Shown: piece by piece, positions 1 to 64,000 of the stretch
How the letters are laid out: each line of letters opens with the position of its first letter
How positions within the stretch are numbered: the stretch's first letter is position 1
DNA from: Tubulanus polymorphus
Taxonomy: Eukaryota > Animalia > Nemertea
Direction of reading: 5' to 3'
DNA length: 64,000 nt
NCBI RefSeq assembly: GCF_964204645.1
Contig: NC_134027.1
Location: forward strand, 21,600,560 to 21,664,559
Position numbers and translations under genes: made by a program
Notes under the pieces: generated by a model
What the model saw: the letters and a program-made list of their open reading frames with translations, nothing else
Told to the model about the DNA's origin: nothing
The model's database searches: none

Positions 1-302
1 TCATTGGATTCTATGCTGCAGATGGTTCAAAAAGTTTCAAAAACCGCAAAACAATATCTTTAGCTCAAAAAGGAAAAGTTGCTATATCAGGATTGAATAT
101 ATTATGCTGTTCATTAGGTTTTAATATGAATATTGGATTGATTAAATCTAAACCAAATTGTTTTAATTTAAGCCATGTAGAAAATGAGTTAACAGAAGAA
201 GTTAAAGATTTATTTGAAATATATAACCCAACTGACTATGTTTATGATTTATCAACAGATGATGGAACATTCAATTCTGGGTTCCCATTAATCCAAAAAA
301 AT
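1..302 (+). mobile_element. Intein (C-terminal part) with a LAGLIDADG homing-endonuclease motif inside pPolB
   Basis: IGFYAADGS (LAGLIDADG-like) at 3-29, block F YVYDLST, terminal Asn at 300-302, then Thr-Asp-Ser of polymerase motif C at 303-311. Confidence 0.88.
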
Positions 303-757
303 ACTGACAGTTACATACTAAAAATCAAGACAAATGATATAACAAAAGACTTAAAAACATTAAAACATCATTTTGATTTTAGCAATTATCCCAAAGATCA
401 TGAACTATTTAGCAATGATAATAAAAAGATTCCTGGTAAATTTAAAGATGAATTAGGAGGTGATGAAATGATTGAATTTGTTGGGATAAGAAGTAAAATG
501 TATAGTTACAGAACAAAAGATCATGAAGCTAAAAAGTTAAAAGGAATAACAAAACATGTGGTTGATAAACATATAGAATTTCAAGATTATATAAAGTGTT
601 TATATAAATCAATTGTAATGAAACACAAAATGAATTGTTTAAGATCAGAAAATCATGAAATGTACATTAATGAAGTTGAAAAAACTAGTTTAAATCCATT
701 TGATGATAAAAGGCATATTTTAGATGATGGTATAAAAACATTACCTATGGTTATTAA
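1..757 (+). CDS. Protein-primed family B DNA polymerase (pPolB), C-terminal part, intein-containing; apparent 1-nt frameshift just before the natural stop
   Basis: Frame open from base 3. Motifs TDS (second half of YxDTDS), KKIPGKFKDE, FVGIRSKMY, KLKGI, SLNPFDDKR. The expected end TLPYGY* is seen in another frame (cc tat ggt tat taa, 744-757). Confidence 0.92.
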
Positions 758-2052
758 AATGGATCTATATCATCAAACTCGAAATCACTATTGGCTTCTT
801 CATTTTCATTTAATTGTTCAGGTTCTTCTTCCATTCCATTTTTCTCATTTAAATAAAGTTCTATCTTGTTCCACATTTCATCTCGCTCTCTTTGTTTCTT
901 TTTGTTTGTTAATTCATCAAATGGAATTATAATATCTAGGTTTAAATAATTTACAATCTTATTTAAAAAGAATTCATAATTTATTGAATCTGTTATTCTA
1001 TTTTCCAAATGATACATTAATATTTGTTTAAATATTTTTTTTATATTTTCCATATCTTCTTCTGTTAATTTAGGTTTTTCATAATAATCGTTAAATAATA
1101 AATATAAATACATTTTCTTTTGTTTTGTGTTAAATGTTGGTGGAATAATTGTTTTTATAATATCTTTTTTAGTTATTTCGCCATTTTTATTTTCTATTAT
1201 TTTCATTTTTTCAAGCCATTGCATATATTCTGGTGTATGATCTTCTATAGAAAATATTTTAAAAATTTCATCAAGATAATTTAATTTTGGATCTATAAGA
1301 AAATTTCTAGTTTTTTCTTCATCCCATAAATTCTTTTGCCATCCACAATCAACACAAAATAACACAGTACCTTCTTGCCTTAAGGTCGCATAACTACATT
1401 GTGGGCATTTTTGTTTATAATTTATTGGTAATAGATTTTCATTAAGCTCTTGGTATTTTCTTACGTTTTCTTTATGTTTTATTGTTCTATTATGTAGATT
1501 TGAATTACTTGTTGTAATAATCAATTTACAATATTTACAATAATATGTTTTTCTTGTTAATTCATTATATTGTTTTTCTAACTTTTCAACTGTTTCTTCA
1601 TTATCTGGTAATGTTTTCTCATATTTTATTTTTTCTAATAAATTATTTTTTCTTTCATTGAATTCAGTTTCAAATTTATTAGAAATTTTATCTATATGTG
1701 CTTTACGAAATTGATGATTCTCCCAATCTTCTATATTTTCAGGGCTATATTTTACTTGACAAGGCTCACAGAAATGATCTTTTATATTATCCTTATCATA
1801 GAATAAGAAAGGTCTTTTCCAAATAACTTCAGGTTCAACTTCGGCAGAATTACTATCAACATTAGCCGTTGCGCCATTAATTCTACACTTCTCTGAATGT
1901 TTTTTAACATAATTTCTTGAGAATAATTTATTACATTTTGGACAGTTTATTTTAGGGGGTTTATAATTTTCATCATGTTTTTTCATATGTCGAGCCATAT
2001 TACTTTTTCTTAGAAGTTCACCACAAATTTCGCATGCTATCTTCTCATCCAT
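754..2052 (-). CDS. Multi-Zn-finger protein with a C-terminal VLTF3 (poxvirus A2)-like late transcription factor domain
   Basis: N-terminal C2H2/matrin-like fingers (CEICG..HMKKH, CPKC, CEPC..H..H, CKYC..H..H), Zn ribbon CPQC...CVDCG, and C-terminal INYEFFLNKI..L...RERDEMWNKI resembling the VLTF3 consensus NYxYxLxK..L..QDxxWxxI. Confidence 0.65.
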   Translation of the reverse strand: MDEKIACEICGELLRKSNMARHMKKHDENYKPPKINCPKCNKLFSRNYVKKHSEKCRINGATANVDSNSAEVEPEVIWKRPFLFYDKDNIKDHFCEPCQVKYSPENIEDWENHQFRKAHIDKISNKFETEFNERKNNLLEKIKYEKTLPDNEETVEKLEKQYNELTRKTYYCKYCKLIITTSNSNLHNRTIKHKENVRKYQELNENLLPINYKQKCPQCSYATLRQEGTVLFCVDCGWQKNLWDEEKTRNFLIDPKLNYLDEIFKIFSIEDHTPEYMQWLEKMKIIENKNGEITKKDIIKTIIPPTFNTKQKKMYLYLLFNDYYEKPKLTEEDMENIKKIFKQILMYHLENRITDSINYEFFLNKIVNYLNLDIIIPFDELTNKKKQRERDEMWNKIELYLNEKNGMEEEPEQLNENEEANSDFEFDDIDPF

Positions 2053-2120
2053 TTATTAAGGAAAAATTTTATTAAAATTAATTTTTAGTGATGAGCGGTA
2101 ATTTTTTCATGTTATAAATA

Positions 2121-2873
2121 ATGGTAGAATTAAAAGAATACAGAATATTTGTTGATTCTAGAAAACTTACAAATTATAAATCTCATAATTTACTAGTACA
2201 ATTAGATAGAGAATTCAAGAATTGTGTTGATTTAAAATTAGTAAATATAAGTTTATGTAATTCTTTTTATAATATAACGGATAAAACTATTGATCATAAA
2301 TTGTTTATAGTTCAGGAAAAAAATAAAAGGTATCATTTATATCTAAAACCAGGGTTATATAATTTAGATACATTGGCACAAGAAATTAATAGAAAAGCCT
2401 GGCACAAATTAGGTAGTAATTCCGGGATTAGTATTAGATTTTTAAAAAGTGATAGTTCTGATAAAATAAGGATTAGGTTAACTCGTAGTGAAAAATATCA
2501 ATTTTTAGTTAAAAAACCTATAGCTAAACTGTTAGGAATTACACCAGATAAACTTTATTCAAATGTTGATGCTACACCAAACTTAATACCTTACACACAT
2601 TTTTATATTTATTGCAATTTAATCGATCCTACAAAAACATTCGAAGCAACTAAAGATATAACTTGTAATTCTGGTTTACTAAACATTTTACCATTGAAGA
2701 ATGTTAAAGAATTTGGAACGCAAATAAATTATAATTTAACAGAATGTGATTTTAAACCATGCATTCCTAGTTTTAATAATTTTAGATTAGAAATTAGAAA
2801 TCATAATGGATACTTAATTGATTTAAATAATTTCCCTGTAATTTATGAATTAGTTATAAGATGTAAAGAGTAA
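2121..2873 (+). CDS. Probable minor capsid protein (penton, single jelly-roll)
   Basis: 250 aa, beta-rich; NSFYNI, PGLYN..L..EIN, FYIYCNLI, LEIRN.NG..IDLN pattern typical of Polinton mCP. Confidence 0.65.
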   Translation: MVELKEYRIFVDSRKLTNYKSHNLLVQLDREFKNCVDLKLVNISLCNSFYNITDKTIDHKLFIVQEKNKRYHLYLKPGLYNLDTLAQEINRKAWHKLGSNSGISIRFLKSDSSDKIRIRLTRSEKYQFLVKKPIAKLLGITPDKLYSNVDATPNLIPYTHFYIYCNLIDPTKTFEATKDITCNSGLLNILPLKNVKEFGTQINYNLTECDFKPCIPSFNNFRLEIRNHNGYLIDLNNFPVIYELVIRCKE

Positions 2874-2890
2874 TTTTTTTCACTATATAA

Positions 2891-3232
2891 ATGAATATAA
2901 CTGTTGGACCGAGTATATGTTTTGGGTTTGATTTTAAACATGGTAAAGAAATGAGAATTAAACTAAATGATGTAATTACTGATATAAAAAGTAAATCATT
3001 TAACAATGCATCAATGATTGATAAAGAAAATTATAATATAGAAAAAGTAATTGATTTAATTAAATCACCTTTAGAATATTATGAATTAAATGAAGATGGA
3101 ATTATTGAAGATATTAAAAACATATTATCCAAAATATATGATAATCATAAAACTAGTAATGAAATAAATGTTGAATTAATCATAAATAAGTTAACTAAAT
3201 ATTTTGATGATAGTAATTTTTTTGATAAATAA
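2891..3232 (+). CDS. Hypothetical Polinton protein (113 aa)
   Basis: ORF in tight array with TAAATG start; its stop abuts the next ATG. Confidence 0.6.
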   Translation: MNITVGPSICFGFDFKHGKEMRIKLNDVITDIKSKSFNNASMIDKENYNIEKVIDLIKSPLEYYELNEDGIIEDIKNILSKIYDNHKTSNEINVELIINKLTKYFDDSNFFDK

Positions 3233-3454
3233 ATGAGTGATAATAAGTGGATAATAACTGGATTATATAATGGCGCATTACTATCAGTTGGAACTGTTGG
3301 CTATTCAATGGTATTAAAAAAAGTATTCAAAATGGGAAGTGTTAATGTTGATAGATTTGATATAAATGATATTCTAAAATTAACATTAGCAGTTACTTTA
3401 TCCAATTTAACTATTGATTATTTGGAAAAACAAAAATATATTCCTCCCATATAA
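3233..3454 (+). CDS. Small hydrophobic virion/membrane protein (73 aa)
   Basis: Two hydrophobic/amphipathic segments; TAAATG start. Confidence 0.65.
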   Translation: MSDNKWIITGLYNGALLSVGTVGYSMVLKKVFKMGSVNVDRFDINDILKLTLAVTLSNLTIDYLEKQKYIPPI

Positions 3455-3479
3455 ATGCATAATTTTTTTTGCTAAATAA

Positions 3480-3902
3480 ATGGCTTCTGCAATTATAACT
3501 ATTATAGGATCAGCAATTGTTAACGCTTTAGCATTTACTGGTGGTGGATATTTATTTAAACATATTGATAAAAATAGTTCATTAGGAGAACAAAGAAGAC
3601 ATAATTTAGCGTTAGAGAAATATAATAAAGCTGCAGAAGAATATAGAGAAAAGAGACACAACTATATGGATTACATCAATAAAGAATTATATGATCAGAA
3701 GATTTCACATAGAGATTTTCAATCAGTCGATGATGCAATGAGTTTATATAACGCGGTAACAAATAAAGAAAAATTACATCTTTACGAACCTAAATTATCA
3801 GATTATTATACCCCAAGTAAAGAACAACAGAAATATGAAATAATTTGGATTTTAGGTGGAACTGTTATTGTTATATTTGTTGCTTATAAGTTTACTAATT
3901 AG
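3480..3902 (+). CDS. Membrane protein with N-terminal Gly/Ala-rich hydrophobic helix, coiled coil and C-terminal TM
   Basis: MASAIITIIGSAIVNALAFTGGGYLF ... IIWILGGTVIVIFVAY. Confidence 0.7.
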   Translation: MASAIITIIGSAIVNALAFTGGGYLFKHIDKNSSLGEQRRHNLALEKYNKAAEEYREKRHNYMDYINKELYDQKISHRDFQSVDDAMSLYNAVTNKEKLHLYEPKLSDYYTPSKEQQKYEIIWILGGTVIVIFVAYKFTN

Positions 3903-3921
3903 TAATTTTTATTCTAAATAA

Positions 3922-4356
3922 ATGGAAGATAAAGTTGATAATATTGATATTATTCCTCATGATATAAATAAAACTAAATTAAAAACATATTTAGAAAAAC
4001 AAATATTAGAATTTGAAAGTGACTTAAAGATAAAAAAGAAAAAATATTTAAAAAGTAAAATTATATATTATTTGATTATAAGTGGTTCGGTTACAATTAG
4101 TTCTGTAATAACATTTCTAGCAATATTCAGCCCATTAACACCTTTAGCTATATCAATTGGTGTATTAGGATTAAGTTCAAGTGTTTTAACTGGTATAAGT
4201 TCAAAATTAAATATAAAAAGTAATAAAGAAAAAATTAAAACTAATATAAAAGAAATTAATAAATTAAAGAACACACTAGATTATATAATAAGTTTAAATG
4301 GTCATATAACAGTTGAAGAACAAGATAAATTATTAAAAGAATTAATAAATTATTAA
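3922..4356 (+). CDS. Two-TM hairpin protein flanked by coiled coils
   Basis: IIYYLIISGSVTISSVITFLAIF and LAISIGVLGLSSSVLTGI between Lys-rich helices. Confidence 0.7.
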   Translation: MEDKVDNIDIIPHDINKTKLKTYLEKQILEFESDLKIKKKKYLKSKIIYYLIISGSVTISSVITFLAIFSPLTPLAISIGVLGLSSSVLTGISSKLNIKSNKEKIKTNIKEINKLKNTLDYIISLNGHITVEEQDKLLKELINY

Positions 4357-4372
4357 TTTTTTAATTATATAA

Positions 4373-5674
4373 ATGGGGTTTCCAAAAGCTTTCCAATATA
4401 ATAAATCAATTAAATATAATATTCCGGCAATAGATTTTAAGAAAAATATTACATATAAAAATATAGTTTTAAATTCATTAACTAATTTAGAAATTTATGT
4501 TAATGAATCACAGTTTTTTATTTCTAAAATGGAAAATATATTTAATACATATGAAGTTACTTTTACTCGAGATGAATATCATAAATATAAAGTAAAATCT
4601 AATATGAAGTATTGGCAGAACCAATTAGATTTTGCTGTTTATTGTGCAACAACAGGATGTGGAATTAGTTGGAATGATCATTTAAATAACTTAGATAAAA
4701 ATTTGAAGTATTCTGATTTAAAATTAATTCACACAATATTTAGATTTCACACATATTTTCAAATCAGAATAATATTAAATGAATTAGAATGTCCTTTACC
4801 CGGGTCTAAATATTTTAAAGAATTAGATAATAATATTAATATATCCAAGTTTTATAAAATATGTAATGAATTTAATATAAATATTAATTCCGATTTTAGA
4901 GCGCATGGTAAATTGCAAGGTGTTGGTGAAGAGTATGAAATAAAAAGAATTGATTATATGCATAGAATTGGAGCTTATCATAATTATAAAATTGATAATA
5001 ATAATGGTTGGGTTAATTTCATTTTAGAAAATGGTGAAGGTTTTACAAAATCAGGTATACAAAGAATAAATCAATCTATTAGAATTTATTTGATATGTAT
5101 TTTAGGTGCTCAAGTTGAAACAAGATCCCCAATAATTGGAAATGATAACACTTCATTCGATGCGCAGAAACAATTCAAAGTTTTATTTGAAGATTCCATT
5201 CATAATAATAAAAATAGATCGATTCCAGAAAACATTATAAGATATCAAAATTATTTAGATAAATCTCATGTAAGACTAAATTATTGTATAGGCCCTAATC
5301 TATTAATTATTTCTAATGATTTAGTATTAAAGATGGGAAATATAATTGGTTATAATAATCTAATTAAAACTGCAACGATAAATAATTCATTTGGATTAAA
5401 TGATATAAATAAAAAGATTATTACTGCTCCAAAATTAATGGAAGGTGAAAAAAATAAAAAACATATTCAATCAACTGAAACTAAAACTAAGAATATTAAA
5501 TTGGATAATGATTCCAAAATAAAAGATTACAATACATCAGAAAATATAAAAACTGATAAAATTCAACATGATATAATTAAACTAAATGATGATAATAAAT
5601 CACATGAAAATACTAAATTAGCTATAACTTGTATAGGAATTGTAATCGGAGGAATATTATATTTTAAATTTTAA
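4373..5674 (+). CDS. Hypothetical Polinton protein (433 aa) with C-terminal TM anchor
   Basis: Long intact ORF with a motif-like segment YWQNQLDFAVYCATTGCGIS; ends LAITCIGIVIGGILYF. Confidence 0.75.
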   Translation: MGFPKAFQYNKSIKYNIPAIDFKKNITYKNIVLNSLTNLEIYVNESQFFISKMENIFNTYEVTFTRDEYHKYKVKSNMKYWQNQLDFAVYCATTGCGISWNDHLNNLDKNLKYSDLKLIHTIFRFHTYFQIRIILNELECPLPGSKYFKELDNNINISKFYKICNEFNININSDFRAHGKLQGVGEEYEIKRIDYMHRIGAYHNYKIDNNNGWVNFILENGEGFTKSGIQRINQSIRIYLICILGAQVETRSPIIGNDNTSFDAQKQFKVLFEDSIHNNKNRSIPENIIRYQNYLDKSHVRLNYCIGPNLLIISNDLVLKMGNIIGYNNLIKTATINNSFGLNDINKKIITAPKLMEGEKNKKHIQSTETKTKNIKLDNDSKIKDYNTSENIKTDKIQHDIIKLNDDNKSHENTKLAITCIGIVIGGILYFKF

Positions 5675-5690
5675 TTTTTTTATTATGTAA

Positions 5691-7388
5691 ATGGATGTAG
5701 AAGGTGGAGAAGATATTCCATTGGATCCTTTAGATGAACCTGGTATAAGTGATGAACAACAACCTGATTTTGATGAAACAAGTTTCAGTAATGATAATAA
5801 AACGGCATATAATACTAATTTAGGTGAAGATGATGATTATGATGATGATTATGATGATGATCCCGAATTACGTGAAAAATTAAATAAATATTTAAAAGCT
5901 CCTGAAATTGGTAGAATTTCAACTAGAAGAGAAAGAAAAGAATTTATGGAACTATTAGAAAAACAACAAGAAAAATATCCTGATGAATATTTGGAATTAT
6001 TTAAAACGAAATCTAGAGTAACAGATACAATTGTTAACGAATTATTACCAATAGTTGTATTACATGAAATTGATACTGAAGGTGTTGTAGAACAAATTTT
6101 TAAAGATGACCCATATTTCACAAATAATTTAGAATTTAAAAATGATGCATGGTATTATAATCTTGAATTAAATAGGAATACTGTATCAATTCAATTATCT
6201 AGAATGGGTCAAGAAAATATTTATGAACCTGAAATGCGAGCAAGATCTACAATTGAAGGTTCAAAAGGTGGTAGAGAATTTCTTAGAATTATATGGAATG
6301 CAATCTATAGAATAAATGAAGAAGAACCAATTCCTAAAATTGATATAAACAAATATTCACCATTTAAAAATCCATTTAAAAATCCAAATCCTACTGATTT
6401 TGATCCAGAAATGGAAGAGAATAGAAATCGATTAGATAGATTAAGATCTTCAACACCCGAAACATCGAGAAGAGACACTCAACCAATTGATAATTATTCA
6501 AGTCAATTACAATTAGAAAAACAAATTGATAGATTAAGAGATTCAGAAGAACTGATGAATAGTGCTGGAATAAATCGACTGCAACATTTACTAGAAAAAG
6601 GATTTCTTAATTTAACTGATGAAGAATTAGAAGCATTTCCTGAACAAATACGTAGAGAAATTAAAGGTATACAAGTATCAGCTGATGAAATTGCTAATAT
6701 TAAGATGAGATTTTCTAAAATAACCATGTTAGAAAAAGAATTAATTAATGCAGAAGAAGAATTAAAACAATTAGAATTAAATAGAGATTTTAATGTAGTT
6801 TATGAAGCTGATTTTGAAAACGGAAAGTTAGCTTTAGTAAAAGAAATAGATGATTTAGAATATAACATAAAATTACAAAAAGAAGAAAGAGATATATTAT
6901 TAAAATCATATGATCTTAATCATATTAAAAAATTAAAAGTTATTTTAAAAGATTTGTTGATAAAACCAGATTCTGAAATATCATTAAAAGACAGAATAAA
7001 GTTATTATTTAAATTAGAAGGAATAACAATTCTTTCAATTCTAACATCTGTAACTATGTTATTTACAACAATTGGTTTAGCTATATCAAATGCTTTGAAA
7101 TCTACTCCTACTCCCACTCCAAATAAACCAGATAAACCTCCAGGCAATAATTCTATACAAGATAAAGTTAAAGATGGTTTAAAGAAATTAGCAAAATATT
7201 TATGGGAACTATCTAAAAAATCTGCTGCAGCACTACCAGGAGTTATTGCTTCAATTGTTGGTTTTATATTGAAATTTGCAGGAAACATTATTAACTTTGC
7301 TGCTGAACATATTATTTTATTTTTAATTACAGTTGTAAGTGCTATTATTTTTGGGTTAGTAAATATGATATCAAAAAATATCAAGTAA
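5691..7388 (+). CDS. Acidic N-terminus, long coiled coil and C-terminal multi-TM protein (565 aa)
   Basis: DE-rich start, heptad region, hydrophobic GITILSILTSVTMLFTTIGLAI, PT linker, then two further hydrophobic helices. Confidence 0.75.
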   Translation: MDVEGGEDIPLDPLDEPGISDEQQPDFDETSFSNDNKTAYNTNLGEDDDYDDDYDDDPELREKLNKYLKAPEIGRISTRRERKEFMELLEKQQEKYPDEYLELFKTKSRVTDTIVNELLPIVVLHEIDTEGVVEQIFKDDPYFTNNLEFKNDAWYYNLELNRNTVSIQLSRMGQENIYEPEMRARSTIEGSKGGREFLRIIWNAIYRINEEEPIPKIDINKYSPFKNPFKNPNPTDFDPEMEENRNRLDRLRSSTPETSRRDTQPIDNYSSQLQLEKQIDRLRDSEELMNSAGINRLQHLLEKGFLNLTDEELEAFPEQIRREIKGIQVSADEIANIKMRFSKITMLEKELINAEEELKQLELNRDFNVVYEADFENGKLALVKEIDDLEYNIKLQKEERDILLKSYDLNHIKKLKVILKDLLIKPDSEISLKDRIKLLFKLEGITILSILTSVTMLFTTIGLAISNALKSTPTPTPNKPDKPPGNNSIQDKVKDGLKKLAKYLWELSKKSAAALPGVIASIVGFILKFAGNIINFAAEHIILFLITVVSAIIFGLVNMISKNIK

Positions 7389-7424
7389 ACCATGATATCA
7401 AAAAATATCAAGTAAACCATGATA
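7365..7424 (+). repeat. 27-bp tandem duplication spanning a stop codon
   Basis: ATGATATCAAAAAATATCAAGTAAACC twice, plus ATGATA. Confidence 0.9.
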
Positions 7425-7456
7425 AAAAATAAAGAATTAATTTTTTTGTTAAATAA

Positions 7457-8704
7457 ATGAGTGGGAGTTATATAAGTCCTTCTAAGATTTCTAGAATATC
7501 TAATGCTATTAAAGCAGAAAGATCACATCATATAATTACTCATAACCCTTCAAATATTAATCCCGATGAAACTTTATATGTGAGGATTCCTCGATTAACA
7601 CAAAATACTTTTTATGTTCCAAACAGTATTTATTTATCCGCTGATATAAAAGTAATCGGTAATAATAATAATTATGTTGTTGATAATGTTGGAAGATATT
7701 TGATTAAAAAGTTAACAATAAAGATTGGTCCAGAAACAGTTTTCTCATTAGATGATTATAATTTATTTATGCATTATAAAGATTTATGGTTAACAAAAGA
7801 AAATAGAAATAATATGATATTTCAGGGTATTCAATCAGAAAACCAAAATAAATTAAGATCAGAAGCTAATAGCGCAATATTAACAAATGATGCAGATAAA
7901 TTGATAAAAAGTATATATGGAAGCAAATATAAAATTCCATTAGACTTTGAATTGATAAATAATAATGCACCTTTATATAAATACGCAATTCAAGAAGATA
8001 TTATATTTGAGATAACATTTGCTCCTGTAAATGAAATTGTATTATCTAGTGTTGTTAAAGATATGAGTTATAAATTATCGAATATATGTTTAGAATATGA
8101 TACAGTAACTGATGAAAATATTTCAAGTATAATTCAAACTCAATACAATCAAGGGTTTTCATTATTATATGATTATATTGATAAATTTAAAACTGTAACT
8201 ATTAATGCAAATGATGAAATAATAAATGAGAATATTAACTTCCCAAGAAGATCTATTAAAGGTATATTAATATTTTTTACTATTGGAACGTATACTAATG
8301 GTGCAATAAATGTTGACAATTATTATAATCCTGAAATAACAAAAGTAGAAATAACTATTGAAGGTATAGCAAATAAAATATTTTGTCAAGGAATGAGAAT
8401 GATTGATCAATGGGTAGAAATTAAAAAACATTTTATGAATGAAAAAGTAAAATCATTTGAAAATTGTAACATTAATCAAATTGATTATTATACTGGTAAT
8501 AAATATGCATTATGGTTAGATTTTAGAACAACAGAAGATAATTCATTACATGGTTCTGGAAAAAAACTACAGAACACTAAAGATGGAATACAATTATTCA
8601 TGAAAAAGAATAAAGGAATCAAAAATTTTAAAATGCACATTTATATTATATCTGACGCGCAATTAAATATTGTAAATTCACAATTAGATAGTATTCAATA
8701 TTAG
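7457..8704 (+). CDS. Major capsid protein (double jelly-roll)
   Basis: 415 aa, beta-strand rich; HNPSNINPDETLYVRIP, IKKLTIKIG, LSNICLEYD, ALWLDFR; next to integrase and ATPase as in Polintons. Confidence 0.8.
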   Translation: MSGSYISPSKISRISNAIKAERSHHIITHNPSNINPDETLYVRIPRLTQNTFYVPNSIYLSADIKVIGNNNNYVVDNVGRYLIKKLTIKIGPETVFSLDDYNLFMHYKDLWLTKENRNNMIFQGIQSENQNKLRSEANSAILTNDADKLIKSIYGSKYKIPLDFELINNNAPLYKYAIQEDIIFEITFAPVNEIVLSSVVKDMSYKLSNICLEYDTVTDENISSIIQTQYNQGFSLLYDYIDKFKTVTINANDEIINENINFPRRSIKGILIFFTIGTYTNGAINVDNYYNPEITKVEITIEGIANKIFCQGMRMIDQWVEIKKHFMNEKVKSFENCNINQIDYYTGNKYALWLDFRTTEDNSLHGSGKKLQNTKDGIQLFMKKNKGIKNFKMHIYIISDAQLNIVNSQLDSIQY

Positions 8705-8734
8705 AAATATAAAGTTAAAATTAAGGATATATAA

Positions 8735-9862
8735 ATGAGAGGTAAAAAAACTCCTAATACTAAAGAACAATATTTAAGAAATTTATATTACAACCCTGAG
8801 AGTTCGGTTGCTTATTCTTCTATTAAAAATATATGGCGTAAAGTAAAACAAGATAAATTAGATAAGATAATCTCACAAAATTTAGTTAAATATAAAGATA
8901 AAAATGAATTTATGTTAGAACAACCAACGTATACAACACATAAAAAAATTGTTAGAAAATATAAAACTCGTAAAACTATGGTAAGTTATGTAGATCAACA
9001 GTGGCAAGGAGATTTAATTGATATGAAAAATGTTAAGAAAGATAATGATGATTATTGGTGGTTATTGAATATAATTGATATTTTTAGTCGTTATGTATGG
9101 AGCTTCCCACTTTATAGAAAAGATGCTGTACAAACATCAAATGTTTTAAGAAAATTTCTTTCGGATGATAAACTAAAACCAGAAAAAATACAATTTGATG
9201 ATGGAAAAGAATTTGATAATTCACTTGTTCATGAACTCTTAGATAATCATAATATTAAATATTTTTCAACAAAATCAGATAAAAAAGCAGCAGTTGTTGA
9301 ACGATTTAATAGAACATTAAGAACAAGAATGTGGAAATATTTTACAGCAAATAATACTTTTAAATGGATTGATGTTTTACCAAAATTGACAGAAGGATAT
9401 AATAATTCTTATCATTCTTCTATTGGAATGAAACCTATTGATGCTAGAAAATCTGAAAATGCTGAAATTGTTTGGAATAATTTATATGGAGCATTTCTTA
9501 TAGATGATTTTGGTGAACCTAAATTTAAAGTTGGTCAAAATGTTAGAATTTCTAAGTATAAAAAGATATTTGACAAAGGATACGATCGAAATTTTACTAG
9601 GGAAATATATAAAATAAAAAAGGTAATAACAACAAAACCATATGTCTATAAATTAGAAGATTTAGATGGTGAAGAAGTTGATGGCTACTTTTACGAAGAA
9701 GAATTAAGTTTAACTACTGAAAATCTAGAACAAGAATATAAAATTGAAAAAGTATTAAAAACAAAAACTATTAAAAGAAAAAAATATTCTTTAGTAAAAT
9801 GGGTTGGATGGCCAGATAAATTTAATGAATGGATATTATCAAGTAAAATTAAAAATATATAA
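8735..9862 (+). CDS. Retroviral-like (rve) integrase with C-terminal chromodomain
   Basis: DDE triad intact (WQGDLIDM, QFDDGKEF, VERFNRTL); YNNSYHSSIGMKP; chromodomain YKIEKVL...LVKWVGWPDKFNEWI. Confidence 0.95.
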   Translation: MRGKKTPNTKEQYLRNLYYNPESSVAYSSIKNIWRKVKQDKLDKIISQNLVKYKDKNEFMLEQPTYTTHKKIVRKYKTRKTMVSYVDQQWQGDLIDMKNVKKDNDDYWWLLNIIDIFSRYVWSFPLYRKDAVQTSNVLRKFLSDDKLKPEKIQFDDGKEFDNSLVHELLDNHNIKYFSTKSDKKAAVVERFNRTLRTRMWKYFTANNTFKWIDVLPKLTEGYNNSYHSSIGMKPIDARKSENAEIVWNNLYGAFLIDDFGEPKFKVGQNVRISKYKKIFDKGYDRNFTREIYKIKKVITTKPYVYKLEDLDGEEVDGYFYEEELSLTTENLEQEYKIEKVLKTKTIKRKKYSLVKWVGWPDKFNEWILSSKIKNI

Positions 9863-10471
9863 ATGAATAAGGAATTATTCATATTTGAGCCTCATAATAT
9901 GTTAATTTCTGGTGTAACAAATTGTGGAAAAACTTATTTTATATTACATTTATTAGAAACTGTTTATGAAAACTATTTTGATAATATAGTATTATTTTGT
10001 CCAACATATGAATTTAATCAAACTTATGATAAAAATATTACTAGGAATAATAAATTTATTATATTAGATCCTAAAACAGTAAAAGAAAATTTAGATAATT
10101 GTATAAAAATAGCAATTGATATTCATAAAGGATCAAATACATTATTTATCATAGATGATTGTGCTAATCTACATGATTCAAAAGTTAGAGAAAGTGAGTT
10201 ATGTTATTTAGCTTTTTCTGGCAGACATTTTGGGATAACAACTTGGGTTTTAAATCAAAAATATAATTCAATTGTTAAAGACTTTAGAGAAAACATTAGA
10301 TTTCTAGTTTTATTCTACAATAAAGATAGAAAATCGATGAAAAATGCACTTGAGGAAAATGATATTATTCCACATGATTTACATAATGAATATATGGATA
10401 AGTTGAAAAATATTAAAAGATCAAAATTACTATTTAGATTACAACACCCATTTAAATATGAATTTATTTAA
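9863..10471 (+). CDS. A32/FtsK-like genome packaging ATPase
   Basis: Walker A GVTNCGKT, Walker B LFIIDD, GRH..I....Q motif, R in FRENI. Confidence 0.92.
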   Translation: MNKELFIFEPHNMLISGVTNCGKTYFILHLLETVYENYFDNIVLFCPTYEFNQTYDKNITRNNKFIILDPKTVKENLDNCIKIAIDIHKGSNTLFIIDDCANLHDSKVRESELCYLAFSGRHFGITTWVLNQKYNSIVKDFRENIRFLVLFYNKDRKSMKNALEENDIIPHDLHNEYMDKLKNIKRSKLLFRLQHPFKYEFI

Positions 10472-10735
10472 ATTCAACTAGTTTGTTAATCTAGTTGAAT
10501 TCTAGTTGTTAGTAGTTGAAACAAAAATCAACTAGATTTAACAATATTTCAACTAGCTTGTTAATCTAGTTTAATTCTAGTTGAATTCTAGTTGTTAGTA
10601 GTTGAAACAAAAATCAACTAGAATGTAACTAGAAATAAACAAAAACAACAATATTTCAACTAGCTTGTTAATCTAGTTGAATTCTAGTTACATTCTAGTT
10701 GAATTCTAGTTGCAACAACACAACTAATTTGTTTG
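10472..10735. repeat. Intergenic array of short inverted/direct repeats (AACTAG/CTAGTT)
   Basis: Repeated CAACTAG(C/T)TTGTTAATCTAGTT, GAATTCTAGTT and GTAGTTGAAACAAAAATCAACTAG units. Confidence 0.85.
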
Positions 10736-10743
10736 TTATATAA

Positions 10744-11334
10744 ATGGGAGGTGAAAAGAAAATAAAATCTAAAAATGGTGATGTTCCAATTGAAAAAACT
10801 TTAGATGATTTAGGAATAACAGAAACAAAATTAACTCCAGATGATGGTGCTTTAAATAATGTTACAACAAATAATAATTATGAATATTATCTTTATTGTA
10901 AACATCAATTAGAAATATTAATAGCATCTGGAAAATGTAAAAATTTTGTCAGTAAAAATTTAACTTATAATGAATTAGATACAATGAAATCAGATGAAAT
11001 TATTAGATTATTTAAGATTTATGAATCCGCGAGAACAGCTAGAATTAATGACGCGATATCAGAAAATGTAGTAAAAGGTTATAGTAAATTATGTAATTAT
11101 ATACTACCAATTGAAGATGAAAATAGATTATATTCCGATTTAAAAAATGATTATTTAGTTATGACTGAATTAAATAAATGGATTGGATATTTATCATTTC
11201 AATTAGGTGGATTTATGACATTATTATCAACTGGAGTTATAACATTTTCAAATATTGAAAGTAAAAATATTTCTATAATAAATGAGCGAGGTGAAAGAAG
11301 TGAAGAAAAAACCGAGAACTCAGAAACAAATTGA
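10744..11334 (+). CDS. Hypothetical Polinton protein with C-terminal hydrophobic segment
   Basis: 196-aa ORF with TAAATG start; IGYLSFQLGGFMTLLSTGVITF. Confidence 0.7.
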   Translation: MGGEKKIKSKNGDVPIEKTLDDLGITETKLTPDDGALNNVTTNNNYEYYLYCKHQLEILIASGKCKNFVSKNLTYNELDTMKSDEIIRLFKIYESARTARINDAISENVVKGYSKLCNYILPIEDENRLYSDLKNDYLVMTELNKWIGYLSFQLGGFMTLLSTGVITFSNIESKNISIINERGERSEEKTENSETN

Positions 11335-11635
11335 ATGGTCTCGGCAATTAGGAATTAAATCACAAGAATATAAAAAAGCTGTAAAAGAAAAAATAAGTAA
11401 TAAAAATGTTAATAAAAATGGTGAAAATATTGTTATTTCTACTCCTTCTGATAGTAGAATATTTGACAAATATTTATATTTTACAGTTGGATTTGTAATT
11501 GTATTCATTTTGATTGGGTGTAATTGGTATAAGAAATCAAATAAAATTCATGATATTAGTAATTCTGAAACAACTGCTATTAAAAATGAAAATACTTTTG
11601 AAATTCCAAAATTAACAATAAAAAAAATGGATTAA
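11282..11635 (+). CDS. Small basic single-TM protein
   Basis: Basic N-terminus; YLYFTVGFVIVFILIGC TM; TAAATG start; overlaps the upstream ORF. Confidence 0.65.
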   Translation: MSEVKEVKKKPRTQKQIEWSRQLGIKSQEYKKAVKEKISNKNVNKNGENIVISTPSDSRIFDKYLYFTVGFVIVFILIGCNWYKKSNKIHDISNSETTAIKNENTFEIPKLTIKKMD

Positions 11636-11823
11636 TATTTTAGAAAAAAAGCAAAAAAAATAATTTTTTTTAATTAATTGAATATTAATTGAATATCTCA
11701 CTACTTTTGTCTATCACTGTGTGGGTGCTGTTTATGGCACCATCTATGCGGAGCAATTAAATTGTCCAGATAAGTCATTTCGGATTCTAGATATTCATTA
11801 TTTTTATTAATTTTTTTAAAAAT

Positions 11824-12150
11824 TTAATCAACAATTTCTAAATCATGATGACCGTCTTCATTTTTCCCATGATATATTATTTTAAATCCTACTAAATCTT
11901 TCAATTCCTCCATACTCAATGAAACCCATTTATCGGGTAAAAACACTTTAAATTCTCGTGATGTACTAACATTACAGTAGCTTAAATTCGCTGATACTTT
12001 CTCTCCATATTTAGTTTTTATCTTTTCTAATTTCAATATTTTATGTTCAATTTCTTTTGTAACATCAACTAACTTTTTTATTTCAAATTGTTTTTTTGCT
12101 GGTTTTATTCTGTTATTTATTGTTGCTAAGAATGCTTTTCTATCTCCCAT
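11824..12150 (-). CDS. Small protein, possibly OB-fold ssDNA-binding
   Basis: 108 aa; KIKTKYG..V.A.L...KVFLP beta-rich pattern; terminal position; TAAATG start. Confidence 0.5.
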   Translation of the reverse strand: MGDRKAFLATINNRIKPAKKQFEIKKLVDVTKEIEHKILKLEKIKTKYGEKVSANLSYCNVSTSREFKVFLPDKWVSLSMEELKDLVGFKIIYHGKNEDGHHDLEIVD

Positions 12151-12236
12151 TTATTAGGAAAAAAAATTACTTGTGGTGATGAGTGGTGTCTCGCCCTCTC
12201 GCCCTCTGATCTGAAAGCCTACTTATCTAATTACTG

Positions 12237-12860
12237 TTTCCAATAAAATCCCGTAGATTTCCCAGAAAGGCGGTTTCGTTATGGGCGATGGCGTTTATTT
12301 CAGTGATTGATTTTTTGGGGCACTTCATTCAATTCTTACCCGAACGTCGCCTTGGATTCATTCGCCTTTGATTCCCCGACAGTTGGCCATATATTACAAT
12401 GCGCACTCAGAAATATAAATATTTTGTTCGGTTCAAACTTTCGACATGGCGTTATAAAGTTTCCGGGCGTATTCTAGTTTTGCATCTTACCGTCATTTTC
12501 CCGATTTGCTTTCTATTAGTTATAATCGATGTAATTCTTATTCTAGCGACATCTTACCGTCGGGCTACTCGACGTTCAGAGCTCGGTGTAACTGATGAAT
12601 TGTCTCGAAGGGAAATGAGGGTTTTAAGGATGGTTTTATCAGTAGTTATGGTATTCATTATTTGCGAAGGGTTCCTGTTTTAGTGACCGTTTAATGAGCC
12701 TAGGATACATTCGTCGACTTAACACGATGAGGCTGATAGCGCTAGGATTTTCTATCATCGATTCTTCGGTAAACTTTATCGTGTATTGCGTTACGAATGT
12801 AAAACTCAGAAAAGAAGCATTTCATATCACAAGCTACGCGTCTGGAATCAGTGCGCTTCA
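12237..12860 (+). pseudogene. Rhodopsin-class (peptide receptor-like) GPCR, TM4-TM7, disrupted
   Basis: FPIKSRR (ICL2-like), TM5 VIFPICFLLVIIDVILI, RREMRVLRMVLSVVMVFIICE (TM6); after a frameshift, IDSSVNFIVYCVTNVKLRKE (TM7/helix 8); in-frame TGA near 12370. Confidence 0.8.
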
Positions 12861-15800
12861 ATGAATTATTCAATGATATTGTTTTCGAGCTGTAGAAGAG
12901 GCTAAAGAAGATGTTGTTCGGATCACTAAATCTATAACCGTCATATTTCATGATCCGTGAGCCTTTTCTTTATCATACAAGGGAGCTATCTCCCTGATAA
13001 CACAAACTATGGGGTACCCGCACCGCTACTGTGGCAATCGAGGATTCTACACGTATGGGAGGCGAGGATCCACCAGGTTCGCTAGTTGATAGTAGGTCTT
13101 CCGCATACGATTTACTTTACATTTAAATTAAAACTGAATGATCGTTTCTCTTAAATGAATCAATTATTAATGGAAATTATACCGAATATCTGGGAAAAAA
13201 GATTAATCTAATGTAGATTTGGTAGGTCCTGTGATAATATATGGATTCGGGAGTGATAGCTGGTGCTGTGGGTTCCTCATTAGATTGAAAGTACGAGAAA
13301 CAACCACATTGCATTACTTCTGTAAATTTCTTAATTTCTTGGACCGATCAGACGTCATCAGGGTCTAGTTAGATATCTGCATTAAAGCTGAAGGTTGTTC
13401 ACAGTAAACCCTTCGCATAAATTGGAACTGGCAGATTCAGCGAATTCCTAGTGAACGGATCCAAATGGGAAATCTGAAGCATCAGAAATCAGAACAAAAT
13501 ATCTATAGCTTTTTTCTCCACGTGCCTAACGACAGCTGAGCTGAAGCAACTGAATGCATGAATATCATTGATGCAAAATTGCATCTTATCGCGTACCATT
13601 ATTCAATAAGAATAACCTATACGTTACACCTCTAAGCTCTAGGTGATACTATTACGATGTGTTAGTGTTCGAGAAAATCGTTACATCATAACCAATTCGA
13701 ATGCCCCAAAAACCAAGCTGGTCGAAGAGTCATTCATATTTTTCGTCATGTAGGCACGGATCCGGGGGATGCCCACAATTTAAAACGTAAACTTAGATCC
13801 TATCTCGCCTCCGCCAACAACGGTATCCTCATTCTCCTGAACTTTCTAGCTTACTCTCATGAAATTTACGTACTTTATCAACTCTCATTTCCTTTCCCTT
13901 TGTTTCTTCATTAACCTTTCACTTTTACTGGGCGCTTGCAACAGCGGCCTCTAGGCTTCGCTTGGCCCATACTGAAAGCTTCTTTTCTCTCATTTTATAA
14001 GTGTGCTTCAAAAATTGTAAATTCAATTCAATTCTTTGTTTTTCTCTCAACCTTTGTGCAAAGCCTGTAATGCTTTCCGTGAAATAAATTTGAATTTGAA
14101 CGCGAACCCCCTCCAAAAAGTCAAGTTGAATTGAAATTATACAGGAAAATCAAAAATATCAAATTGTTACATAAAAACGGTAAAAAATTCTATATTTTCC
14201 TCTGTATTTCGAAAAAATGAGTTCATGTTCTCCGATGAGCTTTTTTCGGGTTGCCCTTTTAATTATATGATATGCCCTATTTGCACCCCTCCCTGAATCA
14301 GACTCTAGATCCATCCCCGTTACGAAGTTGTGACCATATTATAATGCCTCATACAGTCCTAAATACGATCGCATCAAAAACTATTTAACCAAGAACAGTT
14401 AAGCCTAAGTATATTTTTTAGCCTAAAGGATGTAAGAATTGGAAAGATACTGCTTAATAGTGGAGGGTCTCCATTGTCTTCTTTCTTGGATGATCCCAGA
14501 ATCCTTTACCCAAAAACAAGACCACAACAAAAATGTACACAATATGAGCTGCTGCCCTTTATTAACAAGAGAAGATCACTAGGCTTAAGGGGACTGCCCA
14601 AGCCCCGTACAAAAATACAATATCCTTCTTCAGCAACATCTAAATTAGAAATCATTTTTTAAAATCGAAAATCTTACATTAACACACATTAAAATTTCAT
14701 TTCTAATCCCAGATTTTTCTTACAGGTGCTGATTTCCCAGACCAGCCAGGTTTAATCTCATCCTTGTTTGCCCGGCCAAGGAACATCTGCATATTTTAAA
14801 ACAAATTCATGAACTAACCTAGCTTCTCTTCTGTCAGGAGAATTACAGCCTAGAATTTCGTACATGCACTACATTTTTGATCGATTTAAGATATTCGAAA
14901 ATGTACTAAATTCTCTCAGACTTTTACATTTTGTACTGTTGATAGGAAATGAACGTTGGAAGATTCTTCTCCAGTGAACAGTGTGCTTTATTCTTCTCTC
15001 CAGTTTCGTCTTCTGGTGTCTCTGATCTCTCTCTTAGATTTCAGGGACCCTCCTTATATTAGCCACTTGCCAGACTGCCAAATCAGCGAGCGTATTTGTC
15101 TAATTCTTGTTATGGCAATAGCAACCCGTTTTTTTTCTAATTCTTGTTATGGCAACCCAAAACTAAGGTTGTATTGAGTTCAAATAAATATAATTCTAAT
15201 ACGGGTTCAACCATAATTCAACGACGATAGGGTTCAACCACCGTTTGAAATAATGTAGTTGCTGTTACAATTTTTCTTTAATTGAATCTTATTGATTAAC
15301 TTCCCAATATACATATTATTATATATTTCCTAATATCCCCCTGGACTTAATATTTTCGCCCCGAGATATCGAGATGAGACAACCAGAACTCAGAGAACAA
15401 CCAGCGTCGATTGCACAATAATACAATGAAATTTGAAAGTTAAACGAGCCTAACCTGAAAGGTGAAGTTTGACTGGAATTCTATAGAGTGAGGTTATGGG
15501 TTGGAGATCAAATGAGATATAAGTTTCAAGAAGAAATACCATGAGGGAAAAGAAGTGAGTCACCACCCTTATACCAACTGCAGGGCTTCTAGTGGTCCTA
15601 TTTTCCTATTTTTTCCTATTTTTTAGTGCTTGTCCTATTTTGTCCTATTTTTATATGAAAAAGTCCTATTTGTCCTATTTTCTCTCATTTTCCAGCTCGT
15701 CGACGACTTTTTATCGACAAAAATGTTCTTTATATCTTTTCATATGATGTGAAACACCATTTTGAGTGTTTGGTAGAACCTGCAGCATTCATGTTCGGTA

Positions 15801-16128
15801 AGTTCTGGCTATACAACTTCTTTTCTAATCTTTATATCCTAACATGCCCAATGATTTTGTTCCAAATGTCACATGTTGCAGTGCAACTGGGCTTTGGCTA
15901 TATGAGGGTTACAAACCAGAGGTGGTCGAGAAGTCAATCTCTTTTCATCCAAACATTTCTTGATTATAATGCTAATTCTTTTGGGTCCGCCTCAGGTATA
16001 CATTGCCAAGTATCACCACAGGGATGCTCTGTTGAGATCTAGCTGTGTGCAGTGACAATACTGAAAGCAATTATGGATTGCTTTGATTGTTGCCACTGCT
16101 TTAAATATTGTAACCTTAGACAGGAACA

Positions 16129-18555
16129 ATGCCGAACCGGACCAAGTTCTCGGATTCATGGTTGATTGAAGATGATAAACAAGGACACAAAATAAATGAA
16201 TGGTGCCAACCAGTGAAAGGCGATATTTATAAGGCATATTGCTTTATATGTGAAAAAAAACTATCTATTGATAACCAGGGTTTAGGCCAACTAATACAAC
16301 ATGCTTCAAAAATGATGCATCAAAATAATAGCAAGATAAAACTGAACAAAAATCAGAAAAAACTTTTCCCGGTTGATAACACTTTAGAATGTGAAAGCTT
16401 AAGTGATAAGGTACTCAAGGCAGAAATAATATGGGCCATGTATGTGGCTGTAAATGACTACAGCTTCTTGTCATGCAACGATGTGTGTGAAACTTTCAGA
16501 TGCATCTTCAAAGATCCAGCTGTTATAAATGAAATGACGTTGTCAAATGGGAAAGTGTCTTATACGATAAGCGATGGAATAAGAATACAGTTGACAAATG
16601 AGTTGATGAATGATATTCAGGATTGTACTACTGGATATTGTGTTTCATACGATGAAACACCAAACAAGCAGAAACTGAACCAGTTGGATATATATGTGGG
16701 GTATTTTTCACCTATATCCAAGAAAATTGAAACTCGATTCATTAAGACGATAATGATGGGTCACAAAACAGCTGAAATGGTACTCGGGGAGCTTCTCGGT
16801 GCCATGAATGACTTCAACATTGACTTATCGAAAATCATAGCTTTGTGTAGTGATGGCCCAAATGTAAATATATCAACTTGGCGTAAGATGTCAGCAAAAG
16901 TAATAGAAAAGGGCGGAAAGATGATAGATGTTGGATCATGCAGCCTCCATATGGTTCATAATGCGTTTAGAAAAGGCTTAGCATCTTTTGGCGCTGACAT
17001 AGAAGAGTTTGCAGGAGATATACACACATTCTTCAAGTATGCCACAAGGCGACAAGATTATGCAGTGTTCCAGCGAAAGGTTGGTGTAAAGGAAAATACA
17101 TTCCTCAAACATGTTGATTCGCGTTGGTTGACACTAATTCCAGCACTCTGTAGAATCAGCGAACAGTTTCCAGCTTTGAAGGCATATTTTGGTGATCTCA
17201 AAAAGAATACTAAGAATGATGATTCTCAATCTGCATGTTGTAAACGAATACAGAAGGTACTACTCGACGTAACTGTTCCTGTGAAGATACAATTTATCCT
17301 AGATATCGGTAATATGTTTCAACGGTATGAAACTCTTTTCCAAAAGCGTGAACCGATGATTCACATTTTGTATACAGAAATGTGCGAGTTAATGCATAAA
17401 ATATTGTTACGCTTTATTAAGCCTGATTCTCTCCCAGAAAAGACTGGAGCAAAGTTGCTGGCTGCTGATATTGAAAAATGTGAGCAGCTCTCTGATGCTT
17501 GTTTAGTGGTTTGTAAGCTCACCAAGGATAAACTTGCTGTTCTAGATTCTTCGAAACAAAAACTGATAATAAAAGGCATTCGGGCATTCTATGTTAAAAT
17601 AGCATCATATCTCCAACAGAAACTTCCCCTTGGAAATAATTTCCTACGAAACGTGAGGTGTTTACAACCGGAACGTCGGTCTGTTCATCGATTTGGGTTG
17701 TCAATTAAGGCTCTGGCGGTTGATCTGCCGACTATCATACCTGCATCACAAGTCTCCACAGTTGTAGACGAATGGAAGATATATAGCAATGACTTGCTTG
17801 AAGATGATTGGTATAAAGACTCAGATGGAATAAGGTTACGAATTGATAAAGCATGGGAGAAAATATTTGTTCGCCAGACTGCTTCTGGTGATAGCAAATA
17901 TACTGTCCTGCCCAAATTGGTAATGGCATGCCTTACTATATCTCATGGTAGTGCTGAGGTTGAAAGAGGGTTCTCTGCCAATTCACGCACCATTACTGGT
18001 TCAAGGGCAAGTCTTGAAGTTGAAGCAATTACAGGTTTGAGAATGATCAAGGACAAATTAAAGACCACTGGACAGAAGCCATGTGAAATGACATTATCAC
18101 CTGAGCTACTATCATGCTGTAGACGGTCTTATAAAAACTATACAGAGAGACTTAAGAAAGAGAAAGAGATGGCTGAAAAGGCAAATAAGAAAGCTCTAGA
18201 AGATAGAAAAAGAGCCGAGGAGGCAAAGCAGGTAGAGACAGAATATGAAAATACAAGAAAAATCCTTGAAACTAGAAAATTAGAGTTGTTGGAAGTTGAT
18301 CATTCATCCATGGAATCAATGACGACAAATAAACAACTACTCATGGAAGGCAATGAAAAATTGGCCAAAGCTATCAAGGAAAAGGACCTTACACAAATCA
18401 AAGTTGCACAGTGCATGATTGAGGTGGCACACAATAAATTTGATAAACTTGAGAAGGAAATGAAAGACAATCGACAGAGAATAGGTGAAATTGAGAAAAG
18501 GAAGAGAAAATTAAATGATGACCATGCTGAAACCATGAAAAAGCTAAAATGTTAA
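16129..18555 (+). CDS. hAT-like transposase, intact 808 aa
   Basis: BED-like finger (CFIC..H....H), VSYDET, SDGPNVN, CSLH, SRWL, AEVERGFS, C-terminal coiled coil. Confidence 0.9.
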   Translation: MPNRTKFSDSWLIEDDKQGHKINEWCQPVKGDIYKAYCFICEKKLSIDNQGLGQLIQHASKMMHQNNSKIKLNKNQKKLFPVDNTLECESLSDKVLKAEIIWAMYVAVNDYSFLSCNDVCETFRCIFKDPAVINEMTLSNGKVSYTISDGIRIQLTNELMNDIQDCTTGYCVSYDETPNKQKLNQLDIYVGYFSPISKKIETRFIKTIMMGHKTAEMVLGELLGAMNDFNIDLSKIIALCSDGPNVNISTWRKMSAKVIEKGGKMIDVGSCSLHMVHNAFRKGLASFGADIEEFAGDIHTFFKYATRRQDYAVFQRKVGVKENTFLKHVDSRWLTLIPALCRISEQFPALKAYFGDLKKNTKNDDSQSACCKRIQKVLLDVTVPVKIQFILDIGNMFQRYETLFQKREPMIHILYTEMCELMHKILLRFIKPDSLPEKTGAKLLAADIEKCEQLSDACLVVCKLTKDKLAVLDSSKQKLIIKGIRAFYVKIASYLQQKLPLGNNFLRNVRCLQPERRSVHRFGLSIKALAVDLPTIIPASQVSTVVDEWKIYSNDLLEDDWYKDSDGIRLRIDKAWEKIFVRQTASGDSKYTVLPKLVMACLTISHGSAEVERGFSANSRTITGSRASLEVEAITGLRMIKDKLKTTGQKPCEMTLSPELLSCCRRSYKNYTERLKKEKEMAEKANKKALEDRKRAEEAKQVETEYENTRKILETRKLELLEVDHSSMESMTTNKQLLMEGNEKLAKAIKEKDLTQIKVAQCMIEVAHNKFDKLEKEMKDNRQRIGEIEKRKRKLNDDHAETMKKLKC

Positions 18556-18830
18556 GATATGAACGGTGTGTAGACACATTCATCGTTGTACTGTATAAGC
18601 CCTTGGTCATTGTTCTTTTATTAAAGTGTAATTTTGTCTTATAGTTAAGTGAAATTAATCATTTTGTACTATTTACCAGTTTCATGGTGTTTTAAAACAG
18701 TTTTGAAAAAACATAATGCACCATCAGTGTTTAGTTTGTTATGATATAGTTTGTAGTGTTGCGAGTTAATAATGTTTATATAATGTTTATAAGTTCATGA
18801 AAAGTTTAGCATTATGTTTGTAAGTTTATA

Positions 18831-19034
18831 CAGTGTAACCTCGATATAACGAACTCCATGGGACCTACGAGCAATCATATGATTGCTCGTAGATGGGACT
18901 GAAATCTATGTTCGCTATTTAACCGATAGTTCGTTATGTCAGGTGATAATTGTAATAAATCCACCAATCGGGACAAAATATATAGTTAACTGATAAATCG
19001 TTATATCAGGGTTCGTTATAACGAGGTTCCACTG
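18831..19034. mobile_element. pogo/Tigger-like MITE nested in the hAT element
   Basis: TIRs CAGTGTAACCTCGATATAACGAAC / GTTCGTTATAACGAGGTTCCACTG; TA on both sides. Confidence 0.85.
18865..18892. repeat. Perfect 28-bp palindrome flanked by a 7-bp direct repeat
   Basis: ATGGGAC-CTACGAGCAATCATATGATTGCTCGTAG-ATGGGAC. Confidence 0.9.
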
Positions 19035-19553
19035 TAGTTAAGATTTTAAATAGTAATACTCTGATACCTTTTGTATCTACCGGGTACCTCACTGCAATTT
19101 ATTATGAGTTGCTGCTGTCATTCAGTTTATTGTAAAATGTTTTTTCGAAAAAAAGAAATGAAAAAATGTAATAAATAAACTTTATTTTCTAGTTTCAGAT
19201 TACTGAAGTTCATTCAAAGACATCTGTGAATATGATGCTGCAGGTTGTATCCTCTCTTAATATATTAAAGTCCTATTTTCTGATGGATATCCTATACATT
19301 CTATGAAATTTTCCTATTTCTGGACACTCTTCCTATTTTTTTTATGGACCAGATCACTGGAACCCCTGCAACTGTTATCACTGGCAATGGACCATGGTTC
19401 TCATTATATTCATACAGCATTCTAATTATTTTGAAAATGTTTGCCTTTAATACAGTTTTTTTCACTAGAAAGCACTTTCCTCTATGTGATCGGTAGGGCC
19501 TAGATGTCTTCTGGATCCATCAAAAATAATGCTTGTAATATTTTGTCTCTCAG

Positions 19554-22500
19554 GAAGCTGCAAAAGCAGATCACACATTCCAGAGAAGAAAACTTCACAT
19601 TCAAGATACTAAAAAACTGTATTGTCCAGCCCAGATCCAACTTAGAGAAGTCATCCAATTTCCTGATTATAAAGTAAGTAGGCCTAATTGATAACTAATA
19701 ATAGTAATAACTTTATTTGCTCTCAAATTACAACAGCAGAATTATATAATAGAATACAATGGTACTTTATATATAAGTGTCATCATGGATGTATAGACTA
19801 GGGTTAAACTCTATGTCCATCACAGGCCTTGAAATTAAGGATGGCAGAGGTGGTATTTGCTGCAGGTTGTAAAACTATTGCTGTTTATACTAATTGTCTA
19901 GGACTTTAAGTGCTTTGATCATGATCTGTCACTCAATCATTTGTTACATTGTATAAAAACAGAAGAGGTGATGGCAGTTCTATTATAAAACCTTGGAGTA
20001 ATCATTTGACATGATTACTCCAAGATAAGACAGGCAGTGCAGTAGTAACACAAGAACACTGCACTGGTGCCCAAATTATGAATCTATTGCCTGCAGTGTT
20101 TAGGCCTAATAGATAAATACATTAAGTGGTTGAATAATAAAGTTTGTTCATCATAAGTTGATTTACTCATTGTCTTAATGACATTGCAAAAAAACTTAGA
20201 TGGTGATTTGTCCCTACAATGAATTGATAATTTGCTACGGCATTTTTGAAATTAAAAAAAGCTGCAGGTTTTAAAACAATTGCCGTGGGATAATTGATAG
20301 AATGGCTGTAAGTCAGATTTGCCCAAATTGGTGATATTCATGTTGGAATAATGTAATCGATAGTATTTTGAGTGCTGTGTGGTTAATTTTGCCATTATTA
20401 CCAGGTCCTGCTAGTACATATGAATTTGAATGCCGGGAAGCTACTTACCTATTTCAAAAATAAGAAAAGTTAACATTTAATAGGGCCTATCGGAATTCCA
20501 ATGTGTGACAATTTACAATTAATTATTTTATGGTGAATAAGAACAATAACTTACCAATATATAATATGATATAAACCCAAACATCAGAACTATTGGTAAT
20601 AACCGAGAATTTATTTTATTCAGATTGATGGCGAATGCTCAAAAAAGAAAATGGAAAGAAAATCTAAACTTTTGAGAGAAGATTTAAAGGCCGGAAAAAA
20701 GATTAACTTTGAAAGGAGAATTTACATTCAGTTTCCATCGTGTGAACACCAAAATCACGTGGAAGGAGAGGTTTACCTTTTTCATTTATTTATTGATGGA
20801 TAGTAGTTCCCTGGCCATCAAGCTGTTTGTTTCTTGTCAGTTTACACAATGTTTATATTTTACAGAGTAGTGGATTATCACAAATGATTGATAAGAAATT
20901 GGTGGAGAGCATTGAGCAACTGATTTTGCAAGGAGTCACTAATTGTAATGAGGTGAAACGACATCTACGATACCTGGTGAAGAATGTTCTATTTGATGAA
21001 AAAAGTGTACCAGCTAGATCAAATAGAAGGTTTTTCCCAACGCTAACGGAAATTAGGTCTCATATGAACCGTTTTCGAAGTTCCTACGGAAAGTCGAAGA
21101 TAGATCAAGAAAACTTACAGAAAAAAGTAGATGATTGGAAAGACAGATTTCCTGATGATAAATTTTATTGTCGTCTTTCCAAGCACAGCAGTGAAACGAG
21201 TAGCAGTGAAAAGTTTTTATTTGTTCATCAGACAAAATGGCAGCAACGCATTTTAGCTCGCTATGGTGCAGAACTTTTGTCACTGGATGCAACCTATCGT
21301 ACAACAAAATATGCTCTCCCATTATTTTTTCTCGTTGTAAAGACTAATGTCCATTATGTAGTCGTCGGTTCATTCATCACAGAGGATGAGACAACAGCCA
21401 GTATCAGAGAAGCATTGTCTGTTCTGAAAGACTGGAATCCTGGTTACAGTCCAAAGTACATAATGTGCGACTTCTGTGAAGAGGAAATTCAGGCCTCGGA
21501 TGATATTTTTCCTGGTAAGTTTCATCTCACAGCAGAATCTCATGACTGTTGTTGGTGTGCTGGATAATGCCGTTAAACTTTCTCTTTTTAGCTGATGTAG
21601 CAACATAAATAATCAGTTTTTTTTTTTAAATTATAAATAAATTACAATTCATCAGTTGTCACCACTATATACCGTAATGTTTTGATGGGCATTATGCCAT
21701 ACTGTTGTACAACTGTCCATGCATTCATAAATCTTTCTTTGTGTAGGTGCATCTGTTTTAATCTGTGATTTTCACCGGGAGCAAGCCTGGGAACGATGGA
21801 TGTCAAGAGTCGAAAATGGTGTTACTTAAGTTAAAGAAGAGGTTTTGGCAAAGTTTCGTCGAGTGGCATCTTCCAAAACCCAGTTGGACTATGAGAAAGT
21901 CTTTTAAGTTTGAAAGAGAGTGAAGTTTGGAGGGATCATTTGAAATTACAGAAATATTTTGAAAGCTATTGGCTCAAACAGTCTAAGGTAAGATAAAACT
22001 CTTGAAAAATATGTAAATGGGTTCAAGATTCGGCCTAAGTTACAGGGTCACTTAAGATCATCTCTAGAAATGATTCAGTTAATTGCATGAATTTGGTAGA
22101 ATGGTAAGTGATTAAAAATGAAAATACGAATGATGTTTATGCAAAACTTTATTACAGAGATGGGTTGCTGCATATCGGCAAAATAGGCTTATGATACATG
22201 TTAATACCAACAACGGTATTGAGCGCCAAAACAAGGAGTTCAAACATAATTATCTACTGCGGCACAGAGAGAAAAAAGTTAGTGATATGGTCCAGATCTT
22301 GGTGGAGCAGTTCCTTCCTGATAAATATGACAAGTAAGTGCACCTTGAACACCTTGTTTTATACCCAATGATGATTGTTTTTTGTTTCATTTTTTAAATT
22401 TATTAGTATTGAAAATATAATCTGATAGTCATGAGTTTTATTATACTGTATCGACTGTTACATAGACATCTTCTACAGTAAATTTCAATTTTCAATCTTT

Positions 22501-24260
22501 CAGGACATAAGCATAAGGAAGGTAAATTGTATCATCATATGAAATACATAGCTATATTGTACATGTAAATGCTTTTGCACATATTTTAACAATCTTTGTA
22601 TAACTTTCATTCAGTCTGCTAATGTTATAACCTATAGAACTTATTAGGTTTTTCATGTATATACGCTGTTTTAATTTACTTTCACATCTCATGATGCTCA
22701 AGGCTAACTCCCCTAAATATTAAGGTGCCTGTTAGAATCTTTACACACTTTCATCTAGTTTGAATTGATATTGTACAATGCTAATGGTTTTCCAGAACTT
22801 AAACATGTCTTAGGTGGAGTTACTTCTCTTTGCTTTTTATGGTGTGGTGTGTGTCCATTTGTTACATGTAGTTCTTAAATACATGTATAAATGTATAGCC
22901 TCTCAGGTCTTTAGTACTGTATCTATTTGTTATATTACTGTGATACCAAAAAATTTGATTTGACTGCCTCCTCAATGAGATAAGTAGATTAAAGCAATAA
23001 GTTTACAGTTCATCAAATTAATTGTATTGACCCATTTTGAAGAATTGATCCTGAAATTGACGGCTGATATTAACGGCCGAAATTTACCAAAGTAACAATT
23101 GGCTACTCTTGTAAATTAGAAACTTTGATATGGTCTCATTCCCTGAATTTATCATTGTTTTCTTACAGTTATGTTCTAGCGAATGTTCGTCAATCAGCTG
23201 CTTATCGACGGTATAATAAAGATATTTCAAAGATGCTCTGGGAACGTCCACACTTTTTGATCAAACACTGCATGGAAAAAATGAGAGCAGCATATGTTAT
23301 CTCCAAGTAAGTTCTGCAGTCAGTCTTGTTGCTCATCTGTCAGCAAAGCTGATGGGTTAGGGGAATTTTATTATTTCAAGATTAAATTTGTAAATCTTCT
23401 ATGGATCACACCCTACAGATATCACAAAAACAGCTTATATCTGTCAACAAGCTCATAAGTTCTAGATTTCATATGGCAAATTAGTGACGTCACGTATGCT
23501 GTGTAGTGGGTAGCTAGTCCACCTTAACTGACCCCGTGATGATCACTCTTTGGATACAGCTACTGTTTGCCATTATAAGTATGTCATTATGTACGTCTTA
23601 TCCCAAGTCATTGAAATTTAAACAGAAATTTTAATAAATTCGTGAATACACATGCAGAAATATTTCAAATAGAGATCCCGTTTCTTGTTGATATTTATTT
23701 AATAATACAAACATTTTATGACTATAACTTGATATTTTCAGGGGATCGATTGAGAGTGGTCCACCACTGAAGGAAAATAGCTACATTGTAAAATCCCAGT
23801 CAGGAAGTGAAAACAACTATGTTCAGCTGCGTGGCTTTGATGATTTACCATATTGCACATGCTACGTTTGGGGAAAAACTGGTCTTCCATGTAAGCATAT
23901 CTGTGCTGTCTTGAGACATACTGGAAAAACATTTCAAGATCTTCCAGCCAGTTACTGGAACAGTGTTTTCTTCACTCTCGATATTGAAAAACAAGCTCAA
24001 GTGGATGAATCTACTAGTGATAATAATAATAATGCATTTGCCAGTTATGATGAAAATTATGACAATGATAATGACAATGGATCCAACTTAAAAGAATTGC
24101 CAACACCTTTCAAATATTGTAAAAGCCTTGCTTCCGATTGTAGAGATACGCTTAAGCATATAATATCTTTAACTTACCTGGTAGAGGAGGGAGAATCCTT
24201 TAAGGAACTTAAAGATGATTTGAACGAAGTTCTTCAGAAATTTAGGGTAAAGGTTCCCAA
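19554..24260 (+). pseudogene. Spliced MULE/Mutator transposase with SWIM finger, degenerate
   Basis: GT-AG bounded exons (approx. 19554-19673, 20623-20770, 20866-21513, 21748-21987, 22159-22333, 23170-23307, 23741-24260) encode TKKLYCPAQI, LDATYRTTKYALPLFF, MCDF, CDFHREQAW, TNNGIERQN and CTC...PCKH; stops and frameshifts present. Confidence 0.82.
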
Positions 24261-24261
24261 A

Positions 24262-27238
24262 GACAAATTCCTCCAAATTCTTGGCCAAAGTTATATGCCA
24301 CTAGTTTTAGATGATCCTTACTTATCAAAAGAATTGGACAAATTAACCATAGACTTATACAATGGTAGTAAAAATTGCACGTTGAGTCGGGGAATCTAAT
24401 GATTCTCCTTCCTTCATTTTAATTGAATAAAATTCTGATTGTAAAACCCATTCCATGTCTTTACCACCGAACTTTTCTTTAACCAATTTAAAAACATTTT
24501 TCTAAATTAACATCTGTGGCATTTCCTTGTTCGTCCTTTTTTTGGTCTTTTAACTCATAAAAATAATTTCTAACTCTTCCGCTTAAGCACATTGGAAAAG
24601 CCGCTACAGCCTTCGTCTTCGTCTTCGTTACCCGAAAATGTGTCATCTGGTTTGAACGGTAGCTTGTCAGAAATAAAACCAATTCTTCTTGTACCTAGAA
24701 ATTAGAAATCGGATGGAAGACGAAAGTAATAAGTCTAAAAACTAACTCTGATAATGCCAGAGGTAGAAATGGTAGGTGAAAATATGCAGAGAATTAGGCC
24801 TAAGGAAAGATGAGAATTTGTTAAGATTGGACATTATATTCTCATTCACATTACATTTCACATTGTAAATGCACATGTTTAGATATAACATGTTTCTAGG
24901 TAATAGAAATGTAGAAGTGAATCAGCAATTCATAGCGAAAGAAAGAACAAAATTGGACGCAATAATCTAACACTAGATGATACGTAGATACTACATACTA
25001 GATTATTGGACAGCAACTGTAAAGTGGATAAACTAAAAGTATTTATTTCCGCATCACAGGGAACTTATTTTGAGATAAAAACATTATAATTTATGGTTTG
25101 TTTTTTTTATTTATTGCTTTGCAACATCAGATGCGGTAATGAACAAAAAGGAATTCAAGAAACAGATAAACATGACGTTCGGTCATCTTTCGATATCTCT
25201 GAGTGACCACAAGTTGGCAAGATTTCAGTACATCAAACGGGCTTCTGTCGGTATACAAAAGAAAGATACAGCGCCAGTGGTCGGGAAGTTCAGGGAGATA
25301 TGGACTCTCAGCAAAAACACATCTTTTGACCAAAAAGGCAACCATTATCAAAACCACTCAAGAATGTATGGGTGTCAAATGTTCATGAGGGCCCGGGAAT
25401 TGCAAAGAATGAAATCATGCCAGATGAATGGGCGACCACGGTTGGAACCACTGAAGAACCTGATAGAACTGCTCGATGATGTGATGGAGCATAACTTCCC
25501 ATCAACTATGTTCGCCATCAGTGCTGGTATTATGTCTGTTCATTATGAAAGTATTGTCCATCATTACAGCGGGTGACTGATTACTATTTCCTCTGGCCCA
25601 CCAGGCACATGTATAGCTCTCAGCCTTAAAGCGTTGTTAGGGCTAATGAGAAGAGAAGGCCATCTTTATACACCTGGTACGAAGGACAAATTCCTCCAAA
25701 TTCTTGGCCAAAGTTATATGCCACTAGTTTTAGATGATCCTAACTTATCAAAAGAATTGGACAAATCAACCATAGACTTATACAATGGGAGTAAAAATTG
25801 CACGTCGAGTCGGGGAATCTAATGATTCTCCTTCCTTCATTTTAAGTGAATATAATTCCGATTGTAAAACCCATTCCATGTCTTTACCACTGAACTTTTC
25901 TTTAAACAATTTAAAAACATTTTCTAAATTAACATCTGTGGCATTTCCTTGTTCGTCCTTTTTTTGGTCTTTCAACTCATAAAAATAATTTCTAACTCTT
26001 CCGCTTAAGCACATCGGAAAAGCCGCTACAGCCTTCGTCTTCGTCTGAGTTACCCGAAAATGTGTCATCTGGTTTGAACGGTAGCTTGTCAGAAATAAAA
26101 CCAATTCTTCTTGTACCTAGATACTAGAAATTGTGGTTGACGGATCCGTTATTCAACTTATGGAAGACGAAAGTAATAAGTCTAAAAACTAACTCTGATA
26201 ATGCCAGAGGTAGAAATGGTAGGTGAAAATGTGCAGAGAATTAGGCCTAAGGAAAGATGAGAATTTGTTAAAATTGGACATTATATTCTCATTCACATTA
26301 GATTTCACATTGTAAATGCACATGTTTAGATATAACATGTTTCTAGGTAATAGAAATTTAGAAGTGAATCAGCAATTCATAGCGAAAGAAAGAACAAAAT
26401 TGGACGCAATAATCTAACACTAGATGATACATAGATACTACATACTAGATTATTGGACAGCAACTGTAAAGTTGTTAAACTAAAAGTATTTATTTCCGCA
26501 TCACAGGGAACTTATTTTGAGATAAAAACATTATAATTTATGGTTTGTTTTTTTTATTTATTGCTTTGCAACATCAGATGCGGTAATGAACAAATAGGAA
26601 TTCAAGAAACAGATAAACATGACGTTCGGTCATCTTTCGATATCTCTGAGTGACCACAAGTTGGCAAGATTTCAGTACATCAAACGGGCTTCTGTCGGTA
26701 TACAAAAGAAAGATACAGCGCCAGTGGTCAAGAAGTTCAGGGAGATATGGACTCTCGACAAAAACACATCTTTTGACCAAAAAGGCAACTATTATCAAAA
26801 CCACTCAAGAATGTATGGGTGTCAAATGTTCATGAGGGCCCGGGAATTGCAAAGAATGAAATCATGCCAGATGAATGGACGGCCAGGGTTGGAAGCGCTG
26901 AAGAACCTGATAGAACTTCTCGATGATGTGATGGAGCATAACTTCCCATCAACTGTGTTCGCCATCAGTGCTGGTATTATGTCTGTTCATTATGAAAGTA
27001 TTGTCCATCATTACAGCGGGTGCCCGATCACAATGTGCTTTGGCCCACCAGGCACATGTATAGCTCTCAGCCTTAAAGCGTTGTTAGGGCTAATGAGAAG
27101 AGAAGGCCATCTTTATACACGTGGTACGAAGGGCAAATTCCTCCAAATTCTTGGCCAAAGTTATATGCCACTAGTTTTAGATGATCCTAACTTATCAAAA
27201 GAATTGGCCAAATTAACCCATAGACTTATACAATGGTA
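24262..27238. repeat. ~1.43-1.45 kb tandem duplication (about two units) of ATPase fragment plus antisense Gypsy gag fragment
   Basis: G(A/G)CAAATTCCTCCAAATTCTTGGCC recurs at 24262, 25685 and 27132 with near-identical intervening sequence. Confidence 0.9.
25815..26104 (-). pseudogene. Gypsy-like gag fragment (second copy at ~24390-24682)
   Basis: AFPMCLSGRVRNYFYEL...VFKLFKEKF...ELYSLKMKEGESL, retrotransposon gag-like. Confidence 0.55.
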
Positions 27239-27239
27239 G
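26580..27239 (+). pseudogene. Fragment of an unknown P-loop ATPase/helicase (other copies at ~25139, 30075, 30613, 31320, 32230, 35380, 47450, 51000, 51725)
   Basis: HY..I...GCPI...GPPG(T/N)GKT Walker A (intact in the 30.7 and 51.1 kb copies) and (L/I)VLDDP Walker B. Confidence 0.7.
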
Positions 27240-27399
27240 CAAACCTGCCTGGCTTCTGAGAACCCTCCCAACACACACCACATACTAATTGATTGGAATC
27301 TTTTCAGAAGAAATGGATACCAAAGCCCTGGCGCAACAGTCCACCAATGAAAACCAGTTCGGACCAAGAGTTCTTTTTAAGACTGTCAGGTGTTTGGAC

Positions 27400-27900
27400 C
27401 AAGAGTTCTTTTCAAGACTGTCAGGTTGGAGATGGTATTCTACAATGGATCTAAAAACTGGCTTTTATCAAATCAATCAAAGAATCAGATTGTGTGTCCT
27501 TAAGGATCATATCAGTATGTAAGGATGGCACAGGGACACACTAATTCTCCAGCAACTTTTCAGAAATTAATTGAGATATATCCGCGCTCCGCCAACTTAC
27601 GTCAAGTATTGGCATTTCTATATACTTAAATCTTTTATTCGAAGACACTAAATGAGCATCTAGATAAGACTTTTTCGCATGTACTCTAATATGGCCTTAA
27701 ACTCAGTTTAGACGAATGTCAGTTTTTTAGAAGTCAGTGTCGTATTTAGGTCATGTGCTTAGTGAGAAGTGTATAAAAGTACATGTCCTAAAATGATCGA
27801 AGCGGTAGACGTGGCCCGTCGCTCATCATCAAAAAGGTAAAGATGTGGCTTTGTTTTGCATCATACTATCAGAGAATTATTGATTCTCCTTTGCAAGCAC
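27400..27900 (+). pseudogene. Gypsy reverse transcriptase fragment (copy at ~48280-48780)
   Basis: LSGWRWYSTMDLKTGFYQI and QYVRMAQGHTNSPATFQKL; heavily frameshifted. Confidence 0.8.
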
Positions 27901-28384
27901 TAATAAAAGGTTGTCATTGACTAATCATCGTCATTGTTAGGTAATCCTGTTAACATTGTTGCAAAAAATCTAAAAGCCAACATCAATACTGTAGATTCAG
28001 TGAAGTGGCAAACACTTTTAGAGTAGCATTTTGAGGAAGGAAATGATAGTAGAGATAGCTTTTTCAATACTGTTTACATTGATTGGAGGCAGACTATATA
28101 TCATTTCTGAACACTTTAAAATCGATGACATGTATACTAAGCATAGCGGTAGACATGCATGCAAGGTAAGCAGGAGTGAATTTAAATTCAAGTTATGGTG
28201 TCCTCGTCGTAGTCAGGGTAGACATTCTACGAAGGCAGTATTGTACGAGTTTGACGAAAGGAACGAGGCAAGATGTGAAGTAGCTAGGTTATCAGGACAC
28301 GGGAACAGACACCATAAGAGCTGCCGAGTACGTGGCACTTCTATGTTGATGAACGGGACCTCAGCATGTATATCAGAGAATTAT

Positions 28385-28880
28385 CAACCTTGTAATATAG
28401 ATATCCAAAATCTCGAATTGTTGAAATAGGCAGAAAAAAAAGTTAACCTTGCAATATAGATATCCAAAATCTAGATGTATTAAAATAGGCAGATGAAAAA
28501 AGCTAACCTTGTAATATAGATATACCAGATATCCAGATGTATAAACTATTAATCAGGAGCAGCTGAGACAATGCATATCTTATAAACACTTATTCAGGAG
28601 CAGCACAGACAATGCGTATCTTATAAACACTTATTCAGGAGCAGCAGAGACAATGCGTATCGTATAAACACTTATTCAGCAGCAGCAGAGACAATGTGTA
28701 TCTTATAAACACTTATTCAAATAGGCAGAAAAAAGTTAACCTTGTAATATAGATATCCAAATCTAGATGTATGCAAATAGGCAGACAAAAAATTAACCTT
28801 GTAATATAGATATCCAAAATCGAGATGTATTCAAATAGGCAGAAAAAAAGTTAACCTTGTAATATAGATATCTAAAATCA
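28385..28880. repeat. Compound minisatellite (~58-bp and 41-bp units); copy at ~49260-49715
   Basis: AAATAGGCAGAAAAAAAGTTAACCTTGTAATATAGATATCC units surrounding four TTATTCAGGAGCAGCAGAGACAATGCGTATCTTATAAACAC units (three in the second copy). Confidence 0.9.
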
Positions 28881-31800
28881 ACAAAACAACCGAAGCCATG
28901 TCTGCCTGCAAATGCGATAAAAAATGCATATTTGGTTGTGATATCACTGTCCAGTCCAACAAATCCGATCCACATAAAATAATTGTAAAGGAGAACAAAT
29001 AATTCATTTTTGTGGAGACAAAAACTGCAGAAACTTTGATGAAATTGCATGGTGGGCTGACTGACTTCACCCTAGCATCATCTCGTAGTTTTTGAAACCA
29101 ACATCAAGGGTTGATGGAGTAGCCATTTCTGATGGTTGCTCAGCTGTGATGAAGGTCCTAAGGCCACGTGAGACACGCCGTATCTGCTTCACTGTTCAGG
29201 ATACAAGGGATAAATTCAATAAAATACCATGTGTCCACGCAATTGAATAACTTTTGGCATGGTTTTATGTTGTCATGACAAGCAGATGCATTCACCAATT
29301 TTTGCAAAGTCAGCTTGCAATCATTATTGCTTGGATTGTCGATAATTAACATGTGTATTAACTTAAGCTGATTCATCTTATCCTACCACACGATTCAATA
29401 TGTCCGGAAACCATTTATTACTAAACGGAAACACCATGTAAGAGTTGGTGTACGTGGGTTAACCACAATCTATAGCCACTGCACATGCGCATATAATGTT
29501 AATCTGACTTTTTGGTGTGAAATAATCTTTAGTATTAGTTTGCAATTCAAGCGTTCGGATTGTGTTGATCTACTCTCAGGCTGACTCTGATCCTTTTCTA
29601 CTTAAGGCGTATTTTTTAATGAGGTAGATAGCATTATAGTCTTTGGAGTAGGATATTTTCCGGGATCCATCAATTTCAATCAGTATTCAGCGGGATCATC
29701 AATTTCAATCAGTATTCAGCGGGATCAATCATTATTCACAATCTTGAGTGGGAAACTGTTGTTCTCTTTTTGGGATGAGTTATTGCCGTATTCTCAGAAC
29801 CCAATGGTTGGGATGCAGGTATGCAGTATCAGCTGATTATCCTTTTTTGGCATGGTACTATGTTTTGTATCAGTACATTTCAGTAACTCTATTTCTGAGT
29901 GCTACTTAGATTTCTCCGAATTTCAAGGGCATGTGACATCCTGTTAGAGTGGGGCGAGGGAGTTGTTTTCTGGATCTTGCAACGGCAGCAGGGGTTGCCA
30001 CACAGCTTCCCGTAATTCTAGTTTTATTCCCATTAAAGGATTAAATGATTCTTTATCGCTGTAAAACAAGTCATTGAAGCTTTGAGGAACATAATGGGGC
30101 AAAACTTCTATGCTGCCCTGTTAGTGATGTGCCGGGGTATTTTGGGCACCCATTACAGCTCTGTTGATGACTTTGGTGGGTATTGGATTACCATACGGAT
30201 GGACCCCCTGGCACCGGGAAAACCCTTAGCGTAAGGTTTTTTCTAATCGCTCGTTGGTCGTGCTGAGAAATTTTACAGCCGGGGCACAAAAGAAAAACTT
30301 TTGGAATTGTTGTCTCAGAAGGAAATTCTGATCGTATTGGACGACCCTTAACTCACAAAGGAGCTAGGTGAGATGAACGTTGATCTTTTTAACAGGCCAC
30401 AGAATTGTACGTTATCGAGAGGTGTGCAGCAACCGAAAACAATGCTTGTAGTTGCGAGTAATTTTGGAATCAGCAGAGAAACGAAGGTAAGACATGTCGC
30501 TGAATGGTATCTTTTCCCCGGGAGTGAAGGACCTGGGGTCGCTGAAAGCTTGCTTGCTGTGGGATCTGAAAACCAGCTCAAGTAAACTTATTTTAAAAAA
30601 GTCATTGAAGCTTTGAGGAACATATTGGGGCAAAACTTCTACGTTTCCCTGTTAGTGATGTGCTGGGGTATTTTGGGCACCCATTACAGCTCTGTTGATG
30701 GGTTTGGTGGGTGTCCAATTACCATAGCGGATGGGCCCCCTGGCAACGGGAAAACCTTAAGCAAAAGATTTTTCTTATCGCTCGTTGGTCGTGCTGAGAA
30801 ATTCTACAGCCGGGTACGAAGGAGAAGCTTCTAAAATTGAAATTCCAATCGTCCTAGATCACCCAAAACCAACCAAAGAATTAGACGAGATGATTGTTCA
30901 ATTGCATGATGTCAAGAGGAATTCAACCACCCAAAACAACACTTGTTGTTGCCAGTCATTTTAGATTTAGTGGAAAGAGAAGGTAAGAAATATATCACTG
31001 AATGGTCTGATGGGTGCAATTCGAATTCCCTTAATAGCAATATTTTAATTTGTTCAAGATAAATTTTTGTTTTTTTCAGTTATTGATATCACCAACCAAA
31101 ACTTGGGAAATCCTGGTGAGTTTGCGGGAACCATGAGGGATCCCAAGCCACTTCCTTGGACTATCCCAGAAAATCTGAAGGAACCATTGTGGGACTTACT
31201 CCCCAAGACAACTCTAGTCCGTTGTACCCCATTGCGGATGATACCTCAGAAGTTTCATCCATTTTGGGCTATGGAACTTGAAGAATTTGAAAATGTAGCA
31301 TAGCTTTTTTTCTGGAAAACCCTAAGCGTAAGGTTTTTTCCTATCGCTCGTTGGTTGTTCTGAGAAATTCTACAGCCGGGGCACAAAAGAAAAACTTTTG
31401 GAATTGTTGTCGTAGAAGGAAATTCTGATCGTATTGGACGACCCTAAACTCACAAAGGAGCTAGGTGAGATGAACGTTGATCTTTTTAACAGGCCACAGA
31501 ATTGTACGTTATCGAGAGGTGTGCAGCAACCGAAAACAATGCTTGTAGTTGTGAGTGATTTTGGAATCAGCGGAGAAACGAAGGTAAGACATGTCGCTGA
31601 ATGGTCTGATTGCTGCTAAAATGATAAATTTAATATCTTTTGGAGCTGGAACCATAAGCTCTGCATCATTATTTGATTTAGTAGTTTCATTCTGAAAAGT
31701 TCGTGATTCATGTTTCATCGCTCATGTATGGAGCCTGATAAGGAGCATCGAGATATTTCTTGATAAAAAAATGATTAAAAAAAAACTAGATTTCCATCGA

Positions 31801-34159
31801 AAAACAATTAAATGAAAATAGTTTGATATGAAAAAGAAGTAGTGGATATTGATAAAAAATTAGCATTGAATAAAAAATTCGCTCTAAAAATCTTGAAAAT
31901 TAATTCATTTTTCATAGGGGAATTATTTCACTTATGAATATTTGGATTGACCATTTCATTTTGATGAAAAAATTATTTTCTGCCAAGAAATATCTTATGG
32001 CACTTGATCAGCCACTACTCGTGAGCTATCATCATGTACTGGAACATTAAAGTACTTTTTTTAGAAACCAATTGTATCTACTTCATGGATCTATCTCATT
32101 CAGATATTATTCAGAGCGATCATAATTCCATTCGAGGAGCCTGCTCTATTGCCGAATGAGGCATTCGACTGCCTCGAGGTGTTTGACAATGCCTCCTCGT
32201 ACATAGGTAGGTTTTTAAAAGAAAATTAGTCGTATTGGACGACCCTTAACTCACAAAGGAGCTAGGTGAAATGAACGTTGATCTTTTTAACAGGCCACAG
32301 AATTGTACGTTATCGAGAGGTGTGCAGCAACCGAAAACAATGCTTGTAGTTGCGAGCAATTTTGGAATCAGCGGAGAAACGAAGGTAAGACATGTCGCTA
32401 AATTTGATTTCGAATTGTTCAAATTCGAGAATCAAAAGTATTTAAACGGATTGATTTACGGGAAATTATGGTGACATTCCGGAATTGGATTTAAGCTACT
32501 TTTATTTTGCCGATGTATGTGGATTGGTGAGCAATGTGGTTTGGTTTGGTTTATTTCTTGTGTATTGGCTGTTGAGAATGATTTGGTAACTTGGTAATCG
32601 TGATGCAGATGGAAAATTTGAAAGAGAATTTATTGTGTTAAGTGAAAAAAAAAAACAAACTGACTGACATTAACGAATTTGGATGAAGTGGGTGTAAAGA
32701 AACTGTGTTAAATTAACATTAATTGGACATTAAGTTATCATTGATTGGTGTAAATTCGGTACGGACAACCAACTAGCAAGTCGTATGATAAAATCTTTTT
32801 AGGAAAACTACTTAATACATATGAGTAATAAGTCAGTGAGCTCACTTAATTGAATTTAGGCAATATTTGGTCTGATTAATATTAATTATATTATCTTGTA
32901 ACTGTATATTCATTTTATAGAAAATATAATTGTACTATTTTTATATGAATAGTTCTGCGTTTAGTCAAGTTCAGTTCATGTATTTCTTTCTGACATTTGT
33001 TCCCAAACCCACCGTGGCAATTTCGGTTTTCTTTTAATCCTGTGTAGCAAGTGGGTATTTTTAGGTGTTTTGCAAATTGAAAAAATACATACAAAATTTT
33101 AAGAAAACACGTGATTTCGTATCTTGGTGCGTCGCTTAAATTCAAGAGTACACCCACAATCGTCAAGGTGGAGGGAATTCCGGCTAACTGCCCGCATGCA
33201 GTTGTGAATAAAGTTTTTGAGCCATATGGCTAAATCATAACCGACTCATACCATCCGACAATCGGCAAAACTGATTTTCGAAACTGAGAGAAGCAGTTTT
33301 AGAGATCATACTGATATCTCCGATACAAAGGAACCCAAAATACGCTCAGGTGTCTGTACCATTCTTACTGACGGTCTATCAATACGTATAGCACTGTCCG
33401 TTTGATTGAGATACATTCACAGACCTAACTATGCACTGTATATTAGAAACACAAAACTGCTCCCAGTGTAAAAAATTTAGGCAAATTCAGCACCAGATGT
33501 GAAGTACCAGCTGCACACCCCTTGATGAAACAGAATTTGTCCGCCAAATGCTGACTACATATATCACCATCTAATCAAGTGTACACTTGCTAACCCAGCA
33601 ATGCAATAGGTCAGCGTCATAATTCCAATCGGTGTCAAATGAAATCAAGCTTTTGATGCCCATAAAATTGTCTGTGTCCTCCCGCTCAAAGCGAGGCCTA
33701 TGAAATTTTTAGGGTAGCATAAGCAAAAGCTTGTTTGGAATGTCGACTGAAGACGAAGTAAATGAGATACGGGGCCACATTCAGAAACTTGAAAACTTTG
33801 CCAAATTGACACAAAATGAACTTACTCGACAAGGTAACGAAATGTCTTCGTTCATGAATCTTACCTCGGCTCGCTTCAAATAGTCATGGTAGCCATTGGA
33901 AATAATGATAATCTAATATCAAATCTCCAGACCAATGTTGTGAAACTCTCAGTTATCTTTGTGAAACTTGACACGAATTTCAGTCATCGAATACATCAAT
34001 GACGTAATTACTAAACCAACAGAAGCACGTAAACTGGGACAAACTGAATCCGGAGAAAACTCAACAGAAGACAAAAGAAGAACACGACAAGCAATATAAG
34101 GCCATCGAACTACCGTATGCGGAGGGTGACTAAGTTTGGCTCCATAATTCAAGAAACAT

Positions 34160-34506
34160 TGAGGGCCTAGCGAAGAAACTCCTACACCCGTATCGTGGTC
34201 CATACATCGTCACCAAGAAGTTATCACCTGTTAACTATATACTCAAAACATAGGCAAGATGAGTATCGCGAGCCCCAGTCCATGCAAACAGAACAAAGAT
34301 CTATATTCATCCAAGACAGATCCCTAGATCTGTCAGATGATGACGACGGTGCGCAAACAAATCAAATTGGTGAGGTAGACCAGACCTTCCCCGACAACGC
34401 CCAGACTGATCACAGAGAGAATGACGAAAGCTATTCCGTTGAGGTATTGTCGAAATCACGGAAGCGAAGTAATAAACGGCAATATTTAGTCAAGTGGCTC
34501 AGTTAG
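34160..34506 (+). pseudogene. Gypsy integrase C-terminus with GPY/F motif and chromodomain remnant
   Basis: GLAKKLLHPYRGPYIVTKKLSPVNYIL; YSVE...RQYLVKW. Confidence 0.75.
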
Positions 34507-36179
34507 ATTAATTAGTACATCTGAGCTGGAACCCTAAGTCATGCGTATGTTCTTTCTCTGTAGATATCTATGATTATAAATTGTGTGACTTATATCAGGG
34601 TGACACTTGGCCAGGAATCTCACAGGTGCAGTACGAGAGAATTAGAAGTGATGTCTTAAACTGCAATTCCAAGATGACCAAAAACTCACCAAAGAATTGG
34701 ACAACTGCTGAATTGAACATTGTCAACAGGAGTTCAACAACCAAAAAAATTGCTAGTAATTTTGGAGTTAGTGGAGTAGGAAGGTAAAAAATATGTCGCT
34801 GATTGGTCTTATCTTAAGTTTGTTTAAGATTATTTTTCTGTTTTTTCAGTTATTGATATCACCAACCAAAGCTTGGGAAATCCTGAAGAGTTTGCAGGAA
34901 CCATGTGGGATCCCAAGCCACTTCCTTGGACTATCCTAGAAAATCTGAATGAACCATGAATTGATTTGGTGCAGATGGAAAGAAGTAGAGAGTGATGGAA
35001 CTACCGCTAGATGTGTGTAGTGTCCATGACGTGTTCAGTAAATTCTTGTGGTTAGGTGCGATACGGAACAAGACATTGAAAACAGTTGCTGAAGTTTCCG
35101 AAAAGGATATTCTGTGAGTTTGGTAATCCACAAACCGACCACTGAATCGAATTTTAAGGGGAATTTGATACGTTTTAGTTCGCTAAGGCGTCCCCAATCT
35201 CAAGGAAAAGAAATGATCAAGTTTTGATTTAAAAATTGGGGAATTGTTTTTGTATTAAATATTTCAACAATGTTTTTACCTTTCTTTACTGTGGAAAGAT
35301 CACAATGGGAGTTGGAAAAAGATATAACGCTTTCTTCATTGGAGAGATGACAACACAAACTGGGTCGCACATATTCCTGAGCTTTAAAGAATAACTTTTT
35401 TCTGCACTATTAGTGTTTTGTGGAGGTATTTTGGGATCCCACTACAACTCTGTTGTTAATGAGTTTGGTGGGAGTCCATACCAGATGTCCATAAACCAAA
35501 AGAGTTGGACCCCTGGCACTGGGAAAACCTAAAACATTAGGTTTTATCATTAGGTATGAAGAAGCTACTAAAATTACTGTCTAAAGCCGAAATTCCAATC
35601 ATCCTAGATGACCCAAAACTCACAAAGAATTGGACGAGATGATTGCTGAATTGTAAATGGTCAAGAGGAATCCAACGACCCAAAACAACACTGGTGGTGT
35701 TAGTGGTTAATATGGAATACTAGAGATTTTGCCTAGTAATGGGGATGATGCGGTTAAGTGTTGTGATGGATAGGAATTTGTGCGCCAATGGTGTGTATAT
35801 GGTACATTGGTAATTCAAGTCACTTGGAGCATAGGAAAGTGGTGGGTTTTTCATAATGTGTGGTTTGGAATTGCAGGATATTGATAGTGGTTGCAGAGAG
35901 TGGGAAGGAATATGTGTGTAGTGGTAGTGTAAGTATGACAGAGGAGGATATATTGGGATGTGTGCCATCGAAATTGATGGTAATTATAGAAAACCGTAAC
36001 TTCGTTTGAGATGAACGGCCATACTTAAATTCTTTTCAACGAACTTAGAAGTCCAAGTTGGCAATGTTGAGCCACTTTTTGAAGTAAGTGTTCATTGCAT
36101 TTTAAATGAACATGTGTTGTTTAACAATTCCCACTAGTCATGAAGTCATATTTGTCATACCTTAGTTATTTTCATTACA

Positions 36180-36620
36180 GATGCAAGGTGAACTTTTTGA
36201 GGATCATGGGCTGAAAAGCTCCTTGAATAAAATATGAGCTCTGAAATGGCTACTATTGAAGCGAAATGCTCCTGTCGTTCTACTAACCATCTGAGTGAAA
36301 ATTTAGTTAACAGCAGCACCGGTACAGTTATTGGCTTCAAAGACGCTTTAGTAGTAAGTACATTGGGTAGAGATGAAAAGGTAAAATTTTTTAGGCATAT
36401 AAGTTCATATTGTCTTGAGTTTGGATATCAATCAACATCTATCAACTCAAAACATAGCAGCTAGCTTCCCAATGAATCTTCATCAAACATCTTTTTCAGT
36501 GAACGATCCAACAAATCTTCGACAATGACTTCTTGTATCCAATACCCAATGCACTTGGGATTTGCAGTCACAAAACATAGGTCACAAGGTATGACATGTG
36601 ATCATTGGTTGGGAAAAGGT
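36180..36620 (+). pseudogene. PIF1-family helicase C-terminal fragment (Helitron-like or viral)
   Basis: NLVNSSTGTVIGF and QYPMHLGFAVTKHRSQGMT, matching the PIF1 motifs GLVNG.xG.V and QxPLxLAxAxTxHKSQGxT. Confidence 0.65.
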
Positions 36621-37646
36621 AAGAAATTTGTTTCTGTCATAATTCCCCAGCCAGAAACTTTTAATAGTTATAGTTTTACGAGAACATGAAGCCGGTCACC
36701 GAAGTCCCAATAGATTGCTGCTCAAATCCTGTAGTGTAACCAGTAACAGACAGTTGTGATATGTGAGTTATTCCTGAGGAATTCAGCGATAACCAAATTG
36801 GAAGAAGACTTTACCAAGGAAGAATCTGATAATTACGCTACAGCCGCAACGACTTCAGTAATGTATGATTTACCGGATGATTTGATTTCCGATGAACTTA
36901 TATCAAAAGCGAAATACCAGGAGCCAAAAGGGTTTTTGGAGTGTTATCTAGTGTACTTCAATTTGGGCAGATAAGATAAAAGAAAACTGATCGCTACTAA
37001 GTGGTCGTAACTGTTGAACATCGGAGGGAAGAAACGCAAATTAAGGGTATCACAGGCGGCTTTTTCGGCATGGCAACAGTACAAGAAATTGCATTCGTGG
37101 CAGCAATGAGAAGCATGTACTGGTATATTCGCCATGATATTCCACGTACCACCACTCATAAGTCTAGATGCCCCCAATGTTGAGACCAATACGAGTTACA
37201 CATCAGAAAGGACAATGACGGGAATGGTTTTCACCATAGTAGGTGAAATCGTCAGTCATTTCAATCGACGGATTTACATTTTAGACATTTATTCACCCCT
37301 TTATTTCATTCAGGTCAGGCAATAGGAAATGATCAACTGGCAGCGATAAAAAAAATCCTGAGTTTGTGCCAGGGTGTTAATGAAGCTATGCACTACTAAA
37401 ACGACCATGACCTTGATATACGAAAGGTTGCGGGATTCAACGGCGACAGGGCGAGCATTAGACAGCAGTTATGGTGTTGCTGCATTGATGAAGCGTGCAA
37501 GTACTGATGTGGATACCAAAAACTGAGCTTAAAACTGGATATACAGGCAGGAAATTCATAGAAATCGGAGAAATCACTAGTTTATTGCGTGTTTACGAGG
37601 CTATGAATGTAGAACCTGGGCAGTTCATCAAATTTAGCACTCACAC

Positions 37647-38500
37647 TTGAAGGACGACAACTTTATGTCAATATGTGAATCTGTGCCAAGTGAAAAAATT
37701 ATGATCAAATTTTGTAAATATCTACTCGGAGTGGGTAAAAATACTAATATTGCAGCAGTAGGCGGGGAACTGGGACAATACCCAATCATTGTTATTTCTC
37801 TACGTCATTGTATTAAATACTGGCTACACATCAACTCGCTGACCAATAGGAGTCTAGTTAAAATTGCATACCTTGAATGTTATCTCCTAAGGTTTCTGGC
37901 TGGGCTGCTTACATGCAGAAACTATTATGTAAACTTGATCTTGCTAGTGTCTGGGAAAAGCATGGTACTAATTCCCGTGCAAGGACCGTCTTCAGGGCCA
38001 AAAAGGCACTCGAAGATGCATACTCTAAATGCTGGTATAACTATGTTAAGAGGCAAGATGCAAGCTCTAAACTTAGAACTTACAAAATTTTCAAAAAATC
38101 TTTCAGCTTAGAGAATTATTTTCTTTTTGATGCCTCTTACTATGTACGAAATACATTTACGAAGCTACGAGTCAGTAACCATTAACTTAGAATTGAAACT
38201 GACCGTCACACTAGACCATGCGTTCCTGCTAATGAAAGACTATGCAAAACGTGTGATTCTAGCATATCAGTCGAAGATGAGGAACATTTCCTTCTTCATT
38301 GCCCAGTGTATAATATCAGGCGATCTAAACTATACATGGACCTTGCCAGATTTTCAACATTTGATTTTAATCTTAACTGTTATTCGGACAAAATGGCCTT
38401 TTCTATTAGGCAGTAACGACCGTGAAATCATGAAGTATATTCAACAGTTTATTTCTGACTGTTTTTGTATTAGGAACTTTAAATTGTTTGGTGTACTACC
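37647..38500 (+). pseudogene. 3' fragment of a non-LTR retrotransposon ORF2 (CR1/L2-group-like)
   Basis: KFCKYLLGV..NIAAVGGELGQYP, SKLRTYKIFK, TKLRVSNH.LRIET, RLCKTC..VEDEEHFLLHCP; frameshifted. Confidence 0.8.
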
Positions 38501-39131
38501 GAAATAATGCCATAATTTCTCCACTGCATACAGTCAGTAACCTAAGCTGCAAACATATTTTTACTACAGCTGCATACAAATTAATTTGACCTTCGAACTC
38601 ATCAGGGGGCTATTTATTACGAGTTTCATTCATTGTTTATCTGTTAATCTGTGGATGGAAACGCTAACAAGTGTGACATCTTCGATATGATGAGTTTCTT
38701 TTTTCATCTGTAAATTATTTCCTGAGACGCTGAGTATTATATTTGCAGGTTTGGCAGAAAACTCTTGGACCCCCTTCCAAACTTTCTCATGATATGATTG
38801 GATTTTTTATGAGTAAAGGCCAAAACCGCCCCTAGCAACGCCCTTGGTTACCACTTTAGACCCCAATTACTCCTACCATAAGTTAGTGAATTGAATTGAA
38901 ATTGTGGAGCCATTTAGAAAACTATTACAGCTGCAGATAAACAATAGTTTTAAACACTCAAGGTTATGTGGATCTACTGCAGTGTTACTGGTAGTAGAGT
39001 GCTCAATCACAGAAATCTTCAGTTTTCATCAATTTTTTTGCAAAAACTTAGTATAAAAGCGATTCTGCACGGAATATTGATACTATATTTCGTTTCGACT
39101 GTTTACGTGGATGGTGTAAAGGCTGTTCAAT

Positions 39132-40924
39132 ATGGGGAAACCAAAACAGAAGGGTTGTAAAAGAAAATTCAGAGGTAATCAGCACACCCTACCCCAAGCC
39201 GCAGAAGGCGCGGAAACCGAGAACTTTCTGAATTCTTCCGCATCAGGAGCTAAAATTGCTACTGTTCTTGAGAACTATAGTGCTGATATTGATACAAATA
39301 CCCCTCTAGAACTTACAGAGGGCTATATCATTGTTGATTTGGGCATATTGACTAAAAAATTTCAAGAACTGGTGTCGTGTAAGTGTTGCGGTAAGGACGT
39401 GTCATGTTACGTCAATCGTCATAAAAAATCTGGTTTCTGCCAAACGATAGAGATGAAATGTAAAGAATGTGATTGGTTTGATAGCTTCAATTCTAGCAAG
39501 AGGACAACAGGAGTTGGGCCAAGAGCTCAGGGTCGTCAAATCTCTGATATCATAGCAGGATGGTCAATGGATTTCGATCTTTTGGTGAAGGCTTGCAGTC
39601 GATAGAAAAATTTTGTATGGCGGTGAATATGCCTCCACCCATGACGCCCAAGAACTTTACCAATTTGGTTGATATCATGGCAGATAAATACAACATTGAG
39701 GCACGTATCAGTTTAAGTAAAGCTGCAGCTGAAGTAAGAAAAAAAGTAACAGGACTAGCCGATCCAGGTGACGTTACAGTTCAATCAGGGGTCAGCGTAG
39801 ATGGTGCATGGCAACGTCGTGGCCATGCATCACATAACGGATTCGTCTCTGCCATATCAACTGTGAATAGTAAGGTTTTAGACGTAGAAGTCATGTCTAA
39901 CTTTTGTGCATCATGTAATAAGATGGAGAGTAAGATGGAATCACGAGAATACATGCGGTGGAAGGTGAAGCATGCTCCACAATGCAACCTGAATCACTCT
40001 GGAAGTGCGGGTTCTATGGAATCCAGCGGAGCAGTAAGGATCTTTGGAAGATCTGAGAACCACCACAACATTCAGTATACTGAATATCTAGGCGATGGAG
40101 ATAGTTCCTCCTTTAAATCCGTTTCGGAAAGTAAGCCATATGGTCCAGTCGAGATTGTGAAAAAGGAATGCATCGGCCACGTGCAAAAACGTATGGGCAC
40201 TCGCACCCGTGCTTTAGTTAAAAAAAACGCAAAAGTTCGGCTTTCAGATGGCAAAAAAATATCAGGTCGTGGCAGGCTGACTCAAAAGATCCAAGACAAA
40301 TGCCAAAATTACTATGGCATAGCTATAAGAGAAAATTTGAACGATTTGCCTGCTATGCAAAATGCGATCAAAGCGGGTCTATATCACATTGCCTCGACAG
40401 ATATGAAACCCCAGCACCATCTATGTCCTAAGGGACCAGAGAGTTGGTGTGGATACAACACTAAAGACCCCAAATTTAAGCATAGATGTGGGCTTCCGGA
40501 CAGTATTGTTGATCTTCTATTGCCAATCTATGATGACCTGTCAAGTGACGAACTCCTGCAGAAATGTACCCATGGCCGCACACAAAATTCAAATGAATCC
40601 TTCAACAAAATGGTATGGGACTACTATCCAAAAACAGTGTATACCAACAGGACTTCCTTTTCACTAGCTGTTGACATGGCTATATGCCAATTTAATGATG
40701 GCAATTCATCTGTTTTAAGTTTCTATGAGTCCCTGGGCATAGAACCAGGACTCTTCACGCGGCAACTATGTGCTAAGATTGACAACAGGCGAATTACCAA
40801 ATCAGTCTTCAGATGCTCTGAAAAAGCTAAACATCAAAGGAAAAGACTCAGAGCTAAGAGGAAAGGCTTAATTGATACTTATGAAGAGAATGAAGGAACC
40901 GTTTATGAGTCGGGGGGGTTTTGA
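39132..40924 (+). pseudogene. Kolobok-type ('Mutator-like' domain) DDE transposase with one frameshift near 39555
   Basis: VDGAWQRRGH, GDGDSS, KECIGHVQKRMG, GRLT, TQNSNES; candidate right end ...CTACC|TTAA at 41488. Left end not found. Confidence 0.78.
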
Positions 40925-42075
40925 GACATCATTGTGTACGTGAATTGTGAAAAATTGTCAATTTCTCAAAATGCCGATTTGACTCGGACTATGGGTACGA
41001 CTTTTCTGATAATTCGAAAAGTAATTGAGATATTGTAATGAAACTTTGTTTGTATACTCTTTGAATGTACAGCTATTGCCTGAACCTCAAAAATCCAACT
41101 TATATTGCTCTGTCTATTCGCAGTGATTGTTAGAATACATAATTAGATGACAAAATTTGTCATTTTCTGGCCGTAACAACTTCAAAAAAATTTTTTTCCC
41201 TAAAAGGTCAAAATATTTCAGTTTTTTTAGGTTCAGTCAATAGCCAGATGTGTTCTAGGTCATTCTAAACTGTTTTTATGAGTTTTGAAGCAATATTGTA
41301 TGTTTTAGGAGAAAAGTCCTAGACTATTCAAGTTTGACCTACTTTCGTGGCTAATTAGCATAAATTTGCATACTTAATTAATTTTTTCCAATTAAATAAA
41401 ATAACTTCACATAAGCTTTCATATGGTATATAGTTTCAATGGTTTATTGTTATGGCTTGAGATTTCCATTCAGAAGGGTAAGCCTACCTTAAAAAAAAAC
41501 TTACTTTTTTTGGGTCAAAATTTTAATATTTTGGGCCTGAATTAGAGCCGTTTTTCAGCCGAATGAGACGCCATATTGGTTTCTCCGACTCCACAGTTAA
41601 GCTAACTACCGCCAAAAACTGTCTTACGGAACACTCCCACGTATGGAGCGCTCCGGCTACGATCATAGAACGTGACACATGCGACGCGCGCCGATTGAAG
41701 CATGTCAACCGCTGTAGCCTGCCCACGCATCGCTTGCTAATTGGCATCGGGATTGGTTAAATAAGAGTTTTATAATATTTTCAGACTGTGACCAGATTCT
41801 TAAAAATAGAACATATGTAATATACATTGGAAATATATAAATAAAGGTATATATTTGTATCATCTACCTGTTTATTCTTTTTGTGCAGCAATAAGAGCAT
41901 TTTATTTTCTAATTTGAATGTATTTTCTTCAACGTACGTAACAAAAATCGGAAGGGTTATTGTTTCCCACGTCAATCAAGAAGGATCAAAGACTTTACAT
42001 GAGGCAATCCCGGTGCTGGTGGCTGTGAGACTTTTGGTTGGATTTTCTCACGGGTGAATAGTATTATAAGTCGTC

Positions 42076-43020
42076 ATGGGTCTGCTCAATTTGTTCATAA
42101 CGTCTTATTTCTGCGGGAAGATGGCCCGCGTCCCAGATTTGGCAGAGTTCGACTTTGTTTCGTTGATTCAGATCGGTGCGAATTCTAAGGATGACAGAGA
42201 ACACACGAGCGGCTGGTGTAGACAGCATGGCCTGCTGGAGAATAATATGGTGTGTCCAAACTGCGGAAGCCAATGCCGAGAACAGGGTGTGGCGCGTTAC
42301 GTCGACAGAGTGGCTTGGAGGTGTACAGCATGACGATGCAAGCAAGTTTTTAGTATTCATCGCGGGAGTTTTTTCGAGTCACATCTTCACTTGTGGCAGC
42401 TGCTGGGGCTCATTTACATCTGGAGCCGAAGTGCTGGTTCAAGCCGTGGCATGAGTGTTGCCGAAACTATGCACGAGCTTGAAATAGTCGGAGCACACCA
42501 TCGTCGATCGGAATCAGTTCTGCCGCGATGTCCGTGTATCCTACTTCGTTAATCATCCGACACAGCTCGGTGGACCAGGTAGACTGGTAGAAATAGATGA
42601 ATCACTTTTTGCTCGGCGAAAATATAACCAGGGACGAATCGTTGCGGAGCAGTGGATATTCAGTGGCTACGAGGCAGAGGCGAAACAAGGTTTCCTTGTC
42701 CCAGTACCCAGGAGAGATGCTGCCACGCGGTTGCCAATCATACAACGGTGGATTCGTCCCGGCTTCACCATGTGGTCTGATATGTGGCAGGCATATAATT
42801 GACAGGCATAGGATTGGCCAGCTGGGGTACCAACACGGTACAGTCAACCATACGGTCAACTTCGTCGATCCAGCCGCAGCCGTAACGACGAACCGTGTGG
42901 AGGCAATGTGGCAGCGAGCGAAAGCGAAATTTAAAGCGATGGCTGGCCCGTCAAATCGTGCGATGATACCTGGTTACTTAGCTGAGTTCGACAGATGCGA
43001 TTCGCGTAAATTCGACAGAT
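42076..43020 (+). pseudogene. Merlin/IS1595 (ISXO2-like) transposase, degenerate (copy at ~52500-53440)
   Basis: CPNCG Zn ribbon, GGPGRLVEIDES..RRKYNQGR, WSD.W.AY, HGTVNH..NFVDP, TNRVEAMW, YLAEF. Confidence 0.88.
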
Positions 43021-43224
43021 ACAATTCGCATTCAGCAACCGTCTAAAATTTCGGAACCACAGATCGGCAACTACTACAGATTTTAGACAGCAACAGGAAC
43101 CACAGCGAACAATTTCGAGGAGTGACAGAGCGATCTTTTTGGAGCAACGCTACCAAAACAAATCAGGTCTAAAGATGGCCCTGATTGGTACAGGAATATT
43201 GACAAACTTCAGCTGATCCATCAG

Positions 43225-43670
43225 TACAACATGTATGGGAGTGTGGACAAATTAGACCAACACATGTGATATTACCGCTACCCCCACAGTGATCAAAGGA
43301 TACCACGTAATTTATACTATGCTTTAGAAATAGCAATGGTAAATTCAAGAATCGCGTATAACATTGCTTTTCCGGATATAAAGCTTAGTGGCCGGAAGTT
43401 TCGATTAGCTGTAATCGAACCACTTTTACGTGTTCTACAACCTAACCAAATTCCTCAGCAGCTTGGTGCGGTTGATGAAAGGCTAACTGGACAACATTTT
43501 CCTGGAATCTATGCTGACAAAAAATTTAAACCTGAGTGTATAGTTTGTTCTAATAGTAGAGCAGGGAAGGGAAGCAAACCAGTCATTACTGCGTTCAGTG
43601 CAATATTCCAGTGTGTCTTGTTTCTTGCTTTCAGAGATATTATACGCGCCAGAATTATAAAGTTGTTGAC
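43225..43670 (+). pseudogene. piggyBac transposase C-terminal fragment (better copy at 53640-54092)
   Basis: GVDKLDQ..YY, VNS.I.YN, FRL, HFP, CIVC...RKQTSHYCVQCNIPVCLVSCF cysteine-rich domain. Confidence 0.85.
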
Positions 43671-44255
43671 TGACTTCATGCATTTATAAAACAGAGTAAT
43701 CTGTGATTTACAACCAGAAACATGATTTCAACAGAGATGAGAATGCCAACCAACCTATAAAATCTGCAGGTTTTTTTTTTTTGAGTTCCACACGCGAACC
43801 AGCAATCGACGCAAGCAACGAATGGGGGTCCTCCCCAAGAAAATTTTAGAAATTAAAAGCCTTTTCCGAGCACTTAGAGCGATCTTGAACCCATGAACGA
43901 CTATTATATTTTGGAAGGAAATGGCAAGTTCCAATGTGCTACATCTTCATTCGATGAAATGCAGCATCTCATGCATTAAGCCAAGCGCACACGAGCGATT
44001 TTTACGTGCAATTTCAGTGCGACTGAGAAATCGCATGGAAATCGCAGCGACTCGTCGCTCGTCTGCGGGGTCATGCGACTGCGACTGATTTCAGTTTTCA
44101 TCGCAAGCGACCGATCGCACAATATCAAACATGTTTGATATTGTGCGATCGAAAATCGCACGTCGCAGTAGAATCGCTCATCAATCGCTCCGTGTGCGGC
44201 AGAATAATTTTTCAGCCAATCAGCGACCACTGTTACATCACGCAGTACTTCCAAG

Positions 44256-46120
44256 ATGGCGACGCCCAGCAGTACCAAAACACCAGCATGGACAGGAGAA
44301 ATGGGAGATGTTTTAGTAGAGATGTGGCAAGAGAGGCCTTGCCTGTATGATATATCTAGCCCCGAGTACTGCGACCGGGCGAAAAAATTTTCAGCGTTGC
44401 AGGATATCGCCTCAGTGCTTGAACTAAGTGGTAAATGATAATATAACAACATTCAATTCCAATTCAATGTTTTATTTGTCATAGGCCTATATAAAATAAT
44501 TATTAACATGATACATTTGGAGTTGCATTATTCAGTAATTGAATAGGAGTTAAGATTGCAGTAAAAAATTCCATAATGTGGTGAAAAATATTCAGATATG
44601 ATTTATCCTTAATCTAAAAAATATCTTGACATCTTTATTTCAGTTCCACAAGTAAAAACTAAATTGAGGAGCTTACGCACTCAATATGGTAAAACCATTA
44701 AACCCCCAGCCAGTGGAAGTGCTGTTGTAAAACTGACTACTCGACAGAAGTGGCTGCAGACTAGGCTTCAATTTCTGCAAGCTCACATGGGCCTCAGACC
44801 AACAACATCGAATATTGAGGTACGATTGAAGAGATTTAAACTATCATCATATTCTCTTGCCATTCTACTGAACCGTGAGGAGATAGGAAATATTCCATCA
44901 GAAGTTCACGTTGTTTTTTAGCTGAAGCCGGTGAATTTCTTTCACGGGTACTGGATAGACCAGTAAGATCCTCTCCGTTTCTCCACAAACCATTGGTGAT
45001 TTGGCCCTGGGCATCTTCGTGATCGACCAAATTGGGCATCATATAATGGGGGGACTGATGCACGATCAAAAAGTTGTGCAGGCAACACGCAGCAAGAACC
45101 AAGTCTGTTACAAATTCTGGGCTTAGATTGATGGCACTTAAAAAAACCCTGAACCGATTTGCAAGGATTCCAAATGCATTTTCAACTACTCTTCTTGCTC
45201 TGCTAAATCTATAGTTATAAATTTGTGAATCCCTGTTAAGATTCCTATGCGGAAATGGTTTTCCTATATTATTTCGCAAATGGAAAGCATCATCACCAAT
45301 GATATGATAATGAATAGGGACGTCTTGGCCAGGGAGAATTTCTGGAGGAGGGATATTGAGCAAATCATTTTGTAATGCTTCGTTGAGGGATGACTGGTTA
45401 AAGACACCAACACCAGCCACTTCGTCCACACGCTCCCACATCGATGTACAGAAATTGATTATCTGCGTCAACTAAAGCCAGCAATACTACGCTGAAAAAA
45501 TGTTTGTAATTAAAAAACGTTGAACCAGTACAGTCTGGCTGCCTGATTTGTATGTGTTTGCCATCCAATGCCCCCATACATAAGGGATAATTCCATTTTT
45601 CATGAAAATTTTTAGCAACTTGTTTCCATACACCTTCCGATTTGGGGGTCTGAAAATATAGAATACGTTTCATTTTAGTTACAGAGTCAAGAATCGTCAG
45701 GTAGCCAGGAAAACAGTTTAAATGTTACTAGTGATCTAGAGGAAATTGAAGAAAGTGACGAGGAGCCGGATGCACCATTAACGAAATCAACGAAAAGACC
45801 TCTAGAAACAACCCCTGTCCAGTCTTCACAGCAGAAAAGGAAGATGAGAGATAAAAAGGAGATGGATGTGCTTGCTGGTATCGGAAATTTTCTCGAAAGC
45901 CGAAAAAAGTGCCCCTGCGCCTGCTCCTGTACCAGTTTCCGAGGATGAGATTGACACATATTGCAAAAATCTGGCTCATAACTTTCGAAAACTGGATGAA
46001 GATGCCTATGCCCACATAAAGCATGAGATTGCAGACATGCTTTATAAAGCACGAAGGGGGACACTTTTGACACCTCCTGCACAGTCGTATTTTGGAAATT
46101 GGGATAATGTACGCTACTAA
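44256..46120 (+). pseudogene. Harbinger MADF (Myb/SANT-like) DNA-binding gene, three exons
   Basis: WTGEMGDVLVEMWQERPCLYD..SPEY (exon 1), LRSLRTQYGK..SGS (exon 2, ~44644-44819), exon 3 from ~45685 with BESS-like EDEIDTYCKNLA; a frameshift in exon 3 is likely. Confidence 0.78.
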
Positions 46121-46925
46121 CCAGTATTAGTATCATTTGTAGAGTAGTGCTTCCAAAATAATAGTTTTAGTATTTTAGCATAGTCTCATTGCATTTACCG
46201 TAAGATTCACTTAATTTGGATCAGCTTAATTTGGATTTTTACTTATTTCAGACTAAAATTTCAGTCCCCTCAGGATTATTTCTATTCGAATGAGAGCACA
46301 TAATTCGGATTTCATTTAATTCAGACAAAATTTTCTAGTTCCAGGTGATCTGAATTGAGTTCTACTGTATTACCATTATTTAGTCAAATATGCAATAATA
46401 CAATCAAAACAAAATTTTTATTTTAAATGTTTATATTTTTAGAAAAGCAATACATTATGTAATTAAATTTAGGCAATATTACCATTATTATCGGTCAGTA
46501 ATATTCAGTAAACCTCGCAGTGAACCGAATGAAGCAAGTTTAATTATTGAATAATACTGACATTGAAAATATTTCCATGATCTCGTACCTATAGTATTCA
46601 TGCATTTGATAATCATACATATATACTACACATATATACTTTGATCTCGAAAAATACATGTACCTTTAGGTAAGTTCCCTTCAGCATAGAGTATATGGCT
46701 TGGCATGTCTCTCTGACGATCGCCGATATAGTGCGTTCACCAACTCTGTGGGCATATGAAATGCTTCTGAATGATTCACCTTAAATTTAGAAGAATGTAC
46801 ATTAGTTTTATATGTTTGAAATTTTTGGTAAAGAATAAATTTCTATTGAATTTAACTGACCTGTTGCCAAGAATCGCTCTTCAGGGGGGATAGGCCTTCT
46901 CATGTTTGTAGTGCGTTTTTGTTAT
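44836..46925 (-). pseudogene. Harbinger (HARBI1-like) DDE transposase, spliced, frameshifted
   Basis: TNMRRPIPPEER, GESFRSISYAHRVGERTISAIVRETCQAI (~46665-46780), GALDGKHI, FFNYK, IGDDAF, RARRVVENAFGIL..RFR, ACCLHNFL. Confidence 0.9.
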
Positions 46926-49900
46926 CAACGGAGACACCAAGTTCGTAATCATATAAAAAAGATCTTTATTCATTCGAAAATAGCGAAAATCTTAGAAATC
47001 TTGGATGACGGATCCGTAATTCAACTCATGGAAGACTACACTAATAAGTCTAAAAACTAACTCTGATAATGCCAGAGGTAGAAATGGTAGGTGAAAATAT
47101 GCAGAGAATTAGGCCTAAGGAAAGATGAGAATTTGTTAAAATTGGACATTATATTCTCATTCACATTAGATTTCACATTGTAAATGCACATGTTTAGATA
47201 TAACATGTTTCTAGGTAATTGAAATGTAGAAGTGAATCAGCAGTTCATAGCGAAAGAAAGAACAAAATTGGACGCAATAATCTAACACTAGATGATACGT
47301 AGATACTACACACTAGATTATTGGACAGCAACTGTAAAGTGGTTAAACTAAAAGTATTTATTTCAGCATCACAGGGCACTTATTTTGAGATAAAAACATT
47401 ATAATTTATGGTTTGTTTTTTTTAATTTATTGCTTTGCAACATCAGATGCGGTAATGAACAAAAAGGAATTCATGAAACAGATAAACATGACGTTCGGTC
47501 ATCTTTCGATATCTCTGAGTGACCAGAAGTTGGCAAGATTTCAGTACATCAAACGCGCTTCTGTCGGTATAGAAAAGAAAGATACAGCGCCAGTGGTCGG
47601 GAAGTTCAGGGAGATATGGACTCTCAGCAAAAACACATCTTTTGACCAAAAAGGCAACCATTATCAAAACCACTCAAAGAATGTATGGGTGTCAAATGTT
47701 CATGAGGGCCCGGGAATTGCAAAGAATGAAATCATGCCAGATGAATGGACGACCAGGGTTGGAAGCGCTGAAGAACCTGATAGAACTGCTCGATGATGTG
47801 ATGGAGCATAACTTCCCATCAACTGTGTTCGCCATCAGTGCTGGTATTATGTCTGTTCATTATGAAAGTATTGTCCATCATTACAGCGGGTGCCCGATGA
47901 CAATGTCCTCTGGCCCACCAGGCACACGTATAGCTCTCAGCCTTAAAGCGTTGTTAGGGCTAATGAGAAGAGAAGGCCATCTTTATACACGTGGTACGAA
48001 GGACAAATTCCTCCAAATTCTTGGCCAAAGTTATATGCCACTAGTTTTAGATGATCCTAACTTATCAAAAGAATTGGCTAAATTATCCCATAGACTTATA
48101 CAATGGTAGTAAACCTGCCTGGCTTCTGAGAACCCTCCCAACACACACCACATACTAATTGATTGGAATAATCTTTTCAGAAGAAATGGATACCAAAGCC
48201 CTGGCGCAACAGTCCACCAATGAAAACCAGTTCGGACCAAGAGTTCTTTTTAAGACTGTCAGGTGTTTGGACCAAGAGTTCTTTTCAAGACTGTCAGGTT
48301 GGAGATGGTATTCTACAATGGATCTAAAAACTGGCTTTTATCAAATCAATCAAAAAAATCAGATTGTGTGTCCTTAAGGATCATATCAGTATGTAAGGAT
48401 GGCACAGGGACACACTAATTCTCCAGCAACTTTTCAGAAATTAATTGAGAAATATCCGCGCTCCGCCAACTTACGTCAAGTATTGGCATATTTCTATATA
48501 CTTAAATCTTTTATACAAAGACACTAAATGAGCATCTAGATAAGACTTTTTCGTATGTACTCTAATATGGCCTTAAACTCAGTTTAGACGAATGTCAGTT
48601 TTTTAGATGTCAGTGTCGTATTTAGGTCATGTGATTAGTGAGAAGTGTATAAAAGTACATGTCCTAAAATGATCGAAGCGGTAGACATGGCCCGTCGCTC
48701 ATCATCAAAAAGGTAAAGATGTGGCTTTGTTTTGCATCATACTATCGGAGATTTATTGATTCTCCTTTGCAAGCACTAATAAAAGGTTGTCATTGACTAA
48801 TCATTGTCATTGTTAGGGTATCGTGTTAACATAGTTGCAAAAAATCTAAAAGCCAACATCAATACTGTCCATTCAGTGAAGTGGCAAACACTTATAGAGT
48901 AGCATTTTGAGGATGGAAATGATTGTAGAGATAGCTTTTCAATACTGTTTACAATGATTGGAGGCAGACTATATATCATTTCTGAACACTTTAAAATCGA
49001 TGACATGTATACTAAGCATAGCGGTAGACATGCATGCAAGGTAAGCAGGAGTGAATTTAAATTCAAGTAATGGTGTCCTCGTCATAGTCAGGGTAGACAT
49101 TCTACGAAGGCAGTATTGTACGAGTTTGACGAAAGGAACGAGGCAAGATGTGAAGTAGCTAGGTTATCAGGACACGGGAACAGACACCATAAGAGCTGCC
49201 GAGTACGTGGCAGTTCTATGTTGATGAACGGGACCTCAGCATGTATATCAGAGAAATGCATCAACCTTGTAATATAGATTTCCAAAATCTCGAATTGTTG
49301 AAATATGCAGAAAAAAAAGTTAACCTTGCAATATAGATATCCAAAATCTAGATGTATTAAAATAGGCAGATGAAAAAAGCTAACCTTGTAATATAGATAT
49401 ACCAGATATCCAGATGTATAAACAATTAATCAGGAGCAGCTGAGACAATGCGTATCTTATAAACACTTATTCAGGAGCAGCAGAGACAATGCATATCGTA
49501 TAAACACTTATTCAGGAGCAGCAGAGACAATGTGTATCTTATAAACACTTATTCAAATAGGCAGAAAAAAGTTAACCTTGTAATATAGATATCCAAATCT
49601 AGATGTATGCAAATAGGCAGACAAAAAATTAACCTTGTAATATAGATATCCAAAATCGAGATGTATTCAAATAGGCAGAAAAAAAGTTAACCTTGTAATA
49701 TAGATATCTAAAATCAACAAAACAACCGAAGCCATGCCTGCCTGCATATGCGACCATAAAAAATGCATATTTGGTTGTGATATCACTGTCCAGTCCAACA
49801 AATCCGATCCACATAAAATAATTGTAAAGGAGAACAAATAATTCATTTTTGTGGAGACAAAAACTGCAGAAACCTTGATGAAATTGCATGGTGGGCTGAC

Positions 49901-52900
49901 TGACTTCACCCTAGCATCATCTCGTAGTTTTTGAAACCAACATCAAGGGTTGATGGAGTAGCCTTTCTGATGGTTGCTCAGCTGTGATGAAGGTCCTAAA
50001 GCCACGTGAGACACGCCGTATCTGCTTCACTGTTCAGGATACAAGGGATAAATTCAATAAAATACCATGTGTCCACGCAATTGAATAACTTTTGGCATGG
50101 TTTTATGTTGTCATGACAAGCAGATGCATTCACCAATTTTTGCAAAGTCAGCTTGCAATCATTATTGCTTGGATTGTCGATAATTAACATGTGTATTAAC
50201 TTAAGCTGATTCATCTTATCCTACCACACGATTCAATATGTCCGGAAACCATTTATTACTAAACGGAAACACCATGTAAGAGTTGGTGTACGTGGGTTAA
50301 CCACAATCTATAGCCACTGCGCATGCGCATATAATGTTAATCTGACTTTTTGTTGTGAAATAATCTTTAGTATTAGTTTGCAATTCAAGCGTTCGGATTG
50401 TGATGATCTACTCTCAGGCTGACTCTGATCCTTTTCTACTTAAGGCGTATTTTTTAATGAGGTAGATAGCATTATAGTCTTTAGAGTAGGATATTTTCCG
50501 GGATCCATCAATTTCAATCAGTATTCAGCGGGATCATCAATTTCAATCAGTATTCAGCGGGATCAATCAGTATTTACAATCTTGAGTGGGAAACTGTTGT
50601 TCTCTTTTTGGGATGAGTTATTGCCGTATTCTTATCCTTTTATTATTATCCTTTTTTGGCATGGTACTATGTTTTGTATCAGTACATTTCATTAATTCTG
50701 GGTATTAAATAATCTTCATAGATTTCTAAGATTCACCATTTAGTTACTTTTATTATTTCATCACAAAACTTACACTTGGTGGTATATTTGATATACAATT
50801 CATCATTTTAACTCTATTTCTGAGTGCTACTTAGATTTCTCCGAATTTCAAGGGCATGTGACATCCTGTTAGAGTGGGGTGAGGGTGTTGATTTCTGGAT
50901 CTTGAAACGGCAGCAGGGGTTGCCACACAGCTTCCCGTAATTTTAGTTTTATTCCCATCAAAGGATTAAATGATTCTTTATCGCTGTAAAACAAGTCATT
51001 GAAGCTTTGAGGAACATAATGGGGCAAAACTTCTATGCGGCCCTGTTAGTGATGTGCGGGGATATTTTGGGCACCCATTACAGCTGTGTGTGTTGATGAG
51101 TTTGGTGGGTGTCCCATTACCAAAGCCGATGGACCCCCTGGCACCGGGAAAACCCTTAGCGTAAGGTTTTTCCTATCGCTCGTTGGTCGTCCTGAGAAAT
51201 TCTACAGCCGGGTACGAAGGAGAAGCTTCTAAAATTGCTGTCTCAAATAGAAATTCCAATCGTCCTAGATGACGCAAAACTCACCAAAGAATTAGACGAG
51301 ATGATTACTGAATTGCATGATGTCAAGAGGAAATCAACCACCCAAAACAACACTTGTTGTTGCCAGTCATTTTAGAGTTAGTGGAAAGAAAAGGTAAGAA
51401 ATATATCACTGAATGGTCTGATTGGTGCAATTCGAATTCCCTTAATAGCAATATTTTAATTTGTTCAAGATAATTTTTCTGTTTTTTCAGTTATTGATAT
51501 CACCAACCAAAACTTGGGATATCCTGGTGAGTTTGCAGGAACCATATGGAATTCTAAGCCACTTCCTTGGACTATCCCAGAAAATCTGAAGGAACCATTG
51601 TGGGACTTACTCTCCAAGACAACTCTAGTCTGTTGTACCCTTTTGCGGATGATACCTGAGAAGTTTCATCCATTTTGGGCTATGGAACTTAAAGAATTTG
51701 AAAATCTAGCATAGCTTTTTTTCGGGAAAACCCTAAGCGTAAGGTTTTCCCTATCGCTCGTTGGTCGTGCTGAGAAATTCTACAGCCGGGGCACAAAAGA
51801 AAAACTTTTGGAATTGTTGTCGTAGAAGGAAATTCTGATCGCATTGGACGACCCTAAACTCACAAAGGAGCTAGGTGAAATGAACGTTGATCTTTTTAAC
51901 AGGCCACAGAATTGTACGTTATCGAGAGGTGTGCAGCAACCGAAAACAATGCTTGTAGTTGCGAGTAATTTTGGAATCAGCGGAGAAACGAAGGTAAGAC
52001 ATGTCGCTGAATGGTCTGATTGCTGCTAAAATGATAAATTTAGCAATATCGATCTTTTCCCCGGGAGTGAAGGACCTGGGGTCGCTGCAAGCTTGCTTGC
52101 TGTGGGATCTGAACGACGTGCGCCGATTGACACATGTCAACCGCTGTAGCCTGCCCACGCATTGCTTGCTAATTGGCATCGGGATCGGTTAAATAAGAGT
52201 TTTATAATATTTTCAGACTGTGACCATATTCTTAAAAATAGAACATATGTAATATACATTGGAAATATATAAATAAAGGTATATATTTGTATCATCTACC
52301 CGTTTATTCTTTTTGTGCAGCAATAAGAGCATTTTATTTTCTAATTTGAATGTATTTTCTTCAACGTACGTAACAAAAATCGGAAGGGTTATTGTTTCCC
52401 ACGTCAATCAAGCAGGATCAAAGACTTTACATGAGGCAATCCCGGTGCTGGTGGCCGGGAGACTTTTGGATTTTCTCACGGGTGAATAGAATTTAAGTCA
52501 TCATGGGTCTGCTCAATTCGTTCATAGTGTCTTATTTCTGCGGGAAGATGGTCGCGTTCCAGATTTGGCAGAGTTCAACTTTGTTTTGTTGATTCAGATC
52601 GGCGCGAATTTCAAGGATAACAGAGAACACAGGAGCGGCTGGTGTACACAGCATGGCCTGCTGGAGAATAATATGGTGTGTCCAAACTGCGGAAGCCAAT
52701 GCCGAGAACAGGGTATGGCACGTTACGTCGACAGAGTGGCTTGGAGGTGTACAGCATGACGATGCAAGCGAGTTTTTAGTATTCGTCGCGGGAGTTTTTT
52801 CGAGAAGTCACATCTTCACTTGTGGCAGCTGCTGGGGCTCACTTACATCTGGAGCCGAAGTGCTGTTTCAAGCCGAGGCACGAGTGTTGCCGACACCATG

Positions 52901-54539
52901 CACGAGCTTGAAATACAGTCGGAGCACACCATCATCGATCGGAATCAGTTCTGCCGCGATGTCCGTGTATCCTACTTCGTTAATCATCCGACACAGGTGG
53001 ACCAGGTAGACTGGTAGAAATAGATGAATCACTTTTTGCTCGGCGAAAATATAACCAGGGACGAATCGTTGCGGAGCAGTGGATATTCAGTGGCTACGAG
53101 GCAGAGGCGAAACAAGGTTTCCTTGTCCCAGTACCCAGGAGAGATGCTGCCACGCTGTTGCCAATCATACAACGGTGGATTCGTCCCGGCTTCACCATGT
53201 GGTCTGATATGTTGCAGGCATAGGATTGGCCAGCTGGGGTACCAACACGGTCCAGTCAACCATACGGTCAACTTCGTCGATCCAGCCGCAGCCGTAACGA
53301 CGAACCGTGTGGAGGCAATGTGGCAGCGAGCGAAAGCGAAATTTAAAGCCATGGCTGGCCCATCAAATTGTGCGATGATACCTGATTACTTAGCCGAGTT
53401 CGACAGATGCGATTCGCGTAAATTCAACAGATACGATTCTCATTCAGCAACCGTCTAAAATTTCGGAACCACAGATCAGCAACTACTACAGATTTTAGAC
53501 AGCAACAGGAACCACAGCGAACAATTTCGAGGAGCGGCAGAGCGATCTTTTTGGAGCAACGCTACCAAAACAAATCAGGTCTAAAGATGGCCCTGATTGG
53601 TACAGGAATATTGACAAACTTCAGCTGATCCATCAGTACAACATGTATGGGGGTGTGGAAAAATTAGACCAACACATGTCATATTACTGCTACCCCCACA
53701 GTGATCAAAGGATACCACATAATTTATACTATGCTTTAGAAATAGCAATGGTAAATTCAAGAATCGCATATAACATTGCTTTTCCAGATAAAAAGCTTAG
53801 TGGCCGGAAGTTTCGATTAGCTGTAATCGAATCACTTTTACATGATCGTGTTCTACAACATTACCAAATTCCTCAGAAGCTTGGTGCGGTTGATGAAAGG
53901 CTAACTGGACAACATTTTCCTGGAATCTATGCTGACAAAAAATTTAAACCTGAGTGTATAGTTTGTTCTAATAGTAGAGCAGGGCATAGGAAGCAAACCA
54001 GTCATTACTGCGTTCAGTGCAATATTCCAGTGTGTCTTGTTTCTTGCTTTCAGAGATATTATACGCGCCAGAATTATAAAGTTGTTGATTGACTTCATGC
54101 ATTTATAAAACAGAGTTATCTGTGTTTTACAACCAGAAACATGATTTCAACAGAGATGAGAATGCCAACCAACCTATAAAATCCGCGGGTTTTTTTTTTT
54201 AGTTGCACACGCGAACCAGCACTCGCAAGCGACGAATGGGGGTCCTCCCCAAGAAAATTTTAGAAATTAAAAGCCTTTTCCGAGCACTTAGAGCGATCTT
54301 GAACCCATGAACGACTATTATATTTTGCAGGGATGAGAACGCCGACCTGTAAAATCCGCGGGTTATTTTTCTTGAGTGACATAAGCGAACCAGCTGACGG
54401 CGTAGCCATCATCACTAGCGAGCGCCGAAGGCGCGAAGCTATTTGGGGGGGATTTGGGGGCCCTCCCCCAAGAAAATTTTAGAAATTAAATACGTTTTCC
54501 GAGCACTTAGAGCGATCTCGAACCCATGAACGACTATTA

Positions 54540-56145
54540 TATTTTGGAAGGTAATGGCTAGTTCCAATGTGGTACATCCTCATTTGATGACATTCAGCAT
54601 CTCATGCATTACGGGTCGAGCCCTGAATTATTGCAGTTAAAATGCGCCGATGAATGCTCACTAAAAACATCACCAAGTAGTGTATAATATCCGAAAGCGT
54701 TCGCCACACACACGCAGCAACAGTAAGTAGACCTATATACGTTACTACTGTTGCTGTGCGTGCGTGTCTGCAACCGATCGATAAAATACATACAAACTCA
54801 TCGTAGTACAAATGTACATACAAAATCACTGTGTTGCAATGAATATGCATTGAAATGCGATACTTTTACGTGACGATAAGTAAAACAGGCACTGAACGCT
54901 TTTACGGTTCACCTGATTACCGATCGCGCCGGACCAATTGAGTGAGATCATCACCCCCCCCCCATACTTTTACATCATTTTTGGACTATTTGGAAAATTG
55001 ATATTTTTCAATACTGAAATCCGCGGCAAAAACCGCGGATCCGCGGGGAATTCTCATCTCTGATTTTGGAAGGAAATGGCTAGTTCCAATGTGCTACATC
55101 TTCATTCGATGAAATGCAGCATTTCATGCATTACGGGTTGAGCCCTGAATTATTGCAGTTAAGCAACTATAGACATTTTGATAAACCGTGATGTGCTCTC
55201 ATTGATCTGTGAGCAGCGGCCTACATTAGTTATGCGACAGATTGGGTCGAAAGACCTAGATAACCGGTATCTAACCCCGGCGTTTGTTGGGATGAAAATT
55301 TTTCAATACGCTAATGCCATTGTCGAGCGTACGGGCGCTGTAGTGTATATATGTGACCCTATTCGCCGCCAGAGATGGCGCAGTTTTAACGAAATTACTG
55401 CAAAAAGTAGGGTTAGACAAGCGCAGGAATTCCTGCATGCCGCTTGCACAGGGTGCGAAAAGATATTTTCCTGGCGGCATCGGGGGTTTTGGAATTCTAG
55501 ATATAATCTGTATGGTGGGGATCTAGTTCACTTGAACAAACAGGGCAATATGAAACTATATCGGTCACTCCGTGGTGCGATGGTTAAGGCCGGGAAGTGT
55601 CTCGGGATTAATAGAAGTGAAAGGGTCTGAATCATGGAAATATGTAGAGATATGGACACACATACATAAATGCATATATATTAGGTAGGGCCCATGTGAC
55701 TAATAATTAAAAAAAAAAAATATATATATATATATGCGCCGATGAATGCTCACTAAAAATCATCACCCAGTAATGTATAATGTCCGAAGACGTTCGCCAC
55801 ACTTGCGGCAACAGTAAGTAGGCCTATGTACATTACTACTGTTGCCGCTGCGTGTCTGCAACCGATCGATAAAATACATACACGCTCATCATAGTACAAA
55901 TGTAGATACAAAATCAGTGTTGCAATGAATATGCATTGAAATGCGATACTTTTACGCGACGATAAGTAAAACAGGCACTGAACGCTTTTACGGTTCACAT
56001 GATTACCGATCGCGCCAGACCAATTGAATGAGATCACCCACCCCCCCATACTTTTACATCATTTTTGGACTATTTGGAAAATTGATATTTTTCAATACCG
56101 AAATCCACGGGAAACCTCGGATCCGTGGGGAATTCTCATCCCTGT
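54540..56145 (+). repeat. Tandem ~0.5-kb repeat pair; the second unit is interrupted by an insertion
   Basis: ATTTTGGAAGG..ATGGCTAGTTCC ... GAATTCTCATC.CTG occurs twice. Confidence 0.85.
55178..55630 (+). pseudogene. SGNH hydrolase-like domain fragment (TE-associated esterase)
   Basis: QIGSKDLD (GxND block) and DLVHLNKQG.. (DxxH block); inside a ~570-bp insertion. Confidence 0.65.
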
Positions 56146-57269
56146 TTCAAACTGCCTTTTGACTGCAGAAATTGTATATATTTGATGTGGTACCCTGGCT
56201 AAATTGTTTGCAATGATTTGCTAAATTTGGATTTTGGACCAGTTTTTATATGCCTAAACAGCTATTTGTTTCATGAAAATGATTAACTTTTCAAAACATC
56301 ACCATATCCAGACAAATTGTATCGAAAATTGCATATATTTAGTTAAGCATGCCTAAAACATTCAAAGTAGTGAGTTTTCATTCATTTTTACTTAGAAATT
56401 ACTAAAAATGTGCAGAAAATGCGGTAAATATTTATTTTTCATTTGAATAATTAGGTCACAGCTCATTTGCATATTCAAATTTTGAAAAATAAATTGTACC
56501 ATTTGATTCATTGAGTTATAAACTATCAAAGTTTCTTTCACTCCAAATGGCTAGCTTGAATGGTTGAGGAACTATAACTGCTAAGACTGCTAAGTAAAAA
56601 TTACAGTAGTTCTGCTGTGTGTTACTGTGTGAGTGGATGTAGGCAGTATAATGATGACTTTTGTATAGACAGCCAAAGGGTTAAGAAGCAGAATCATAAA
56701 TCACAGTTTATTGATTTAATTGTAAATCAATCATCGTGGCTCATAACGATTGTGAATTTGTCAACTGCATAATTTCAACAACACGGTATAACGAAAATTA
56801 CTGAAATTGAGCTGGATAAAGTAAAATTGAATTTGGCTTCATTGTCCATAAAATCAACACACAAATTTCTGCGTTTCTGCATTTCTGCGTTTTGAAGGAA
56901 CCGCGCCACTGCTGCAACGTGTCTCGTTAAGCACAGTAACGATTCGTGAGAAGACATTTTACAAAGAAAGAATAATTAGGCACACATGTGAGAACAAGTT
57001 TGCCTGTGCACGATGAGAACAATAGAGTCAGTTATGATATGGAATTGAAGGCGTTCAAGTCGATTATAGCTCCGGGTTTGGCCAAAAAAATATATACCGT
57101 TGTTTACGGTTTCCGAGCGACCCTGTCAAAAAGGTGCCGACCGAAAAACATTTTGGGATGTACTGGAAAACAAAATAACGAAAAACGAATTCCGACCATC
57201 TCAACTTGTGTTTAGTTTAGAAGAGTTTTAGTTTAGAAGAGTTTTACGTCCCGACTGCAATTACTTACA

Positions 57270-57440
57270 GTGTAACCCTAGTGGGTGCCAGGGCCTTTTT
57301 ATAGGTTATGGCTCACAACCTGACTAAGTTAGCAGAGCTTAGATCATGTATGTGTCTCGACAGCCAAGGCCAGAGGTGGTTTCGAACTAGGGACCTCTTG
57401 GTTCCCAGTCTTCCACTCAATCAACTGAGCTAACTGCACA
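57270..57440 (-). mobile_element. tRNA-derived SINE-like repeat
   Basis: Minus strand TAGCTCAGTTGATT (A box) ... GTTCGAAACC (B box); no proper acceptor stem. Confidence 0.6.
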
Positions 57441-57595
57441 GGACATAATAAAACATGTGAGAACATAATAAAATATTTTCGTTCCTAAACAAATTTTGTT
57501 ATTCGGTTTATTAATATTTCAATATCGAGGGGCAAGCAACTTTGATAAGTCACGCGCACGAATATTTTCATCCTAACATTGAATATTGCATTCAC

Positions 57596-60500
57596 TAGAC
57601 CAGGAGCCACGGACATTTTATTCATAGGAAGAGAGAAAAATTGTTTAACATGCCCAATTTGTAGGAAACCACCCGAGTAACAACGAATGACGTTGCTGCC
57701 GGGTCATAGCCTGTACCTTTGGCCTAGGCGGGCCCCTAAAAGGGGGATAAAATTTATCTTTATTCAAAGATCATTAGAAATGCATAATTTTAATCGCTAA
57801 TCATAGAAATGAATGTAGGTATATCATTTTTCAGCATGACAGCAGTTTTTTTCTGTACCGGGGCCTAAACAGTGACATTTTTGGGGGGGGCTGAAAATAA
57901 AGTTATTCAAAGATAGCGAAAAATGAATGAAACTTACATTATTTACTTCCATGTGTATAAGGCTACTTGAAAATGTGAGTGACAGCAACTTTTTCCTGTA
58001 CAGCAGCCCCATAGACCCCAAGATGTCCCCGGATGACATTTTTAAAATATGGTGAGAAATAGCTGAAACTAATCACATCTTTTCTAACTGATAACTTTGA
58101 GATGCAAGATATCAATGACAGCAATTTTCTCCTGTACAGGGGTCGTGACAGTGGCTTTTGGGGGTCCCGGACCATGGATTTATTCAAAGGAAGAGAGAAA
58201 TGCATAATTTGAATTTCAAAGTGATGTAATGACACGATACTAACTAAAAATACTCGTGACAGCAAAATCTGCATGTACAGGGCTCCAGACAGCAGTCCAA
58301 TTTACAGACGCCTGAGACAGTTTTTATTCAAATGGACACAGAAATTTTCATTTGTGTCAATGACATAGCTACATAAAAAAAAACTTCAACAGCAACTTTC
58401 ATCTGTACCAAGGAAAAGACAGTTGTTTTATTGATTGTTGGTTTAGAAACAGGTCAAGTCTACTGAAGCATAACTAACTCCTACAGTCTATGTTAAGCCA
58501 GTAGTATAGATTTATAGTTTATCAGCCTTGAGCATCATAGATTGAGAGGTGACTTTATGAAATAGCATTTACCATGGCTGACAGTGTAAAGGTAGGATTT
58601 TTTTTAAACCTATTTCCGATACAAATAATCTAGCCCCGGAACTTATGTTTATTGGGGACTAAAATTCTCCAAACTGCAATCCTGAATATACTCTCGCCTA
58701 GGTAGACAGATATGAAATCAATGATCATTTGGAATAAGAAATTATTTGAATACACTGTGGTTGACTGAAAAGTGTTATTTCAAATGAAAATTACCACTGA
58801 ATGTTTAAAATACTGTGTCAATTTTTTAGAGCTGCATCATATGCTGCAAAGGGGAAGTAGAAGCCCCCGGATTGAAACAGTACTCATCACTGATAGTTCT
58901 CCAGAATGCCGCCCAACGTCGACGCACCCTCACGCGAGATCACTACAGTGCAGCCACAGGGAAGATTTTGTCAAATGAAGAAAATTCAAGTCAGTTATAC
59001 TACCATTCTTCATGCCACAGTAAATATTGTGCAGTGAAAAGGAAGGTTACTGAGCCTGAACCTGAGGACACACCCTCAAAAACAACGAGATCGAATTCAG
59101 ATATCATCAGAGATTTCCTGCTGAATACAATACAGCGTGGAGCAACTCAGCGGCACAAATTCTTAAAAGAATGGGCAAACGATGAAACCAGGTTTCTGAA
59201 AAAAGTTCCCAGGATAAAGATGGAAAATTTTGCTGCTGAAAATGTGAAACGCAAAACTCTATCAAAGGATACGAAGTCACTCAATGCAGCCGAGGGAGTG
59301 CGTGACGCTTTCGGGCATCTCATCACCAAACTTTTCCTGGAAAATGAGTCAATAGATCTTAGAGATATTCTCAGTTACCCAATCACTAATGTCCCTTTGT
59401 CACTAGCCCATGCCGATGGTACACCAACTAAGACAGAGAAAGCAAAATTGATACAGCTTTAAGAATCCAAACTGGAATACAGGACAAATACCATTGCTGC
59501 TGCAGATGCCACACAATTCGATGGTGGGCTCATACTCCATGAAGTATTACCAAGCCATAACAGATCCACATATGGAAGCATAGCTCGTAATAAAATAGTC
59601 AAAATCTGCTCTGCTAAATGTGATGCTGTTCATCTGCTGCTAGATAGGTACATTTCTCCATCCATTAAAGATCTTGAGCGACAGAAAAGAGGTGCAGAGC
59701 AAGAAGAGAGCTCTTTCGTCATTACTGGAGGAGAACAACAGCAATGCAAAAAAGGAACTGATCTTTTACGAAATGGCCCTTTCAAAGAGGCATTTGCAGT
59801 ATTTCTGTTGAAGGAAGTTCGGAAAGAACACTATGCACCAATAGTTGGTAGAAAAATTGTATTTGTTTCACATGGAGGTGCATGCGTAAAATTGTGGGTA
59901 GACTCTACGGGTATTCTGCAATCTACGGAGCCAAGCCAATACCAAGGTGTCCATGAGGAAGCAGACACCCTGATTGGATTTCACGCCTTCGAGGCCCAAG
60001 GAAACATCGTTATCAGATCATCTGATACTGATGTCTTAGTCATCATGATTGGGATCAGCACAAAAATTCCAAATAGCAATATAACAATGGATAACGGATC
60101 CAGTAACAACCGCCGCCTAATTGATGTAACGGGCATATCTTTACAGCTCAACTTAAAACACAAAGGTCTAAGTGAATCGTTGATCGGCTTCCATAGCCTG
60201 ACAGGATGTGACTTCACTTCGGCGTTTTATAGGAAGGGGAAGGCAAATCCTTTGACCCATCTTGAAAACAATGAACAGCATATTAAAGCATTGATGTCAC
60301 TAAATACAACAAGTCCAGACCATGCTTCACTTCATACTTACATCTGGGCACAAAAAGGAGGATGATATAAATGAAGCTAGGTTCCAATCATTCTTCCAGA
60401 TGACCGGTGGATTGAAAATGACTGAAAAGGTGAAGAAGCTGAATTGTTCATCTCTGCCTCCCTGTTCGAAATCATTAAAGCAGCATATCTTACGGGCAAA

Positions 60501-61869
60501 TTATATCGCCTCGACATGGAGCAGGGCATATACTGCTGAACCAGGTAAAGGGTTAGATCCTCTCCAATTTGGTTGGACAGAAGTCGAAAATGGTACGTAC
60601 AGTCCATTATGGTACAGTGGACCACCCTTACCGGCGACTGTACGTAAGTCAACTGAAACAATGGAGTCATCAGAAGATCCTTATGAGGCAGATACTGACA
60701 TTGAAAGTGACAACGATTGTGATGACAGCCAGGATGGCACGGATGATGAACCGGATTTAGACATCAGCCCCTGGAGCGATGACAATGAGAGTGAAAGTGA
60801 TGGTGATTAAAACATAGGCCCTCTTTGTATGTAATATTTAGTTCACTGTGAAATAAATGATTTTTGTTGAATGTTTTTGGAATTTTGATTTCTTGTAACT
60901 CGTTTGATTTAAACTCAGTGTGTTGGTAGCCCTTTAGTTTATCTAGTTTAAGGGTGGACTGTATCGAAATGGTTTTAGGTGAAAGCTGCTGTTGAATGAC
61001 CTGTTTTAAATCAACAATCAATAAAACTACTGTCTGTACCTTCTTGGTACAGATGAAAGCCGCTGTTGAAGTTTTTTTTATGTAGCTATGTCATTGACAC
61101 AAATAAAAATTTCTGTGTCCATTTGAATAAAAACTGTCTCAGGCGTCTGTAAATTGGACTGCTGTCTGGAGCCCTGTACATGCAGATTTTGCTGTCACGA
61201 GTATTTTTAGTTAGTATCGTGTCATTACATCACTTTGAAATTCAAATTATGCATTTCTCTCTTCCTTTGAATAAATCCATGGTCCGGGGCCCCCAAAAGC
61301 CACTGTCCCGACCCCCGTACAGGAGAAAATTGCTGCCATTGATATCTTGCATCTCAAAGTTATCAGTTAGAAAAGATGTGATTAGTTTCAGCTATTTCTC
61401 ACCATATTTTAAAAATGTCATCCGGGGACATCTTGGGGTCTATGGGGCTGCTGTTTGCGACCCCGTACAGGAAAAAGTTGCTGTCACTCACATTTTCAAG
61501 TAGCCTTATACACATGGAAGTAAATAATGTAAGTTTCATTCATTTCTCGCTATCTTTGAATAACTTTATTTTCAGCCCCCCCCCAAAAATGTCACTGTTT
61601 ACGCCCCGGTACAGAAAAAACTGCTGTCATGCTGAAAAATGATATACCTACATTCATTTCAATGATTATCGATTAAAATTATGCATTTCTAATAATCTTT
61701 GAATAAAGATAAATTTTACCCCCATTTTAGGGGCCGCCTAGGCCAAAGGTACAGGCTATGACCCAGCAGCAACGTCATTCGTTGTTACTCGGGTGGTTTC
61801 CTACAAATTGGGCATGTTTAACAATTTTTCTCTCTTCCTATGAATAAAATGTCCGTGGCTCCTGGTCTA
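57596..61869 (+). mobile_element. Long-TIR (foldback-like) DNA element, ~4.3 kb, with ~860-bp TIRs
   Basis: 57596-~58456 is the reverse complement of ~60997-61869 (TAGACCAGGAGCCACGG... / ...CCGTGGCTCCTGGTCTA); CAC flanks both ends. Confidence 0.93.
58872..60810 (+). pseudogene. FEN1/XPG/PIN-like nuclease-domain protein of the long-TIR element (one stop, one frameshift, probable internal deletion)
   Basis: FDGG, LLLDRY..SIKDLERQKR, HEEADT, RSSDTDV, FHSLTGCDFTSAFYRKGK, LPPC..L..H..RA.Y..W..GW. Confidence 0.72.
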
Positions 61870-61959
61870 CACCTCGGCGCGCGCGAACATTTTTCAACCG
61901 TTAACATCATGGCTGCTGACGGTGTTGTTTTATGTATTTTACTTCCTTGTGGTCTTGTG

Positions 61960-62200
61960 TGCTGCTTGAACCGGATCACGAGTTGGCCAAAAATGTACAA
62001 GTCAAACTAACATTAACGTGTGGCGACAACATCGAGTTGAGTTACTACAATACCGGTTTAGGGAGGGCCGACTGTTGCTGCTATTGTGCGTGTAGTGGGG
62101 CTGTTAATCCCCCGGAATTGTTAAATCAGTTTAAAACGTTACTGCCGTTATGCAGTACCTGCCAAAACACAGGAAAAAAGCTGTTGTGGCGCGTCCATAT
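61960..62200 (+). pseudogene. Cys-rich C-terminus of a degenerate transposon protein, interrupted upstream by the long-TIR element
   Basis: LTCGDNIELSYY...CCYCAC...PLCSTC..GK pattern. Confidence 0.4.
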
Positions 62201-62443
62201 GGGAAGATATAAAGCTTTGTTATTTCTAATAAACTGTTTCATATTTAAAATAATGTTCTTCTATGCTTCTTTGGTGATCGGTGATGGAAAATACTTTTTC
62301 CAAAAAAAAAAATTTTTTTTTTCTACCTACCTACCTACCCTACCAAAATTTGGACATGAAAATTCTTTTTATTTTCCGTTCCACCCATGTAAAAGTTAAT
62401 AAAAAAAAAACTCAAAACATTCTTATTCAAGCCTTCAGACCTT

Positions 62444-63669
62444 TTGATTAGTTTCGATGTAGTTTCACTTTTCACCAATGTACCTTTCAAAGAAACTATA
62501 GATATTATTTCTGATTATGTCTATAATTCAGATTCCAAACCATTATATAGTAAAGCAGTATTTAAAGAACTTTTAAAATTTGCCTCTTCTGGTATTTTCA
62601 TGTATAGGCTAACAATTGTTTGTTCCATCAAGTGGATGACGTCACCATGGGCAGCCCTCTAGGTCCCACGTTTGCAAATTTCTGCCTGGCACACTTAGAA
62701 AACCGCTTATTGACTGAATCAAAATTCAAGCCAGCCCTTTACTTCAGATATGTAGATGATGTATTTTGTGTATTTAGAGATCATTCCTCATATCTAAAGT
62801 TCTTCCAACAATTAAACGATTTACATTCTTGTTTAGAATTCACTTTCGAGTTTGGTCCTAACATTCTACCCTTCTTAGATACTCGAATAGAAACTCCTTT
62901 AGAAAGAGGAAAAAATTTTATATCAAGTGTCTACAGAAAATGTTCAAATACTGGTCTTTTACTCAACTTTAATGCGATGTGTGCATTTAAGTGGAAAATA
63001 GGTTTAGTTTATTGTATGTTATTTAGATCTTACAATATTTGTAACAGTTGGCAGGTTTTCACTAAAGAATTAGATTGTCTCCATGATATGTTTTGCCGTA
63101 ACGGTTACCCAGGCAGGGTGTTTGATAATTGTGTCAAAAGTTTTCTGGATTCTAGATTTACGCCGGGTAATAAACAGATTGAACACGATGAAGTTTCTCA
63201 ATTTATCTCAATTCCATATGTGGGCTACCCCACCGTACTATTTGCCCGTAAGATCAGAAATTTGTTCAAAAAACATTATTGCATTGATTCCAAGTGCTCA
63301 TTCACTACCACTAAGATTAAGAATTTCTTCTCATTGAAATGTCCTCCTAAATCCCTTAAGGCTAATGTTGTATACAAATTCAATTGTTTATGTGATGTAA
63401 ATGTTTCCTACATAGGAAAAACTAAACGAAATCTAGCTACGAGAGTTAAAGAGCATCGGACAAACAAATCCGCTATAGGACAACATTTAACTATCTGTTC
63501 CACTTGTAGTCAGGACTTGAATGAAAACAAATTCAAGATTTTAGACAAAGCTAACTCAGACTTTGAATGTAAAATCCGAGAGGCTTTGTTTATTAAATTA
63601 GAAAAGCCGTCTTTAAAATTACAATTGTTTCAAAATGGATCCTCATTCATTTTAAATGTATTTCGTTAA
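62444..63669 (+). pseudogene. Penelope-like retroelement (RT + GIY-YIG), 5'-truncated, frameshifted
   Basis: SFDVVSLFTNVP, MGSPLGP, RYVDD, LPFLD, VYRK, NVVYKFNC...YIGKTKRNL..RVKEH, REAL.I. Confidence 0.93.
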
Positions 63670-64000
63670 TCTGGCTTGTCCTGGCCTGTCCTGAAACTTA
63701 TTTATCCTTGTAAAGATATTCATAAGAGACACATAGTGGAATCAGCCCTAATATGAAAACTTTCGAAATCCAATTTATCTACTTATTTAAATACTGGTTT
63801 TTCTCCACATAACCAATTATTATCCAGACACATCAATTCTTTATTAGATTTGGGTTAATGTCACTATGTGTCACTCTGTTATCGCCACCCTCTTCAGTCC
63901 ACTTCACTTAGTTACATAATTTGTTTTTACTCTGAACTGTTTAGAATTGCTGTGGTTTCTACGGTACCCCTTGATTTTTATTGCTTGGTCTGTTTATCTT

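Follow-up and report, generated by a model that had tools for sequence, protein, structure and literature searches.

A pol-c-type intein in the catalytic motif of an integrated Polinton DNA polymerase from a likely animal genome

The 64,000-nucleotide stretch of DNA analyzed here, referred to as the window, begins inside an intein. Sequence comparisons confirmed that nucleotides 3 to 302 correspond to the C-terminal part of a real intein in the catalytic motif of a Polinton polymerase (pPolB): they code for the final 100 residues of a LAGLIDADG intein located at the YxD|TDS motif, the bar marking the insertion point. We consider it very probable that this segment is the C-terminal third of an intein of the pol-c allele in an integrated Polinton polymerase, with predicted self-splicing, likely homing into intein-free copies, and a likely animal host. 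A wider reading, in which a clade of self-splicing, homing inteins crossed once from giant-virus polymerases to protein-primed Polinton polymerases and today homes actively between Polinton copies integrated in animal germlines, a single genome containing both filled and empty ones, stands in our judgment slightly above even. The initial annotation of this DNA had proposed an intein, its site, a kinship with giant-virus inteins, and a Polinton context, and this overall reading is supported; it had missed (i) that the clade extends over several Polinton lineages, (ii) the intein-free sister copies, and (iii) the homing-like footprint. The features of the window are compiled in Table 1.

Table 1. 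Features of the window, with positions in nucleotides
Feature	Position	Strand	Remarks
Intein C-terminal 100 aa, pol-c-type	3..302	+	62% identical to the last 100 residues of the P0002 intein, aligned over all 100; 73% to P0001; inside the pPolB intein clade (100/99); open at the 5' edge
Second LAGLIDADG motif (IGFYAADG)	3..26	+	Aligned to its counterpart in five complete pPolB inteins
Intein block F (YVYDL...FNS)	237..278	+	Asp at 246-248, no Cys; block naming as in the available part of PMC7765530
Intein block G, GFPLIQK-N|T	279..305	+	Penultimate Lys 297-299, terminal Asn 300-302, Thr+1 303-305
pPolB C-extein, TDS onward	303..932	+	84.5% identical to intein-free P0003 over 148 aa; relatives matched to ~745; stop at 932
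Zinc-finger ORF, 432 aa	754..2052	-	zf-U1, E=1e-6
Probable major capsid protein, 415 aa, open	7457..8704	+	Capsid_N, E=0.011, weak
Retroviral-type integrase with chromodomain	8735..9862	+	rve, E=2.7e-10
A32-type packaging ATPase	9863..10471	+	Pox_A32, E=5.9e-13
Likely right Polinton terminus	12136..12235		Reverse strand starts AGTAAT; GC 0.24 inside vs 0.38 outside
Broken class A GPCR-like host frame	12237..12864	+	Starts right after the element end; 7tm_1, E=8.5e-4 and 1.8e-3, below cut-off

The frame that starts at base 3 is free of stops and reads IGFYAADG...YVYDLSTDDGTFNSGFPLIQKN|TDSYILKIKT. The window opens within the intein, and the N-terminal splice junction, block B, and the first LAGLIDADG motif of this copy fall outside it. 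The part that lies inside shows (i) a second LAGLIDADG motif that is intact and keeps its acidic residue, (ii) the block F Asp (YVYDL), which is invariant in 6 of 6 aligned rows, and (iii) an end formed by Asn followed by Thr+1, as a class 1 intein requires. The penultimate residue is Lys and not the His of class 1 inteins. This replacement had been pointed out before; the Lys is present, but it is not unusual in the pol-c family, given that 69 of the 111 inteins extracted from this family carry Lys at this position, 36 His, and 6 Ser. The KN ending also closes the mimivirus intein. In the same census, Ser, Asn, and Thr were the terminal residues in 111 of 111 inteins, a count that was partly built into the extraction pattern and hence provides no evidence; the penultimate residue alone was free. 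Being the commonest state, penultimate Lys was rejected as a special feature, and judged from these sequences, it is a common variant of the pol-c family and not a defect.

Taken by itself, the window fragment is weak in profile libraries: the LAGLIDADG_3 family of Pfam was matched with an E value of 0.072, below the cut-off, there was no NCBIfam match for the fragment alone, and none of the 80 candidates obtained by scanning viral contigs with it was confirmed. The proof therefore rests on relatives. Among other identities for the segment, we rejected a class 3 intein (block F lacks Cys), a Hedgehog-type Hint domain (the fragment has an endonuclease motif and is followed in frame by a C-extein), and chance motif similarity.

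A search with nucleotides 3 to 752 among longer proteins returned 32 matches. P0002 (1,693 amino acids; Pfam families DNA_pol_B_2, Intein_splicing, and LAGLIDADG_3) was the sole match that covered the whole query. Its intein of 354 amino acids starts at YGD|SVTSD, contains TEDH at intein residue 84, GFFMGDG at 146, and GFYAADG at 256, and ends in IISN|TDS; a 242-residue fragment, P0001, has the same intein end. The other 31 relatives read xxD-[T/C]D[S/C] without interruption and lack the insert, so that intein-free alleles in related Polintons, which the initial annotation had suggested looking for, do exist. Their best local matches to the window fragment were short or at chance level, and the nearest of them, P0003, reads YFDTDS. 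Since these relatives match the downstream part yet not the fragment, an end-to-end alignment with intein-free pPolB, named beforehand as the case that would speak against an intein, is excluded, and ordinary pPolB sequence was rejected as an identity for nucleotides 3 to 302. The insert is precise and lies between both Asp residues of motif C, at the pol-c site that the available part of PMC549080 describes for mimivirus and archaea. With the junction aligned against intein-free relatives and complete relatives at the same site, the claims of an intein in the catalytic motif and of insertion at YxD|TDS were both borne out. By this site and by its closest similarity to pol-c inteins, the window insert fits the pol-c allele. 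Further downstream, near nucleotide 745, with a few residues of the relatives still to come, the pPolB frame leaves theirs and overlaps the 3' end of the zinc-finger gene on the opposite strand; many reads carry an indel relative to the window near this position. In view of the frame departure, the window copy of pPolB may be defective.

The complete inteins of relatives define the family. A search with the P0002 intein gave 1,031 matches. Five of the best 120 were pPolBs with complete inteins of 337 to 354 amino acids at YxD|TDS (P0002, P0056, P0065, P0069, and P0070), and the other 115 were RNA-primed PolBs with PF00136, including the mimivirus PolB (P0133). Ser/Cys1 and the block B motif TxxH are present in all five complete pPolB relatives, those of the window copy lying outside the window, and all 11 complete pPolB inteins that were checked retain the Asp of both LAGLIDADG motifs, the window copy showing the second motif alone. 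The residue before the motif C Asp is G, M, L, S, or A in intein-bearing pPolBs. Complete pPolB inteins match the Pfam families Intein_splicing and LAGLIDADG, with P0056 above the Intein_splicing cut-off, and the P0002 intein scored 23.6 bits against TIGR01445, just below the cut-off of 24.5. An AlphaFold model of the P0002 intein, built from a 6-row alignment (pLDDT 78, pTM 0.82), best matched solved HEN-bearing inteins, namely, 7qsu/TliVMA (E=1e-13), PI-PkoII, PI-PfuI, and PI-SceI, and its best named matches in BFVD were polymerases of a phycodnavirus, a pandoravirus, a megavirus, and a marseillevirus. A Hint fold is thus predicted by modeling for the relative P0002 only.

Several short fragments retrieved with HMMER from representative sequences end alike before pPolB-like sequence. 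The intein alignment retrieved 22 loci from viral contigs (best identities of 35 to 42%), with no pPolB among the loci examined, and 63 loci from metagenome contigs, of which one (L023) was identified as a further pPolB intein among those inspected. On L023, two ORFs share the intein, the break falling in its endonuclease region (positions 3621 to 3640). Related inteins were also seen two residues further in PolB motif C (YGDTD|C...HN|S), a neighboring, non-allelic site (L006, L007, and L009), as well as at TDAD|S in a protein that its motifs suggest to be topoisomerase-like (L014, L017, L065, and L081) and in one that they suggest to be sugar-dehydratase-like (L070, L071, L074, and L084). An Endonuclease_7 (HNH-like) domain is found upstream in the pPolBs P0069, P0003 to P0006, and others, and P0069 consequently has two unrelated nuclease domains, this one and that of its intein.

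The surroundings of the fragment are those of an integrated Polinton. Bases 1 to 12,235, with a GC content of 0.24, hold the pPolB end, the zinc-finger ORF, the probable capsid gene, the integrase, and the ATPase; the Polinton hallmarks pPolB (identified via relatives carrying PF03175), rve integrase, packaging ATPase, and, weakly, capsid are all present, and no cysteine protease was found among the window ORFs scanned. Terminal inverted repeats and a 6-bp target duplication also mark Polintons; one AG-type end was seen at 12,235, AG...CT termini being of the Polinton type, and its partner terminus lies outside the window. Between the ATPase and the next ORF there is a 41-nucleotide imperfect inverted repeat with a 13-nucleotide loop (10611 to 10705). 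The frame that follows the terminus resembles the second half of a class A GPCR: all 60 PDB matches listed for it are class A GPCRs (best E=0.022), and its family matches in the Atlas are 7TM clusters at 0.84 to 0.89. A stop and a frameshift now interrupt this coding frame, into which the Polinton was apparently inserted. The flank beyond the element contains the eukaryotic transposons hAT, MULE/SWIM, Mutator, IS1595/Merlin-like, and DDE_4, as well as RT. To our knowledge, rhodopsin-class GPCRs are essentially animal; an animal host is therefore likely, and we hold it with high confidence. The host named in the initial annotation is thus the likely one, with weak class A GPCR matches as its basis, and the claim of an intein in an animal nuclear genome needs rewording: the Polinton context holds, but the intein is part of an endogenous viral gene and not of a host gene. 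Farther out, the window contains an element of ~4.3 kb with long nested inverted repeats (57596 to 61869; 94 to 99%), whose inner ORFs had no Pfam match, and large recent direct duplications with transposon pieces at ~24.2 to 31.6 kb/47.0 to 52.0 kb (spacing of ~20.9 kb) and at 41.7 to 44.0 kb/52.1 to 54.6 kb (spacing of ~10.4 kb).

Four runs under one species label contain the stretch, to which we added a raw-read WGS run with the same label (X5); we infer that this label is that of the window's species. X5 contributed 2,975 reads on nucleotides 1 to 1200, which range from >99% to <90% alike, and the depth was ~150 to 170 on the intein part (nucleotides 121 to 280) and 250 to 530 over nucleotides 321 to 760. 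Within nucleotides 241 to 430, 63 reads leave the window just before nucleotide 301 and 18 before nucleotide 311, at a depth of ~80 just inside the intein; these junction-leaving reads were taken for intein-free copies of the window's subfamily or a close one. All X5 reads over nucleotide 108 differ from the window there. Among the 23 read differences listed for nucleotides 3 to 302, 17 are at third positions and 13 are synonymous, versus 20% expected (p=1.3e-4); the listed differences are the best-supported ones, with 201 more over nucleotides 1 to 1200, so that the synonymous excess suggests, and does not measure, purifying selection on the intein part. The reads under this one species label contain many intein copies with mostly synonymous differences. 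In runs X1 and X2, a few contigs leave the window at nucleotide 300 on a loose end different from that of the main read class, which may represent a second variant of the intein under this label.

Filled and empty copies can be compared directly in the P0056 cluster, which has 136 members; the 15 listed come from contigs that measure 57 kb to 1.0 Mb. The listed members comprise seven with the intein, six without it, and two fragments missing the site; the comparison was made between the seven intein-bearing members and five of the six intein-free ones, the 905-residue P0176 being left out. Ten of 1,116 columns separate filled from empty copies completely, and all 10 lie within positions -7 to +44 of the junction, with none in the other 1,056 columns (Fisher p=1e-13, a descriptive value because the copies are related). 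The intein-free members have an altered motif C (FDTDA, TDCDS, or GDTDA), whereas the intein-bearing ones keep TDS. Differences centered on the junction are the pattern to be expected if the intein came from a more distant Polinton together with a tract of flank.

The pPolB inteins and the window fragment formed one clade in three trees, namely, a 55-row tree (SH-aLRT 100) whose giant-virus-type rows comprised 26 of the 28 inteins with a GFPL ending and 21 of the 78 others, a 28-row tree computed with a mixture model (100/99), and a 29-row tree (100/99). In the last of these, rooted on three non-allelic topoisomerase inteins, the pPolB inteins nest in a giant-virus-type subgroup with 99/98 support. 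The AU test nevertheless does not reject a separate clade of giant-virus-type inteins that leaves out the pPolB inteins (p=0.198), and the midpoint root of the 28-row tree splits the pPolB inteins from all giant-virus-type rows. A placement of the pPolB inteins as sister to those ending in GFPLIVKN had a support of 93 in the 55-row tree and was left open by the other two. Three loci of this group are gene dense and carry an RNA-primed PolB, one of them with a P8 minor capsid gene and two with WLM genes, features that presumably fit giant viruses. The pPolB inteins share 40 to 47% identity with three giant-virus-type inteins, including that of mimivirus P0133, and the flanking polymerase parts share 17 to 23%. 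Together with the trees, in which the pPolB inteins are one clade allied to the pol-c inteins, these identities uphold the kinship with giant-virus PolB inteins for which the initial annotation had proposed such a tree. A transfer from NCLDV to Polinton, also proposed there, is favored by the rooted tree and not proven in view of the AU result.

The polymerases themselves tell a different story from their inteins. In a 42-row tree of the polymerase part, in which the window and four other rows are partial and two rows are long branched, the 10 intein-bearing rows need eight state changes, at least six of which are forced by starred branches; these counts cannot separate intein gain from loss. 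The AU test rejected a single clade of intein-bearing polymerases (p=0.00016). By these trees, intein-bearing polymerases are scattered over the pPolB tree while their inteins form one clade. P0065 shares 42 to 48% with other pPolBs in the intein and 20 to 24% in the flank; among P0002, P0056, P0069, and P0070 the values are 43 to 49% and 40 to 50%, and for the P0069/P0070 pair they are 77% and 80%. Vertical descent would likewise give such similar intein and flank identities in these four pPolBs.

These data allow readings other than active homing from a giant-virus source. The agreement between intein and flank in the last four proteins would suit an intein that is ancestral in these Polintons and was repeatedly lost by exact deletion, with no recent homing, and a patchy presence as such cannot tell gain from loss. 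We regard this as quite improbable: the intein of P0065 nests among those of polymerases to which its own is so little alike, and exact deletion leaves unexplained why copies that are nearly identical differ around the junction and nowhere else. The same junction-centered differences could instead reflect an escape of intein-free copies from cleavage through changes in their target site, rather than co-conversion in intein-bearing ones, as the altered motif C of the empty P0056-cluster members suggests; this would still imply an active endonuclease. A LAGLIDADG target spans roughly 14 to 40 bp, and the differences extend to +44 residues (~130 nucleotides), beyond such a length, so that we give escape a minor but real chance. 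We give a similarly minor chance to the view that, within a family that is itself real, the window copy has decayed and can no longer splice or home. The frame departure near nucleotide 745, the disagreement of every X5 read at nucleotide 108, and the position of the upstream intein half beyond the window edge would agree with decay; yet all 100 intein codons are open, the LAGLIDADG motif and the residues of blocks F and G are kept, the integrase, ATPase, and capsid ORFs are open, and the variants among copies lean synonymous.

With respect to source and host, the intein may have reached pPolB from a third source or moved from a Polinton to a giant virus, which we judge rather unlikely. The AU value and the midpoint root leave room for it, while the topoisomerase-rooted nesting and the predominance of RNA-primed PolBs (115 of the best 120 matches) argue for the giant-virus source. 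Very improbable, finally, is a host that is not an animal, or a contig that joins a free virus to unrelated DNA. Although the GPCR scores are weak, the element end abuts the GPCR-like frame at a sharp GC step, the flank is rich in eukaryotic transposons, and the reads come from a genomic WGS run with a single species label and many divergent copies.

Under the preferred reading of a splicing and homing pol-c intein, splicing would follow the class 1 steps given in the available part of PMC7765530. Ser1 would undergo an N-to-O acyl shift with the assistance of TEDH in block B, both known from the complete relatives and not from the window copy; the ester would then pass to Thr+1, the terminal Asn would cyclize without a penultimate His, and YxDTDS would be rebuilt with its catalytic Asp. 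The polymerase should work only if the intein splices, and the intein would therefore be protected from loss. For its spread, the two-motif LAGLIDADG domain would cleave another copy whose site is empty, and during repair the intein would be copied in with some flank, i.e., by co-conversion. The origin would have been a single transfer of the intein from a giant-virus PolB to the homologous motif of a pPolB, presumably in a cell infected by both, followed by lateral spread among Polinton lineages.

The closest known systems are the mimivirus PolB intein, HaV01, and position III of archaeal PolI, which, in the parts of PMC549080 and PMC1635734 available, occupy the same YxD|TDS site and share with the pPolB inteins the Ser...Asn|Thr termini, the block B Thr/His, and the LAGLIDADG domain. 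In contrast to them, (i) the host here is a protein-primed pPolB, whose flanks are ~20% like those PolBs, (ii) the residue before the Asp varies, whereas theirs is Gly, and (iii) the intein resides in a multicopy integrated element of a likely animal genome. HNH and VSR nuclease inserts in the pPolBs of nematode, oomycete, and mollusc Polintons are described in part of PMC10748475, whose main text, as available, does not contain "intein," "LAGLIDADG," or "homing"; a passage of PMC11071308 suggests that such inserts derive from intein invasions. They resemble the present case in placing a nuclease domain inside a Polinton polymerase and differ from it in that here a Hint domain with splice residues lies within the catalytic motif. 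The available text of PMC10710043 reports polymerases of viral type that carry inteins and lie on nuclear scaffolds of Klebsormidium, Tetrabaena, and Hondaea, as well as Anaeramoeba inteins; there, too, a virus brings an intein into a eukaryotic nuclear genome via a polymerase, but the hosts are algae and protists, the cases are tied to giant-virus endogenization, and the words "animal," "metazoa," and "Polinton" are absent from the main text as available. Insect iridovirus RIR1 inteins (excerpts of PMC549080 and PMC1635734) are likewise inteins in viruses of animals, so that splicing in animal cells has precedent; unlike the present one, they are in ribonucleotide reductase, Gln type, and not integrated. 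The main text of a coral polintovirus survey (PMC11131425) does not contain "intein," and the available parts of PMC12220804, PMC13768754, and PMC3671162 mention inteins only generally. In the open full-text literature, as far as its main texts were available, we found no report of a Hint-domain intein for a Polinton or an animal genome.

We thus describe a real pol-c intein whose host protein is of a new kind and whose genomic setting is likely new as well. According to the available parts of two reviews (PMC7765530 and PMC10710043), inteins occur mostly in prokaryotes, unicellular eukaryotes, and viruses, and animals have only Hog-Hint domains; our data place complete-looking inteins in multicopy integrated elements of a likely animal genome. 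They also indicate that an intein moved between polymerase families that have little but the catalytic motif in common, and in the mimivirus article, as far as available, a direct homing jump between distant PolBs was considered implausible (PMC549080). Filled and empty copies offer a natural system in which homing, co-conversion, and target escape could be measured, and because homing acts in DNA repair, the footprint would show that Polinton copies recombine with each other. The proposed origin suggests that co-infection with giant viruses took place in the past and is relevant to the question of whether animal Polintons have a virophage-like viral life. If the proposed reading is true, working inteins would be encoded in animal nuclear DNA, and this intein would be a molecular trace of Polintons and giant viruses meeting in the same cells.

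Follow-up and report, generated by a model that had tools for sequence, protein, structure and literature searches.

A Polinton lineage of animals with a pox-type start signal on nearly every gene, possibly transcribed by a co-infecting virus

The first 12.2 kb of the window (the whole 64,000-nt stretch of DNA analysed) is, by its sequence, the right-hand part of a group-2-like Polinton integrated in an animal genome (Tubulanus polymorphus, NC_134027.1), and every gene whose start is visible carries a bipartite, pox-type start signal. We judge the odds to be slightly better than even, at roughly 0.55, that this element is transcribed during co-infection by a pox-type viral RNA polymerase, which would make it a virophage-like parasite. 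Helper transcription was also what the original prediction proposed; what stands of its argument is the promoter grammar, which is bipartite, fixed in spacing, clade-wide, common to all gene classes and anti-Kozak, whereas the intein and the VLTF3-like factor add little. The left end of the Polinton lies beyond the window, and gene counts are those of the visible right part only. The features are as follows.

3..302, plus strand: C-terminal portion of a pPolB intein, with the second LAGLIDADG-type block and the splicing motif (Lys-Asn then Thr), cut by the window start
303..750, plus strand: C-terminal part of a Polinton protein-primed DNA polymerase B, 40-52% identical to the PolB C-termini from 7 related loci; reading frame disrupted close to the end
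754..2052, minus strand: 432-aa protein with N-terminal zinc fingers and a C-terminal zinc ribbon/VLTF3 domain, from profile and fold; TAAATG start
2121..2873, plus strand: 250-aa ORF, a putative minor capsid (penton) protein by motif resemblance; the sole start without TAAATG, its TAAAT lying 3 nt further upstream with core spacing kept
2891..3232, plus strand: 113-aa ORF with a homolog in one related locus only (L003)
3233..3454, plus strand: 73-aa conserved Polinton ORF, from related-locus comparison
3480..3902, plus strand: 140-aa conserved Polinton ORF, from the same comparison
3922..4356, plus strand: 144-aa SLATT-like two-helix membrane protein (Pfam SLATT_fungal, E 0.004, under the cut-off)
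4373..5674, plus strand: 433-aa conserved Polinton ORF, from related-locus comparison
5691..7388, plus strand: 565-aa conserved Polinton ORF, likewise
7438..7459, plus strand: example promoter, that of the capsid gene, with a TAA/T-run core 16 nt before the ATG-overlapping TAAAT, a layout common to all 14 genes
7457..8704, plus strand: 415-aa major capsid protein (weak match to Pfam Capsid_N, E 0.011), with 927 homologs and Polinton gene neighbourhoods
8735..9862, plus strand: RVE integrase with chromodomain (Pfam rve E 3e-10, Chromo E 8e-4); DDE motifs present
9863..10471, plus strand: A32-like packaging ATPase (Pfam Pox_A32 E 6e-13) with Walker motifs
10744..11334, plus strand: 196-aa conserved Polinton ORF, from related-locus comparison
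11282..11635, plus strand: 117-aa ORF, likewise
11824..12150, minus strand: 108-aa ORF with TAAATG start and a homolog in L003
12151..12235, no strand: probable right-hand terminus of the element, which reads AGT... from outside inward, from sequence and a GC step; its partner repeat lies outside the window

RVE integrase, A32-like packaging ATPase, capsid and pPolB form the visible Polinton gene set, and with the SLATT-like gene and the integration in an animal genome they liken the element to group 2 Maverick-Polintons (Polintoviricetes, 'adintoviruses'); a cysteine protease family was matched by none of the 15 visible ORFs (Pfam). The capsid had no match in a PDB sequence search and only the weak Capsid_N hit, and its assignment comes from gene context and homologs. 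For the polymerase, Pfam DNA_pol_B_2 is matched by two of the 7 related loci, and a single-sequence fold prediction of the window's piece was unusable (pLDDT 31). GC is about 24% inside the element and 32-51% outside, and terminal inverted repeats are present in the relatives L023 and L034. The copy had been called nearly intact, which needs correction: the pPolB frame is broken near its C-terminal end (about 740-750), and to that extent the copy is incomplete. Variants of the family are abundant, with 10,755 contigs matched in run X1 (runs X1-X4 belong to one study), the element's right end lying outside that comparison; IMG/VR searches with the capsid, PolB and a capsid alignment gave no match. 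It had also been stated that no RNA polymerase is visible, and indeed the 15 window ORFs match no RNA polymerase family (Pfam), while 18 ORFs of related loci and PDB searches yielded no subunit of a pox RNA polymerase.

The start signal is the core of the argument. Near-universal use of TAAATG was confirmed, with 13 of the 14 ATG-started ORFs (754-12150) having it as opposed to 29 of the element's 468 remaining ATGs (binomial P about 3e-15) and one of 19 spurious ORFs of at least 30 aa. The hexamer is not enriched window-wide (88 observed vs 91 expected) and is special only in position. A TAA/T-rich core lies 16-17 nt before TAAAT at all 14 genes, with the upstream TAA at -19 in 10 starts and at -20 in three, compared with 5 of 28 internal TAAATG that have it, and a T-run of at least five is found at 10 of the 14 starts. 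In the fourteenth gene, the 250-aa ORF, TAA and TAAAT (here TAAATA) are both displaced 3 nt upstream, so the spacing tracks TAAAT and not the ATG. Every gene class uses the signal, the VLTF3 gene included, and an extra CTCATCAC upstream is common to the VLTF3 and 108-aa genes. The arrangement, TAAAT(G/A) over the start codon with a T-rich core upstream of TAAAT, is that of a poxvirus late promoter.

Among relatives, TAAATG stands at 50 of 58 core-gene starts in a 15-row capsid clade (SH-aLRT 98), as against 0 of 22 in the sister clade and 1 of 131 in a 46-row clade. In 14 clade relatives, A at -15 together with TT at -10/-9 of TAAAT occurs at 30 of 60 starts vs 4 of 82 internal sites, and T reaches 88% at -9 and 63% at -7 over 60 clade starts; these positions fit the spacing of vaccinia late promoters, whose T-rich core lies 5-7 bp before TAAAT (PMC5294985, in part). 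The TAAATG clade breaks the purine-at-−3 rule kept by its relatives, base -3 being T in 88% of 42 clade starts; in the other clades purines stand at this position in 85% of one set of 20 starts and in 81% of another of 112. The capsids that keep the grammar are only 50-76% identical, which implies ongoing selection. Known parallels are the vaccinia late and intermediate promoters, where TAAAT overlaps ATG a few bases downstream of a T-rich core (PMC5294985, in part), and the TAAAN initiator of the yeast pGKL virus-like elements (PMC6211774, in part), however, the vaccinia and pGKL genomes encode their own polymerase and the element has none in its visible part. Poxviruses also carry the signal on only some of their genes (in the control locus L248, on 7 of 17 ORFs), whereas here it is on all 14 visible ones.

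The VLTF3-like factor named in the original prediction is upheld by the C-terminal 232 aa of ORF 754-2052(-), which score above the cut-off of Pfam Pox_VLTF3 (PF04947; 26.6 bits vs 25, E 6e-6), the whole-protein query giving no match. The predicted fold, with zinc ribbon and helical VLTF3 domain, matches VLTF3 proteins, the ESM Atlas score to VLTF3 clusters is 0.96, and among 1.8 billion representatives the sole match of the domain that is not Polinton-type is a 226-aa pox-type protein. In a BFVD fold search poxvirus VLTF3s took ranks 1, 3 and 4, which should be read with the caveat that the query model was built from an alignment including the pox-type protein. A word search with the region gave no match, and Foldseek of the model against PDB returned nothing at E 0.001 or better. 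In a first tree the window protein grouped with pox rows at 99/99, but this does not prove a pox origin because the rebuilt tree shows giant-virus monophyly only; a three-group tree was uninformative, path lengths placing the protein closer to a giant-virus row (6.15) than to a pox row (7.09), and the composition of the pox rows is different and long branches come together. The best matches are poxvirus-type, with the origin left unsettled by the tree. Sister Polintons without TAAATG have a second, shorter VLTF3-like gene, none was seen in L023 and L034 (TIR-bounded members of a VLTF3-less clade), and a match in L024 (E 0.007) was rejected as a SLATT-like frame. VLTF3 has already been reported in some Polintons (PMC11131425, in part) and is kept by mriyaviruses, which have no RNA polymerase and are thought nuclear (PMC11253617, in part), so VLTF3 alone implies no helper. 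Mriyaviruses differ from the element in having VLTF2 and NCLDV-type capsids and in lacking a DNA polymerase.

The NCLDV-type PolB intein, the third signal of the original prediction, is NCLDV-type as an intein, but the polymerase that holds it is a Polinton pPolB. Residues 3-302 end in the intein C-terminal motif (Lys-Asn, then extein Thr-Asp-Ser), giving a splice site at YGD/TDS with terminal Asn and Thr as first extein residue; relatives read YxDTD there and are uninterrupted in 7 of 7 cases. The tail, the only part inside the window, shares 38-43% identity with giant-virus PolB inteins across some 100 aa, and it is this identity and the shared C-terminal motif that argue for the giant-virus type, not the tree, which leaves the window's place unsettled. 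The LAGLIDADG_3 match is weak (E 0.07), ESM Atlas gave LAGLIDADG leads only, all under 0.9, and the short tail had no match by word search, in PDB sequences or in the NCBIfam and Pfam intein models. Giant-virus bins with the nearest inteins have TAAATG at only 21 of 186 gene starts, and L008, the only relative from the TAAATG clade to cover the site, has no intein; we infer from both that the intein records an old, separate contact. The suggestion that three signals converge on one helper is therefore rejected, VLTF3 being known already from Polintons, from mriyaviruses with no RNA polymerase and also beside non-TAAATG starts. Endonuclease insertions in pPolB of Polintons have been ascribed to inteins (PMC11071308, in part). 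The clade-wide bipartite T-run/TAAAT signal and the giant-virus-type PolB intein at YxD/TDS set the element apart from related Polintons, and for neither did we find a description in Polintons in the literature searched, supplements aside.

Under helper transcription, RNA synthesis would start inside TAAAT and slip, yielding a 5' poly(A) leader, and such a non-templated leader would explain the T at -3. With a single promoter class that includes the VLTF3 gene, expression would wait for the post-replicative machinery of the helper; the element's own VLTF3 may be an accessory or competing late factor, and the intein a relic of earlier co-infection with a different giant virus. There is precedent in entomopoxvirus occlusion bodies, from which relatives of group-2 Polintons, by their capsids, are reported (PMC11296320, in part), and in Sputnik and mavirus, which use the late promoter of their helper (10.1101/2022.07.28.501842, in part). 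Some points count against it. An own VLTF3 would be superfluous for a true virophage, and the CpG o/e of 0.50 in the element (host flank 0.74, pox locus 1.13, giant-virus locus 0.88) fits long nuclear residence equally well. With one or two origins of the motif on the tree, its co-occurrence with VLTF3 is not independent evidence.

An autonomous nuclear virus whose VLTF3 redirects host RNA polymerase II to T-run/TAAAT, the pox likeness reflecting shared VLTF3-type recognition, is an unlikely alternative. The upstream TAATTT resembles the Pol II initiator consensus, and CTCATCAC could be a host-driven early element, yet the VLTF3 gene is itself under the same promoter class and neither VLTF2 nor a TBP/TFIIB-like gene is visible among the window ORFs (Pfam). 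The mriyaviruses again lend it support (PMC11253617, in part), as does an AT-rich start motif in both VLTF3-bearing Polinton clades, TAAATG in one and in the sister TATA starting at most 20 nt from ATG (11/20 and 9/20 starts in the two nearest bins), with little in the VLTF3-less clade. T at -3 would be unfavourable if the leader is templated, core-TAAAT spacing is kept at the displaced-ATG gene, and AATAAA occurs about every 210 nt in coding regions, all of which speak against Pol II. By codon shuffling, coding-strand AATAAA shows no depletion in the window (47 vs 42.4) and no clear one in two control clades either, and the depletion of T-runs does not single out TTTTTNT; these tests, with those on splice donors and CpG, do not discriminate between readings.

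It is more doubtful still that pox-type transcription proceeds with no outside helper, by a polymerase from the left part or a sibling element, or that the grammar is a leftover, passed down from the time of a former helper. The left part does lie beyond the window, the pPolB of this copy is broken, yeast virus-like elements encode a polymerase of their own and have 5' poly(A) leaders and a TAAAN initiator (PMC6211774, in part), and Polintons gave rise to the cytoplasmic linear plasmids (PMC11071308, in part). Against this, a polymerase gene is absent from all 15 clade fragments (1.7-11.5 kb), the longest contig with a close capsid relative, at 16.9 kb, leaves little room, and selection on the grammar appears ongoing. 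That TAAATG is no promoter at all is highly improbable: at 24% GC, with AATAAA or TATAAA overlapping 12 of 14 starts and exact stop-start fusions at two gene junctions, AT-richness, stop-start coupling, an upstream polyadenylation signal or translation context might be invoked, but these were rejected because AT-rich outsiders (26-30% GC) lack the signal, the clade that has it spans 20-44% GC and includes a 44%-GC insider with TAAATG, the signal is present at 17 of 20 divergent starts, a stop codon directly adjoins only 3 of 82 starts, and a second element stands at fixed distance.

Returning to transcription by a helper, the nearest systems are the virophages of the mavirus/CroV, Sputnik/mimivirus and Gezel-14T/PgV pairs, which likewise have no RNA polymerase (here, in the visible part) and one promoter class over all genes. 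The analogy to mavirus and CroV had been drawn at the outset; its logic fits, but the signal is pox-type and not of CroV type. The element departs from these virophages in its Polinton capsid, animal host, own VLTF3 and pox-type promoter, not TCTA or AAAATTGA, and its dependence on a helper is putative. Integration in mavirus is of the RVE type. Mavirus, too, integrates (PMC8502044, in part). By its visible part the element would not be placed in Virophaviricetes, its capsid homologs lying in Polinton neighbourhoods and the cysteine protease being unmatched. Entomopoxvirus-associated Polinton-like viruses share the group-2 capsid kinship and are proposed poxvirus parasites, but they were physically recovered with occlusion bodies and have, as integration genes, either tyrosine recombinases or none that was detected, whereas the element has an RVE integrase and its link comes from the promoter alone; the searched text of that paper holds no promoter or VLTF3 analysis (PMC11296320, in part). 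Tentatively, and with the balance against it, this animal Polinton lineage may represent widespread endogenous 'poxvirus virophages', with all genes wired to poxvirus post-replicative transcription and a pox-type late factor of their own, silent in invertebrate genomes until pox-type viruses of aquatic habitats, as yet undiscovered, activate them and are perhaps restricted in turn.

The transcription of Polintons, and their status as autonomous viruses or as parasites of larger ones, are open questions, and a pox-type promoter that marks a clade makes for a sharp test through 5' poly(A) leaders and infection-dependent expression. Should the Pol II alternative be true, VLTF3 would act together with host polymerase II at a pox-type promoter, a finding relevant to the function of VLTF3. 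If a helper is indeed used, pox-type viruses are predicted in hosts in which none are known, and if these Polintons are poxvirus virophages, they would constitute a heritable antiviral defence in animals comparable to mavirus in protists.

Thirteen of the 14 ORFs in the integrated Polinton begin with TAA-ATG, compared with 29 of 468 other ATGs, as anticipated in the original prediction of near-universal TAAATG starts. A second signal, TAA at -19 (10 starts) or -20 (3 starts) and mostly followed by a T-run, lies upstream, versus 5/28 internal TAAATG sites. In the 14th gene TAAAT lies at -6 and TAA at -22, and since the 16-nt spacing is unchanged, the upstream signal tracks TAAAT and not the start codon. 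A review places the T-containing core of the vaccinia late promoter 5-7 bp upstream of TAAAT(G/A), and the transcription start inside TAAAT(G/A) itself (PMC5294985), with slippage within TAAAT reported to yield 5' poly(A) leaders (excerpts of PMC6211774). The element encodes a capsid-like protein, for which 927 homologs were found, together with an A32 ATPase, a chromodomain-bearing RVE integrase, several conserved ORFs and the C-terminus of the protein-primed polymerase pPolB, whose frame is disrupted close to its C-terminal end. The visible ORFs (the left end lies beyond the window) gave no match to the cysteine protease family, which agrees with group-2 Polintons as characterised in parts of 10.64898/2026.06.19.733378.

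Features of the element and the rest of the window (window coordinates)
1-12235, integrated Polinton, a 24%-GC block in host DNA of ~38% GC
~2085-2097 and 12176-12186, CTCATCAC, common to the upstream regions of both minus-strand genes (VLTF3, 108-aa ORF) and upstream of their promoters; possible early or host-driven element
~7364-7420, ~27-nt tandem repeat at the end of the 565-aa ORF, shorter in some aligned contigs
10472-10743, repeated, inverted sequence separating the ATPase from the gene that follows, in the same place in the related locus L003 (9173-9340); possible origin or hairpin
12399-12683, on to ~12860, broken rhodopsin-type GPCR coding frames adjoining the element's right end
16120-18555, transposase-like frame, 811 aa
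24700-31600 and 47000-52000, segment duplication, ~20.8 kb apart
57596-61869, TIR-bounded DNA transposon

The flank holds the broken GPCR frame (7tm_1 E 5e-4) and transposon ORFs, which point to an animal host, and the insertion site may lie within or beside a rhodopsin-type GPCR gene.

Relatives were taken from a metagenome scan with capsid alignment (best 80 of 238 confirmed stretches), and in a quick capsid tree of 67 rows, with 14 loci of <300 aligned residues left out, the window falls in a 15-row clade (SH-aLRT 98). TAAATG marks 50/58 core-gene starts in this clade (38/45 without the window), 0/22 in the sister clade, 1/131 in a 46-row clade and 3/3 in L055, a long-branch row; because near-copies are present among the rows and only two or three changes are needed on the tree, these counts amount to one trait of the lineage rather than many independent cases. 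Deeper-branching Polinton fragments (L055, L056, L057, L061) also use TAAATG, so the trait may predate the clade, or it may have had two origins. The upstream core is kept at 30/60 starts in relatives versus 4/82 controls, and base -3 is T at 88% of 42 clade starts, whereas outside the clade it is a purine (85% of 20 starts in one group, 81% of 112 in another). Clade loci also carry a deoxynucleoside kinase gene (E 2e-31), as well as ORFs with weak HNH-like or zinc-finger similarity (L003 10343-10981, L001 5568-6080, L008 3289-4020, L026 2278-2895), and in L024, a related Polinton, a helicase-type protein (9970-13596) replaces pPolB.

The VLTF3 domain of the postulated late factor is confirmed by a score above the Pfam cut-off, an Atlas score of 0.96 and a predicted VLTF3-like fold (pLDDT 75). 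The domain has four matches among 1.8 billion representatives, one a 226-aa pox-type VLTF3, and BFVD structure ranks 1, 3 and 4 are poxvirus proteins, for a model whose alignment had included that 226-aa protein. One tree grouped the window protein with pox rows (99/99). After rebuilding with 24 giant-virus rows, the tree, which has long branches and compositional bias, showed only that these rows are monophyletic. We favour a pox affinity, backed by scores and not demonstrated by phylogeny. VLTF3 in Polintons has already been published (sections of PMC11131425).

On the suggested check for co-occurrence of VLTF3, TAAATG and intein, L003, of the TAAATG clade, has the start of the same VLTF3 gene, the remaining clade loci being fragments too short for VLTF3 scoring, and in two further cases VLTF3 and a close capsid appear together, as judged from equal-sized contigs only. 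Neither VLTF3 nor the motif was found in the TIR-bounded loci L023 and L034. Two sister-clade Polintons, L046 (6543-7049) and L065 (5082-5576), have a second VLTF3-like gene that is shorter, lacks the zinc ribbon and scores under the Pfam cut-off; their starts do not show TAAATG. No intein is present in 7 related Polintons, among them L008 from the TAAATG clade. Many starts in L046 and L065 are preceded by a TATA-like motif 5-20 nt away, perhaps forming with the short gene an independent factor-promoter pair.

The intein is of NCLDV type, as proposed, with 38-43% identity to the best 15 of 33 loci, all in giant-virus bins and all at YGD/TDS, in a scan biased toward giant viruses because its profile was made from giant-virus rows. 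An IMG/VR pattern scan gave at least 119 stretches (at least 107 in frame), the best of which have the same distinctive C-terminal motif as the window intein, and 0/89 candidates in prokaryote genomes were confirmed. Endonuclease insertions found in the pPolB of Polintons have been attributed to inteins (passages of PMC11071308). Of the predicted transcription by a helper nucleocytovirus, the pox-late-type promoter at every gene speaks in favour, but the intein's giant-virus relatives do not, with TAAATG at only 21/186 ORFs of those best 15 of 33 loci and the mimivirus-type AAAATTGA upstream of 18. The intein is a trace of an earlier encounter with a giant virus, which was probably not the promoter's source. 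Short loci around intein-bearing viral polymerases (L133, L136, L151) have TAAATG at 3/4, 3/7 and 2/3 ORF starts, accompanied by an upstream T-run in L133, and are non-pox candidates for the promoter grammar from very small samples. The presumed poxvirus-type control locus, L248, has such starts at 7/17 ORFs. No description of the grammar in Polintons was found in passages of the Polinton, Maverick and adintovirus literature, in a search that covered few subscription journals; the passages include those of PMC8502044, PMC12220804, PMC11464507, 10.64898/2026.10.13.758929 and 10.1101/2024.03.23.586382, the last of which describes gene transfer from egovirus to Polinton.

The start signal itself is strong and real, and the mechanism behind it is what we infer. 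Counting against a pox-type helper, neither a helper virus nor transcripts were seen, and no pox RNA polymerase subunit was found (18 ORFs of related loci; PDB searches); codon-level tests of nuclear versus cytoplasmic transcription, which did not discriminate, and a CpG o/e of 0.50 were entered on the same side. The element's own VLTF3 working with host Pol II is the less likely but most serious alternative, in keeping with the nuclear mriyaviruses, which retain VLTF3 without an RNA polymerase (as stated in parts of PMC11253617). It is improbable that the element or a sibling encodes the polymerase, or that the promoter is a relic. A non-promoter origin is very unlikely, given the 20-44% GC range of TAAATG users, AT-rich outsiders without it and only 3/82 starts abutting a stop codon; TAAATG is present at 17/20 divergent starts.

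We retain transcription by a pox-type helper as the leading reading, with a probability of roughly 55%. Every gene, that of the transcription factor included, is under one pox-late-type promoter, and the element, having no polymerase in view, would be read by the helper's transcription machinery. Entomopoxvirus occlusion bodies have yielded viruses with Polinton capsids (passages of PMC11296320). Sputnik and mavirus use their helper's late promoter (as summarised within 10.1101/2022.07.28.501842), and the element appears similar to them in combining the lack of a visible polymerase with a single late-type promoter on every gene.
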